From assembly GCA_964016885.1 (NCBI GenBank), contig OZ024740.1:72478001-72542000 (forward strand): a stretch of 64,000 nt of DNA, in the 5' to 3' direction. The notes under the pieces are model-generated. The model worked only from the letters and a program-made list of their open reading frames with translations. It was not told where the DNA came from and did not search any database. Source of the DNA: Eledone cirrhosa. Lineage: Eukaryota. This document shows, piece by piece, positions 1-64,000 of this stretch. Positions within the stretch are counted from its first letter, which is position 1. Every line of letters begins with the position of its first letter. A program made the translations under genes and the position numbers.

Positions 1-129
1 ATATGTATATGTATATATATGTATATATATATATGTGTATATATATATATGTGTATATATATATATGTATATATATATATATGTATATGTATATATATGT
101 ATATATATATATGTGTATATATATATATG

Positions 130-176
<47 letters not shown>

Positions 177-456
177 GTATATATGTATATATATATATGT
201 ATATATATGTATATGTATATATATATATGTATATATATATATATGTATATGTATATATGTATATGTATATATATATATATGTATATGTATATATGTATAT
301 GTGTATATATGTATATGTGTATATATATATGTATATGTATATATGTGTATATATATATGTATATATATATATGTATATATATATATGTATATATATATAT
401 GATATATATATATGTATATATATATATGTATATATATATATGTATATATATATATG

Positions 457-503
<47 letters not shown>

Positions 504-1243
504 GTATATATATATATGTATATATATATATATGTATATATATATATGTATATATATATATGTATATATATATATATGTATATATATATATGTATATATA
601 TATATGTATATATATATATGTATATATATATATGTATATATATATATGTATATATATATATGTATATATATATATGTATATATATATATGTATATATATA
701 TATGTATATGTATATATATGTATATGTATATATATGTATATGTATATATATGTATATGTATATATGTGTATATATATATATGTGTATATATATATGTATA
801 TATATATGTGTATATATATATATGTATATATATATGTGTATATATATATATGTATATATATATATGTATATATATATATGTATATATATATATGTGTATA
901 TATATATGTATATATATATATGTGTATATATATATGTGTATATATATATGTGTATATATATATGTATATATATATATGTATATATATATATGTATATATA
1001 TATGTGTATATATATATGTGTATATATATATGTGTATATATATATGTGTATATATATATGTGTATATATATATGTGTATATATATATGTGTATATATATA
1101 TGTGTATATATATATGTGTATATATGTGTCTATATATATGTGTCTATATATATGTGTATATATATGTGTATGTATATATGTATGTATATATGTGTATGTA
1201 TATCTATATATATGTGTATATGTATATATGTATGTGTATATGT

Positions 1244-1274
<31 letters not shown>

Positions 1275-1518
1275 TATGTATGTATATGTATATGTATATG
1301 TATGTATATGTATATATATATATATGTATATGTATATATATATATATGTATATATATGTATGTATATATATGTATATGTATGTATGTATATGTATATATA
1401 TGTATATATATGTATGTATGTATATATATATATATATGTGTATGTATATATGTGTATGTATATATATATATGTGTATGTATATATATATGTATATATGTA
1501 TATATATATATGTATATA
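1..1518. repeat. (TA)n/(TG) compound microsatellite field
   Basis: Almost pure TA dinucleotide with interspersed TG; the overlapping Y/I/M/C/V ORFs are artefacts. Confidence 0.98.
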
Positions 1519-4500
1519 TCATCATCAACGTTTAACGTCCGTGTTCCACGCTTGCATGGGTTTGGACGTAGTTCCACTTGAGGCAAGAGTGATTGTCCTA
1601 CTCGCATAGGACTGTCTGGCAGGTTTTCTACAGTTGGATGCCCTTCCTTACACCAGCCACATTTACAGTGTGGGTCTGGGAGGTTTTTACCGTGTTGCCT
1701 ACACGGCCACATTACAGCATGGACTGTGTGTTTTTTTGTCGTGACACCTACACGATCTCATTTGTTTCGGCCTGGATGGCGCGGCACCAACATAACTTTA
1801 CATAGAACGGGGTGGTGTGGATGGGGTGGTGGTGGTGGGACGGGGTGTATTTTGTTAGAGATGCCTACTGGCTGGAGTAGGTTTTACTATATATTTAGGT
1901 AAGGCGGGTCTTCTCTGTTACTGAGTACCGCCAAAGGTCTCGGTCCAGTGACATTGTCTTGGAGAGGTGTAAGTGTGTGATGTCGGAGTTTCTCCGCTCG
2001 TCCCAGGTTTTTCTAGGTCTGCCTATTCCGTGACTACCGTCTATCTTTATTGCCCTGCACTTTGTTATACAGCTATCGACTTTCATGCGCATCACGTGTC
2101 CATACCAACGTAGCCTTCTCTCGAGTAAACAACATCTGATCCCTCTTATCTTTAATTTTTTCCTTAGTTCGTTTATGCTTTGCCGTTCACGTATATTACT
2201 GTTACACATCCAGCGGAGCATGCAAGCTTCGTTCCTCTCTAGTCTGTGTATATCCTCTGCACACAATGCCCAGGTCTCACTGCCATGCAGCATTGCTGTT
2301 CGTATGCAGGCATCGTACAACCTGCCTTTCATTTTTAGGGAGAACCCTTTAGCAGCTAATAGTGGTATAAGCTCTCTGAACTTTTTCCAACCAGTTCTGA
2401 CTCTAGCTACAGTACTTTCAGAGCACCCTCCCCCACTGCTGATTTTATCGCCCAGGTAACGGAAGCTGTCCACTATTTCTATAGAACCCTCTGTGCAATT
2501 GAAAGAGCTAGTATTTTGTGGGCACTTGCTGCTACTTATTGCACCAGAACACCGGCCACATGTAAAATCTATGTTCTTAGTTAGCTTACCTGTGATCCCA
2601 CTACATCTTTTATGCACCCATACTTTGCATTTAGGACATAAAATGGAGTTTCTACCTACGCCTTTCCTACACACCAAGCACGACCATTTCCTAGAAGGGA
2701 CCGCCGCCTTGTTTTCTTTCCTACAAACTAGAACTTTGGTCTTAGCCAGGTTAATTTTAAGTCCTTTTGACTCTAGGCCGTGCTTCCATGTTTGGAATTT
2801 CTTCTCTAGCTCGGCCATTGATTCCGCTATGAGTGTCAGGTCGTCTGCGTATAGGAGTTCCCATGGGCAGCCTGTCTTGAACTCCTCTGTTATAGCCTGA
2901 AGGGCAATAATAAATAGTAGGGGGCTGAGAACAGAGCCCTGATGGACGCCAACTTTTACGCTAAACTCTTCACTATATTCGTTGTTAATTCTAACCTTGC
3001 TGACTGTTTCTTTATACATGGCTTGTATAGCCCTCACAAGCCATTCGTCAACGCCTAGTTTTCTAAGAGCCCACCAGATAATGGAGCGGGGGACTCTGTC
3101 GAAGGCTTTCTCCAAGTCGACAAACTTAAGTAGAGGGGTTTACCTTTAGCTAGGTACTTCTCCTGTAGTTGTCGTACTATGAAAAGAGCGTCTGTGGTAC
3201 TTTTGCCTGACACAAACCCGAACTGCATTTCATCTAGGTCAATTCTCTCTCTGATTAGTTGCGCTATTACATTTTCCGTGACCTTCATGACCTGGTCGAT
3301 TAATTTAATGCCTCTATAGTTACTCCTATCTAGGGCGTCTCCTTTACCCTTATAACAGTTAACGATGATGCTGCTATGCCAGTCCTTCGGAACAACCCCA
3401 TTCTGTACGACTTGGTTAACTATGCGGGTGACCATGGTGTGTCCCACCGTGCCAGATGCCTTCAGCATCTCAGCAACTATTTCCGAAGGCCCAGCCGCCT
3501 TACCCGTCTTCATATCCTTGATTGCCTTACTTATTATACTCCCCTCGACTAACACTGCTGGTCCCTCTATTGGGTCGATATGGGGGAGACTGTCTTTCTC
3601 CCATTTATTCTCATTTAGTAGCCTTTCATAGTGACACTTCCAAGCTACCTTCTTATCAGCGTCGGTGATGGCAAGTGTGCCATCGTCGTTTAGTACACAC
3701 TTCTCCCCGACAATATCACGGTTTTCCTTGACGCATTACCTAGCAATCCTGAACACCTCACGTTTTTGGTCATCGCGTTGTAGAACATGCTTGAACTTTC
3801 TTTCCTCAGCTTCCCTTCTTGCTAAGTACACTTGTCTCCTAGCTTCCCTCCTGGCCACTTGATAGTCTTCTCTACTTCCCCCATCCCGCCATACTTTCCA
3901 AGCCTGCTTTTTGGCCTTAATTGACCCCTCCACCTTACTGTTCCACCACCATGTTACTCTCCTCCTGCCTACAGGCCTGCTCCAGCCACAGACTTCGTCT
4001 GTCGCCAACAGCAGGTTTGCTTTCAGAAATTCCCACTCTCCCTCTATATTGTCCGACTCTAAATGTTCTTCCTTACTGTCGAAAGCATCAAGTAATATGC
4101 TTTGAAATTTATTCCTGGCTGTGGGGTCCTTTTGCTTCCATATTTTTCTCCTGAGGATAGTCCTCTTCTGCTGTCGAGTACGTCTCGTCCTGACTATGAG
4201 GTCTCTAATTATCAGTCTATGTTGGGAGGTGCATTCTTCATGGGGGAGGGATTTAGTGTTTACAACAGACACTCTGTCACGTCTTCTGGTAAGGATATAA
4301 TCTACTTGGCTTGTGTGTTCCCCGGATCTATAGGTGATCAGGTGATTGTCACGTTTTTTGAAGTTAGTGTTACAGATAGTTAGGTTATTTGCATCACAGA
4401 ATTCCAGGATTCTGGAGCCTTCCTCATTTCTAGTACCAAACCCATAGCCTCCATGGATTTCGTCGTAGCCGTCACAATGTTGTCCAACGTGACCATTTAG

Positions 4501-5310
4501 GTTGCCTGCAATAATTATATAGTCACTGTCGGATATTTGGGAGGTAGTTAGCATCAGTGTCTCATAGAATCTGTCTTTTATAGTGCCGGGCAGTCCGGAT
4601 TGGGGTGCGTACGCAGATATTACTGTCACCGTAGTTCTATTGAGGACAAGTCGTATTTTAATTATTCTGTCGTTCACTCTATTTACGTCTATTATCTTAT
4701 CTGCCCACTTTTCTGCTACCATGATTCCTACTCCACCCAGCCCATCGTCGTTTCCCACCCAGAAAAGCTTATAACATCGTTTTTTACCCTCAATGAATCT
4801 AGCAGACCCACCCCTCCACCTGGTCTCTTGAATACAACAAACATCGACCTCCTTACGTTCAAGCATTTCTACAACCTCGTTAGCGCAACCCTTTAGGCTG
4901 CCTACATTTATGGTACCAACTCTGAAGTTTTGGATTGCGTTTGGGGGCGGGGGGCGATGGGGTTATGTTAGCCGTCCGCGGTCGAAACAATGAGGAGTGC
5001 TCGCATTCTCGTCCAAGAGGTGAATTTGTCTTTATCTTTGGCATTGTCGCTGAGCGTCCAGATTTTTCTCTCTCTCCTCCACTCTCCAGGATTCCGCATT
5101 CCATCCATCCATCATATATCGAAAGGCAACCAGGCAAGCGATAGTATAGGCCTCTGGCTTCTGATTGGTCCGCGTAATAATAATACTGGTGATGCGTGGG
5201 GGCTCTGGCTTATGATTGGTCCACGTAATAGCAATGGTGGTGCGTGGGGGCGGGAGGGAGGGGTGTTGGGTAGCTAGATAGAAGGTAATGATTGAATGGG
5301 GTCCTTGCAC
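1519..5310 (-). mobile_element. RTE-clade LINE, near full length, frameshifted (LINE-a)
   Basis: ORF pieces 3736-4866 (APE: QETRW, SAYAPQ, SQHR), 3055-3555 and 1895-3115 (RT: [16 protein letters not shown]; RLRWYGHV, GRPRKTW). About 370 bp 3' UTR ending in an (ATG)n tail at ~1519. 5' boundary approximate. Confidence 0.93.
1895..4920 (-). pseudogene. Disrupted APE endonuclease / reverse transcriptase ORF of LINE-a with internal Cys/His finger
   Basis: Homologous segments lie in different frames, with breaks near 3120, 3735 and 4930. Confidence 0.88.
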
Positions 5311-5546
5311 ATTTAACAAGCGATTAACAAAAATACAAAATTTGTTCTGTTCAATACGACCAAAAACTTTCGTATCTTAATAAATACAAAAAATGTCGAT
5401 TGTTTTAGCGATAGATTGGCTATTTGGACTTGATACGAAATATGGAGTGTGGAGGTAGAGATGAAGAAAAATATGTACATTACGTTACATGAATATCGTG
5501 GGGGAAGACAGCAAAGCAATGAAATTTGGCGAAGTGAATTTCTATC

Positions 5547-5586
<40 letters not shown>

Positions 5587-5794
5587 GGAGAGGGGGGGAG
5601 AGAGAGGGGGGTGGCCGCATGATGATTGTGTGTATTGGGTGTTTGACCGCCATGCCTTCGAAGTAGCGGGTGGGGGTCGAGGAAGCGCGAGTTTCGAGTT
5701 TCGAAAGAAGGAAGAAGGAAAGGATTTTGTTTTTTGTTTTGAAAATACGCTAGAATTAGGAATTGAGGTTTGAAAATATATATATATGTATATA

Positions 5795-6130
5795 TGGAGG
5801 CACATGGCTTAGTGGTTAGAGCATTGGCCTTGCAATCGAAAGGTTGTGAGTTCAATTCTCAGACCGGGTGATGTGTTGTTTCCTTGAGCAAGACACTTTA
5901 TTTCACATTGCTCCAGTTTACTCAGCTGTAGAAATGAGATGATAGGGACTGGGGTCCCTATCATTCCACTGCAAAGTGGTCGTGGAGGTGCCACGGCAAA
6001 AAAGCACCCAGCACTCACTGTAAATGAGGTTGGTGTTAGGAAGGGCATCCAGCTGTAGAAATCAAGCCAGAATCAGTTCCCGTCCCACCCTTGCAAGCAG
6101 GGAAAAGTGGACGTAAAATGAAATGATGAA
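5795..6130 (+). mobile_element. tRNA-derived SINE family A (CORE-like body, RTE-derived 3' part)
   Basis: A-box TGGCTTAGTGG, B-box GAGTTCAATTC, CORE-like CCTTGAGCAAGACACTT...CTCAGCTGTAGAAATG, (ATG)n tail. Near-identical copies at 22357, 30140, 42860 and 46644. Confidence 0.92.
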
Positions 6131-7122
<992 letters not shown>

Positions 7123-7158
7123 CGGAATTTTTTTTTTTTTTTTTTTTTTTCCAATTCA

Positions 7159-10100
7159 ATGATGTTCCAGAACAATGTAAACGAGATAATTGCCAATTTG
7201 GGTTCTGGAACAAAAGAGATCATTGGCAATAAGGGCAGGGGCCCCAAGTTATCACAACCTGGGCCCGCCCGTCATCGTGCCATTGTAATAGAGCCAAACA
7301 GGGCATTTAGTCTTGGCTGCTGGAACGTACGGACGCTGCTTGACGGGGATTCTTTGGAGCGTCCTGAACGAAGGACCGCTCTTGTTGCGAAGGAGCTTCG
7401 ACGTTACGATCTTGACATCGTGGCTTTGTCTGAGACGAGGTTAGCTGGAGATGGTCATCTTGCGGAATTTTGTGGAGAATATACATTCTTCTGGAAAGGA
7501 AGAGATGAAGGAACCAGAAGAGAGGCTGGGGTGGGATTTGCTGTTAAGACTGTACTGGTGAATAAATTAGAAGAATTCCCAGTGGGGATTAGTGAGCGTC
7601 TTATGTCCATGAGAGTTCCGCTGGACAAGGGAAGATATGCTACCCTGGTGAGTGTGTATGCTCCAACTATGAATTCTGTCGATGAAGAAAAACTGTCCTT
7701 TTACCATGCCTTGAAAGGTGTTTTAAGAAATATCCCTCAGGCAGACAAAGTCATCGTGCTTGGTGACTTTAATGCTAGAGTGGGTAGGGATTTTAACACA
7801 TGGAATGTAATCGGAAGGCATGGGGTGGGAAAGTGTAACAGCAATGGTATGCTCTTGCTGCAGATGTGTGAGGAGCTAGATCTGTGTGTTACCAACACCA
7901 TGTTCCAACAAAAGAACAAATTCAAGACCACATGGATGCATCCTGCATCTAAGGAATGGCATCTTTTGGACTACGTCCTAGTCAGGATGCGTGACAGACA
8001 GGATGTGCAGTGTGTTCGTGTTCTTCGTGGAGCTGAGTGCTGGACGGACCACCGCCTGGTGCGCGCAAAAGTGAATCTAATCACCAAACGTAAAATCCGG
8101 GCTCCTGGTGTTACCCTGCCCAAAAGATTGAATGCTGCTCGTCTTAAGGATAAAAATGTGAAGAGGACATTGGAAGAAGAGATGCAGGCTGCAGATCTTG
8201 GTGAGGATTGGCCGACCCTTAAAAAGTCGGTTTATGATGTAGGCAGGCGTGTTCTGGGATTGGTGCAGAGAAAACATCAGGACTGGTTTAATGAGAATGA
8301 TGTACATATAGAAGACTTGTTGGCTGATAAGAGGCGTGCTCTGTCACGCTACTTGACGGCAAAACCACAGGAGAGGAATACGTTGCATGAGGAGCTCAGG
8401 GATGTAAAATCACGTGTTAGGCGGAGTCTTTCTCAGATGAAGGATCAGTGGTGGAGTGAGAAGGCTGGTGAGATACAAACTGCGTCTGATTGCAATAACA
8501 CAAAGCTGTTGTACAGTCTCTTGCGTGAGGTTTATGGACCGTCTTCTTCTCTGGTGACACCGATTCGCAGCAGGGATGGCAAAGAACTTCTTCGTGACTC
8601 ACAGGGAATTCTACGAAGGTGGCGAGAGCACTTTGATGATCTTTTGAATCAGCCGTCTGTCGTCAGTGAAGATTTCCTCAATCTCATTCCGGAAAGTCCT
8701 GTGAAAGTAGCTCTCGCAGAACCTCCGACACTTGTGGAGGTTGCAGTGGCTATTTCGAAGCTGAACAGTGGAAGATCTCCAGGTATGGATGGCATACATG
8801 CTGAGCTCCTACAATATGGTGGTGAGAGACTCCTGCAACATCTTCACTCTCTGTTTGGAAGGATATGGGCTAATGAATCCGTGCCTGAGGACTGGAGAGA
8901 TGCAGTAATGGTGGTCTTGTACAAGGGAAAGGGTAACAGGAATGATTGTGGGAACTACAGAGGTATATCATTGCTTTCTGTCGTGGGGAAAGTTTTATGT
9001 AGGGTGCTTCTGGACCGTCTGCTGACACACATTGCAGATTGTGTCCTTCCTGAAAGTCAATCTGGTTTTCGTGTTGGACGCGGCACTACTGATATGATCT
9101 TCTCAGCTAGACAGCTCCAGGAGAAGTGCATTGAACAGGGCTTGGATCTGTATCAGGTTTTTGTCGATCTGACAAAGGCTTTCGATACTGTCAACAGAGA
9201 TGCATTATGGAAGATTCTCCAGAAACTTGGTTGCCCTGATAAGTTCCTTGCTTTAGTTAGGTCTTTCCATGACGACATGAGGGCTTGGGTTAATGTCGGA
9301 GGTAACATGTCGGAGCCTATCTCAGTAAAAAATGGAGTGAAACAGGGGGATATTCCAGCACCGACCCTGTTTGCCATATACTTTGCAATGGTTTTCTGTG
9401 TTGCATTCAGGAATTGCGAGCATGGTGTTTACATCCGATATCGAACCTCAGGCAGCATATTTAACATCAGGCGCTTTGCTGCGAAGACAAAGGTATTTAC
9501 ATCGGTCATAAGAGACCTCTTGTATGCAGATGATTGCGATCTTGTAGCGCACACAGAGAGTGATATGCAGCACATTTTGAATGTATTTTCTGACGCTTGC
9601 ACTGCCCTGGGTTTGACTGTCAGTCTCAAGAAAACCGTCGTCATGTACCAACCTGCACCTGGTAGGCAGTACACTGAACCAAACATCTATGTGTATGGCA
9701 AACGACTTGGAGTGGTTGATCAGTTTGTCTACCTGGGAAGCACTGTCAATCGATACGGCAACCTTGACGGTGAAATCTCACTTAGGATTAGGAAAGCAAG
9801 TGATGCTTTCGGAAAGCTAGAAAGGCGACTCTGGGGTCGGCGAGACATATGCAGGAGGACAAAGGTAAGGGTGTACAGGGCATGTGTACTCTCTTGTCTT
9901 CTTTATGCCTGCGAGACCTGGGTCACATATCGACGCCACCTTAGGCAATTGGAGCGTTTCCATCAGATGTGTCTCAGACGGATACATGGCGTTCGCTGGA
10001 GGGACCACATCAGTGATGTCGAGATTTTGGAAAGCTCTATGTGTGACAGTATAGAAGCTCTTGTGCTTAAGCAGCGACTCCGTTGGAGTGGTCACCTTGC

Positions 10101-10704
10101 CAGGATGAAGGATTCTAGAATACCAAAACAACTCTTCTATGGAGAGTTGGTTAAAGGAAAACGACCGCCACATAAACCAAAAAAGAGGTATAAGGATTCC
10201 TTGAAGGCCTCTCTGAAAGACGCTAACATCTCTGCTGATACATGGGAAAATATTGCTGCTGATCGTAATAAATGGAGAAAGACTGTATATGAGGGAAAAG
10301 TTGCCTTTGAGGCATCTCGAATCGCACACGAGAAAGTAAAGCGGGACGTGAGGAAGGGTATTGCTGTTGCACTTCCAGACGGCGAGGGTCCTCCTATGTT
10401 TCTGACATGCAGCGTCTGTGCGAGACTCTGCCTAAGCAAAGCTGGACTCGAAAGTCATCTTCGCAGTCATAAAGTAAGACCAGTGGTTGACTACCAGGCT
10501 GCTGTTGGAGATGCTACTCATCATGCTTGCCAAACATGTGGTAGAGAATGTAAATCAGCAGGAGGACTCAAGCGACATGCAAAAGTACACGAACTCCAAC
10601 CACAGCCGACTATTCCCAGTAAATGTTTTGGTTGCCGACTCTGTGCAAGACATTTTAGATCATTGGCTGGGCTAAAAAGCCACATTCGATCGCAGCACTG
10701 TTAG
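7159..10704 (+). CDS. RTE ORF2-like protein, ~1181 aa: APE endonuclease, reverse transcriptase, three C2H2 zinc fingers
   Basis: No stops. APE motifs [25 protein letters not shown]; RT motifs [20 protein letters not shown]; fingers CSVC..HLRSH, CQTC..HAKVH, CRLC..HIRSQH. Start ATG inferred as the first Met after the poly-T. Confidence 0.93.
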
Positions 10705-10712
10705 TTGCTATC

Positions 10713-10752
<40 letters not shown>

Positions 10753-10831
10753 GCTTATGTGCGTGCGTGTGTGTGTATATATATATGAATATGTATATTA
10801 TTGTTGTTGTTGTCGTTATTAATATTATTGC

Positions 10832-10871
<40 letters not shown>

Positions 10872-10991
10872 GTTATTAATGTATGTGTGTATATATGTGT
10901 GAGTGTATGTGTATGTATGTGTGTGTGTATATATGTATGTATGTGTATGTATGTGTGTGTATATATATGTGTATGTATATATGTATGTATA

Positions 10992-11024
<33 letters not shown>

Positions 11025-11054
11025 CTTTTCCCTTTTTTTTTTTTTTTTTTTTTC

Positions 11055-11087
<33 letters not shown>

Positions 11088-11103
11088 TATGCCTGCGAGA
11101 CCT

Positions 11104-11288
11104 GGGCGGTGGATTGGCAGTATCGGTAGAGGGTCGGACGCCATGCTTTCCAGCATAGTTACGTCCCTTTACGATCTGAGTTCAAATCCCGCCGAGGTTG
11201 ACTTTGCCTTTCATCCTTACGGGGTCGATGAAATAAAGTACCAGTAACGCACTGGGTAATTGCTGGCCTTGTGCCTAAAGTAGAAACA

Positions 11289-11333
<45 letters not shown>

Positions 11334-11335
11334 TT
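11104..11335 (+). mobile_element. tRNA-derived SINE family B (Nin/Deu-like body, (ATT)n tail)
   Basis: Head GGCGGTGGATTGGCAGTATCGGTAGAG, B-box GAGTTCAAATCC, body GCCTTTCATCCTTACGGGGTCGAT, ATT tail. Many copies in the window. Confidence 0.88.
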
Positions 11336-11479
11336 ATTTTTTTTTTTTTTTATTTTTTTATTTTTTTATTGTGCAATGGCCATACTCGATAACGAGGGGG
11401 CAGCCATCATGTATGTATGTATGTATGTATGTATGTATGTATATTTGTAGATATATATATGTGTATATGTGTATATATA

Positions 11480-14400
11480 TCATCATCATCATCATCATTT
11501 TACGTCCGCTTTTCCCTGCTTGCAAGGGTGGGACGGGTCTTATTCAGCACAGCATCTCTCCACTCGTCACGGTCCCTCGTCATCTCCACCGTGAGCTTCA
11601 ATGATCTGAGGTCTGTTCTTACCACCTCCGCCCATGTTTTTCGTGGTCTACCTCTACCACGTCTTCTTTCAACTGGCATTTCCTGGCACTTCTTCACCCA
11701 TCGGTCATCCTCCATGCGCATCACATGTCCATACCACCTCAGTCTCCTCTCCCGTACACTACATTCTATCCCTCTCAGACACAGTTTCTCTCTCAACACA
11801 TTTATGCTGGGTCGTTCACGCACATTTACACTGCACATCCAACGGAGCATGCTTGCCTCATTTCTCTCCAGCCGTCGCATATCTTCTGCGGTTGCTGCCC
11901 ATGTCTCACTACCATGCAGCATCGCGCTCCTCACACAGGCATCATACAACCAGCCTTTCGTACGCAGGGAGAAACCCTTCTTCGTCAACAGAGGAAGCAG
12001 CTACCTAAACTTCTTCCAACCCGTCCTTATTCTAGATACTATGGCCTCGGAACACCCCCCTCCCATGCTAATCTGATCTCCTAGGTACCGGAATCTATCC
12101 ACCACTTCTATAGCGCCCTCTCGCATTTGAAAAATGTGTCTATCAGTGCGACTTCTACTGTCTAATTTCCCTGTACATCTACTGCATACATATTTCTCCC
12201 TACTTGTTAGTTTGCCTGCTATCCCGCTACATCTCTTGTGTACCCAGGACCTACATTGTGTGCATTTTATAGAATTTATGCCAGTTCCTTTTCTGCATAT
12301 CGAACATGGCCATTTCCCTGACGGAATCAGGGTTTTGTCCTCTTTTCTACTCATCAACACTTTTGTCTTAGCTAGATTTACTCTCAGTCCTCTTGCTTCC
12401 AACTGCTGTTTCCATAGCCGGAATTTATTCTCTAGCTCTTCTACTGATTCTGCCATAAGAGCCAGATCGTCAGCATAGAGAAGTTCCCATGGACAGCCAG
12501 TCTTAAACTCCTCTGTTATGGCTTGGAGGACTATAATGAACAAGAGCGGGCTGAGGACCGAACCCTGATGTACTCCTACTTGTATCTGGAATTCCTCACT
12601 AAACTCCATTCCTACCCTGACTTTACTGAGAGTACCTCTGTACAAAGTTTGCACTGTCCTTACAAGCCATTCCTCAACACCCAGCTTCCTTAGGGACCAC
12701 CAGATGACAGATCGGGGTACCCTATCAAAGGCCTTCTCTAGGTCAACAAAGGCTAAGTATAGTGGCTTATTCTTCTCTAAGAACCTCTCTTGCATTTGTC
12801 TCACCAAGAAGAGGGCATCTGTTGTACTCTTCCCAGGCACAAAACCAAACTGCATCTCATCTAGTTTGACCCTTTCTCTAATTAGTTGTGCTAAAATCCT
12901 TTCTGCCACTTTCATAACCTGATCTATCAGTTTTATACCCCTATAATTGCTCCTCTCCAAAGCATCCCCTTTACCTTTGTAGCAATTTATGAGAATACTG
13001 CTGCACCAGTCTTTGGGTATGACACCACCATATATAGCCTGATTGATGATGCGTGCAACCAGTTTAGTGCCTACGTCCCCTGATGCCTTCAGCATCTCAG
13101 CAACTATTCCCGATGGTCCGGCCGCCTTACCATTTTTCATTTCCCTAATCGCCTCTTGGACCCTATATTCGTCAATCTCAATAGCTGGTCCCTCTGTCGG
13201 ATCTACCAAGGGTAATTTCTCTCTCTCCCATTCGTTCTCCACATTCATCAGTCTCTCATAATGACATTTCCAGGCCTCCTTTTTCTGGTCATTCGTGACA
13301 CTAAGTACACCGGCATCATCCCGGACACATTTATCACCAACAACATCCTGATTTGCATTGACACACTGCCTTGCAATGTGGAACACCGCACGCCTCTGAT
13401 CTTCCCGTCGCAGAACATTGGCAAACCTCCTACTCCCTGCCTCCCTGCGTGCTAAGTACACCTGACGTCTAGCTTCTCTCTTAGTGGCTGTATATTCTTC
13501 CCTACTCCCACCCTTTTTCCAAGCCTTCCATGCTAGTCTTTTGTCTCTAATAGCCTTATCTACTGTGCTGTTCCACCACCAGGTCACTCTCTGTCTGGTT
13601 GGAGCTCTGCTCCAGCCACAGGTTTCATCAGTAGCCTGCAGCAAGTTGTCACGTAAGAACTTCCAGTTATTATCTATGTCATACGTCTCTAAATTGTCTT
13701 CTTTTTCGTCATATACATCTTGAAGGGCTTTCCTAAATTTGAATTTTAGTGAAAGGTCTTTTAGCTTCCAGACCTTTCTTCTCCACACCTTCCTATATGT
13801 CTCATTCCATCTCTTGCTTACTGAGATATCACTAACAACTAACCTATGCTGTGGGGTACATTCTTCCCCAGGGTATGCCTTGGTATTAGACACTATCTGC
13901 CTGTCCCGCTGCCTAACTAGCAGGAAGTCAATCTGGCTTATGTGCTCACCAGATTTGTAGGTTATTAGGTGATTGGCAGGTTTCTGGAAGTTTGTGTTGC
14001 AAATAGTCAATGTACTTGCATCACAAAATTCAAGAAGTCTCACTCCTTCTTCATTTCTTGAACCGTAACCGTGCCCACCATGTACCCCAGTGTAACCATC
14101 CTGGAGCTGTCCAACATGACCATTGAAGTCTCCTGCTAGCATAACGATGTCTCCGTCCTCTGTCATTGTGGTTGTTTGCAAAAGTTGCTCATAAAAGCAG
14201 TCTTTCTCATCTTTGCCTAGGCCTGCTTGGGGAGCATAGACCGAGATGATTGTCAGTCGTCTCCTACCTACAACTAATCTAAGCTTAATTATTCGATTAC
14301 TAACTCGAAATACCTCTATTGTCTTATTGATCCATTTCTCAGCCAGGAAAATGCCTACTCCCCCTAACCCATCATCCTTACCTACCCAGAATAGCTTATA

Positions 14401-14762
14401 GCTAAGACGCTTGCCTACGACTAGTCTCGCAGAGGCACCTCTCCATCTCACCTCTTGCACGCAGCACACATCCACCTGCCTTCTCTCCAGCATCTCCGCT
14501 ATTTCAGCAGATCTACCTCTGAGAGTGCCAACATTAAGTGTTGCAACTCTGAGATGCGACGTCTTCATATTTTGTTGTTGTTCCTATTTGTTGCAGTGCT
14601 TATAATCGTTTTGGCATTGATACACTGGTTGGATGCCCTTCCTAACACCAGCGCCACTTTACAACATGGACTGGGTGCTTTTATTTGTGCCACCAGCACT
14701 AGAGAGGATGTCTTACTAGACTCAAGGGCCCTCTCTACCCCTCCATTTTACAGCATGGTCAT
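11480..14762 (-). mobile_element. RTE-clade LINE, apparently full length (LINE-c)
   Basis: About 190 bp 5' UTR, APE-RT ORF running up to the (ATG)n tail. Confidence 0.93.
11500..14568 (-). pseudogene. APE-RT ORF of LINE-c with a single in-frame TAG at 12001-12003
   Basis: ORFs 12001-14568 and 11500-11988 are in the same frame. WKKFR* corresponds to WKKFRE in LINE-a (GAG>TAG). Confidence 0.9.
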
Positions 14763-14770
14763 TAAAAAAA

Positions 14771-15873
14771 AATATATATATGTGTATATATGTGTGTGTA
14801 TATATGTGTATATATATATGTGTATATATATATATGTATGTGTATATATATGTGTATGTGTATATATGTGTATATATATGTGTATGTGTATATATGTGTA
14901 TATATATGTGTATGTGTATATATGTGTATATATATGTATATATATATATGTGTATATATATGTATATATATATGTGTATATATATGTATATATATATGTG
15001 TATATATATGTATATATATATGTGTATATATATGTATATATATATGTGTATATATATGTATATATATATGTGTATATATATGTATATATATATGTGTATA
15101 TATATGTATATATATATGTGTATATATATGTATATATATATGTGTATATATATGTGTATATATATGTATATATATATGTGTATATATATGTATATATATG
15201 TGTATATATATGTGTATATATATGTATATATATGTGTATATATATGTATATATATGTATATATATATGTGTATATATATGTGTATATATATATGTGTATA
15301 TATATGTATATATATATATGTGTATATATATGTATATATATATATGTGTATATATATATGTGTATATATATGTGTATATATATATGTGTATATATATGTA
15401 TATATATATATGTGTATATATATGTATGTATATATATGTATATATATATATGTGTATATATATATATGTGTATATATATATATGTGTATATATATGTATA
15501 TATATATATGTGTATATATATGTATATATATATATGTGTATATATATGTATATATATATATGTGTATATATATATATGTGTATATATATGTATATATATA
15601 TATATATGTGTATATATATATATGTGTATATATATGTATATATATATATATATGTGTATATATATGTATATATATATGTGTATATATGTATATATATATG
15701 TATGTGTATATATATGTATATATGTATGTATATATATATGTGTATATGTATATATATATGTATGTATGTATATATATGTATATATATATGTATGTATGTA
15801 TATATATGTATATATATATATGTATGTATGTATATATATGTATATATATATATGTGTATGTATGTATGTATAT
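14771..15873. repeat. (TA/TG)n microsatellite field
   Basis: Directly visible. Confidence 0.97.
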
Positions 15874-16278
15874 GACCCCTTAGCCTTTGTCAAGGCAGAA
15901 TTCTAGAAGGAAAACTCTGATATAACACCTGCAACCCTGATGGTATCCAATGATGTTGACTTGTTCTTCTTTTTGGTAAATATTATCTTGGTTAAGAGAG
16001 TGGGACTGGCTTTGTGCAGTGCCTTTGCTCACTATAAAAGCTTCACGGCACAGGCATTGCTTTATATCTGGAGATCTCTGATCTCTCTGTACTTGTTGTC
16101 ACGTGGTACCATGGGCCCAGCACTATGTGTCAATAATTGTCACAGGTGTAGTGTTTGTACCAGAGTTTTCAAGTCACTGGCTGGACTAAAAAGTCACACT
16201 CGTTCAGCGCATTGGTAGGGGTTCTCCTACATGGATATAAAGTTGTGGCCGTACTCGAAAACGAGTTGGCAGCCACCA
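15874..16278 (+). mobile_element. Non-autonomous RTE derivative, 5'-truncated copy 1
   Basis: Near-identical to 19034-19433; retains [23 protein letters not shown] and the LINE-b-type 3' end. Confidence 0.85.
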
Positions 16279-16310
16279 TATATGTATGTATATATATATA
16301 TGTATGTATA

Positions 16311-16343
<33 letters not shown>

Positions 16344-16370
16344 ATGTATATATGTATGTATATACGTATG

Positions 16371-16404
<34 letters not shown>

Positions 16405-16635
16405 TATGTATGTATGTATATATGTATGTATGTATATATGTATGTATGTATGTATATATGTATGTGTATGTATATATGTATGTATGTATATATGTATGTA
16501 TGTATATATGTATGTATATATGTATATATGTATGTATATATGTGTATATATATGTATATATGTGTATATATATGTATATATGTATGTATGTATATATATA
16601 TGTATATATATATGTATATATGTATGTATGTATAT

Positions 16636-16669
<34 letters not shown>

Positions 16670-17218
16670 GTGTATATATATATATGTATGTATGTATATA
16701 TGTATATATGTATGTATATATGTATATATGTATGTATATATGTATATATGTATGTATGTATATATATATATGTATGTGTATATATATATATGTGTGTGTA
16801 TATGTATGTATGTATGTATATATATATGTATGTATGTATATATATATGTATGTGTGTATATATGTATGTATGTATGTATATATATATATATGTATGTATA
16901 TATATATATATATGTATGTATATATATATATATATGTATGTATATATATATATATATGTATGTATATATATATATATGTATGTATATATATATATATGTA
17001 TGTATATATATATATGTATGTATATATATATGTATGTATGTATATGTATGTATATATATATGTATGTATGTATATATATATATATATGTATGTATGTATA
17101 TATAGATATATATGTATGCATGTATATATAGATATATATGTATGCATGTATGTGTATATATATATATATGTATGTATATATATATGTATGTATGTATATA
17201 TATATGTATGTATGTATA

Positions 17219-17254
<36 letters not shown>

Positions 17255-17418
17255 TGTATGTATGTGTATATATATATATATATATATGTATGTATATGTA
17301 TATATGTATGTATATGTATATATGTATGTATGTATATATGTATGTATGTATGTATGTATATATATATGTATATGTATATATGTATATATATATGTATGTA
17401 TATATGTATGTATATATG

Positions 17419-17449
<31 letters not shown>

Positions 17450-17466
17450 GTATATATGTATGTATG

Positions 17467-17497
<31 letters not shown>

Positions 17498-17522
17498 ATA
17501 TATATGTATGTATGTATGTATG

Positions 17523-17556
<34 letters not shown>

Positions 17557-17584
17557 TGTATGTATGTATATATATATGTATGTA

Positions 17585-17620
<36 letters not shown>

Positions 17621-17741
17621 TGTATGTATGTATGTATGTATGTATGTATGTATATATATATGTATGTATGTATGTATGTATATATGTATATATATATATG
17701 TATGTATGTATGTATATATGTATATATATATATGTATGTAT

Positions 17742-17772
<31 letters not shown>

Positions 17773-17837
17773 TGTATATATGTATATATGTATATGTATG
17801 TATATATGTATATATATATATGTATGTATATATGTAT

Positions 17838-17868
<31 letters not shown>

Positions 17869-17881
17869 TGTATATATGTAT

Positions 17882-17912
<31 letters not shown>

Positions 17913-18833
17913 TGTATATATGTATATATATATGTATGTATATATGTATATATATATATGTATGTATATATGTATATATATATATGTATGTATATATGTA
18001 TGTATATATGTATATATATATGTATGTATATATGTATATATATATGTATGTATATATGTATATATATATGTATGTATATATGTATATATATATATGTATG
18101 TATATATGTATATATATATATGTATGTATATATGTATATATATATATGTATGTATGTATATATATATATGTATGTATATATGTATATATATATATGTATG
18201 TATATATGTATATATATATATGTATATATGTATATATATATATGTATATGTATATATGTATATATATATATGTATATATATATATGTATGTATATATGTA
18301 TATATATATATGTATGTATATATGTATATATATATATGTATGTATATATGTATATATATATATGTATGTATATATGTATATATATATATGTATGTATATA
18401 TGTATATATATATATGTATGTATATATGTATATATATATATGTATATATGTATATATATATATGTATATGTATATATGTATGTATATATGTATATATATA
18501 TATGTATGTATATATGTATATATATATATATATGTATGTATATATGTATATATATATATGTATGTATATATGTATATATATATATGTATGTATATATGTA
18601 TATATATATATGTATGTATATATGTATATATATATATGTATGTATATATGTATATATATATATGTATGTATATATGTATGTATATATATGTATATATGTA
18701 TATGTATGTATGTATATGTATATGTATATATGTATGTATATATGTATGTATATATGTATATGTATGTATGTATATGTATATGTATATATGTATGTATATA
18801 TGTATGTATATATGTATGTATATATATATGTAT
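16279..18833. repeat. (TATG/TA)n microsatellite field, ~2.5 kb
   Basis: Directly visible; begins at the 3' end of the derivative. Confidence 0.97.
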
Positions 18834-19433
18834 GTCAGGTCACCACTTGGTGCAATGGTAACATGTATTCCAGTACAACCTGTCCCATGGTCGGGTCGTT
18901 GGCGACTAAACTGGCAACCCCACTAAGGTTTCTTGGTGAGGAGGGTGACTTTGGACATCCTGCAGTACTAAAACTAAAACCTGTCAAAGGAGCTCTTAAG
19001 AGTCAATGGCCATCCAAAATCACCGGGAGAGATGACCCCTTAGCCTTTGTCAAGGCAGAATTCTAGGAGAAGGAAAACTCTGATATAACACCTGCAACCC
19101 TGATGGTATCCAATGATGTTGACTTGTTCTTCTTTTTGGTAAATATCATCTTGGTTAAGAGAGTGGGACTGGCTTTGTGCAGTGCCTTTGCTCACTATAA
19201 AAGCTTCACGGCACAGGCATTGCTTTATATCTGGAGATCTCTCTGCACTTGTCGTCGCATGGTGCCATGGGCCTAGCACTGTGTCAATAATTGTCACAAG
19301 TGTAGTGTTTGTACCAGGGTTTTCAAGTCGCTGGCTGGACTAAAGTGACATTTGTTCAGTGCATCGGTAGGAGTTCTCCTACATGGATATAAAGTAGTGG
19401 CCGTACTCGAAAACGAATTGGCAGCCACCACCA
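18834..19433 (+). mobile_element. Non-autonomous RTE derivative, longest copy (~600 bp)
   Basis: RTE-like 5' UTR segment (CTAGGAGAAGGAAAACTCTGA), zinc-finger remnant, 3' hairpin and (TATG)n tail. Confidence 0.85.
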
Positions 19434-19544
19434 TGTATGTATGTATGTATGTATGTATATATGTATGTATGTATATATATACGTATGTATTTATGTATGT
19501 ATGTATGTATGTATGTATGCATGTATGTATGTATGTATATATAT

Positions 19545-19958
19545 AACCTGTCAAAGGAGCTCTTAAGAGCCAATGGCCATCCAAAATCACCGGGAGAGAT
19601 GACCCCTTAGCCTTTGTCAGGGCAGAATTCTAGGAGAAGGAAAACTCTGATATAACACCTGCAACCCTGATGGTATCCAATGATGTTGACTTGTTCTTCT
19701 TTTTGGTAAATATCATCTTGCTTAAGAGAGTGGGACTGGCTTTGTGCAGTGCCTTTGCTCACTATAAAAGCTTCACGGCACAGGCATTGCTTTATATCTG
19801 GAGATCTCTTTGCTCTTGTTGTTACATGGTACCAGCACTATGTGTCAATAATTGTCACAAGTGTAGTGTTTGTACCAGAGTTTACAAGTTGCTGGCTGGG
19901 GTTCTCCTACATGGATATAAAGTAGTGGCCGTACTCGATAACGAGTTGGCAGCCACCA
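19545..19958 (+). mobile_element. Non-autonomous RTE derivative, 5'-truncated copy 3
   Basis: Matches 18978-19433 with small internal deletions. Confidence 0.85.
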
Positions 19959-19974
19959 TATATATATGTATGTA

Positions 19975-21470
19975 TCATCATCATCATCAACGTTGAACGT
20001 CCGTGTTCCACGCTTGCATGGGTTTGGACGGGGGTTTTCCCACTTGAGGCAAGAGTGATTGTCTTGCTCGCATAGGACTGTCTGGCAGGTTTTCTACAGT
20101 TGGATGCCCTTCCTAACACCAACCACATTTACAGTGTGGGTCTGGGAGGTTTTTACCGTGTTGCCTACACGGCCACATTACAGCGTGGACTGTGTTTTTT
20201 TGTCGTGACACATACACGATCTCATTTGTTTCGGCCTGGATGGTGTGGCACCAACATAACTTTACATAGAAAGGGGCTGTGTGGATGGGGTGGTGGTGGT
20301 GGGACGGGGTGTATTTTGTTAGAGATGCCTACTGACTGTAGTAGGTTTTACTATGTATTAAGGTAAGGCGGGTCTTCTCTATTACTGAGTACCGCCAAAG
20401 GTCTCGGTCCAGTGACATTGTCTTGGAGAGGTGTAAGTGTGTGAGGTCGGAGTTTATCAGCTCGTCCCAGGTTTTTCTAGGTCTGCCTATTCCGTGGCTA
20501 CCGTCTATCTTTATTGCCCTGCACTTTGTTATACAGCTATCGACTTTCATGCACATCACGTGTCCATACCAACGTAGCCTTCTCTCGAGTAAACAACATC
20601 TGATCCCTCTTATTTCTAATTTTTTCCTTAGTTCGTTTATGCTTTGCCGTTCACGTATATTACTATTACACATCCAGCGGAGCATGCAAGCTTCGTTCCT
20701 CTCTAGTCTGCGTATATCCTCTGCACACAATGCCAGGTCTCACTGCCATGCAACATTGCTGTCCGTATGCAGGCATCATACAACCTGCCTTTCATTTTTA
20801 GGGAGAACCCTTTAGCGGCTAATAGTGGTATAAGCTCTCTGAACTTTTTCCATCCAGTTCTGACTCTAGCTACTGTACTTTCAGATCACCCTCCACCACT
20901 CCCCAGGTAACGGAAGCTGTCCACTATTTCTATAGAGCCCTCTGCGCAGTTGAAAGAGCTAGTATTTTGTGGGCACTTGCTGCTACTTATTGCACCAGAG
21001 CACCGGCCACATGTGAAATCTATGTTCTTAGTTAGCTTACCTGTGATCCCACTACATCTTTTATGCACCCATACTTTGCATTTCTGACACAAAATGGAGT
21101 TTCCACCTACGCCTTTCCTACACACTGAGCATGGCCACTTCCCGGAAGGGACTGCTGCCTTATTTTCTTTCCTACAAACTAGAACTTTGGTCTTAGCCAG
21201 GTTAATTTTAAGGCCTGTTGATTCTAGGCGATGCTTCCATGTTCGGAATTTCTTCTCTAGCTCGGCCATTGATTCAGCTATGAGTATTAGGTCGTCTGCG
21301 TAAAGGAGTTCCCATGGGCAGCCGGTCTTGAACTCCTCTGTTATAGCCTGAAGGGCAATAATAAATAGTAGGGGGCTGAGAACAGAGCCCTGATGGACGC
21401 CAACTTTTACGCTAAACTCTTCACTATATTCGTTGTTGCCTGAAGGGCAATAATAAATAGTAGGGGGCTG
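19975..21470 (-). mobile_element. 5'-truncated copy of the LINE-a family
   Basis: Highly similar to 1519-2985, including the 3' UTR; ORF remnants 20329-20730 and 20886-21437. Confidence 0.93.
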
Positions 21471-21674
21471 TGTATGTATGTATGTATGTATGTATGTATG
21501 TATGTATGTATGTATAGATAGATAGATGTATGTATGTATGTATAGATGTATATATATTTGTATGTATGTATATGTATATATAGATGTATATATATTTGTA
21601 TGTATGTATGTATATATATTTGTATGTATGTATGTATATATAGATGTATATATATGTATGTATATATATATATG

Positions 21675-21720
<46 letters not shown>
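21471..21720. repeat. (TATG)n/(TA)n microsatellite
   Basis: Directly visible. Confidence 0.95.
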
Positions 21721-21722
<2 letters not shown>

Positions 21723-21868
21723 TGGATACATATAAAATAAAGTTAAATAAAAAATCAAATGTTTAAAATTTAGCTTCGTTTATTACTGCTATATATATTT
21801 CAGTGACAGCCATCTTTGGCTGTGTCCGCTTCAGGCAGTCCGAATTAGTGTGGTATAGACAAGTACAT

Positions 21869-21879
21869 ATGTTGTTGAG
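21869..21879 (+). CDS. Candidate start-codon exon of RalGPS (exon ~21804-21879; MLLR)
   Basis: Acceptor tttcag at 21803. ATG TTG TTG AG|gtgtat is phase 2 and joins in frame to G TGG GAC at 25541. The donor is weak. Confidence 0.35.
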
Positions 21880-22184
21880 GTGTATAATTTTGTCAATACT
21901 CTGATATGCCCAGTTACTGGTTGGGTTGTTACTTCACTGAGGAACTGGAATCATATGAATTCAAACAAACGAATTTCAGTGTCAAAGGGCCTCTTCTCCT
22001 CTCATTGGTCAGTTGTTAGAACATTCCTCATTCTAAGTCTTGTTATTGTTGGAGTTAGCTTAAAAAATTGATAAAGTGGTAGAAGGAACAAGGGGGTAAA
22101 GGAACAAAATAAAAAAAAAAATGTCAAACTTCCCATTGGTCAGTTTTGAGATCATTCCTCAGTCAGAAGTCTATAGTGTTCAAC

Positions 22185-22355
22185 ATATATTAGGGTGTAT
22201 ATTTGATGTTATTACCAGTGTATATATAAAGTGACCAACATATATGGGAGGTATATAGTGTTTAATGTTATTACCAGTGTATATATAAAGTGTTTAACAT
22301 ACATAAGAGGTATATAGTGTTTGATGTTATTACCAGTGTATATTTAAAGTGTATA
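22185..22355. repeat. ~62-bp tandem repeat (3 copies, a fourth after the SINE)
   Basis: Recurring TTTGATGTTATTACCAGTGTATATATAAAGTG. Confidence 0.75.
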
Positions 22356-22356
22356 C

Positions 22357-22690
22357 ATGGAGGCACATGGCTTAGTGGTTAGAGCATTGGCCTTGCAATT
22401 GAAAGGTTGTGAGTTCAACTCTCAGACCGGGTGATGTTGTTTCTTTGAGCAAGACACTTTATTTCACATTGCTCCAGTTTACTCAGCTGTAGAAATGAGA
22501 TGATAGGGACTGGGGTCCATATCATTCCACTGCAAAGTGGTCGTGGAGGTGCCACGGCAAAAAAGCATCCAGCACTCACTGTAAATGAGGTTGGTGTTAG
22601 GAAGGGCATCCAGCTGTAGAAATCAAGCCAGAATCAGTTCCCGTCCCACCCTTTCAAGCAGGGAAAAGTGGACGTAAAATGATGATGATA
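22357..22690 (+). mobile_element. SINE family A
   Basis: Near-identical to 5795-6130; possible short TSD ATACAT. Confidence 0.92.
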
Positions 22691-22769
22691 CATACATTAG
22701 AGGTATGTAGTGTTTGATATCAATGTATGTATAAAGTGATCAATAGTGTATTATACTGTATTGTAGTAT

Positions 22770-22900
22770 GGTGTGGTGTGTTGTAACATGGTGTAGTGTT
22801 TTGTAACATGGTGTAGTGTTTTGTAACATGGTGTAGTGTGTTGTAACATGGTGTAGTGTTGTAACATGGTGTAGTGTGTTGTAACATGGTGTAGTGTGTA
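22770..22900. repeat. 20-bp minisatellite TTGTAACATGGTGTAGTGTK
   Basis: About 6 copies. Confidence 0.85.
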
Positions 22901-23554
22901 TTGTAGTTTACAGAAGTATGATGTGTATGCAGTAGAAGCAATGGAGGAACAAGAGGTGTAACTAGTTGTCAGCCATACTTATATCTGTTGCTTTGTTTGG
23001 AAGGTAAAGCCAATGTCAATTTGTATTTGATATATTTCTCTGGAAAGAGTAACCCAGTTTTGTTAAGGGAGATATTAAAGTTGTTGATTTATGACCCACT
23101 GTCAAAATAAGGCCAGTGTTAATGTTTAGCTGTTGATTAATTTATTTTATGGCTTTTATAATCAAAATCATTAGTTTGCATCTTTAAGAAATTAAATGAA
23201 TAGGCAAGCTGCCCTGTCACAATTAAGTATCGTGTCTAATTTTTGGTAGCTACCCACCATAACTTTTTTCTAATTTTTTTTTTTTTTGTCTTCTTGAAAT
23301 ATTTTTTAGGATTCTTACATTTGAAACATAAGAGGTTAAGATATTGAGGCATGGGGTGGAGGTTGAAATTTCAATTTTTCAACATTCCTTTAAAGGATTA
23401 TAAATTAAAAAAAAAAAACGGATTCTTATATTTGAAGCAGAATATGATTTGAGGGGGTGGGGGAAATTGATTAGGGCTAGTGTCATGTTTGGGGTTATGA
23501 ATGCCTGATGTGAATTTGAAAAATTGAAAGTTCAAAAAACACCTTTTCACAGAA

Positions 23555-23695
23555 TCATCATCACCATGTTATGCCTGCTTTTCCATGCTTGCATGGATTG
23601 GGTGGGTTCTTTCCAGCACAGCGTCTCTTCAATCATCTCATTCCTTCGTCTTCTTCCCTGTGAGATTCAGTGATACAAGATCATTTCTTCCTTGG
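23555..23695 (-). mobile_element. Degenerate RTE 3' end (LINE-c-like)
   Basis: Similar to 11480-11620 with (CAT)n. Confidence 0.6.
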
Positions 23696-24144
23696 TTTCC
23701 TGAAAAAATGTTTCTAGAAACAATAAGTTAAAAAAAAAATAAAGGTTAAAAAAGCTGTGTGTGTGTGGAGTGATACAGGAGAATGAGGAACTCAAAACTT
23801 CACCCTAATTCCTGATTTCACTTCACTAAAACTGCTATTGTTCTTGATAAGACTATGAATATCATATAATCCCCTCTCTCACTCTTCCTTTTTAATGTGA
23901 AACCTTATGATAATATATACAAGAAATCAATATTGTTAATTAGCGGGCCATGAAGAGGTAGATTCTAACGAACCACACCTGTGACATGACATTGTGAAGC
24001 TGATTCATGTCAGTTAACTTGAATGAAACCACTTCTGGTTTTATGATACAAAACCACATATTTTAATGTGTTCATAATTAATTAAAACCGTCCATCATCA
24101 TTTTATGTAAAACCAATGTTAAATTAATCTTCCACACACTAGTT

Positions 24145-24292
24145 TAATAATGGTTTCTAATTTAGGCACAAGGCCAACAATTTAGGGGAGGGGAAAGTCG
24201 ATTAAATCAACCCCATTGTGTTACTGGTACTATATTTTATCGACCCCATAAGGATGAAAGGCAAAGCTAACCGTGGCAGGATTTGAACTCTC
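24145..24292 (-). mobile_element. SINE family B, partial
   Basis: AAGGATGAAAGGCAAAG...GGATTTGAACTC. Confidence 0.75.
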
Positions 24293-24608
24293 ACAATAAT
24301 GGAAACGTTAAACTATATTACTAAATTCCTCCAAATTCTTTATCATTTAAAAAGATCCATTGAAACCCATTTGGCATGAAATTCATTAGAAATATGGTCA
24401 CAAAAGGGTTAAATTAATTTGAGCTATTTTGTAAATTTGAGGTCTTAAATCTATATGAAATCAATATTTAAAGAGATCAATATTCACAGAAGAACCCTGT
24501 ATGAATTTTTTGGTATTAACTTTTACTTAGTGCAGCCTCAATTAACTTTTAATTATTTAAAAATTAATTAAACAAAAACTTGTTAGATTACTATTATTGG
24601 CTGAAAAT

Positions 24609-24609
<1 letters not shown>

Positions 24610-24704
<95 letters not shown>

Positions 24705-24850
24705 TGAGTTCAAATCCAGGTCAACTTTGCCTTTCTTCCTGCCAATGTTGATAAAATAAAGTACCAGTCAAGCAATGGGATGTTGATGTAATTGACTTAT
24801 CCTTTCCCTCAGACTACTAGCCTTGTGCCTAAATTAGAAACTATCATTAT
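24610..24850 (+). repeat. (GT)n microsatellite followed by a partial SINE B
   Basis: GT run 24610-24703, then GAGTTCAAATCC...CTTTGCCTTTC...GCCTTGTGCCTAAATTAGAAAC. Confidence 0.8.
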
Positions 24851-25269
24851 CATGAAAACACTTTCCTCTTTGGTCAAGTCCTCATAATCATTTTGAAGTT
24901 TCACTTGAAAAGGAAATTGAGTGTGGAGAGAGAAAGGCTGCCTCCAGAAAATTTGTTAGTGATTTGTGTAACTGTGGCTTTTTTGTGAGGTTTTCCATGA
25001 GTGGCTCTGACAAGTCTCCTCTATATTGGAAAATTTTTCTTTGTTTGAATTTTTTTACCTTTTTCTTAATTTTACATATTTCTATAAACCTTATTGTATT
25101 GTACCATCCTCAATGTGCTTTTTGTAAACCCTTTATATTTAATAAATCATCATTAACTGCAACAACTTCCTTTGAATTCTACTTCAACCTGATACCTGAG
25201 GCAAAACTTGGTAATACACACATTTAACAATAATTGTCATACAAATGATACCATAAAGGCATATTATTA

Positions 25270-25470
25270 TGGTGTATTGGTAGAGGGTTGGACGCCATGC
25301 TTTGCAGCAACGAGTTACGGCCCTTTATGGTCTGAGTTTAAATCCCGCTGAGGTTAACTTTGCCTTTCATCCTTATGGGGTCGATAAAATAAAGTACCAG
25401 CGGTACACTGGGATAATTGCTGGCCTTGTGCCAAAAGTAGAAACAATTATTATTATTATTATTATTATTT
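25270..25470 (+). mobile_element. SINE family B
   Basis: Similar to 11104-11335 with ATT tail. Confidence 0.85.
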
Positions 25471-25540
25471 GTAGGCTTGTGTCAATGTAAAGCATACTTT
25501 TCCTCCTATAATTTAATGACTAATCTGTTTTTTCTTTCAG

Positions 25541-25667
25541 GTGGGACGGTAAGAAAATGAACATACCTCACCGAATCCTGACACCTGAGGACAGCAAGAG
25601 CTTCACTAAAACTATGGAGAGTGATAGCAGTGGAGACTATAATACACCTCAATCTTCATTTGCAGAT
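25541..25667 (+). CDS. RALGPS: RalGPS-like RasGEF, N-terminal exon (WDGKKMNIPHR...QSSFAD)
   Basis: Polypyrimidine-CAG acceptor, GTAAGT donor, open frame, phase-0 join to the next exon. In-frame ATG at 25557. Not in the conserved domain. Confidence 0.72.
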
Positions 25668-26199
25668 GTAAGTTTTTCATATTTCAGAAAAATGTTCAAC
25701 TCTTTCGATACCAAACTGTCTGAAACTATAAAATACACCCAGTACATTCTGTAAAGTAGTTGGTATTAAGAAAAACCATGTCCAAAATACACCCAGTACA
25801 CTCTGTAAAAGTAGTTGGTATTAGAAAAGGGGTATCTAGCCATAGAAACTATGTCCAAAATGGAATGTACAAATGAGATGTGGTTCCACAACCCATGTCA
25901 GGAGTTAGAACTCTAAATAAGAACTAATATAGGCCAATTACCCCATCTAACTGATGTCAGCTTGGAAAGCTGGCATAAATGGATGATAGATTTTATTTAA
26001 TTATTTGATAACTGGATTATCTTGTATACCATTTAGGGTTTAAATTTAATGAGATTAGCCCTTATATTTTTTGTAATAAGGGCTTATTTTGTCAAAGATA
26101 GCCTAATATCAGATGTACAGGGAAAGAAAATATGTATGGAATTAAGAATTAGTATATTTATTTGAGGGTTGATTGAATTCAGTACTTGGTTTGTGTATT

Positions 26200-27670
26200 T
26201 ATCTCATTTCCGACATCATCATCATCACCACCACCACACCTTTCCCCACTGCCATCATCACATTCTCGCCCCCGCCACCTCCATCATCACATCATCACAT
26301 TCTCGCCCTCCGCCACCTCCATCATCACATTCTCGCCCTCCGCCACCTCCATCATCACATTCTCACTCCTGCCACCTCCATCATCCTCTATCACCACCAC
26401 CATCACCACCATCATCCTCTATCACCATCACCACCATCATCCTCTATCACCATCACCACCATCATCCTCTATCACCACCACCACCACCATCATCCTCTAT
26501 CACCACCACCACCACCACCACCATCATCCTCTATCACCACCACCATCATCCTCTATCACCACCACCACCATCATCCTCTATCACCACCACCATCCTCTAT
26601 CACCACCACCACCATCATCCTCTATCACCACCACCACCACCATCATCCTCTATCACCACTACCACCATCATCCTCTATCACCACCACCACCATCATCCTC
26701 TATCACCACCACCACCATCATCCTCTATCACCACCACCACCATCATCCTCTATCACCACCACCACCATCATCCTCTATCACCACCACCACCATCATCCTC
26801 TATCACCACCACCATCCTCTATCACCACCACCACCATCATCCTCTATCACCACCACCACCACCACCATCATCCTCTATCACCACCACCACCATCATCCTC
26901 TATCACCACCACCACCATCATCCTCTATCACCACCACCACCATCATCCTCTATCACCACCACCACCACCACCATCATCCTCTATCACCACCACCACCATC
27001 ATCCTCTATCACCACCACCACCATCATCCTCTATCACCACCACCACCATCATCCTCTATCACCACCACCACCATCATCCTCTATCACCACCACCACCATC
27101 ATCCTCTATCACCACCACCACCATCATCCTCTATCACCACCACCACCACCACCATCATCCTCTATCACCACCACCACCATCATCCTCTATCACCACCACC
27201 ACCACCACCATCATCCTCTATCATCACCACCACCACCACCATCATCCTCTATCACCACCACCACCATCATCCTCTATCACCACCACCACCACCATCATGC
27301 TCTATCACCACCACCACCACCATCATGCTCTATCACCACCACCACCACCATCATCCTCTATCACCACCACCACCACCATCATCCTCTATCACCACCACCA
27401 CCACCATCATCCTCTATCACCACCACCACCACCATCATCCTCTATCACCACCACCACCATCATCCTCTATCACCACCACCACCATCATCCTCTATCACCA
27501 CCACCACCATAAACCTCTCTCTACCAGTCATTAGACCCTCATCACCACCACTACCACTACCACTACTCCACTGTCACCATCATCACCACTACCACTACCA
27601 CCACCCCACTGTCACCATCATCACCACTACCACCAGCCCCATTGTCACCACTATCATCACCCCACCATCA
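26200..27670. repeat. CAC/CAT-based minisatellite (CATCATCCTCTAT(CAC)n)
   Basis: Variable ~22-37 bp units; source of the poly-H/P/T ORFs. Confidence 0.95.
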
Positions 27671-28447
27671 TCTGATTATAACTATTTAAAATATAGAATA
27701 TTTGTATAGTTGGTTTTAATAGCTGCATTGTAGTTGGGGGTGATGGTGGTGGTGGGGTGATGGTGGTGGTGGGGTAGTGGTGATGATGGTGGTGGGGTGG
27801 TGGTAGTGGTGGTGGTGGTGACTCTTTCATTGATGTGTATTCAGGTTGAGCAATTGGTCATCCAATTTAGAATTAATTTGTAAGTGGTTGAGTATTCCAC
27901 AGATATCTGTCTGTACCCATAACATTATTTCCAAGCCAAATCAGTATCATAGATGATAAAGCAGTTCATTTGACAGGCATTCAGTTTCTGTTTACTAGAT
28001 TTGGCTCACAAGGCTTGGGCTGACATGAGACTATGGTAAAGACACTTGTTCAAGATGCCATACCATGGAGTTGAATCAGTGATTTTCTGATTTTCAAGTG
28101 AACTCCTTAACCACTCAACCATGCGTTCATCCATAATTTTGTTTAATCAAGTTTGCCTAAATCACAAGTTGACAATGTATAGGAAAGTATTTACCTGATG
28201 TAATAGTTTTTTCATTAGGTGAAATAAGGTGGTGTTGAGTTATGTGAGGTATTTTTGCTAGCTGTGTAATTACTGCTGAATGAAATCAATAGCTGAACTG
28301 ATACAAGATAAACACATCTTTTCTGAAATATTGTGAAAAAGAGAAAGCATTGCATGTTTATCAGAATATAAATTACTAATACTTGCTATCCAATAACCTT
28401 TTTGATAGCAAATAACTTGAAATCATCTCTGGTTTTATGATATAAAG

Positions 28448-28640
28448 CTTCTTCTTCTTCTTCGCCCACTTATTCCTGGGAGGGTTGTAGGTGCAGAGTC
28501 CTCAAACACTACATCCAGTGGGTCCTGTCAGAAGAAACCGTCTCCAACTGATCCAGCTGGATCCCCAAGCGAGACCAGCCAAGCTCATGGATGTTATCCA
28601 ACCATCTTGCTCAGGGTCTACCACTAGATCTTCTACCTTT
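28448..28640 (-). mobile_element. RTE-like LINE 3' fragment with (GAA)n tail
   Basis: Reverse complement is similar to 39925-40090; GRRSSGRP..RW.DNI remnant. Confidence 0.65.
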
Positions 28641-28724
28641 TTATCTTAAATATGAATGTCTTGTACCATATAAAACCACAATAACAACACAAGGAAAGTT
28701 GATGATGATCATCTCCAGAATATA

Positions 28725-28900
28725 TTATCATCATCATCATTTAACGTCTCTTCCACGGTAGCATGGGTTAGATGGGAATTGTCTCACTTGAGGCAAAATT
28801 GAATGGGTGACCGTGTCTCACTTGTATAGGACTGTATCTGGCAGGTTTTCTCTGGCTGGATGCCCTTCCTAACACCAACCACATTTACAGTGTGGACTGG
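28725..28900 (-). mobile_element. 3' UTR module of the LINE-a family (truncated copy)
   Basis: Similar to 1519-1680 and 44590-44760. Confidence 0.75.
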
Positions 28901-28940
<40 letters not shown>

Positions 28941-28945
<5 letters not shown>

Positions 28946-29232
28946 GTAATGAGTTTTTCGAATAATAATAACATTTGATTCGTTCGCAATTATGCAAACA
29001 AGCCTCAATTTTATAGCCATGTCAGTAGAATGAACCCTTCATTTTTGCTCTTGTGTTGGCACGCGAACAGTTCTGTCCGCGAGCAAAAATGAAGGGTTCA
29101 TTCTACTGACATGGCTATAAAATTGAGGCTTGTTTGCATAATTGCAAACAAATCGAATGTTATTAATAATATTCGAAAAACTCGGGTTACATTTATTGTA
29201 TTCAGCCATGTAGAGCGAACATTTTCTTTTTT
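28941..29232. mobile_element. Palindromic MITE-like element in TA context
   Basis: Inverted arms of ~110 bp (28941-29050 / 29081-29195) around a 30-nt spacer; related copy at 42559-42815. Confidence 0.82.
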
Positions 29233-29534
29233 ATATATTATCTATATATATATATAATACTGTCCAACCCATGCATGGAAAAATAGGCTTAAAAGGACTA
29301 ATGTTAAATATCTAATTGAAATTTGACAGTATAGTACTCCTGACAGACATCGTCATCAGCAGCAGCACTTCCATCATGACCACTACCACAATTTTGATCA
29401 CCACCAGAGTCATGACCACCAGTCATGACCACCCACCACCACCACCTTTATCATGACTATCATCTATTATCATTACTGTTACAGTAATATAACAGCATCT
29501 TTCATTACTGTTATGTTAAATATAACAGTATCAA

Positions 29535-29739
29535 TCCTTTAGCATTTAAACCGGCCGTATCCAGCCAGAATTCTCTCACCTCTTTCTGCTCAAACCGCTG
29601 TAACTGGCAGCTCACAGTGATGTTCTCAAAATAAATATCAAAATCTTATAGATTTGATATTATGTGAGATAATTATGTGAAATCAAACCTTTATCGTGAA
29701 AATATAATAGTATATATAATGTAAATGCTAAAGGGTTAA
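29535..29739. mobile_element. piggyBac-type (TTAA) MITE
   Basis: TIRs CCTTTAGCATTTA...TAAATGCTAAAGGG followed by TTAA; copies at 36935-37131 and 53760-53935. Confidence 0.75.
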
Positions 29740-30118
29740 TCATTACTGTTAATATCTGTTAAATATAACAGCATTAATCATTACTGTTAGTACCTGTTAA
29801 ATATAACAGCATTAATCAGTACTGTTAATATATATTAAATATAACAGCATTAATCAGTACTGTTAATATATATTAAATATAACAGCATTAATCATTACTG
29901 TTAATATGTTAAATATAACACCATCTATCATTACTGTTAATGTTAAATATAACACCATCTATCATTACTGTTAATATGTTAAATATAACACCATCTATCA
30001 TTACTGTTAATGTTAAATATAACACCATCTATCATTACTGTTAATATGTTAAATATAACACCATCTATCATTACTGTTAATATCTGTTAAATATAATAGC
30101 ATTAATCATTACTGTTAT
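29740..30118. repeat. ~34-38 bp minisatellite ATCATTACTGTTAATATGTTAAATATAACASCAT
   Basis: About 10 copies; the same motif lies upstream of the MITE at 29470-29530. Confidence 0.85.
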
Positions 30119-30134
30119 ATCTGATAGATAAAAC

Positions 30135-30514
30135 TTTTTTTTTTCACGTCCACTTTTCTTTGCTTGCAAGGGTAGGACAGGAACTGATTCTGGCTTGATT
30201 TCTACAGCTGGATGCCCTTCCTAACACCAACCTCATTTACTGTGAGTGATGGGTGCTTTTTTTCTGTGGCGCCTACACGTCCACTTTACAGTGTGGGCTG
30301 CATACTTTTTTGTCGTGGCACCTCCACGTCCACTTTGCAGTGAAATGATAGGGACCCCAGTCCTATCATCTCATTTCTACAGCTGAGTAAACCGGAGCAA
30401 TGTGAAATAAAGTGTCTTGCTCAAGGAAACAACACATCACCCGGTTTGAGAATTGAACTCACAACCTTTTGATTGCAAGCCCAATGCTCTCACCACTAAG
30501 CCATGTGCCTCCAT
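30135..30514 (-). mobile_element. SINE family A, variant with two internal sub-repeats
   Basis: Reverse complement of 5795-6130 plus an extra ~45-bp unit. Confidence 0.9.
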
Positions 30515-30521
30515 GTTCAAG

Positions 30522-30755
30522 TTGTGTAGCTTAGTGGTTAGGATGTTGGACTAATGATCATAAGGTTAGGGGTTCAATTGCTGGACCAGATGTCACATTG
30601 TGTCAATGAGCAAGGCACTTCATTTCTCATTGTTCCAGTTCACTCTGTTGGAAATGAGTACCAGTGTTAAGTGAGGGTTAGCCATGCAATGGATTAGGTA
30701 CTCTGTCATTTAACTCATGCTAGCCTGGAAAATTGATGTTAAACGATGATGATGA
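30522..30755 (+). mobile_element. Older CORE-like SINE, head-to-head with the preceding copy
   Basis: TAGCTTAGTGGTTAGG A-box, GGTTCAATT B-box, TGAGCAAGGCACTT, GATGATGAT tail. Confidence 0.7.
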
Positions 30756-31122
30756 AACTGGAATAAACTCTGGACGTCGTCCAAGCTGTGCAAGCAATGG
30801 AAAAAATTGACATAGAAAGTTATCTCTAACAGGATTATAAGATATTATCTTATGTTTGCTCCTCCATCACATGCTCATCCCCAACCTTTGCTTCCCCAGA
30901 GCAGTTTTATTATTCTTTCCTCTATAGTGTATCACTATTTCTATTCTGTTTAATCTAGTTTCATGTATGTGTATCTATATATTTTCCTATATAATCTATC
31001 ACTATTTTTAATCTTTTTAATCTATATTTTCATGTGTATGTTTCTATATATTTTCTTATATATTGTATCACTATTTCCAATCTTTTTAATCGGTATTTTC
31101 ATGTTTATCTGTATATTAATAG

Positions 31123-31236
31123 GGTGTTAGTCATGGCAGTCAAGAGTCCTTGGAAAAACGATCTAGTCTCACCCGCATGAAAAGCTATGATGCAGTTGTA
31201 TTTGATGTATTACGTGTACTACCAGAAGACTTTGCA
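31123..31236 (+). CDS. RALGPS: RalGPS exon (GVSHGS...KSYDAVVFDVLRVLPEDFA)
   Basis: AG/GTAAGT boundaries, 114 nt. KSYDAVVFDVL matches vertebrate RalGPS1/2 as recalled. Confidence 0.93.
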
Positions 31237-33870
31237 GTAAGTCATACCTCTCCCATTTCTAATATACATTTAGATAGGGAATGATGTACTAAATGGCAGT
31301 TTATTGGTACTGACTTTAAACTTGTACAGAATGGTAATTTATTGGTACTGTCATATATGTATTGAATTGTAATTTGTTACTGTCTTTAACTATGTATTAA
31401 AGTCCAATGTGAGTTGAACTATATGTTGAATGTATGAAGTCTTTACAATAAAAATTAACCTCTGGTTTTATGAAACAAAACCTCCCATTTTAAAGGGTGT
31501 CTGTTTAAGTAAAATATTCCAACATAATTTTACATAAGAGACATATGTTAAGTTAGTAATGAAATAATAATTTTAGTAAATTCTCAATTCTTAATTAACT
31601 CTTAACATCTACCACATGACACCACATTAATAAGACATTCTTGAAAAATACAAAACAGCACCGACTGAAGCACGTTAAAAATCTGTCTTTATTGTCTATA
31701 TCTGTCTATACTGCAAAAACATTTTCTCAGTGATCTATCTATCAAAGTTACTAGAAACATTTGAATGAACAAACCCATAAGAGTTAATTGAAATAGTGCA
31801 TTTCATTAGAAATATGGTCATAAAATGGTTAAGAGTTTATTGAAAGAAACAGTATATATAGCAAGTTTGACTGAGCTCCTGCCTGGACCAAGGCAACCAT
31901 TCTCTTTATGCTTTTCAGTTCATCATTTTCAATTCCTGGATAGATTCCAGGCCAATATCCTCCTTCAGGTTGTCAATGTATGTGACATAGTGTCTACCAC
32001 ACCTTTTTGCCCATCAATGCTATCTTTAGTTCCTGGATAAATTCCATTGTCAATGTATCTAACAGTGTTTGCTACATTTTCCCACTCCTTGCTGTGGATC
32101 CCACTGGATCAGTCTTGATGCTTCCATTTTCTGGTTATTGTGCACAATATCTTTATATCTTCTATACATCACATAACCAAATCTGCACAACTTAACCACT
32201 TTATCCACAGCCTCAATTTCTCTACAACTCATCCACAGCTACAATTTCTATATAACAACTCAAATACAACATGATGGACTTTGGGTACACTTTCAGTTTA
32301 CCAACCATCATAATCATCACCATTTAACATCTATTTTCCATGCTAGCATGGGTTACACCAGTTGTCCCATTGTGAGACAAGTCAGATCAGGTGACTGTCT
32401 TTTGCTCATACCGAATTGTTTCTGGCTTGATTTCTATAGATGGATGTCCTTCCTAATGCCAACCACCTTACAGTGTGGACTGAGTACTTTTTATCATGGC
32501 ACCAAAATGACCATCTGACATATTGGACTGAATACTTTTTCATTGTGTCACTAGCACGACCACCTTACTTTTTGTCATGTCATCTCCTGAGGTTATAGTA
32601 AAAGACAGTTACCCTAACTTCCACATAATAATATCAAACCTGGAAACTATGTGGTTATGAAGTGAACTTCTATTTATTAGAAATTATGTGTTAGAGAAAA
32701 ACAGGTTAATGACAGGGATGTTTGTTAAATATTGCTACATTCTGTAATTGCTACATGGTTTTTTAATTTTTTTGTTTTAGAATAAGTACTCTATATCCTT
32801 ATAAACACAAACACACACACACATATATATATATTGTTGTAAGACACGACTAATATGGGTTGGTATCAGCAAGGGCATTCAACTGTAAAGTATTATCCTG
32901 TAAAGATCTAATAATGGGTATGAGGCTTGTCATAGGACCATTAAGGCTAATCCATGCTTTAGTAGGGGAAATGACCTGAAAATGCTTGATTTTGTTGTGT
33001 TGTATTGTTTTTGTGTTGAATTGTTGTTGTTGTATTGTTGTTGTTTTTGTGTTGTGTTTTTGTGTTGTGTTATGTTGTTGTTTTTGTGTTTTGTTGTATT
33101 GTTGTTGTTGTGTCGTCGTCGTCGTCGTCGTCGTCGTTGTTGTTCAATTTCTCCTCCAGTAATGTCTGTCAGTTATTTCAACTGTGTTTAAGGAAGCTAC
33201 ACAATGTGAACAGTTGATGTATTTATGTCAATTGCTCTAACATAGCTCAAACTATTATACTTTACATTTTCTATCTCACTAAATAACATAATTCAGCTCT
33301 AGTTAGAGTTCTGCAAAAGTACACTTCATTGAAGCTATCAGTCAATTGATCTATAAACAGTATTGATTGTTTTGGAATAATCATTGAACTCTTAAAGACA
33401 TGAAATCTTAGTCTAGTAGAAATTATGTCTTGAAAAACATCATCATCATCACCACCACCACCACCATTGTTATTGTCGTCCACCATCATCACCACTACCA
33501 ACACCACAACTGTCACTACCACTATCATCACCACCACCATCACTGTCATTATATAATATTTATTTTCCCATGGTAGAATGGACTGGATGGGATATCAGAG
33601 ACCCAGTCAATACTTAATGAGAGCTACTGTTCCCTGAGATGGGTCAGAGGCCACATCTTACTAACATACATTCCAGCTTGGGCATGATTACTACAGCTTA
33701 ATACCCTTTTTAACACCAAACACTTTACAGTGTAGTGAGTGCATTTTATTGTCGCACCAGCACAAGGGTGATTGTCAAGTCCTTTACGCAACTGAAGACC
33801 CCCCCCCCCCTCCCTCAACTCTTTGTTTGGCATAGTTTTTATAACAGGATGCCCTTTCTAACACCTGTTA

Positions 33871-36861
33871 TCTATATATATAAAACTGTGGTTGTCTGTC
33901 TGTCTATCGATTTTTGGCACACATCTCCTCTTAGAATCTCTCACGGAATTGCACCGAAATTGCTATACTTGTACATTGAGCCCTAGCGAAGACATTGGAA
34001 AAAAAAAAAATTTCAAATTGACCCACCCTATGTGACGAAATCGAATATAATGTATCGATTTTTGAGCGTAAGTTATCAGTTATTTCCCTTTGTTCTGTTT
34101 ACATTGAGCGTCTTACGTAAAAAATTACGCTGGCTTTAACAGTTGTCGAGCCAGCAAAATATTGACCTGCAAAATTCATCAGTTCGAACACTAAGCTTCC
34201 GTTTTGCTTCATTTCCATTTAAAAGCATTTTAAAACAATATTTTTACTTGAAAACAAGTCTATTTAAAGACTACGTAAAACAAGCAAATATTTCGTCGTT
34301 AGGCGTGCAGACAGACAGTCCTGCAGACAGACAGTCGTGCAGAGAGGTGATATAGGCGTGCAGACAGACAGTCGTGCAGAGAGGTGATATAGGCGTGCAG
34401 ACAGACAGTCGTGCAGAGAGGTGATATAGGCGTGCAGACAGACAGTCGTGCAGAGAGGTGATATAGGCGTGCAGACAGACAGTCGTGCAGAGAGGTGATA
34501 TAGGCGTGCAGACAGACAGTCGTGCAGAGAGGTGATATAGGCGTGCAGACACAGTCGTGCAGAGAGGTGATATAGGCGTGCAGACAGACATCTATATATA
34601 TATAAAACTGTGGTTGTCTGTCTGTCTATCGATTTTTGGCACACATCTCCTTTTAGAATCTCTCACGGAATTGCACCGAAATTGCTATACTTGTACATTA
34701 AGCCCTAGTGAAGACATCGGAAAAAAAAAAATTTCAAATTGACCCACCCTATGTGACGAAATCGAATATAATGTATCGATTTTTGAGCGTAAGTGATCAG
34801 TTATTTCCCTTTGTTCTGTTTACATTGAGCGTCTTACGTAAAAAATTACGCTGGCTTTCTCAGCGTTTAAAATGACATTAACACAATACACGAACAGACA
34901 GTTGTCGAGCCAGCAAAATATTGACCTGCAAAATTCATCAGTTCGAACACTAAGCTTCCGTTTTGCTTCATTTCCATTTAAAAGCATTTTAAAACAATAT
35001 TTTTACTTGAAAACAAGTCTATTTAAAGACTACGTAAAACAAGCAAATATTTCGTCGTTAGGCGTGCAGACAGACAGTCGTGCAGACAGACAGTCGTGCA
35101 GAGAGGTGATATACGCGTGCAGACACAGTCGTGCAGAGAGGTGATATAGGCGTGCAGAGAGGTGATATAGGCGTGCAGACAGACAGTCGTGCAGAGAGGT
35201 GATATAGGCATGCAGACAGACAGTCGTGCAGAGAGGTGATATAGTCGTGCAGAGAGACATCTATATATATATAAAACTGAGGTTGTCTGTCTGTCTATCG
35301 ATTTTTGGCACACATCTCCTCTTAGAATCTCTCACGGAATTGCACCGAAATTGCTATACTTGTACATTGAGCCCTAGCGAAGACATCGGAAAAAAAATAT
35401 TTCAAATTGACCCGCCCTATCTGACGAAATCGAATATAATGTATCGATTTTTGAGCGTAAGTGATCAGTTATTTCCCTTTGTTCTGTTTACATTGAGCGT
35501 CTGCGTGCAAAAATTAAAAAAATTACGCTGGCTTTCTCAGCGTTTAAAATGACAGGTTTTGTTTTTAGTCCTGCATATGTGTATACAATATATGTGTATA
35601 CAATATATCTATATATATAAAACTGAGGTTGTCTGTCTGTCTATCGATTTTTGGCACACATCTCCTCTTAGAATCTCACGGAATTGCACCGAAATTGCTA
35701 TACTTGTACATTGAGCCCTAGCGAAGACATCGGAAAAAAAATATTTCAAATTGACCCGCCCTATCTGACGAAATCGAATATAATGTATCGATTTTTGAGC
35801 GTAAGTGATCAGTTATTTCCCTTTGTTCTGTTTACATTGAGCGTCTGCATGCAAAAATTAAAAAAATTACGCTGGCTTTCTCAGCGTTTAAAATGACAGG
35901 TTTTGTTTTTAGTCCTGCATATGTGTATACAATATATGTGTATACAATCTATATATATAAAACTGTGGTTGTCTGTCTGTCTATCGATTTTTGGCACACA
36001 TCTCCTCTTAGAATCTCTCACGGAATTCCACCGAAATTGCTATACTTGTACATTGAGCCCTAGCGAAGACATCGGAAAAAAAAAATTTCAAATTGACCCA
36101 CCCTATGTGACGAAATCGAATATAATGTATCGATTTTTGAGCGTAAGTTATCAGTTATTTCCCTTTGTTCTGTTTACATTGAGCGTCTTACGTAAAAAAT
36201 TACGCTGGCTTTAACAGTTGTCGAGCCAGCAAAATATTGACCTGCAAAATTCATCAGTTCGAACACTAAGCTTCCGTTTTGCTTCATTTCCATTTAAAAG
36301 CATTTTAAAACAATATTTTTACTTGAAAACAAGTCTATTTAAAGACTACGTAAAACAAGCAAATATTTCGTCGTTAGGCGTGCAGACAGACAGTCGTGCA
36401 GACAGACAGTCGTGCAGAGAGGTGATATACGTGTGCAGACAGACAGTCGTGCAGAGAGGTGATATAGGCGTGCAGACAGACAGTCGTGCAGAGAGGTGAT
36501 ATAGGCGTGCAGACAGACAGTCGTGCAGAGAGGTGATATAGGCGTGCAGACAGACATAACTGATAATTTGGTTACGCTAATGTTTTTCTCTGCGTTGCAG
36601 TGTTTACATTTTCGATCTTTGTTAATAAATAACCAGTGCAGTTTCTATCCCCAGCATCCTCTTTTGTTATAACATTCAGGTTATCGTTATGTTTTCTTAA
36701 CTTCATAAGGCATAGTGTTGGTTGAGGGAATATTAATCAAAAACACCACATGCAAGTCTGCACAGTAGACACTACAGTTTTTAAGCCAAGAAAGAAACTT
36801 AACATTGTAACTTTAACACAGCTACTGAGCGACCCCGAGCAACGCCGGGCTTTACTGCTAG
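33871..36861 (+). mobile_element. Non-autonomous Helitron array: five 5' ends, one 3' end
   Basis: A|TC start at 33871; 3' GC hairpin CCCGAGCAACGCCGGG then CTAG|T at 36858-36862; no TSD; internal 37-bp minisatellite. Confidence 0.88.
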
Positions 36862-36934
36862 TATAAGTATAAATTAATAGTTAAGGTTTTGTATTTGATC
36901 AACTAGGAAGTTATATCAATTTTCCCCTCATTTG

Positions 36935-37131
36935 ACCCTTTAGCATTTAAACCGGCTATATCAGGCCAGCATTCTCTCACCTCTTTCTGTTCAAACTGGC
37001 TGTAACTGGCCACTCATACTGATGTTAAGGTATTGTTCTCAAAATAAATATCAAAATCTCATAGATTTGATATTGAGATATTTACTGTGAAAATATAATA
37101 GTAAATATAAAGTAATGTAAATGCTAAAGAG
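36935..37131. mobile_element. piggyBac-type MITE (family of 29535)
   Basis: CCCTTTAGCATTTA...TAAATGCTAAAGAG. Confidence 0.72.
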
Positions 37132-37412
37132 TGAAGCTCTTGGCCATTTTTTTTTTTCAAATTATACCCTTTGGACATCTCTTTTTTTTCAAATTATTCC
37201 CTTGGACATCTCTTTCTCATTCAGACTACACATATGGTCACCTATGCTTTGAAAGAAGAGAGGATTTCTTTGTTATCTAGGAGGAAGGCAACCTCTTTAG
37301 AATTGACACTGTGATAATACAAACAATTTCTAAACTTTGCCCAATTTCCTAGTAAACATATCAGTTTATCAACGTAGATGTCTTAATGTGATTCTTTTCT
37401 CTCCCTTTTCAG

Positions 37413-37463
37413 AGTCAAATAACTTTATTGGATTTACCTGTCTTTCAAGCAATACAACCTGAG
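37413..37463 (+). CDS. RALGPS: RalGPS exon (SQITLLDLPVFQAIQPE)
   Basis: Strong acceptor, GTAAGA donor, 51 nt, CDC25-domain motif. Confidence 0.93.
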
Positions 37464-38036
37464 GTAAGAAATAAAATTTATTTATTTTTTCATCTTCCAT
37501 TTTGTCTTGGATTAATATATTTTCCATCAAATTGTTGCAAGTTTTGATTATTGTTTGTACCTGGTTTAATTCCTAACATCCTGTACCACATAAAGCCACA
37601 TTAGCAAAACATTTTTTGTATTGTATAAATAAGGACTAGGACTGCTTCACATAAAAAAATTGAAGTGTTTAATTTTACTGCAATTTTCTCTAGGTTCTTT
37701 TTTTTTGTAATAAAGATACTATAAACATTTGAATTAACAAGCTCAATTTTAGATATTTTCTGCTAACTCATTACAGGGTGTTTAAAACAGCTATACTATA
37801 GCCCTCGTGTTGTAAGAGGCAGCTAAAAGGGTTGGTGCCAGGAAAAGCATCCACTGGTAAAAGGTTACTTTAACAGTGTCCCAAGATGAGTTTAAAGCTC
37901 GTCATGGTGTCCCCTACATTACTACCCCTTCCTATAGCTGGAAAAATGGTCTTAAAATGATTATTGCATTAAACTGTTAAAGGTTTTATTTTGTTTTTAG
38001 AAAATTAATGGCTTCTAATTTTGGTACAAGGATATC

Positions 38037-38080
<44 letters not shown>

Positions 38081-38329
38081 GAGGGAAGGGAATATTGATT
38101 AAATTGATCCCAGTACTTTATCTACCTTGGAAAAATGAAAAGCAAAGTTGATCTTGGTAGGATGTGAACTCAGTAACAAATGCTGTTAAACATTTGTCAG
38201 ACTAATTGACTCTGTCAGTCTACCACTGATCCTAGTTACAACGTGAATTAAAAAAAATTAAAATATTGTACTGATTCTACATGAACAGTACTTAATCTAA
38301 AGTTTAAAGACTGTCTCAAGCCTGGAGGC

Positions 38330-38575
38330 TCATTAGGCTGGTACTTATCACAGTTTCCGTGGTGATAAGCAACTAAGTATACAAGATGGACGCCAGTCCA
38401 TTTAAGAGTTAAACCCCCAGCTACTGCTGGTATTCGTTTTCAGCTGAATATACTGGAGCACATGAAATGAAATGTTTTGCTCAAGAACGCAACACACTAC
38501 TCAGTCCAGGAATCAAAGCCATGACATTATGATTGTAAGCCCAACACCCTTACCACTAGGTCACACGCTTCCACT
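38330..38575 (-). mobile_element. Diverged tRNA/CORE-like SINE
   Basis: CAGCTGAATATACTGGAGCAC...TGCTCAAG...ACCACTAGGTCAC resembles the reverse complement of the family A head. Confidence 0.6.
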
Positions 38576-38729
38576 TAGCTGTTTTATTATTCACTAATTT
38601 TGTCTTTGTGGGTGTGTTGGTATCTAATAGTACTTGGATCACCATTTAGTTATTCAGATTAGAAATAAGATGAGAGAGCTTACAACCTATACTAATCAGA
38701 AGATCAAACTTTTAAGATTAGGTATCAGA

Positions 38730-39625
38730 ATCATCATCATCATCATCATCACCGTTTTACGTCCATTCTTCCATGCTAGCATGGGTTAGACGGGTTGTCC
38801 TGTTGTGGGCAGTGTCTGGTCGGCTGACCATGCCTTGCCCATACAGAAAATGATTTTGGCTTGATTTCTACAGCTGGATGCCCTTCCTAACACCAACCTC
38901 ATTTACAGTGTGTGCTGGGTGCTTTTTTCCGTGGTGCCTACACATCCACTTTACAGTGTGGGCTGGGTGCTTTTTTGCCGTGGCACCTCCACGACCACTT
39001 TGCAGTGGGAGGGTATGGGGGTATATCGTCTATATGCTTCAGCTTGTACCCATGGGAGGTCGGATACTCTGTATTACTGCGTGACACCAGAGGTCACGGT
39101 CGTGTGTCATCGCCTTTGAGAGGTGCAACTGGGTAAGGTCAGCCCCTATCACCTCATCCCAGGTCTTCTTGGGTCTCCCCACTCCGCGGCTTCCATTGAC
39201 TTCTAGTGCTCTGCACCTTTTTATGCAGCTGTCATTCTTCATACGCATCACATGTCCATACCAACGCATCCGCCTCTCCTGCACACAGCATTTGATTCCT
39301 CTAATATTCAGTCTCTCTCTCAATTCATTTATGCTTTGCCGTTCGCGTATATTACTATTCGTTTCTTTCTAATCTACGTAAGTCTTCCACCTACAGCGCC
39401 CATGTCTCACTACCATGTAACATTGCTGTTTGGATACACGCATCATACAGTCTGCCTTTCATTTTGAGGGAGAAGCCTTTTGCAGCTAGCAGTGGCAGTA
39501 GTTCCCTGAACTTCTTCCATCCCGTTCTTACCCTAGTTATTGTACTTTCTGAACACCCACCTCCGCTGCTAATTCGGTCACCTAGGTAGCAGAAGCTGTC
39601 TACTGTTTCTACAGAGCCCTCCCAG
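38730..39625 (-). mobile_element. 5'-truncated RTE LINE (LINE-d, related to LINE-a)
   Basis: Remnants FCYLGDRISSGGGC, MLHGSETWAL, RWYGHVMRM, GRPKKTW; (ATG)n tail. Confidence 0.88.
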
Positions 39626-39719
39626 AGATAAAATATCAGTAACACTTTCCCTGCCATATTTCTAATGAAAGACACTGCTGACAGGTTTTAAATAATATTG
39701 AAAATAAAGAATACAATTT

Positions 39720-40090
39720 CAAATACAAGCATCAGAAATGGAGTTCCTCTGAAGGTTCTTAGGAGTAATGTTACTTGATAGACTGCGTAGCTCAAAGATC
39801 AGACAGTCACTCCAGGTAGAGCCACTACTTCTCTGAATAGAGAGATCACAGCTCTAATACTAAGGGCATGTGGTTAGAATGTCCCAGGAAAGAATTGCTG
39901 GAAAGATTTTTCAGGCAAAACCAACCAGCAAGAAACGCAGGGGTAGACAACAAGCAAGATGGTTCGATAACATTCATGAGCTAGGCTGGATCAATTGGAG
40001 ACAGTTGCTTCTGAAAGGACCCACTGGAAGGAGTGTTTGAGGACTCTGCCCCCATGACCCCTTAGGAATAAGTAGGTGAAGAAAAAGAAT
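39720..40090 (+). mobile_element. Degenerate RTE-like LINE 3' fragment
   Basis: IQASEMEFL..., GHVVRMSQER..., GR..RW remnants; similar to 28448-28640. Confidence 0.65.
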
Positions 40091-40809
40091 AATCTAGAGG
40101 TAATGTAAAGTAAAAAATCTTAGTAATTTAACTAACTTAAAATACCCAAGAAACCTCTGAAATATAATCTTGTAGGAGGCAAACTAAACCTACATAGGTG
40201 TGAACTGTAAATATTCATATTTTTTAAACCTTGCAATACTATTAATAAAAAAGTGATTTTCAAATAATTTCGAAAAATATTAATTTGGACTGATTTAGTA
40301 ATATGATTAACTCAGTTTTTTTCTGGTGTTTACTTCACAAAGATTCTTACATAGAATTATGATGGGAGGTTTTTTTTTTTTTTTTTTAGATAAATGTAAA
40401 CTCTTGAGAACAAACAGTTTTATATTGTAAGACCTGGATGGGGGTGGTTCCAGGCAGTTTGGTATGAAAAGAGTAAAAACAGGAAGTGTACATATTCTTG
40501 CTTTTATTTTGCCTCTGAGAGACATTCAGATAAGCTCAGCACTTTTATTCATAAAAGGAATAGCTAGCATCTGAACAAGGAATATATTTAGATAAATATA
40601 TAAACTGGTAATTGTTTTTACATCCTTGTTACAGTTTTCTTTGCTCTAAACAGTGGCTTATTAGTTCAAAACCCATCAATAGTACAAGTGAAATAACAGA
40701 CACACAGTTACAGGAATAATTCTATCACACTAATACTTTAATATCTTAAAACTGTTAAGAAAACAATACACACATGCACACACACGCGCGTGCACACGCA
40801 CGCGCACGC

Positions 40810-40841
<32 letters not shown>

Positions 40842-41849
40842 GCACAGTGACACAGACAAACATACTGACACACACATACAATCACGCTCACAGACATACA
40901 CAATCATAATCACACACTCACAATCACACTCAAATACACAGAGTAAAATAGGAAGTAACAGAATTAATTAATGCTTTAACAACTGCAACTGTATTTTATC
41001 AGATAAAATGTTCTTAGTACGCTCTGTAAATTGGTAGTGCTGGTGCCATGATAGAATGCACGCAGTACACTCTGTAAAATGGCTGATGCCTCCTCAGCCA
41101 GATGGACACTGAGCATCTGAGTGTTGTAATGAGGTAGTTCTGTAAGGTAGTAGGGCTGGTGCCATGACAAGGGCACCCAGTCCACCTTGTAAGGTGGTAG
41201 TGCTAGTGCCATAATAAAAACACTGGCCACCATGTAACTGGGTACTGGCAGTCACTACTGAAGCAGGGCTAGTGACTTCTTGGACAGGTCAGGGTTTGCA
41301 TCTCACTAACATACGGTTCTACATTCTATCAAGTGCATTTTATCGTGGCACCAGCACTAGAGAGGTTGTCTTGTCCTTGACACAACTGGAGGGTGATTGT
41401 GGTGATTTGGCAGTGATGAAGGCCATAGAAAGCTTGCCAAATAATGGGCTGGGCGAACTCCTCAGTCATGTCAAAGACATGACAGCCTCCTTTGTGTTAG
41501 TGATCTACACAATAAACACACCCAGTACATGCTGTTAAGTGGTTGGTGATAGGAAGGGCATCCTGCCATAGAAAGCTTGCCAAACCTTTTGTTGTCAACA
41601 GAGGTAGTATTCTCTTACACATCTTCCATCCTATCCTTAATCTAGCTACCATGCTCTGGGAGCACCTTCCTCCTCTGCTAATTAAATCACCTAGATAGCA
41701 GAAGCTATCAACCTCTTCTATGGATCCTTCCTAGAAAAGATTTATATCATTCTTGCTGCTACTATCAATTAACCCTGAACATTTACATACAAAGTCTTCC
41801 CTTCCTGTTAGTCTATCTGTTATCCCACATGTTTACATTGTGTACATTG

Positions 41850-42535
41850 CAACAAAGGTGTGCCAAAAGGAGTCACCACGGAATTAGCACAACCGCTGTT
41901 TGGCGTACTTGCGCAGCGTGTTCATACTGCGGTATAGGTGTAACAAAAGGGGTCTTAGTAGAAGTAGAACAGACGTCGGTTTTACGGTGTCAATAACACG
42001 TCAACATACGCAGGGCCCGGATTTGCGTGATGAAAGCATAAAGCGTCAACAGGGCGCTGACAAAGGTTGTAAGGTCCTTCTCATTGCCTCAATCCCCTGA
42101 AAATGGTCCTGCTTATAAAAGTAAGTGTTGTGTCCTCTGTTAAATAAACTAAATTTTTAACGAAATAGTATATGCTACTTACGATGTTTAAGTAGCGTTT
42201 ATATTGAAAATGAAAATGGCCTGTAATGCCCATTGCTAATTCATAAATTTCCTAGAAACCATTAATAGAATCAGAACTGTTTTTGTCCACAACAATGCGA
42301 GGGAACTAACTGTGTGCTGCAAATTTCGAGGAAATCGGCTGGATTATCTTTAAGTTACGCCTCAAAAATGCCTAAAAAGTGCTTTTTTTACACCTAATGT
42401 GGGCCCTAGAGAAGAAAAAGTCAATTGCACTTCAAGAAGTATAAGTAACGCATGTGTAAAGTTTGAAAAAAATCAATCAGGTACTTCGAGTTTTAGGGAT
42501 TTACACAGACAGACACCCTCTGTTTTATATATAAC
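41850..42535 (-). mobile_element. Possible second Helitron-like non-autonomous element (partial)
   Basis: The minus strand begins TATATAAAACAGAGGGTGTCTGTCTGT, like the 33871 head; CpG-rich interior; no clear CTAG end seen. Confidence 0.45.
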
Positions 42536-42581
42536 AAGTATAATATATATATATATATAAAAGAAAATTTCACTCTACATA

Positions 42582-42726
42582 GCTGGTACTTTATTTTATC
42601 GACCTCGTAAGGATGAAAGGCAAAGTTAACCTCAGAGGGATTTGAACTCAGACCATAAAGGGCCGTGACTCTATGCTGCAAAGCATGGCGTCCGACCCTC
42701 TACCGATACTGCCAATCCACCGCCCT
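42582..42726 (-). mobile_element. SINE family B, tail-less, inside a palindromic MITE
   Basis: Reverse complement of 11104-11245. Confidence 0.85.
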
Positions 42727-42859
42727 TTCGAATACTAATAACAACATTCGATTTGTTTGCAATTATGCAAACAAATCGAATGTTGTTATTAATATTCGAA
42801 AAACTCAGATTACATTTATTATATTTATATATGTGTGTGTGTGTACACACACACACACA

Positions 42860-43194
42860 CATGGCTTAGTGGTTAGAGCATTGGCCTTGCAATCGAAAGG
42901 TTGTGAGTTCAATTCTCAGACTGGGTGATGTGTTGTTTCCTTGAGCAAGGCACTTTATTTCACATTGCTCCATTTTACTCAGCTGTAGAAATGAGATGAT
43001 AGGGACTGGGGTCCCTATCATTCCACTGCAAAGTGGTCGTGGAGGTGCCACGGCAAAAAAGCACCCAGCACTCACTGTAAATGAGGTTGGTATTAGGAAG
43101 GGCATCCAGCTGTAGAAATGAAGCCAGCATCAGTTCCCGTCCCACTCTTGCAAGCAGGGAAAAGTGGACGTATGATGATGATGATGATGATGAT

Positions 43195-43197
<3 letters not shown>
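42860..43197 (+). mobile_element. SINE family A
   Basis: Near-identical to 5800-6130; flanked by (CA)n and (GT)n. Confidence 0.9.
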
Positions 43198-43243
<46 letters not shown>

Positions 43244-43253
43244 TGTATATGTG

Positions 43254-43295
<42 letters not shown>

Positions 43296-43315
43296 TATAT
43301 ATATATACATGTGTG

Positions 43316-43368
<53 letters not shown>

Positions 43369-44392
43369 AGAATGGCATAACCACAGTGCCAAGTGGGATT
43401 ATACCTAACTCTTAGGATCTCCCCCATGCCTTGAGTATTCCCCTGATATATAGTCTCTTCAGTCTCAGCTTGGCAGACTCTGTCTCCCTTCCTTAATAGT
43501 AAAGGACCTGATGGTGCTGAGACTAAACTACTATTACAAGATAGATTGTTAAACAAGTTGTTACTGGCAACTAATACATGAGGGGCAGCCACTAATCATT
43601 CTTGGAAAAATATCAAACTCTCTCTCTGTTTCACTCTCTGTGTCTGTCTGTCTGTCTCTCTCTCTATCTCTCTATCTCTCTCTCTCTCAATCTCTGCTTG
43701 GTATATAGTATAAGGAGGAGGAGAAGAGGGGGTAACAGAAAACATGGTAGAAGTCACCATCACAACCACTATCACTACCACCAACACCACTACAACCTCC
43801 ACCACACTATCATCCACAATCACTACCCCACCTTCCCACTGACAGTACCAATCTGTCAATGAGCACTCATGTTTTTGCTGTGTGTGTCTGGAGATTAATT
43901 GGAGAGTGAAATATTTGACCTTAACAACATTCAGGAAATACCTCTGTGGTTGTAGTGGTGGTAAACGTGTTGATGATGGTGCTGATGATGGAAGTGGTGC
44001 TGGTAGATAGTTTAGAGGGAGGGAAAGGAGGGTGTGGGTGAAATGTGTGAGGGATGAGAAGAAAAAAAGAAGGAAAGAGATAGATGAAAAGAGGAGGGAG
44101 GGGTAAGAGAGAAGAAAAGGGGGTAAAAATGGAGGCTGAGGTGGATGAGGAGTGTTGACTATGAAAAAGAGAGGCAATTCTTTCTTTGGTAATTAAAGTC
44201 CCTAATGATAATCAGAGAAATGTTTACATCTCAATTATGTCATGTTAAGTAGAATACTATAAAAAAAAATCTACACACCAAACACTATGTAATGAGATTT
44301 AGAGTAACACTTAAAAGGCAATAAAATTACTAATTTTACTAACCAAGTATTGAGCATTCCTTTAGAATAGAATGTTTAGCAGCATAATAAAG

Positions 44393-44423
<31 letters not shown>

Positions 44424-44589
44424 GAGAGAGAGAGGTTAACTCTTTTGATAACAGCCTGGCCAAAACCAGCTCTGGTTCTATGAAACAAACCCACTCAATT
44501 AAGAGTACTGATTTAGCCCTTCTGTTACCATATTTCTTATATAAAAAAATTAAATCTACAGCTAACCACTATGCAGATTTAGCTGGCCT

Positions 44590-45840
44590 CATCATCATCA
44601 TCATCATCATCGTTTAATGTCCATTTTCCACGTTAGCATGGATCTGGACGGGAATTGTCCCACTTGAGGCAAGATTGGTTGTCTTGCTCAGGACTGTCTG
44701 CTGGGTTTTCTACGGCTGGATGCCCTTCCTAACACCAACCACATTTACAGTGTGGACTGGGAGGTTTTTACCGTGTTACCTAAACGGCCACATTACAGTG
44801 TGGACTGTGTGTTTTTTTTGTCGTGACACCTAGACGACCTCATTTATTTACGACTGGATGTTGTGGTACCAACATAGCTTTACATCAAAAGGGGTGGTGG
44901 GGGTAGGGTTAGTGGGACGGGGTGTGTATTTTGGTTAAGAGGTGCCTACTGACTGTAGGTTTCGCTTTGTACTTAGGCAAGGCGGGTCTTCTGTATTACT
45001 ACGTAGTGCCAAAGATCTCGGTCCAGTGACATTGTCTTGGAGAGGTGTGTGTGAGGTCGAATTTTATCAAGTCATCCCAGGTTTTTCTGGGTCTGCCTAC
45101 TCCGTAGCTACCGCCTATTTTGATCGCCCTGCACTTTTTTATACAGATGTCATCTTTCATGCGCATCACGTGACCACACCAACGTAGCCTTCTCTCGAGT
45201 AAACAGCATCTGATCCCTCTTATTCCTAATTTCTCATTTAGTTCATTTATGCTTTGCCGTTCACGTATATTACTATTACACATCCAGCGGAGCATGCAAG
45301 CTTCGTTCCTCTCCAGTCTGCATAGATCCTCTGCACACAAGGCCCAGGTCTCACTGCCATGCAACATTGCTGTTCGTATGCAGTCTTCATACAGCCTGCC
45401 TTTCATTTTTAATGAGAACCCTTTAGCGGCCAATAGTGGTATAAGCTCTCTGAACTTTTACCATCCCGTTCTGACTCTAGCTACTGTACTTTCAGAGCAC
45501 CCTCCACCACTGCTGATTTTGTCACCCAGGTAACGGAAGGTGTCCACTATTTCTATAGAACCATCTGTGCAATGGAATGAGCTAGTATCCTGTGGGCACT
45601 TTGCTACTACTTTATTGCACCTGAGCACCGGCCATATATACATCTATATTCTTAGTTAGCTTACCTGTGATCCCACTACATCTTTTATGCACCCATACTT
45701 TGCATTTGGGACATAAAATGGAGTTTCTGCCTACTCCTTTCCTACACACTGAGCATGGCCATTTCCCAGATGGGACCAGTGCCCTATTCTCCTTCCTACA
45801 TATTAGGACTTTAGTCTTAGACAAGTTAACTTTAAGGTTT
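44590..45840 (-). mobile_element. 5'-truncated, decayed copy of the LINE-a family
   Basis: Similar to 1519-2765; ORF remnants 44999-45433, 45458-45643, 45612-45824. Confidence 0.9.
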
Positions 45841-46606
45841 CATGTGAGGTTTTATCTCATAGGAAGTTTCTAGGGTGTTTTAATAAGTACCCCAGTACTA
45901 TAATGAAAAATAACATGAAATGAAGCACATGCTGCCTAAGACAAGAATTGAACCCATCACTTTAAGATAAGTCCAACACACTAGACTATGCACCTTCATA
46001 TTCTTAAGTCACTGTTTATGATTTTCAAATAATTTTGAAAATAATCAAGAATTTGGAGAGGTTTAGAATATAAAGAACTTTCTCATTATTAAAGTGGTGT
46101 TTGAATATCTTAAGGGTTCTTAGATGAAATTATGATGGTAAGTTTAAACAGTATATTTTCAATAAGAGAAAGTTTGTTAATCCATTGACTGTGAATATAG
46201 TGTTGAAGTTGAGTAACATAGAAACATATATCACCACCACCACCATTGCCAACACCGCCATCGTTGTCATCACCGCCGTCATCGCCGTCACCACCACAGC
46301 CACCATCATCGCCACCACCCCACCATCATCACCGCCAATAGTCAGTTCTATGTTCGCGTCCCATGCTGGCATGGATTAGACAGGTCACATCCTAAGACTA
46401 GACAGGTCAGATGACCACGTTTTGCTCAAACATTCCAGTTTGACAGGGTTTCTATGGCTGGATGCTCTTCCTAATGACAACCACTTTACAGAGTGTATTG
46501 GGTGCATTTTATATTGGTTCCAGCACCACTACTTGCTGCATCCAATGGGTGCATTCTATGTATTAACACTAGGTTGATTGAATACTTGTATACATGTGTG
46601 TGTGTG

Positions 46607-46643
<37 letters not shown>

Positions 46644-46647
<4 letters not shown>

Positions 46648-46977
46648 AGGCACATGGCTTAGTGGTTAGAGCATTGGCCTTGCAATCGAAAGGTGAGTTC
46701 AATTCTCAGACCGGGTGATGTGTTGTTTCCTTGAGCAAGACACTTTATTTCACATTGCTCCAGTTTAATCAGCTGTGGAAATGAGATGATAGGGACTGGG
46801 GTCCCTATCATTCCACTGCAAAGTGGTCGTGGAGGTGCCACGGCCAAAAAGCACTCGGCACTCACTGTAAATGAGGTTGGTGTTAGGAAGGGCATCCAGC
46901 TGGAGAAATCAAGCCAGAATCAGTTCCCGTCCCACCCCTGCAAGCAGGGAAAAAGCGGACGTAAAATGAAATGATGA
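46644..46977 (+). mobile_element. SINE family A
   Basis: Near-identical to 5795-6130; inserted in a (TA)n run. Confidence 0.92.
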
Positions 46978-47040
46978 TATATGCAAATACATGCACAAAG
47001 GCCATTTTTCATTAAGGAATATACTCACATACAAACACAC

Positions 47041-47094
<54 letters not shown>

Positions 47095-47517
47095 TCATAC
47101 ATACATACATACACACATATATATATATATATGTGAGTGTATATTCCTTAATGCAAAATGGCCTTTGTGCATGTGTACACTCACATATACACATATACAG
47201 CTTCTGACCTCTCAACTGGGCTGAGGGTTTGCATCTCACTCACATACATTCCTACACTCTATTGAGTGCACCAGGTGCATTTTATATCAGCAGCACCAGA
47301 GAGGTTGTCATGTCTTTGAGACCACTGAAGAATCCTCCCGACCCATTGTTTGGTAAATTTTCTGTGGCTGGATACCCTTCCTATCACCAACCACTATAGT
47401 GTTTTGTGTGTATTGTGTAGATCACCAACATTAGCAGGATTGTCATGCCATGACTGGCAGCTTAAAAGTGTGGGGGTGGCTAGGGATAGGGTGTGTGTGT
47501 ACGTGTATATACTAAAT

Positions 47518-47862
47518 AGGGTAAGGGTAAAGACCCTCTTCAGTCATGAATGATCATGGGATATGCAATTAGAAAGTTCCTCCTCCGAGGCACATGTCCC
47601 AGCAAGGCAGTTTGTGGAAGACCAATCATTGCCCATGCATACCAGTCTCTCCTCTTCACATCACTCTTGTCCAAAGAAATGGCAAAGGTCGATACAGCTT
47701 GGCACCAGTGATGTCACAACTCAATTCTACAGCTCAGTGAAGTGGAACAGTGTGAAATAAAGTGACTTGGTGAAGAACATAACACACCATCCGGTCTGAG
47801 AATCGAACTCACAGCCTCATGATTATAAGCCCAACACTCTAACCACTAAGCTATGCACCTTC
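47518..47862 (-). mobile_element. CORE-like SINE family C (same head type, different 3' body)
   Basis: Head ACCACTAAGC and AATAAAGTG...; body TACAGCTTGGCACCAGTGA and GTGGAAGACCA shared with 58690-58978. Confidence 0.75.
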
Positions 47863-47974
47863 ATATGTTAAATATAAACTAATGATTTTTAGATTTTTCA
47901 TATTTTTCAAACTAGAAAATACTAACTTTTGCTTGTATGTTGTATTTAATGTGATGTTTTTTGTTTAATCTCAG

Positions 47975-48058
47975 GAGCTGACTTCATGTGCATGGACCAC
48001 AAAAGAGAAGTTGATCAAAGCCCCCAATGTTGTAGCTTTTACTCGCAGATTCAATCAT
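47975..48058 (+). CDS. RALGPS: RalGPS exon ([28 protein letters not shown])
   Basis: CAG/GTAAGT, 84 nt, [15 protein letters not shown]25 motif. Confidence 0.95.
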
Positions 48059-48327
48059 GTAAGTCTTGTTTGGTAGTCATTGATGGTTTACTGACACATA
48101 CATGGGCACACATGAACACATGCATACACATACTCTCTGTAACATATGCAGACACAGGCACACAGATACACGCACATGCACACTCATACGCACGCACACT
48201 CATATGCACACACTCATACGCACACACACATACATTCACAGATGCACACAAACACAGACACCACAGTCTTGTTTATTTCTCACAGTCTGTATGTTCATGT
48301 TCTCTCTCATATCGCCACTCCACTCTC

Positions 48328-49805
48328 CAGTAAATATATTCCACTCACTATTCCACTCTCTACTCTCTTCAGTTAATATATTCCACTCTCTACTCCTCTA
48401 TTCAGGAAATATATTCCACTCTCTACTCTCTTCAGTTAATATATTCCACTCTTTACTCTCTTCAGTTAATATATTCCACTCTCTACTCCTCTATTCAGGA
48501 AATATATTCCACTCTCTACTCTCTTCAGTTAATATATTCCACTCTCTACTCCTCTATTCAGGAAATATATTCCACTCTCTAATCCTCTATTCAGGAAATA
48601 TATTCCACTCTCTACTCTCTTCAGTTAATATATTCCACTCTCTACTCTCTTCAGTTAATATATTCCACTCTCTACTCCTCTATTCAGGAAATATATTCCA
48701 CTCTCTACTCTCTTCAGTTAATATATTCCACTCTCTACTCCTCTATTCAGGAAATATATTCCACTCTCTACTCCTCTATTCAGGAAATATATTCCACTCT
48801 CTAATCCTCTATTCAGGAAATATATTCCACTCTCTAATCCTCTATTCAGGAAATATATTCCACTCTCTACTCTCTTCAGTTAATATATTCCACTCTCTAC
48901 TCCTCTATTCAGGAAATATATTCCACTCTCTACTCCTCTATTCAGGAAATATATTCCACTCTCTACTCCTCTATTCAGGAAATATATTCCACTCTCTACT
49001 CCTCTATTCAGGAAATATATTCCACTCTCTACTCCTCTATTCAGGAAATATATTCCACTCTCTACTCCTCTATTCAGGAAATATATTCCACTCTCTACTC
49101 CTCTATTCAGGAAATATATTCCACTCTCTACTCCTCTATTCAGGAAATATATTCCACTCTCTACTCCTCTATTCAGGAAATATATTCCACTCTCTACTCC
49201 TCTATTCAGGAAATATATTCCACTCTCTACTCCTCTATTCAGGAAATATATTCCACTCTCTACTCCTCTATTCAGGAAATATATTCCACTCTCTACTCCT
49301 CTATTCAGGAAATATATTCCACTCTTTACTTCTCTATTCAGGAAATATATTCCACTCTCTACTCCTCTATTCAGGAAATATATTCCACTCTCTACTTCTC
49401 TATTCAGGAAATATATTCCACTCTCTACTTCTCTATTCAGGAAATATATTCCACTCTTTACTTCTCTATTCAGGAAATATATTCCACTCTTTACTTCTCT
49501 ATTCAGGAAATATATTCCACTCTTTACTTCTCTATTCAGGAAATATATTCCACTCTCTACTTCTCTATTCAGGAAATATATTCCACTCTTTACTTCTCTA
49601 TTCAGGAAATATATTCCACTCTCTACTTCTCTATTCAGGAAATATATTCCACTCTCTACTTCTCTATTCAGGAAATATATTCCACTCTTTACTTCTCTAT
49701 TCAGGAAATATATTCCACTCTTTACTTCTCTATTCAGGAAATATATTCCACTCTCTACTTCTCTATTCAGGAAATATATTCCACTCTCTATTCCACTATT
49801 CAGCA
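48328..49805. repeat. 33-bp (and 30-bp variant) minisatellite CAGGAAATATATTCCACTCTCTACTCCTCTATT
   Basis: About 45 units. Confidence 0.97.
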
Positions 49806-50146
49806 AATGTGTTCCACCTCTTTCACCATTCCCTATTTTCTAACATTCCTTTGTATATCTCAAGAATTCTTAGAAACATTAAGATTCACATCAATAACAC
49901 ATGTAAAAGATTAGGCTTTTTGTCTATATTTTTATAATATTCTTTGATTAGGTTTTGCTATTTGAAACTTGATAATTATATTTAATCAAAATCAACCTGT
50001 AGTAGCTGACTGGTGAAATTGTCTGCTAAATGCCATATAATTGGATGGTTAATCTGTTTTTTTCTATGAAAGAATGAAATAAATGGTTTGAATATGAATA
50101 GTCTATGAGAAGAAAAGCTATGTTCCTTGTTTTGAATGTTTTACAA

Positions 50147-50670
50147 ATAATAGTTTCTACTTTTGGCACAAGGCCAGCAATTACCCAGTGCATTACTGGT
50201 ACTTTATTTTATCGACCCCCGTAAGGATGAAAGGCAAAGTTAACCTCGGTGGGATTTGAACTCAGATCATAAAGAACCGTAACTCTTTGCTGCAAAGCAT
50301 GGTGTCCGACTCTCTACCGAAACTGCCAATTTTTACAAATAATGATAATAATAATGGTTTCTACTTTTAGGCACAAGGCCAGCAAATTACCCAGTACATT
50401 ACTGGTACTTTATTTTATCGACCCCGTAAGGATGAAAGGCAAAGTTAACCTCGGCGGGATTTGAACTCAGAAGGGCCGTAACTCTATGCGTCAAAGCATG
50501 GCGACCGACTCTCTACCGATACTGCCAATCCACTGCCCTGATAATAATGATAATAATAATGGTTTTTGATTTAGGCACAAAGCCAGCAAGCTTTTTTGGG
50601 GTGGGGGAAGGCAATTAAATTGATCCTGGTGCATTACTGGTACTTTATTTTATCAACCAAATAAGGATGA
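50147..50670 (-). mobile_element. Three head-to-tail SINE B copies
   Basis: GGCACAAGGCCAGCAA...TACTGGTACTTTATTTTATC recurs at ~50165, 50370 and 50575. Confidence 0.85.
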
Positions 50671-51011
50671 TGATTGTGTGTGTGTTTGTGCGTACGTGTG
50701 CATGCGTGCATGCATATTGTGGTGTCCATGGAAATGGACATTACTATCTTATAAGGAGTACTTCGTGGAGAAAGAAATGAGAAGCTTGTAGTTAATATAG
50801 TGTGAAGATATGTATATATTAAGGATGTTTAGAAGTGAAGAGGTAGTATACCTGTAATTGGAGGTAGAGAAGTAGGTATTAATACAGTGTGAAGATATAT
50901 ATATATCTTCTCTCTCTCTCACACACACGTGTATTAAGGGTGTTTTATAGTGAAGGGTGGTCTGCCTGTAATTGAGGTAGAGAAGTAGCTGTATTTTATC
51001 CCAAATGTTTC

Positions 51012-52170
51012 AGTTTCACCATACAATCTCGGATTAGATCCCTTGTTAAACATATCCAACTAAGAAATATACAGTTTCACCATAACATTTTAGATCAGTT
51101 CCCTTGTTAAACATGTCCAACTAATAAATATACAGTTTCACCATAACATTTTAGATCAGTTCCCTTGTTAGTCATATCCAACTAAGAAATATACAGTTTC
51201 ACCATAACATTTTAGATCAGTTCCCTTGTTAAACATGTCCAACTAAGAAATATACAGTTTCACCATAACATTTTAGATCAGTTCCCTTGTTAAACATGTC
51301 CAACTAAGAAATATACAGTTTCACCATAACATTTTAGATCAGTTCCCTTGTTAGTCATATCCAACTAAGAAATATACAGTTTCACCATAACATTTTAGAT
51401 CAGTTCCCTTGTTAGTCATATCCAACTAAGAAATATACAGTTTCACCATAACATTTTAGATCAGTTCCCTTGTTAAACATGTCCAACTAAGAAATATACA
51501 GTTTCACCATAACATTTTAGATCAGTTCCCTTGTTAGTCATATCCAACTAAGAAATATACAGTTTCACCATAACATTTTAGATCAGTTCCCTTGTTAGTC
51601 ATATCCAACTAAGAAATATACAGTTTCACCATAACATTTTAGATCAGTTCCCTTGTTAAACATGTCCAACTAAGAAATATACAGTTTCACCATAACATTT
51701 TAGATCAGTTCCCTTGTTAGTCATATCCAACTAAGAAATATACAGTTTCACCATAACATTTTAGATCAGTTCCCTTGTTAAACATGTCCAACTAAGAAAT
51801 ATACAGTTTCACCATAATATTTTAGATCAGTTCCCTTGTTAAACATGTCCAACTAAGAAATATACAGTTTCACCATAACATTTTAGATCAGTTCCCTTGT
51901 TAAACATGTCCAACTGAGAAATATACAGTTTCACCATAACATTTTAGATCAGTTCCCTTGTTAGTCATATCCAACTAAGAAATATACAGTTTCACCATAA
52001 CATTTTAGATCAGTTCCCTTGTTAAACATGTCCAACTAAGAAATATACAGTTTCACCATAACATTTTAGATCAGTTCCCTTGTTAAACATGTCCAACTGA
52101 GAAATATACAGTTTCACCATAACATTTTAGATCAGTTCCCTTGTTAAACATGTCCAACTGAGAAATATAT
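51012..52170. repeat. 61-bp tandem repeat, ~19 copies
   Basis: CAGTTTCACCATAACATTTTAGATCAGTTCCCTTGTTA(AACATGT/GTCATAT)CCAACTAAGAAATATA. Confidence 0.97.
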
Positions 52171-52238
52171 TCAATTTTAATGTTGTGTTGTTTGGTAAAC
52201 TTATTTGCTTTGTAAACTTATTTTTTTTTAATTTCCAG

Positions 52239-52328
52239 GTGAATTTCTGGGTGCAGAGAGAAATTCTTAGCTGTTTGACATTGAAAACAAGAGCTGAAGT
52301 ATTAGCCCACTTCATAAAAATAGCAAGG
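52239..52328 (+). CDS. RALGPS: RalGPS exon ([30 protein letters not shown])
   Basis: CAG/GTAAGT, 90 nt, CDC25 motif. Confidence 0.95.
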
Positions 52329-52581
52329 GTAAGTTTCCCGTTAACCTTTTCATTGCCAGATTTTTAATGAGACACTGCTTATGATTATTTAAATAATTGT
52401 TGAAATGATCAAGAATTAGAAATAATTTTGTTATATGAATACTGAAACGATGCTACCAGTATATGCTGGGAAGTGGTTGGTGTTAAGAAGAGCATCCAGC
52501 TATAGAAATACATTCAGCATTCTGAGCACAAAAGTTCTTAAATACTATGTTAGGTTTTGTGGTAAATATAAGCACTTTAAA

Positions 52582-52740
52582 ATAATAATTGTTTCTACTT
52601 TTGTTATCCCTGTGCATTACTGTGCTTTATTCTATCGACCCCGTAAGGATGAAAGATAAAGTTAACCTTAGCAAGATTTGAATTCAGACCATAAAGTGCT
52701 ATAACTCTATGCTGCAAAACATGGCATCCGACCCTCTTCT
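52582..52740 (-). mobile_element. SINE family B, diverged
   Basis: TATCGACCCCGTAAGGATGAAAG...AGATTTGAATTCAG. Confidence 0.75.
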
Positions 52741-53362
52741 GATAAAGGTAGTTAAAATAAGTACTGGTTGACAACCCCTTCACGGCAGTGCCCCAGTATG
52801 GCCACACTCTAATGACTGAAACCAGTAAATGAATACACACAGGTGCGTGCACATTCTTAAGTTTAATGGTGTTTAATGGCACATTCTTAAGTGATTAAGT
52901 GTTGGCACCAGGAAAGGTATCTAACCATAAAACATTGTCTTAAGACCCTGTGATGTGTATGAAGCCTGACATGAGGCCCACAAGACTATCTCCTTGGCCT
53001 TATAAGATGGCTATAACCCAATACTGTATTCGAATTAATGAAAAATTTTTAGAAATTTACTAAAATTAATATTTCATTATTCAGATAGTATTTGTAATAG
53101 AGGTTACAATTAATGTTTAATAAATAAAAGGGTTATTCATCATCATTATATTTTGAAATGGTCTACTGACTTTTGGGTCACCCTGTGTAAAAAAAAAAAG
53201 AGTGATATAAAATCGTTTGAAGATTTTAATCTGTTTAAGAACCATTTAAAATGGTTGGTGCTGTTTCTATAGAATCGGGGGCAGTTTTGGTGGGTTGGTA
53301 TCAAAAGGGTTTAAAATGTTATAGTATGTATAATTTTTTTTTTTTTCCTTCTTTTCTATCAG

Positions 53363-53455
53363 AAATTACTTGACATGAACAACTTACACTCAGTAATGGC
53401 TGTGCTATCAGCTCTTCAGAGTGCTGCAATATTCAGATTATCTAAAACTTGGATG
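53363..53455 (+). CDS. RALGPS: RalGPS exon ([31 protein letters not shown])
   Basis: CAG/GTAAGT, 93 nt; NN.HS...SALQS..IFRL.KTW RasGEF signature. Confidence 0.96.
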
Positions 53456-53759
53456 GTAAGTAGAGTTTATATGTTACTTACTATATATACCCATATATAA
53501 GTCAAGAAATATGTGTAAAAGAAATCAGTGGTAAAATAGGGGTCAGCTTATATTTGATGTTAATATGTTGCCGATGTTTCATCAACTCCAAAATTCTACA
53601 TAAATGAGGTACTAAAATATTTTTGTTTTGGAGGTAAATGTTACACCGGTTTCACTTTTGATGTGAAATTCGTATTTTCTGTTGTTTTTCCAAAATTGAT
53701 AAAAAAAATCATTTCATAATGGAGTTGTGAAACAAAAACTATACTCTAAATGACACTTA

Positions 53760-53935
53760 AGCCTTTAGCATTTAAACCGGCTGTATCTGGCCAGAATTCT
53801 CTCACCTCTTTCTATTCAAACTGGTCAAAACTGGCTGCTCATACTTATGTTAAGGTGTTGTTCTCAAAATAAATATCAAAATCTCAGATTCGACATAATG
53901 TGAAAATACAATAGTAAATATAGAGTAATGTGAAT
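53760..53935. mobile_element. piggyBac-type MITE (family of 29535), right end eroded
   Basis: TTAA GCCTTTAGCATTTAAACCGG... Confidence 0.7.
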
Positions 53936-55024
53936 GAAGGGTGTTTAGAAGTGGAGAGGTAGTATACCTGTAATTGGAGGTAGAGAAATAGGTATTAATA
54001 CAGTGTGAAGATATATCTTCACGCACGCGTGCGCGCGCTTTAAATATAAAAATATTAAAACATTAAAACATTCTCCACTCATGAGAATTTCAAAACCACA
54101 TCATCTACACTTAATGTGTTGATTACTTGCCTTGGCTTTTAAACGAAGTTTAGATTTTTGTCTATTTCTCAGACATAAAATAGGTGTTTAGTTTATATTT
54201 GAGTATATACGGTAACTATCTATTCTCTGGGTTTTATATTTTGTTGTGTTGCTCCAGTGAGCCTTGATTGAGAATATTTGTTTTACATTTGTTTACATTT
54301 ACTGCAGTGAAGGCCCTATACAGTTGAGTGTAGGAAGGACGTTGGCATGAATATGTATTGGATGGCTACATAAATGTGGTGGTGTCTTATTGAATGGAAG
54401 AGTGTTTGCTGCATATGTGAGAAGTGCCAAAATTTATGGGATCAAGGCATGTGATGAACATAGACTAGCAGAGAAGACTGGAAAGAACAGAAATGAGTGG
54501 AGAATACAAACAATGAATTGCTGAGGTTGATGGAAATAGAGCCTGTGATGAATTTTGTGGAGAGAAATGGAGTGCGATGGCTGAGTCATGTCTTGAAGAA
54601 AGATGAAAATGATTGGGTGATTGGGTAATTTAAAACCAGCAGACCTTGGTCAACTTGAAGTTTAGTGTAAGGGCATGCTGTAAGTGGCATGCTGTTTTTT
54701 TTACAGGAGAAAAAATATAAGACATTTATAGTAAAACTAATTCCAATGTTTATTAATATATTGGGTTGGTGCTGTGTATATCTGATATAGAATATGAATA
54801 CAATATCATTGTATATTGTAAGAAGCAACTAAAAAGGTTGGAGTTAAGAAGGGCATCTGGTTGTAAAATATTGTCTCACAAAGATCCCCATAAGGAGTAT
54901 AAAGCCTGCTATGGACCTTGCAAGGCTAACTCCTGCTCCAGCAAGGAAAACAACCTTAAAATGCTTGTTGTGTTAGCATTGAAAGTAAATTGAAATCCAC
55001 ACCAGAATCAGAGACATTGTAATT

Positions 55025-55315
55025 ATAATAATAATAATAATGAAATTATTGTGTACAGTGCTCAGGTGCATTACAACTCATCAAAGGTGCATAGAATAAT
55101 GTTCAAATGTCTGGAAAATGAACAGTGTATGAGTCATGAAATACATGTGTGCGTGTGTATGGAGGGGGGGGGGCATCAGGGCAGTGTTGGCGAATTTTAG
55201 GAAGCATGGAGGTTTTAAAGGATGCAGTGTCTCGATAGCTAACAACTGATGCAGGTAGTTTGTTCCATGCTTCAGCAATTCTGAGCGTGAAAAAATGTTT
55301 CCGAAAGTCATGGGA
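55025..55315 (-). mobile_element. CR1-like LINE 3' fragment with (ATT)n tail
   Basis: FRKHFFTLRIAEAWNKLP resembles the CR1-group C-terminal motif (FF..RV...WN.LP). Confidence 0.75.
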
Positions 55316-55399
55316 AGAGAAGACAGATTGGTTTGTCAAATATATTTCATGTATGAACCATGTAGAAATGGTATGATGTATGTTTTACACTGGAAAATA

Positions 55400-56160
55400 A
55401 CAAAAATTATTTCTAACATTGGCACAAGGCCAGCAATTTGTGGGGAGGAGAAAGTTAATTATATGGACCCCAGTGCTTTACTGGTACTTCAATTTATTGA
55501 TTACAGAAGGATGAAAGGCAAAGTTGACTTTGACAGGATTTGAACTCAGAACTTAAAAGAACTACACACCACGAAGTATTTTGTCTGACACTAATTGATT
55601 TGTTAATCACCATTTTCATTAAAATAATTTTCTACATTTGGTACAAAAACCTCTAATTTTGGGGAGGGAAAAAATCGATAAGGATGAAAGGCAAAGTTGA
55701 CTTAGTCAGGATTTGTACTTGAACATAAAGGGCTGTGACTAAATACTAGGAAGCATTTTGTCTGATGCTCTAACTCTGCCAATCAAAGGCCTTTATCTAC
55801 TTTTTATAAAATATTGCTTTCTGATTTAGGCACAAGACCAACAATTTTGAGGGAAGGGGAAAGTCATTTATTTCAACTCTAGTGCATCACTGGTACTTTA
55901 TTTTATCAGTCACAGAAGGATGAAAGGCAAAGCTAACCTCAGCAGGATTTGAACTCAGTGTAAAAGGCCGTAACTCTATGCTACTTTCTATAAAATGATT
56001 TCTACTAGAGGCACAAAGCCAGAAATTTGGGGAGAGGGAAAAGTCGATTAAATCAACCCCAGCACATTACTGGTACTTTATATTATCGACATCGTAAGGA
56101 TGAAAGGCAAAACTAACCTTAGCAGGATTTGAACTCAGACTGTGAAAAGCCGTTACTGTC
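55400..56160 (-). mobile_element. Cluster of four head-to-tail diverged SINE B copies
   Basis: AGGATGAAAGGCAAA at ~55508, 55681, 55917 and 56097. Confidence 0.8.
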
Positions 56161-57482
56161 ACTTTCTATAAAATAATGAAAACAAAAGCTAAAACAAACT
56201 CATTATAAAGACTAAAGTCATAACAAAATTTACTTTCAATAGTCATTAATATACTGTTATTGCGATGCCATTTTTCTAGGAACAGTTTATGTAGAAATAA
56301 TAACAAAAACAAAAACAAAGAAAAGCCAAACAAGGGGATTGTTAAAAAAGTGCATTAATTGATGAAACAAACAACTAAAAAAACATGGCTGCCCAATTAA
56401 GCAGGAGACATGTTTGTTAATCAATCATTTTTTTGTGTAATTGAGATTCTAAACTCCCACTACACATTCCCTTCCACCCACTTTGATATCTAATACAAAA
56501 CACAAACATTTAGTGTGAACATAGGGTTATTGTTCTGGTTCTTGAGGGTGGTGGTGGTTGCTGGTGGGGATGATGGCAGCAGTGGTGGTGGGGGTGATGG
56601 CAGCAGTGGTGGTGGTGTTGGTGGGGGTGATTGCGGCAGTGGTGCTGACCTTGGTGGGGGTAATGGCAGCAGTGGTGTTGATGTTGGTGGGTGTGGTATT
56701 GGTAGTGGTGGCAATGGTGATGGTAGTGTTGGTAGTTGTGGGATGGTGCTGTTACTGAGGAGTCACTGCTTTAAAAACTGCATTGTACTGTTCTTTGTAG
56801 TAGAATTGGGTCAAGTTTCAAAAGCACCCAAACCAATTATATTTAGAGTTGTTTTGTTTTTAAAGTTTTAATCAATATTTGAATTAAAAATAACAAAAAC
56901 CAAACCCAAATAGCTAGTGACATCTAGTAATGCCAGGCTACCATTAGTTGGGTCTAAAATTTGGCTTTCATTTCTGGTTGTAGCCATTTTATTATTATTT
57001 TTTATGTTACTACTAATGGACTTGCTAAAAACATTATTGTCACATTTTTCTCAGGCTTCCTCTGATGTTGGTTAAAAACTAAGAATATTGGTATTTCTTG
57101 GTAGTTACAGAGAAAGAGAGTGAGAAATAGAGAGAGAAATGAGACAGAGAGAGAGAGACTCACAGGCATACAGATTGACATGTATAGGCATACAAAACTA
57201 CATCTATTATTCAGTCGAGTACAACTTTGTTGTATGTACCATGCTTTTGTGAAGGGTTTTAAGTGCCCCATGCATTCATGAACAAAGATACCCTCTCAAC
57301 CCTCCCCTCCTTGATCCAGGGAAACATCCAGGATGCAACAGCTGGAAGGTTAGAGTGGGTTGTGCCTATACCCTACTCACATGTATTGAGTACTCATTCT
57401 GTTAATGTTTGAATGTTCTATGTATGCCTGTTCATAAAACATCCCTTCAGTATGTGTGTGTGTGTGTGTATATATATATATA

Positions 57483-57676
57483 AAGTGGACGTGTAGGCGC
57501 CACGGAAAAAAAGCACCCAGCACTCACTGTAAATGAGGTTGGTGTTAGGAAGGGCATCCAGTAGAAATCAAGCCAAAATCAGTTCTTGTATGAGCAAAAT
57601 CAGTTCCTGCCCACAACAGGACAACCCGTCTAACTCATGCTAGCATGGAAGAACGGACGTAAAACGATGATGATGA
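57483..57676 (+). mobile_element. 3' UTR module of the LINE-d family (truncated)
   Basis: Reverse-complement similarity to 38730-38950. Confidence 0.75.
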
Positions 57677-57957
57677 TATATATATAATATATATACATAT
57701 ACATGTTTATTTAACAATTTCATTATTATGTTTCTGGATGAGTGGAGTATCACTCACAGAGAAGACAAACAATGAATTGCAGAGAATGACTGAGAATAGA
57801 ACCAGTGATGAATGTTGTGAAGAGAAATAGAATGAGATGGCTGAGTCATGTGTTGAGGAAGGATGAAAGTGACTGGGTGTGAGGTGTAATGGAAATAAAT
57901 GCAGAATAAGTTGAGGAAAGGAAGGATCAAGAAGACATGGTTTAAGAAGATAAGAGG

Positions 57958-58148
57958 AAATAATTGTTTCTATTTTAGGCACAAGGCCAACAATTACCCA
58001 GTACATTACTGGTACTTTATTTTATCGACCCAGTAAGGATGAAAGGCAAAGTTAACCTCGGCGGGATTTGAACTCAGATCATAAAGGGACGCAACTCTAT
58101 GCTTCAAAGCATGGTGTCCGACTCTCTACCGATACTGCCAATCCACCG
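57958..58148 (-). mobile_element. SINE family B
   Basis: Reverse complement of 11106-11292. Confidence 0.87.
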
Positions 58149-58314
58149 GAAATAATGCAAGTGGGTTGGTGAAGTAGAATGCAGACAATAGGGCAAAATA
58201 AAGAATCTTGTAATGAGGTCTCATTGGCTAACCTTTACTTTAGCAGAGAAAATAGCCATAAAACACTTGTATCTAGTTGATTTAATAGTTTATTATTGTC
58301 TCTAAATATTTCAG

Positions 58315-58438
58315 ATGTTGTCTCGTAAAGATAAATCCTCCTATGAAAAGATAGCTGACCTCTTCTCTGAGAACAACAACAGACAAAAGTTACGGGATTA
58401 CATGGATCACGTCAAATTGCCCTGCATTCCTTATCTAG
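58315..58438 (+). CDS. RALGPS: RalGPS exon (MLSRKDKSSYEK...KLPCIPYLG); the gene continues beyond the window
   Basis: CAG/GTGAGT, 124 nt (phase 1), PCIPYLG RasGEF motif. Confidence 0.95.
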
Positions 58439-58689
58439 GTGAGTATCTATACAGTTTTATGTAGGGGTTGGGGCATTACATCATCAGCATGTTCATCATC
58501 TCGCATCAATTTATGTGCCAGTTATTTAACCCCAGTCTATCCCTAATCTTGCAGACCTATATTGAAAAATATTTCAGCTATGACTACATATTTTCTTCAG
58601 TCAAAATATATCTATCACTCCAGACATAGTTTCTAGAAATACAGCCTTAGTCTATCTATAACTACAGCTATAGTATATCCACAACTGTA

Positions 58690-58979
58690 GGCCCCATTCG
58701 GTCACAAATGACCATGGCTTTGCACAAGCCTGGGCAAGATGTGTTTGTGGAAGACCAGCAGTCGCCCATGCGTGCCAGACTCCCCTCTCCATGCCACCAA
58801 TGTTGTCCAAAGGAAAGGGAATGGCCAATACAGCTTGGCACCAGTGACTCCTTTCTACAGCTGAGTGAACTGTAACGTGAAATAAAGTGTCTTGTTCAAA
58901 AATACAACACACCACCTAGCCCATGATTCAAACTCATGGCCTTATGATTGTGAGCTCAACGCTCTAACCACTAAGCCAT
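58690..58979 (-). mobile_element. CORE-like SINE family C
   Basis: Similar to 47530-47862. Confidence 0.75.
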
Positions 58980-61900
58980 CAACAGTGTATCTATAACTAC
59001 ATCAACAGTGTATCTATAACTACATCAACAGTGTATCTATAACTACATCAACAGTGTATCTATAACTACAGCAACAGTGTATCTATAACTACAGCAACAG
59101 TGTATCTATAACTACAGCAACAGTGTATCTATAACTACAGCAACAGTGTATCTATAACTACAGCAACAGTGTATCTATAACTACAGCAACAGTGTATCTA
59201 TAACTACAGCAACAGTGTATCTATAACTACAGCAACAGTCTATCTATAACTACAGCAACAGTCTATCTATAACTACAGCAACAGTCTATCTATAACTACA
59301 GCAACAGTCTATCTATAACTACAGCAACAGTCTATCTATAACTACAGCAACAGTCTATCTATAACTACAGCAACAGTCTATCTATAACTACAGCAACAGT
59401 CTATCTATAACTACAGCAACAGTCTATCTATAACTACAGCAACAGTCTATCTATAACTACAGCAACAGTCTATCTATAACTACAGCGACAGTCTATCTAT
59501 AACTACAGCAACAGTCTATCTATAACTACAGCAACAGTCTATCTATAACTACAGCAACAGTCTATCTATAACTACAGCAACAATCTATCTATAACTACAG
59601 CAACAGTCTATCTATAACTACAGCAACAGTCTATCTATAACTACAGCAACAGTCTATCTATAACTACAGCAACAGTGTATCTATAACTACAGCAACAGTG
59701 TATCTATAACTACAGCAACAGTGTATCTATAACTACAGCAACAGTGTATCTATAACTACAGCAACAGTGTATCTATAACTACAGCAACAGTGTATCTATA
59801 ACTACAGCAACAGTGTATCTATAGCTACAGCAACAGTGTATCTATAGCTACAGCAACAGTGTATCTATAGCTACAGCAACAGTGTATCTATAACTACAGC
59901 AACGGTGTATCTATAACTACAGCAACGGTGTATCTATAACTACAGCAACGGTGTATCTATAACTACAGCAACGGTGTATCTATAACTACAGCAACGGTGT
60001 ATCTATAACTACAGCAACGGTGTATCTATAACTACAGCAACGGTGTATCTATAACTACAGCAACGGTGTATCTATAACTACAGCAACGGTGTATCTATAA
60101 CTACAGCAACGGTGTATCTATGACTACAGCAACGGTGTATCTATAACTACAGCAACGGTGTATCTATAACTACAGCAACGGTGTATCTATAACTACAGCA
60201 ACGGTGTATCTATAACTACAGCAACAGTGTATCTATAACTACAGCAACAGTGTATCTATAACTACAGCAACAGTGTATCTATAACTACAGCAACAGTGTA
60301 TCTATAACTACAGCAACAGTGTATCTATAACTACAGCAACAGTGTATCTATAACTACAGCAACAGTGTATCTATAACTACAGCAACAGTGTATCTATAAC
60401 TACAGCAACAGTGTATCTATAACTACAGCAACGGTGTATCTATAACTTCAGCAACGGTGTATCTATAACTACAGCAACGGTGTATCTATAACTACAGCAA
60501 CAGTGTATCTATAACTACAGCAACGGTGTATCTATAACTACAGCAACGGTGTATCTATAACTACAGCAACGGTGTATCTATAACTACAGCAACGGTGTAT
60601 CTATAACTACAGCAACGGTGTATCTATAACTACAGCAACGGTGTATCTATAACTACAGCAACGGTGTATCTATAACTACAGCAACGGTGTATCTATAACT
60701 ACAGCAACGGTGTATCTATAACTACAGCAACAGTGTATCTATAACTACAGCAACAGTGTATCTATAACTACAGCAACAGTGTATCTATAACTACAGCAAC
60801 AGTGTATCTATAACTACAGCAACAGTGTATCTATAACTACAGCAACAGTGTATCTATAACTGCAGCAACAGTGTATCTATAACTGCAGCAACAGTGTATC
60901 TATAACTGCAGCAACAGTGTATCTATAACTGCAGCAACAGTGTATCTATAACTGCAGCAACAGTGTATCTATAACTGCAGCAACAGTGTATCTATAACTG
61001 CAGCAACAGTGTATCTATAACGGCAGCAACAGTGTATCTATAACGACAGCAACAGTGTATCTATAACGACAGCAACAGTGTATCTATAACGACAGCAACA
61101 GTGTATCTATAACTACAGCAACAGTGTATCTATAACTACAGCAACAGTGTATCTATAACTACAGCAACAGTGTATCTATAACTACAGCAACAGTGTATCT
61201 ATAACTACAGCAATAGTGTATCTATAACTACAGCAACAGTGTATCTACTGCAGCAACAGTGTATCTATAACTGCAGCAAGTGTATCTATAACTGCAGCAA
61301 GTGTATCTATAACTTCAGCAACAGTGTATCTATAACTTCAGCAACAGTGTATCTATAACGACAGCAACAGTGTATCTATAACTACAGCAACAGTGTATCT
61401 ATAACTACAGCAACAGTGTATCTATAACTACAGCAACAGTGTATCTATAACTACAGCAACAGTGTATCTATAACTACAGCAACAGTGTATCTATAACTAC
61501 AGCAACAGTGTATCTATAACGACAGCAACAGTGTATCTATAACGACAGCAACAGTGTATCTATAACGACAGCAACAGTGTATCTATAACGACAGCAACAG
61601 TGTATCTATAACGACAGCAACAGTGTATCTATAACGACAGCAACAGTGTATCTATAACTACAGCAACAGTGTATCTATAACTACAGCAACAGTGTATCTA
61701 TAACTACAGCAACAGTATCTATAACTACAGCAACAGTATCTATAACTACAGCAACAGTGTATCTATAACTACAGCAACAGTGTATCTATAACTACAGCAA
61801 CAGTGTATCTATAACTACAGCAACAGTGTATCTATAACTACAGCAATAGTGTATCTATAACTACAGCAATAGTGTATCTATAACTACAGCAATAGTGTAT

Positions 61901-64000
61901 CTATAACTACAGCAATAGTGTATCTATAACTACAGCAATAGTGTATCTATAACTACAGCAATAGTGTATCTATAACTACAGCAACAGTGTATCTACTGCA
62001 GCAACAGTGTATCTATAACTGCAGCAAGTGTATCTATAACTGCAGCAACAGTGTATCTATAACTGCAGCAACAGTGTATCTATAACTGCAGCAACAGTGT
62101 ATCTATAACTACAGCAACAGTGTATCTATAACTACAGCAACAGTGTATCTATAACTGCAGCAACAGTGTATCTATAGCTGCAGCAACAGTGTATCTATAG
62201 CTGCAGCAACAGTGTATCTATAACTCCAGCAACAGTGTATCTATAACTACAGCAACAGTGTAGCTATAACTACAGCAACAGTGTATCTATAACTACAGCA
62301 ACAGTGTATCTATAACTACAGCAACAGTCTATCTATAACTACAGCAACAGTGTATCTATAACTACAGCAACAGTGTATCTATAACTACAGCAACAGTGTA
62401 TCTATAACTACAGCAACAGTGTATCTATAACTACAGCAACAGTGTATCTATAGCTTCAGCAACAGTGTATCTATAGCTGCAGCAACAGTGTATCTATAGC
62501 TGCAGCAACAGTGTATCTATAACTGCAGCAACAGTGTATCTATAACTACAGCAACAGTGTAGCTATAACTACAGCAACAGTGTATCTATAACTACAGCAA
62601 CAGTCTATCTATAACTACAGCAACAGTCTATCTATAACTACAGCAACAGTCTATCTATAACTACAGCAACAGTCTATCTATAACTACAGCAACAGTCTAT
62701 CTATAACTACAGCAACAGTCTATCTATAACTACAGCAACAGTCTATCTATAACTACAGCAACAGTCTATCTATAACTACAGCAACAGTCTATCTATAACT
62801 ACAGCAACAGTCTATCTATAACTACAGCAACAGTCTATCTATAACTACAGCAACAGTCTATCTATAACTACAGCAACAGTCTATCTATAACTACAGCAAC
62901 AGTCTATCTATAACTACAGCAACAGTGTATCTATAACTACAGCAACAGTGTATCTATAACTACAGCAACAGTGTATCTATAACTACAGCAACAGTGTATC
63001 TATAACTACAGCAACAGTGTATCTATAACTACAGCAACAGTGTATCTATAACTACAGCAACAGTGTATCTATAACTACAGCAACAGTGTATCTATAACTA
63101 CAGCAACAGTGTATCTATAACTACAGCAACAGTGTATCTATAACTGCAGCAACAGTGTATCTATAACTGCAGCAACAGTGTATCTATAACTGCAGCACCA
63201 GTGTATCTATAGCTGCAGCAATAGTGTATCTATAGCTGCAGCAACAGTGTATCTATAGCTGCAGCAACAGTGTATCTATAACTGCAGCAACAGTGTATCT
63301 ATAACTACAGCAACAGTGTAGCTATAACTACAGCAACAGTGTATCTATAACTACAGCAACAGTCTATCTATAACTACAGCAACAGTCTATCTATAACTAC
63401 AGCAACAGTCTATCTATAACTACAGCAACAGTCTATCTATAACTACAGCAACAGTGTATCTATAACTACAGCAACAGTGTATCTATAACTACAGCAACAG
63501 TGTATCTATAACAACAGCAACAGTGTATCTATAACAACAGCAACAGTGTATCTATAACTACAGCAACAGTGTATCTATAACTACAGCAACAGTGTATCTA
63601 TAACTACAGCAACAGTGTATCTATAACTACAGCAACAGTGTATTTATAACTACAGCAACAGTGTATCTATAACTACATCAACAGTGTATCTATAACTACA
63701 GCAACAGTGTATCTATAACTACAGCAACAGTGTATCTATAACGACAGCAACAGTGTATCTATAACGACAGCAACAGTGTATCTATAACGACAGCAACAGT
63801 GTATCTATAACGACAGCAACAGTGTATCTATAACGACAGCAACAGTGTATCTATAACGACAGCAACAGTGTATCTATAACAACAGCAACAGTGTATCTAT
63901 AACGACAGCAACAGTGTATCTATAACGACAGCAATAGTGTATCTATAACTACAGCAATAGTGTATCTATAACTACAGCAACAGTGTATCTACTGCAGCAA
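58977..64000. repeat. 23-bp satellite ACAGCAACAGTGTATCTATAACT, >5 kb, runs off the window
   Basis: About 218 units by length; sequence variants occur in blocks. Confidence 0.98.

What the first reader, a model, noticed from the sequence alone, without database searches (positions are those of the whole stretch)
15874..19958. Three-copy bipartite non-autonomous partner of the zinc-finger RTE
Seen: ~600-bp unit with no tRNA head, made of an RTE-like 5' UTR, a short linker, a remnant of the last finger ([23 protein letters not shown] versus LINE-b [23 protein letters not shown]), the hairpin 3' end and (TATG)n. Copies share the 3' end, have staggered 5' ends (15874, 18834, 19545), are co-oriented, and each follows a TATG/TA run. 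CAATGATGTT also matches the LINE-b start context (weak). Inference: an autonomous/non-autonomous pair that inserts serially into its own tails; possibly undescribed.
Basis: partly seen in the sequence, partly recalled or inferred. Interest (0 to 1): 0.72.

Follow-up and report, generated by a model that had tools for sequence, protein, structure and literature searches.

The report
Orphaned RTE deletion-derivative targeting microsatellites
The three repeats are copies of a very abundant 609-base jumping element made of the front and back ends of a full-length RTE retrotransposon; it sits mostly in TATG/TA microsatellites, likely also moves as pairs, and likely now borrows the enzyme of a still-intact sister retrotransposon because no intact copy of its parent was found; elements of this general kind are already known.

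Summary
The unit is real and genome-wide: about 45,000 copies (bootstrap 19,000-79,000), with sharp 5' and 3' ends. It is a bipartite non-autonomous RTE: nt 1-~430 plus the last 181 nt of a 4.06-kb zinc-finger RTE ('LINE-p'), joined at one shared junction without a linker. The parent is not the window's LINE-b (about 57% protein identity). No intact LINE-p was found (longest frame 863 of ~1172 aa), yet some unit copies are far younger than sampled LINE-p copies, so intact LINE-b, which shares the 3' stem, is the likely current mobiliser. The target is (TATG/TA)n in one polarity (73 of 89 copies versus 6% background), own tails only in about a fifth. Copies 2 and 3 recur as one dimer on another chromosome, so the trio need not be three insertions. 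Known kind (Kojima 2018); this family was not found in seven paper searches; Dfam/Repbase not checked. The scan noted similar elements and multimer export elsewhere in this genome.

The parts
14772..15871 (+). (TA/TATG/TGTA)n tract upstream of copy 1; likely target tract
15872..16278 (+). Copy 1, 5'-truncated at unit nt 207 (hotspot 190-210), 2.0% from family consensus
16147..16218 (+). Last C2H2 finger and stop codon of LINE-p, in frame only in copy 1; no start codon or ORF role shown
16279..18833 (+). 2.55-kb (TATG/TA)n spacer: tail/target of copy 1 and target tract of copy 2
18834..19430 (+). Copy 2, full length; member of a subfamily with a 7-nt deletion and shared substitutions
18834..19256 (+). 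5' part = LINE-p 5' UTR nt 1-432 (94% identical); first ~190 nt predicted to be a structured head shared by sister RTE families
19254..19430 (+). 3' part = last 181 nt of LINE-p; 19254-19256 is the junction overlap (2-3 nt microhomology)
19399..19430 (+). Terminal stem-loop, similar in LINE-p and LINE-b; predicted reverse-transcriptase recognition site
19434..19544 (+). ~110-nt TATG spacer, also present with the same marks in the second copy of the dimer on contig C2
19545..19958 (+). Copy 3, 5'-truncated near unit nt 150-160, with 8-nt and 35-nt deletions; this variant occurs at 5 loci on 4 contigs
7159..10704 (+). LINE-b ORF (1181 aa; APE endonuclease, RT, three C2H2 fingers), intact member of a very young family; sister of the parent and candidate current mobiliser
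11378..11409 (+). True 3' end of LINE-b, behind a ~480-nt microsatellite-rich 3' UTR; shares the stem with the unit but differs in sequence

Best explanation
The unit is a 609-nt internal-deletion derivative of a 4.06-kb zinc-finger RTE retrotransposon (LINE-p) that keeps the first ~430 and last 181 bases, has spread to tens of thousands of copies mostly inside (TATG/TA)n tracts of one polarity, and is likely copied through RNA by an RTE protein supplied in trans, first LINE-p's and now likely LINE-b's. Shown: origin from both ends of LINE-p; one junction and diagnostic bases shared by all copies (a self-propagating lineage); copy number; target context and polarity; 5' truncations and inversions; dimers with their spacer at unrelated loci; no intact LINE-p among the scored matches; many intact, near-identical LINE-b copies. 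Inferred: transcription from an internal promoter in the retained 5' UTR, with read-through across the tail into a downstream copy (dimer RNA); recognition of the 3' stem-loop; nicking in TA/TATG tracts and priming by pairing of the RNA's 3' UGUA/UA with the tract, which would give the polarity and lengthen the tract at each insertion; stalling of reverse transcription at the foot of the structured head (hotspot at nt ~198). At this locus copy 1 is one event; copies 2+3 are either one dimer insertion or the source locus of that dimer.
For: Full-length LINE-p copies L129, L134, L139 begin and end with the unit's ends. Unit vs LINE-p: 1-432 and 3882-4062. 39 of 44 full-length copies matched the junction pattern, all with the same join (5 were not matched by the pattern); diagnostic bases 44 of 44 T vs 25 of 26 G, and 42 of 44 T vs 20 of 26 C. 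12 junction-bearing or edge-cut copies in 80 evenly spaced 10-kb stretches, 0 LINE-p internal matches. 73 of 89 5' junctions in (T[AG])n vs 6.0% background; TATG over CATA in 74 vs 4 copies; 49 of 89 start at nt 1-3. Tail type tracks the upstream tract (rho 0.57, p 5e-9). Dimer 2+3 on C2 with the same spacer and deletions, other flanks; three 5'-truncated daughters of copy 3; a second dimer with a ~1-kb spacer at three loci, 0-1 differences in 602 nt, one 5'-truncated. LINE-p: 30 of 150 N-terminal matches belong to it, longest frame 863 aa; 150 listed C-terminal matches, longest 721 aa; 33 copies are 0.99-2.8% from consensus, nearest neighbours at least 1.6% apart. LINE-b: about 70 of 144 matches with frames of 1180 aa or more (counted by eye), 0-3 differences in 804 nt among 29 top copies.
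Against: Mean age of random unit copies (1.9%, n=11) does not differ from LINE-p (2.0%, n=33; p 0.42), so the bulk of the spread fits LINE-p alone; only the young tail (5 of 85 copies at or under 0.5%, and the dimers) needs another source. Searches score only the best candidates, and an intact LINE-p could be unassembled or polymorphic. LINE-b has its own bipartite derivative and a 3' end that differs at several positions. Target-site duplications were clear in few copies (shared-word test 12 of 89 vs 21 of 356 in controls). The upstream halves of dimers differ more than the downstream halves (18 of 597 vs 2 of 417; 6 of 607 vs 0 of 602), which simple dimer copying does not explain. 78 of the 89 copies came from similarity searches, not random sampling. 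Promoter, transcription and enzyme use were not tested.
Confidence: 0.75

Rival explanations
1. Same element, but always mobilised by LINE-p; an intact LINE-p exists outside this assembly or was lost very recently.
For: Unit and LINE-p 3' ends are nearly identical; mean divergences overlap; a single source copy would suffice.
Against: An active LINE-p should also leave young copies of itself: none of 33 is under 0.99% from consensus, and none of the matches has a whole frame.
Confidence: 0.3
2. One reading: the unit derives from LINE-b and targets its own tails specifically, building the array by three serial insertions.
For: 17 of 89 copies lie directly behind an own-family 3' end (18 with copy 2); arrays of 2-3 are common in the fetched loci; the window could be the source locus of the dimer, since daughter L227 shares an allele with it.
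Against: 5' part only 69% like LINE-b's UTR but 94% like LINE-p's. 64 of 89 follow tracts with no pattern-matched own or LINE-b tail; 0 of 11 random junction-bearing copies follow an own tail (two short 3' pieces at L166 that do were excluded by the filter). Copies 2+3 recur as a unit.
Confidence: 0.1
3. The dimers and arrays spread at the DNA level (segmental duplication, gene conversion or slippage between microsatellites), not through RNA.
For: Mosaic upstream halves; some locus pairs are plain duplications (L005/L006, L009/L010, L013/L014).
Against: Shared sequence stops at the element's ends, on different chromosomes, with 5'-truncated versions and unrelated flanks.
Confidence: 0.15

Closest known systems
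Bipartite ORF-less non-autonomous RTE LINEs (Bov-A, RTESINE1/2, WALLSI3, MAR4_MD, RTE-N2_Lch; Kojima 2018, PMC5786205, parts 1-4 of 5 read)
   Same: 5' end and 3' end of an RTE joined by internal deletion, no small-RNA head, no ORF; RTE-N2_Lch is 5' 214 bp plus 3' 70 bp of RTE-4_Lch. Pol II transcription and dependence on the parent are proposed there.
   Different: Longer, includes the last coding finger; strong polar preference for TATG/TA tracts; parent without an intact copy here; these points are not discussed in the parts read.
[quoted passage not shown]
   Same: A dimer of the bipartite unit moves as one element.
   Different: Here several independent low-copy dimers with spacers of 0.1-1 kb, not one fixed family.
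RTE-2_OV of Octopus vulgaris (Petrosino 2022, PMC9115989; passages read, 8 of 12 supplements searched)
   Same: Single-ORF RTE with endonuclease, RT and C2H2 finger, microsatellite-rich 3' UTR, like LINE-b and LINE-p.
   Different: ORF of 1109 aa vs 1181/1172 here; sequence identity not tested; four motifs gave no hit in the files searched; no non-autonomous partner in the passages seen.
RTE-generated microsatellite families in Lepidoptera (Tay 2010, PMC2887409; abstract only)
   Same: RTE 3' ends tied to simple repeats.
   Different: There the elements generate repeats at the 3' end; here the 5' junction also lies in the tract, pointing to the tract as target.

Membership tests
Bipartite non-autonomous RTE LINE | 5' part is the 5' end of an autonomous LINE | tested here: met
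   LINE-p nt 1-432, 94% identical to copy 2; same first base in L129, L134, L138, L139
Bipartite non-autonomous RTE LINE | 3' part is the extreme 3' end of the same LINE with a microsatellite tail | tested here: met
   LINE-p nt 3882-4062, same last base in L091-L120
Bipartite non-autonomous RTE LINE | No coding capacity; deletion removes the ORF | tested here: met
   Join lies ~50 nt before the ATG (LINE-p nt 484) and ~120 nt before the stop
Bipartite non-autonomous RTE LINE | Amplified as its own family, not repeated one-off deletions | tested here: met
   One junction, diagnostic bases, ~45,000 copies
Bipartite non-autonomous RTE LINE | Parent belongs to the RTE clade by RT phylogeny | tested here: inconclusive
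   Single ORF with APE and RT, short UTRs and simple-repeat tail fit RTE (recalled clade features); homologues found carry no clade names; no tree with named references was built
Bipartite non-autonomous RTE LINE | Mobilised in trans by the LINE protein; Pol II transcript | not testable with these tools
   Only indirect marks: 5' truncation, inversion (L055, L166), some long duplications
tRNA/5S/7SL-headed SINE | Small-RNA-derived head | tested here: not met
   ARAGORN 0 genes; no such Rfam match; head is the LINE's own 5' end
LINE with 5' self-cleaving ribozyme (HDV-like or twister) | Ribozyme fold at the 5' end | tested here: inconclusive
   No Rfam ribozyme hit; own HDV-like and hammerhead descriptors found nothing; head helices 94% paired but only 3 of 29 pairs with two-sided change, 149 of 500 shuffles as high; a dimer moved with an intact internal 5' end
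Microsatellite-specific non-LTR element | Both junctions in one repeat type, fixed polarity | tested here: inconclusive
   73 of 89 (9 of 11 random) in (T[AG])n, polarity 74 vs 4, 40 of 49 full-length copies preceded by TAT; a strong preference, not strict; LINE-p 12 of 27 rows (with duplicates and rearranged copies) and LINE-b 4 of 7

The most novel reading that the evidence does not exclude
A deletion derivative outgrew its parent RTE about a thousand-fold in full-length copies, outlived it, and switched to the sister LINE-b through a shared 3' stem; because the whole zinc-finger RTE group nicks and primes in TATG/TA tracts and every insertion duplicates and extends such a tract, the family builds its own targets, stacks into arrays and exports them as multimers with up to 1 kb of microsatellite, a feed-forward source of this genome's very long simple repeats.
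Probability: 0.4. Interest if true: 0.62.

Novelty: new member of a known kind. Interest (0 to 1): 0.42.

Why it matters
It adds a large family (about 0.7% of the genome by a rough estimate) to a known class, with the parent recovered base for base. If the partner switch holds, the set LINE-p, LINE-b and their two bipartite derivatives is a natural test of how strict 3'-end recognition is in RTEs and of whether a non-autonomous parasite can outlast its host LINE. The polar preference for TATG/TA tracts and the moving of dimers with their spacers offer a testable route by which long microsatellites and retroposon arrays grow and spread.

Tried and rejected
LINE-b as parent: rejected. CAATGATGTT as start-context homology: rejected. 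Separate linker: rejected. tRNA head: none. Twister, HDV-like, hammerhead and hairpin ribozyme readings of the head were considered by eye and by simple descriptors; none fitted; Ruminski 2011 was not held. A subfamily master starting at nt ~198: rejected, those copies share no private alleles and daughters of copy 3 stopped there independently. Protein search with the 46-aa finger piece found nothing. Expression: no RNA holder listed; four contig runs were laid and cannot show starts, strand or level, and their depth was not used as copy number. Automated TSD test was weak. One search timed out; one search stopped after 33 of 35 LINE-p copies (two too short for the neighbour test were left out); the first extraction of the second family failed and was redone. 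Look-up of earlier findings by sequence gave nothing. Paper searches showed no description of this family; four supplements of PMC9115989 (files 5-8) and the repeat library of PMC13282606 were not seen and may hold it.

Full report
Observation. The window holds three co-oriented copies of one unit at 15872-16278, 18834-19430 and about 19545-19958, 95-96% identical in pairs, each behind a TATG/TA run and ending at the same base. There is no tRNA gene in the window and no Rfam match at gathering score. The host is not given; a 3.0-Gb animal genome with zinc-finger RTEs suggests an octopod, which is my inference from recall and was not tested.

It is a genome-wide family. A search with copy 2 gave 5540 candidates; the 40 scored all matched over nearly the whole length at 95-100% on many contigs. 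Their ends are sharp. In 80 evenly spaced 10-kb stretches I found 12 copies that carry the junction or are cut by an edge and 4 short 3' pieces that could also be LINE-p ends: about 45,000 copies (bootstrap 95% range 19,000-79,000), or 60,000 (22,000-109,000) with the short pieces. The same sample held 3 LINE-b ORF matches and no internal LINE-p match.

The parent is a sister of LINE-b. One of 30 loci fetched with the 3' part (L047) continued upstream into coding sequence 44% identical to LINE-b. That sequence led to 30 more loci, all ending in the unit's 3' end. Extending 11 of them gave three full-length 4.0-4.1-kb copies and one internally deleted copy that begin with the unit's first base. 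This LINE-p has one ORF from nt 484 to 4002, about 57% identical to LINE-b's. The unit is LINE-p nt 1-432 joined to nt 3882-4062 over a 2-3-nt overlap; there is no linker. 39 of 44 full-length copies matched my junction pattern, all with the same join, and diagnostic bases separate unit from LINE-p (44 of 44 vs 25 of 26; 42 of 44 vs 20 of 26), so the unit copies itself as a lineage. LINE-b's 5' UTR matches the unit at only 69% over about 210 nt, its real 3' end lies about 480 nt behind the stop, and it has its own bipartite derivative.

Target. Of 89 junction-bearing copies with both flanks (11 from the random sample, 78 from similarity searches), 73 have a 5' junction in (T[AG])n against 6.0% of random 20-mers; TATG outnumbers CATA upstream in 74 copies and the reverse in 4; the random subset gives 9 of 11. 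17 follow an own-family 3' end (18 with copy 2), 7 a LINE-b-type end by pattern (three more sister-type ends by eye), 64 neither by pattern; in the random subset none follows an own tail, though two short 3' pieces at L166, removed by the junction filter, do. The tail's repeat type tracks the upstream tract (rho 0.57; Fisher p 2e-4), so the 'tail' is likely in large part target DNA. Duplications of unique sequence were visible in few cases (L011 about 40 nt, L220 and L028 11 nt; about 55 nt by eye at LINE-p copy L047) and the automated test was weak (12 of 89 vs 21 of 356). Whether own tails are preferred over equal tracts was not computed. Co-orientation in the window follows from the polarity rule.

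The trio is not necessarily three insertions. Copy 2, the 110-nt spacer and copy 3 recur on contig C2 with the same spacer marks and the same deletions but other flanks. The copy-3 deletion junction occurs at 5 loci: two dimers and three 5'-truncated singles with unrelated flanks. Copy 3 lacks the first 150 nt, so its spread likely relies on a transcript from copy 2. A second dimer with a spacer of about 1 kb sits at three loci on three contigs, one 5'-truncated, with 0-1 differences in 602 nt of the downstream copy. Against a simple reading, upstream halves differ more than downstream halves (18 of 597 vs 2 of 417; 6 of 607 vs 0 of 602) and the C2 upstream copy looks mosaic; template switching or joining to a resident copy could explain this but was not tested. 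The window may be the dimer's source or a daughter: the copy-2 3' signature exists at only these two loci and daughter L227 shares one allele with the window.

5' ends. 49 of 89 copies start at nt 1-3; 13 of the 40 truncated ones start at nt 190-210 (p 4e-8 against a uniform spread), without shared private alleles, and three daughters of copy 3 stop there too. Copy 1 belongs to this class. The first 190 nt are conserved among sister families and predicted to fold; 94% of cells pair but two-sided changes are few and not above shuffles. No known ribozyme was recognised. A stall of reverse transcription at the foot of this head is my best guess; a second start or a cut site are not excluded.

Who moves it. 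Random unit copies average 1.9% from consensus (n=11) and LINE-p copies 2.0% (n=33; p 0.42): they spread together. But no LINE-p copy is under 0.99% and nearest neighbours differ by at least 1.6%, while 5 of 85 unit copies are at or under 0.5% and dimers differ by 0-4 bases in 360-600. An N-terminal search ran through the LINE-p family (30 of 150 matches at 74% or more, then a drop to 54-58%); the longest frame was 863 aa of about 1172; 150 listed C-terminal matches reached 721 aa. LINE-b has about 70 frames of 1180 aa or more among 144 matches (counted by eye) and 0-3 differences in 804 nt among 29 top copies (chosen as best hits). Its last 32 nt form a similar stem. Cross-mobilisation by LINE-b is therefore likely for the youngest copies (my odds about 55%), but is inferred from ages only.

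Comparison with the known. Kojima 2018 (PMC5786205; parts 1-4 of 5 read) describes ORF-less bipartite derivatives of RTE, Ingi, Vingi and R2, names Bov-A, RTESINE1/2, WALLSI3 and RTE-N2_Lch, and Bov-A2 as a dimer; the unit meets every feature I could test. Petrosino 2022 (PMC9115989; passages; 8 of 12 supplements) reports an octopus RTE with a C2H2 finger and microsatellite 3' UTR. Bonar 2026 (PMC13282606; part 1 of 3 and one supplement) counts active RTE and 893 unclassified SINE families without describing this one in what I saw. Liu 2021 (PMC8501958; passages) shows twister ribozymes at the 5' end of the RTE Perere-3. Tay 2010 (PMC2887409; abstract) links RTE 3' ends to microsatellites. Linquist 2026 (PMC12988792; passages) adds nothing on this family. 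Searches showed no description of it; Dfam and Repbase could not be searched. Earlier unreviewed notes of this scan report bipartite RTE derivatives and multimer export elsewhere in this genome; I saw the dimers, before that look-up, and could not confirm that they concern the same family.

Verdict. Observation confirmed; interpretation partly right. New member of a known kind; the added value is the recovered parent, its apparent loss, the polar microsatellite preference and the moving dimers. Interest 0.42.

Noticed in passing
L225:7744-8280; L223; L023; L013; L146; L176; L213: A second bipartite family: the same kind of head, LINE-b's inner 5' UTR (91% over 293 nt) and LINE-b's last 43 nt (95%); several copies in the 800-kb random sample; L223 has an 84-nt tandem repeat inside.
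   Followed up: partly
L140, L143, L144 (5' UTR of LINE-b): The young LINE-b form has a 1.6-kb 5' UTR whose first ~1.2 kb is unrelated, repeat-rich sequence in place of the head that its derivative and sister families keep; possibly a captured promoter.
   Followed up: no
window 1895-4962 (-), 12001-14583 (-), 20329-21450 (-), 44999-45457 (-), 39039-39368 (-): Copies of another single-ORF LINE with a PHD finger inside the RT region (Pfam PHD E 1e-5); the fragment behind copy 3 lies tail to tail with it.
   Followed up: no
L037:1942, L146:5629, L158:6815, L049, L040, L132: A third sister head/UTR type, about 70-83% like the unit, and a third tail type seen at L040 and L180.
   Followed up: no
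window 11090-11290: An insertion in LINE-b's 3' UTR: a short piece like LINE-b coding sequence fused to a fragment of another short repeat that has an inverted copy at 57959-58096.
   Followed up: no
window 35550-35575 and 35894-35919: A 26-nt exact piece of the unit's head (nt 129-154) on the minus strand inside a 344-bp tandem repeat.
   Followed up: no
window 58980-63991, 48349-49821, 51011-52169, 26398-27526: Large tandem arrays with periods 23, 33, 61 and 25.
   Followed up: no
runs X1, X3, X6, X7: The unit is held by contigs of runs coded as four different organisms, so it is not confined to this assembly; run types are not on record.
   Followed up: partly
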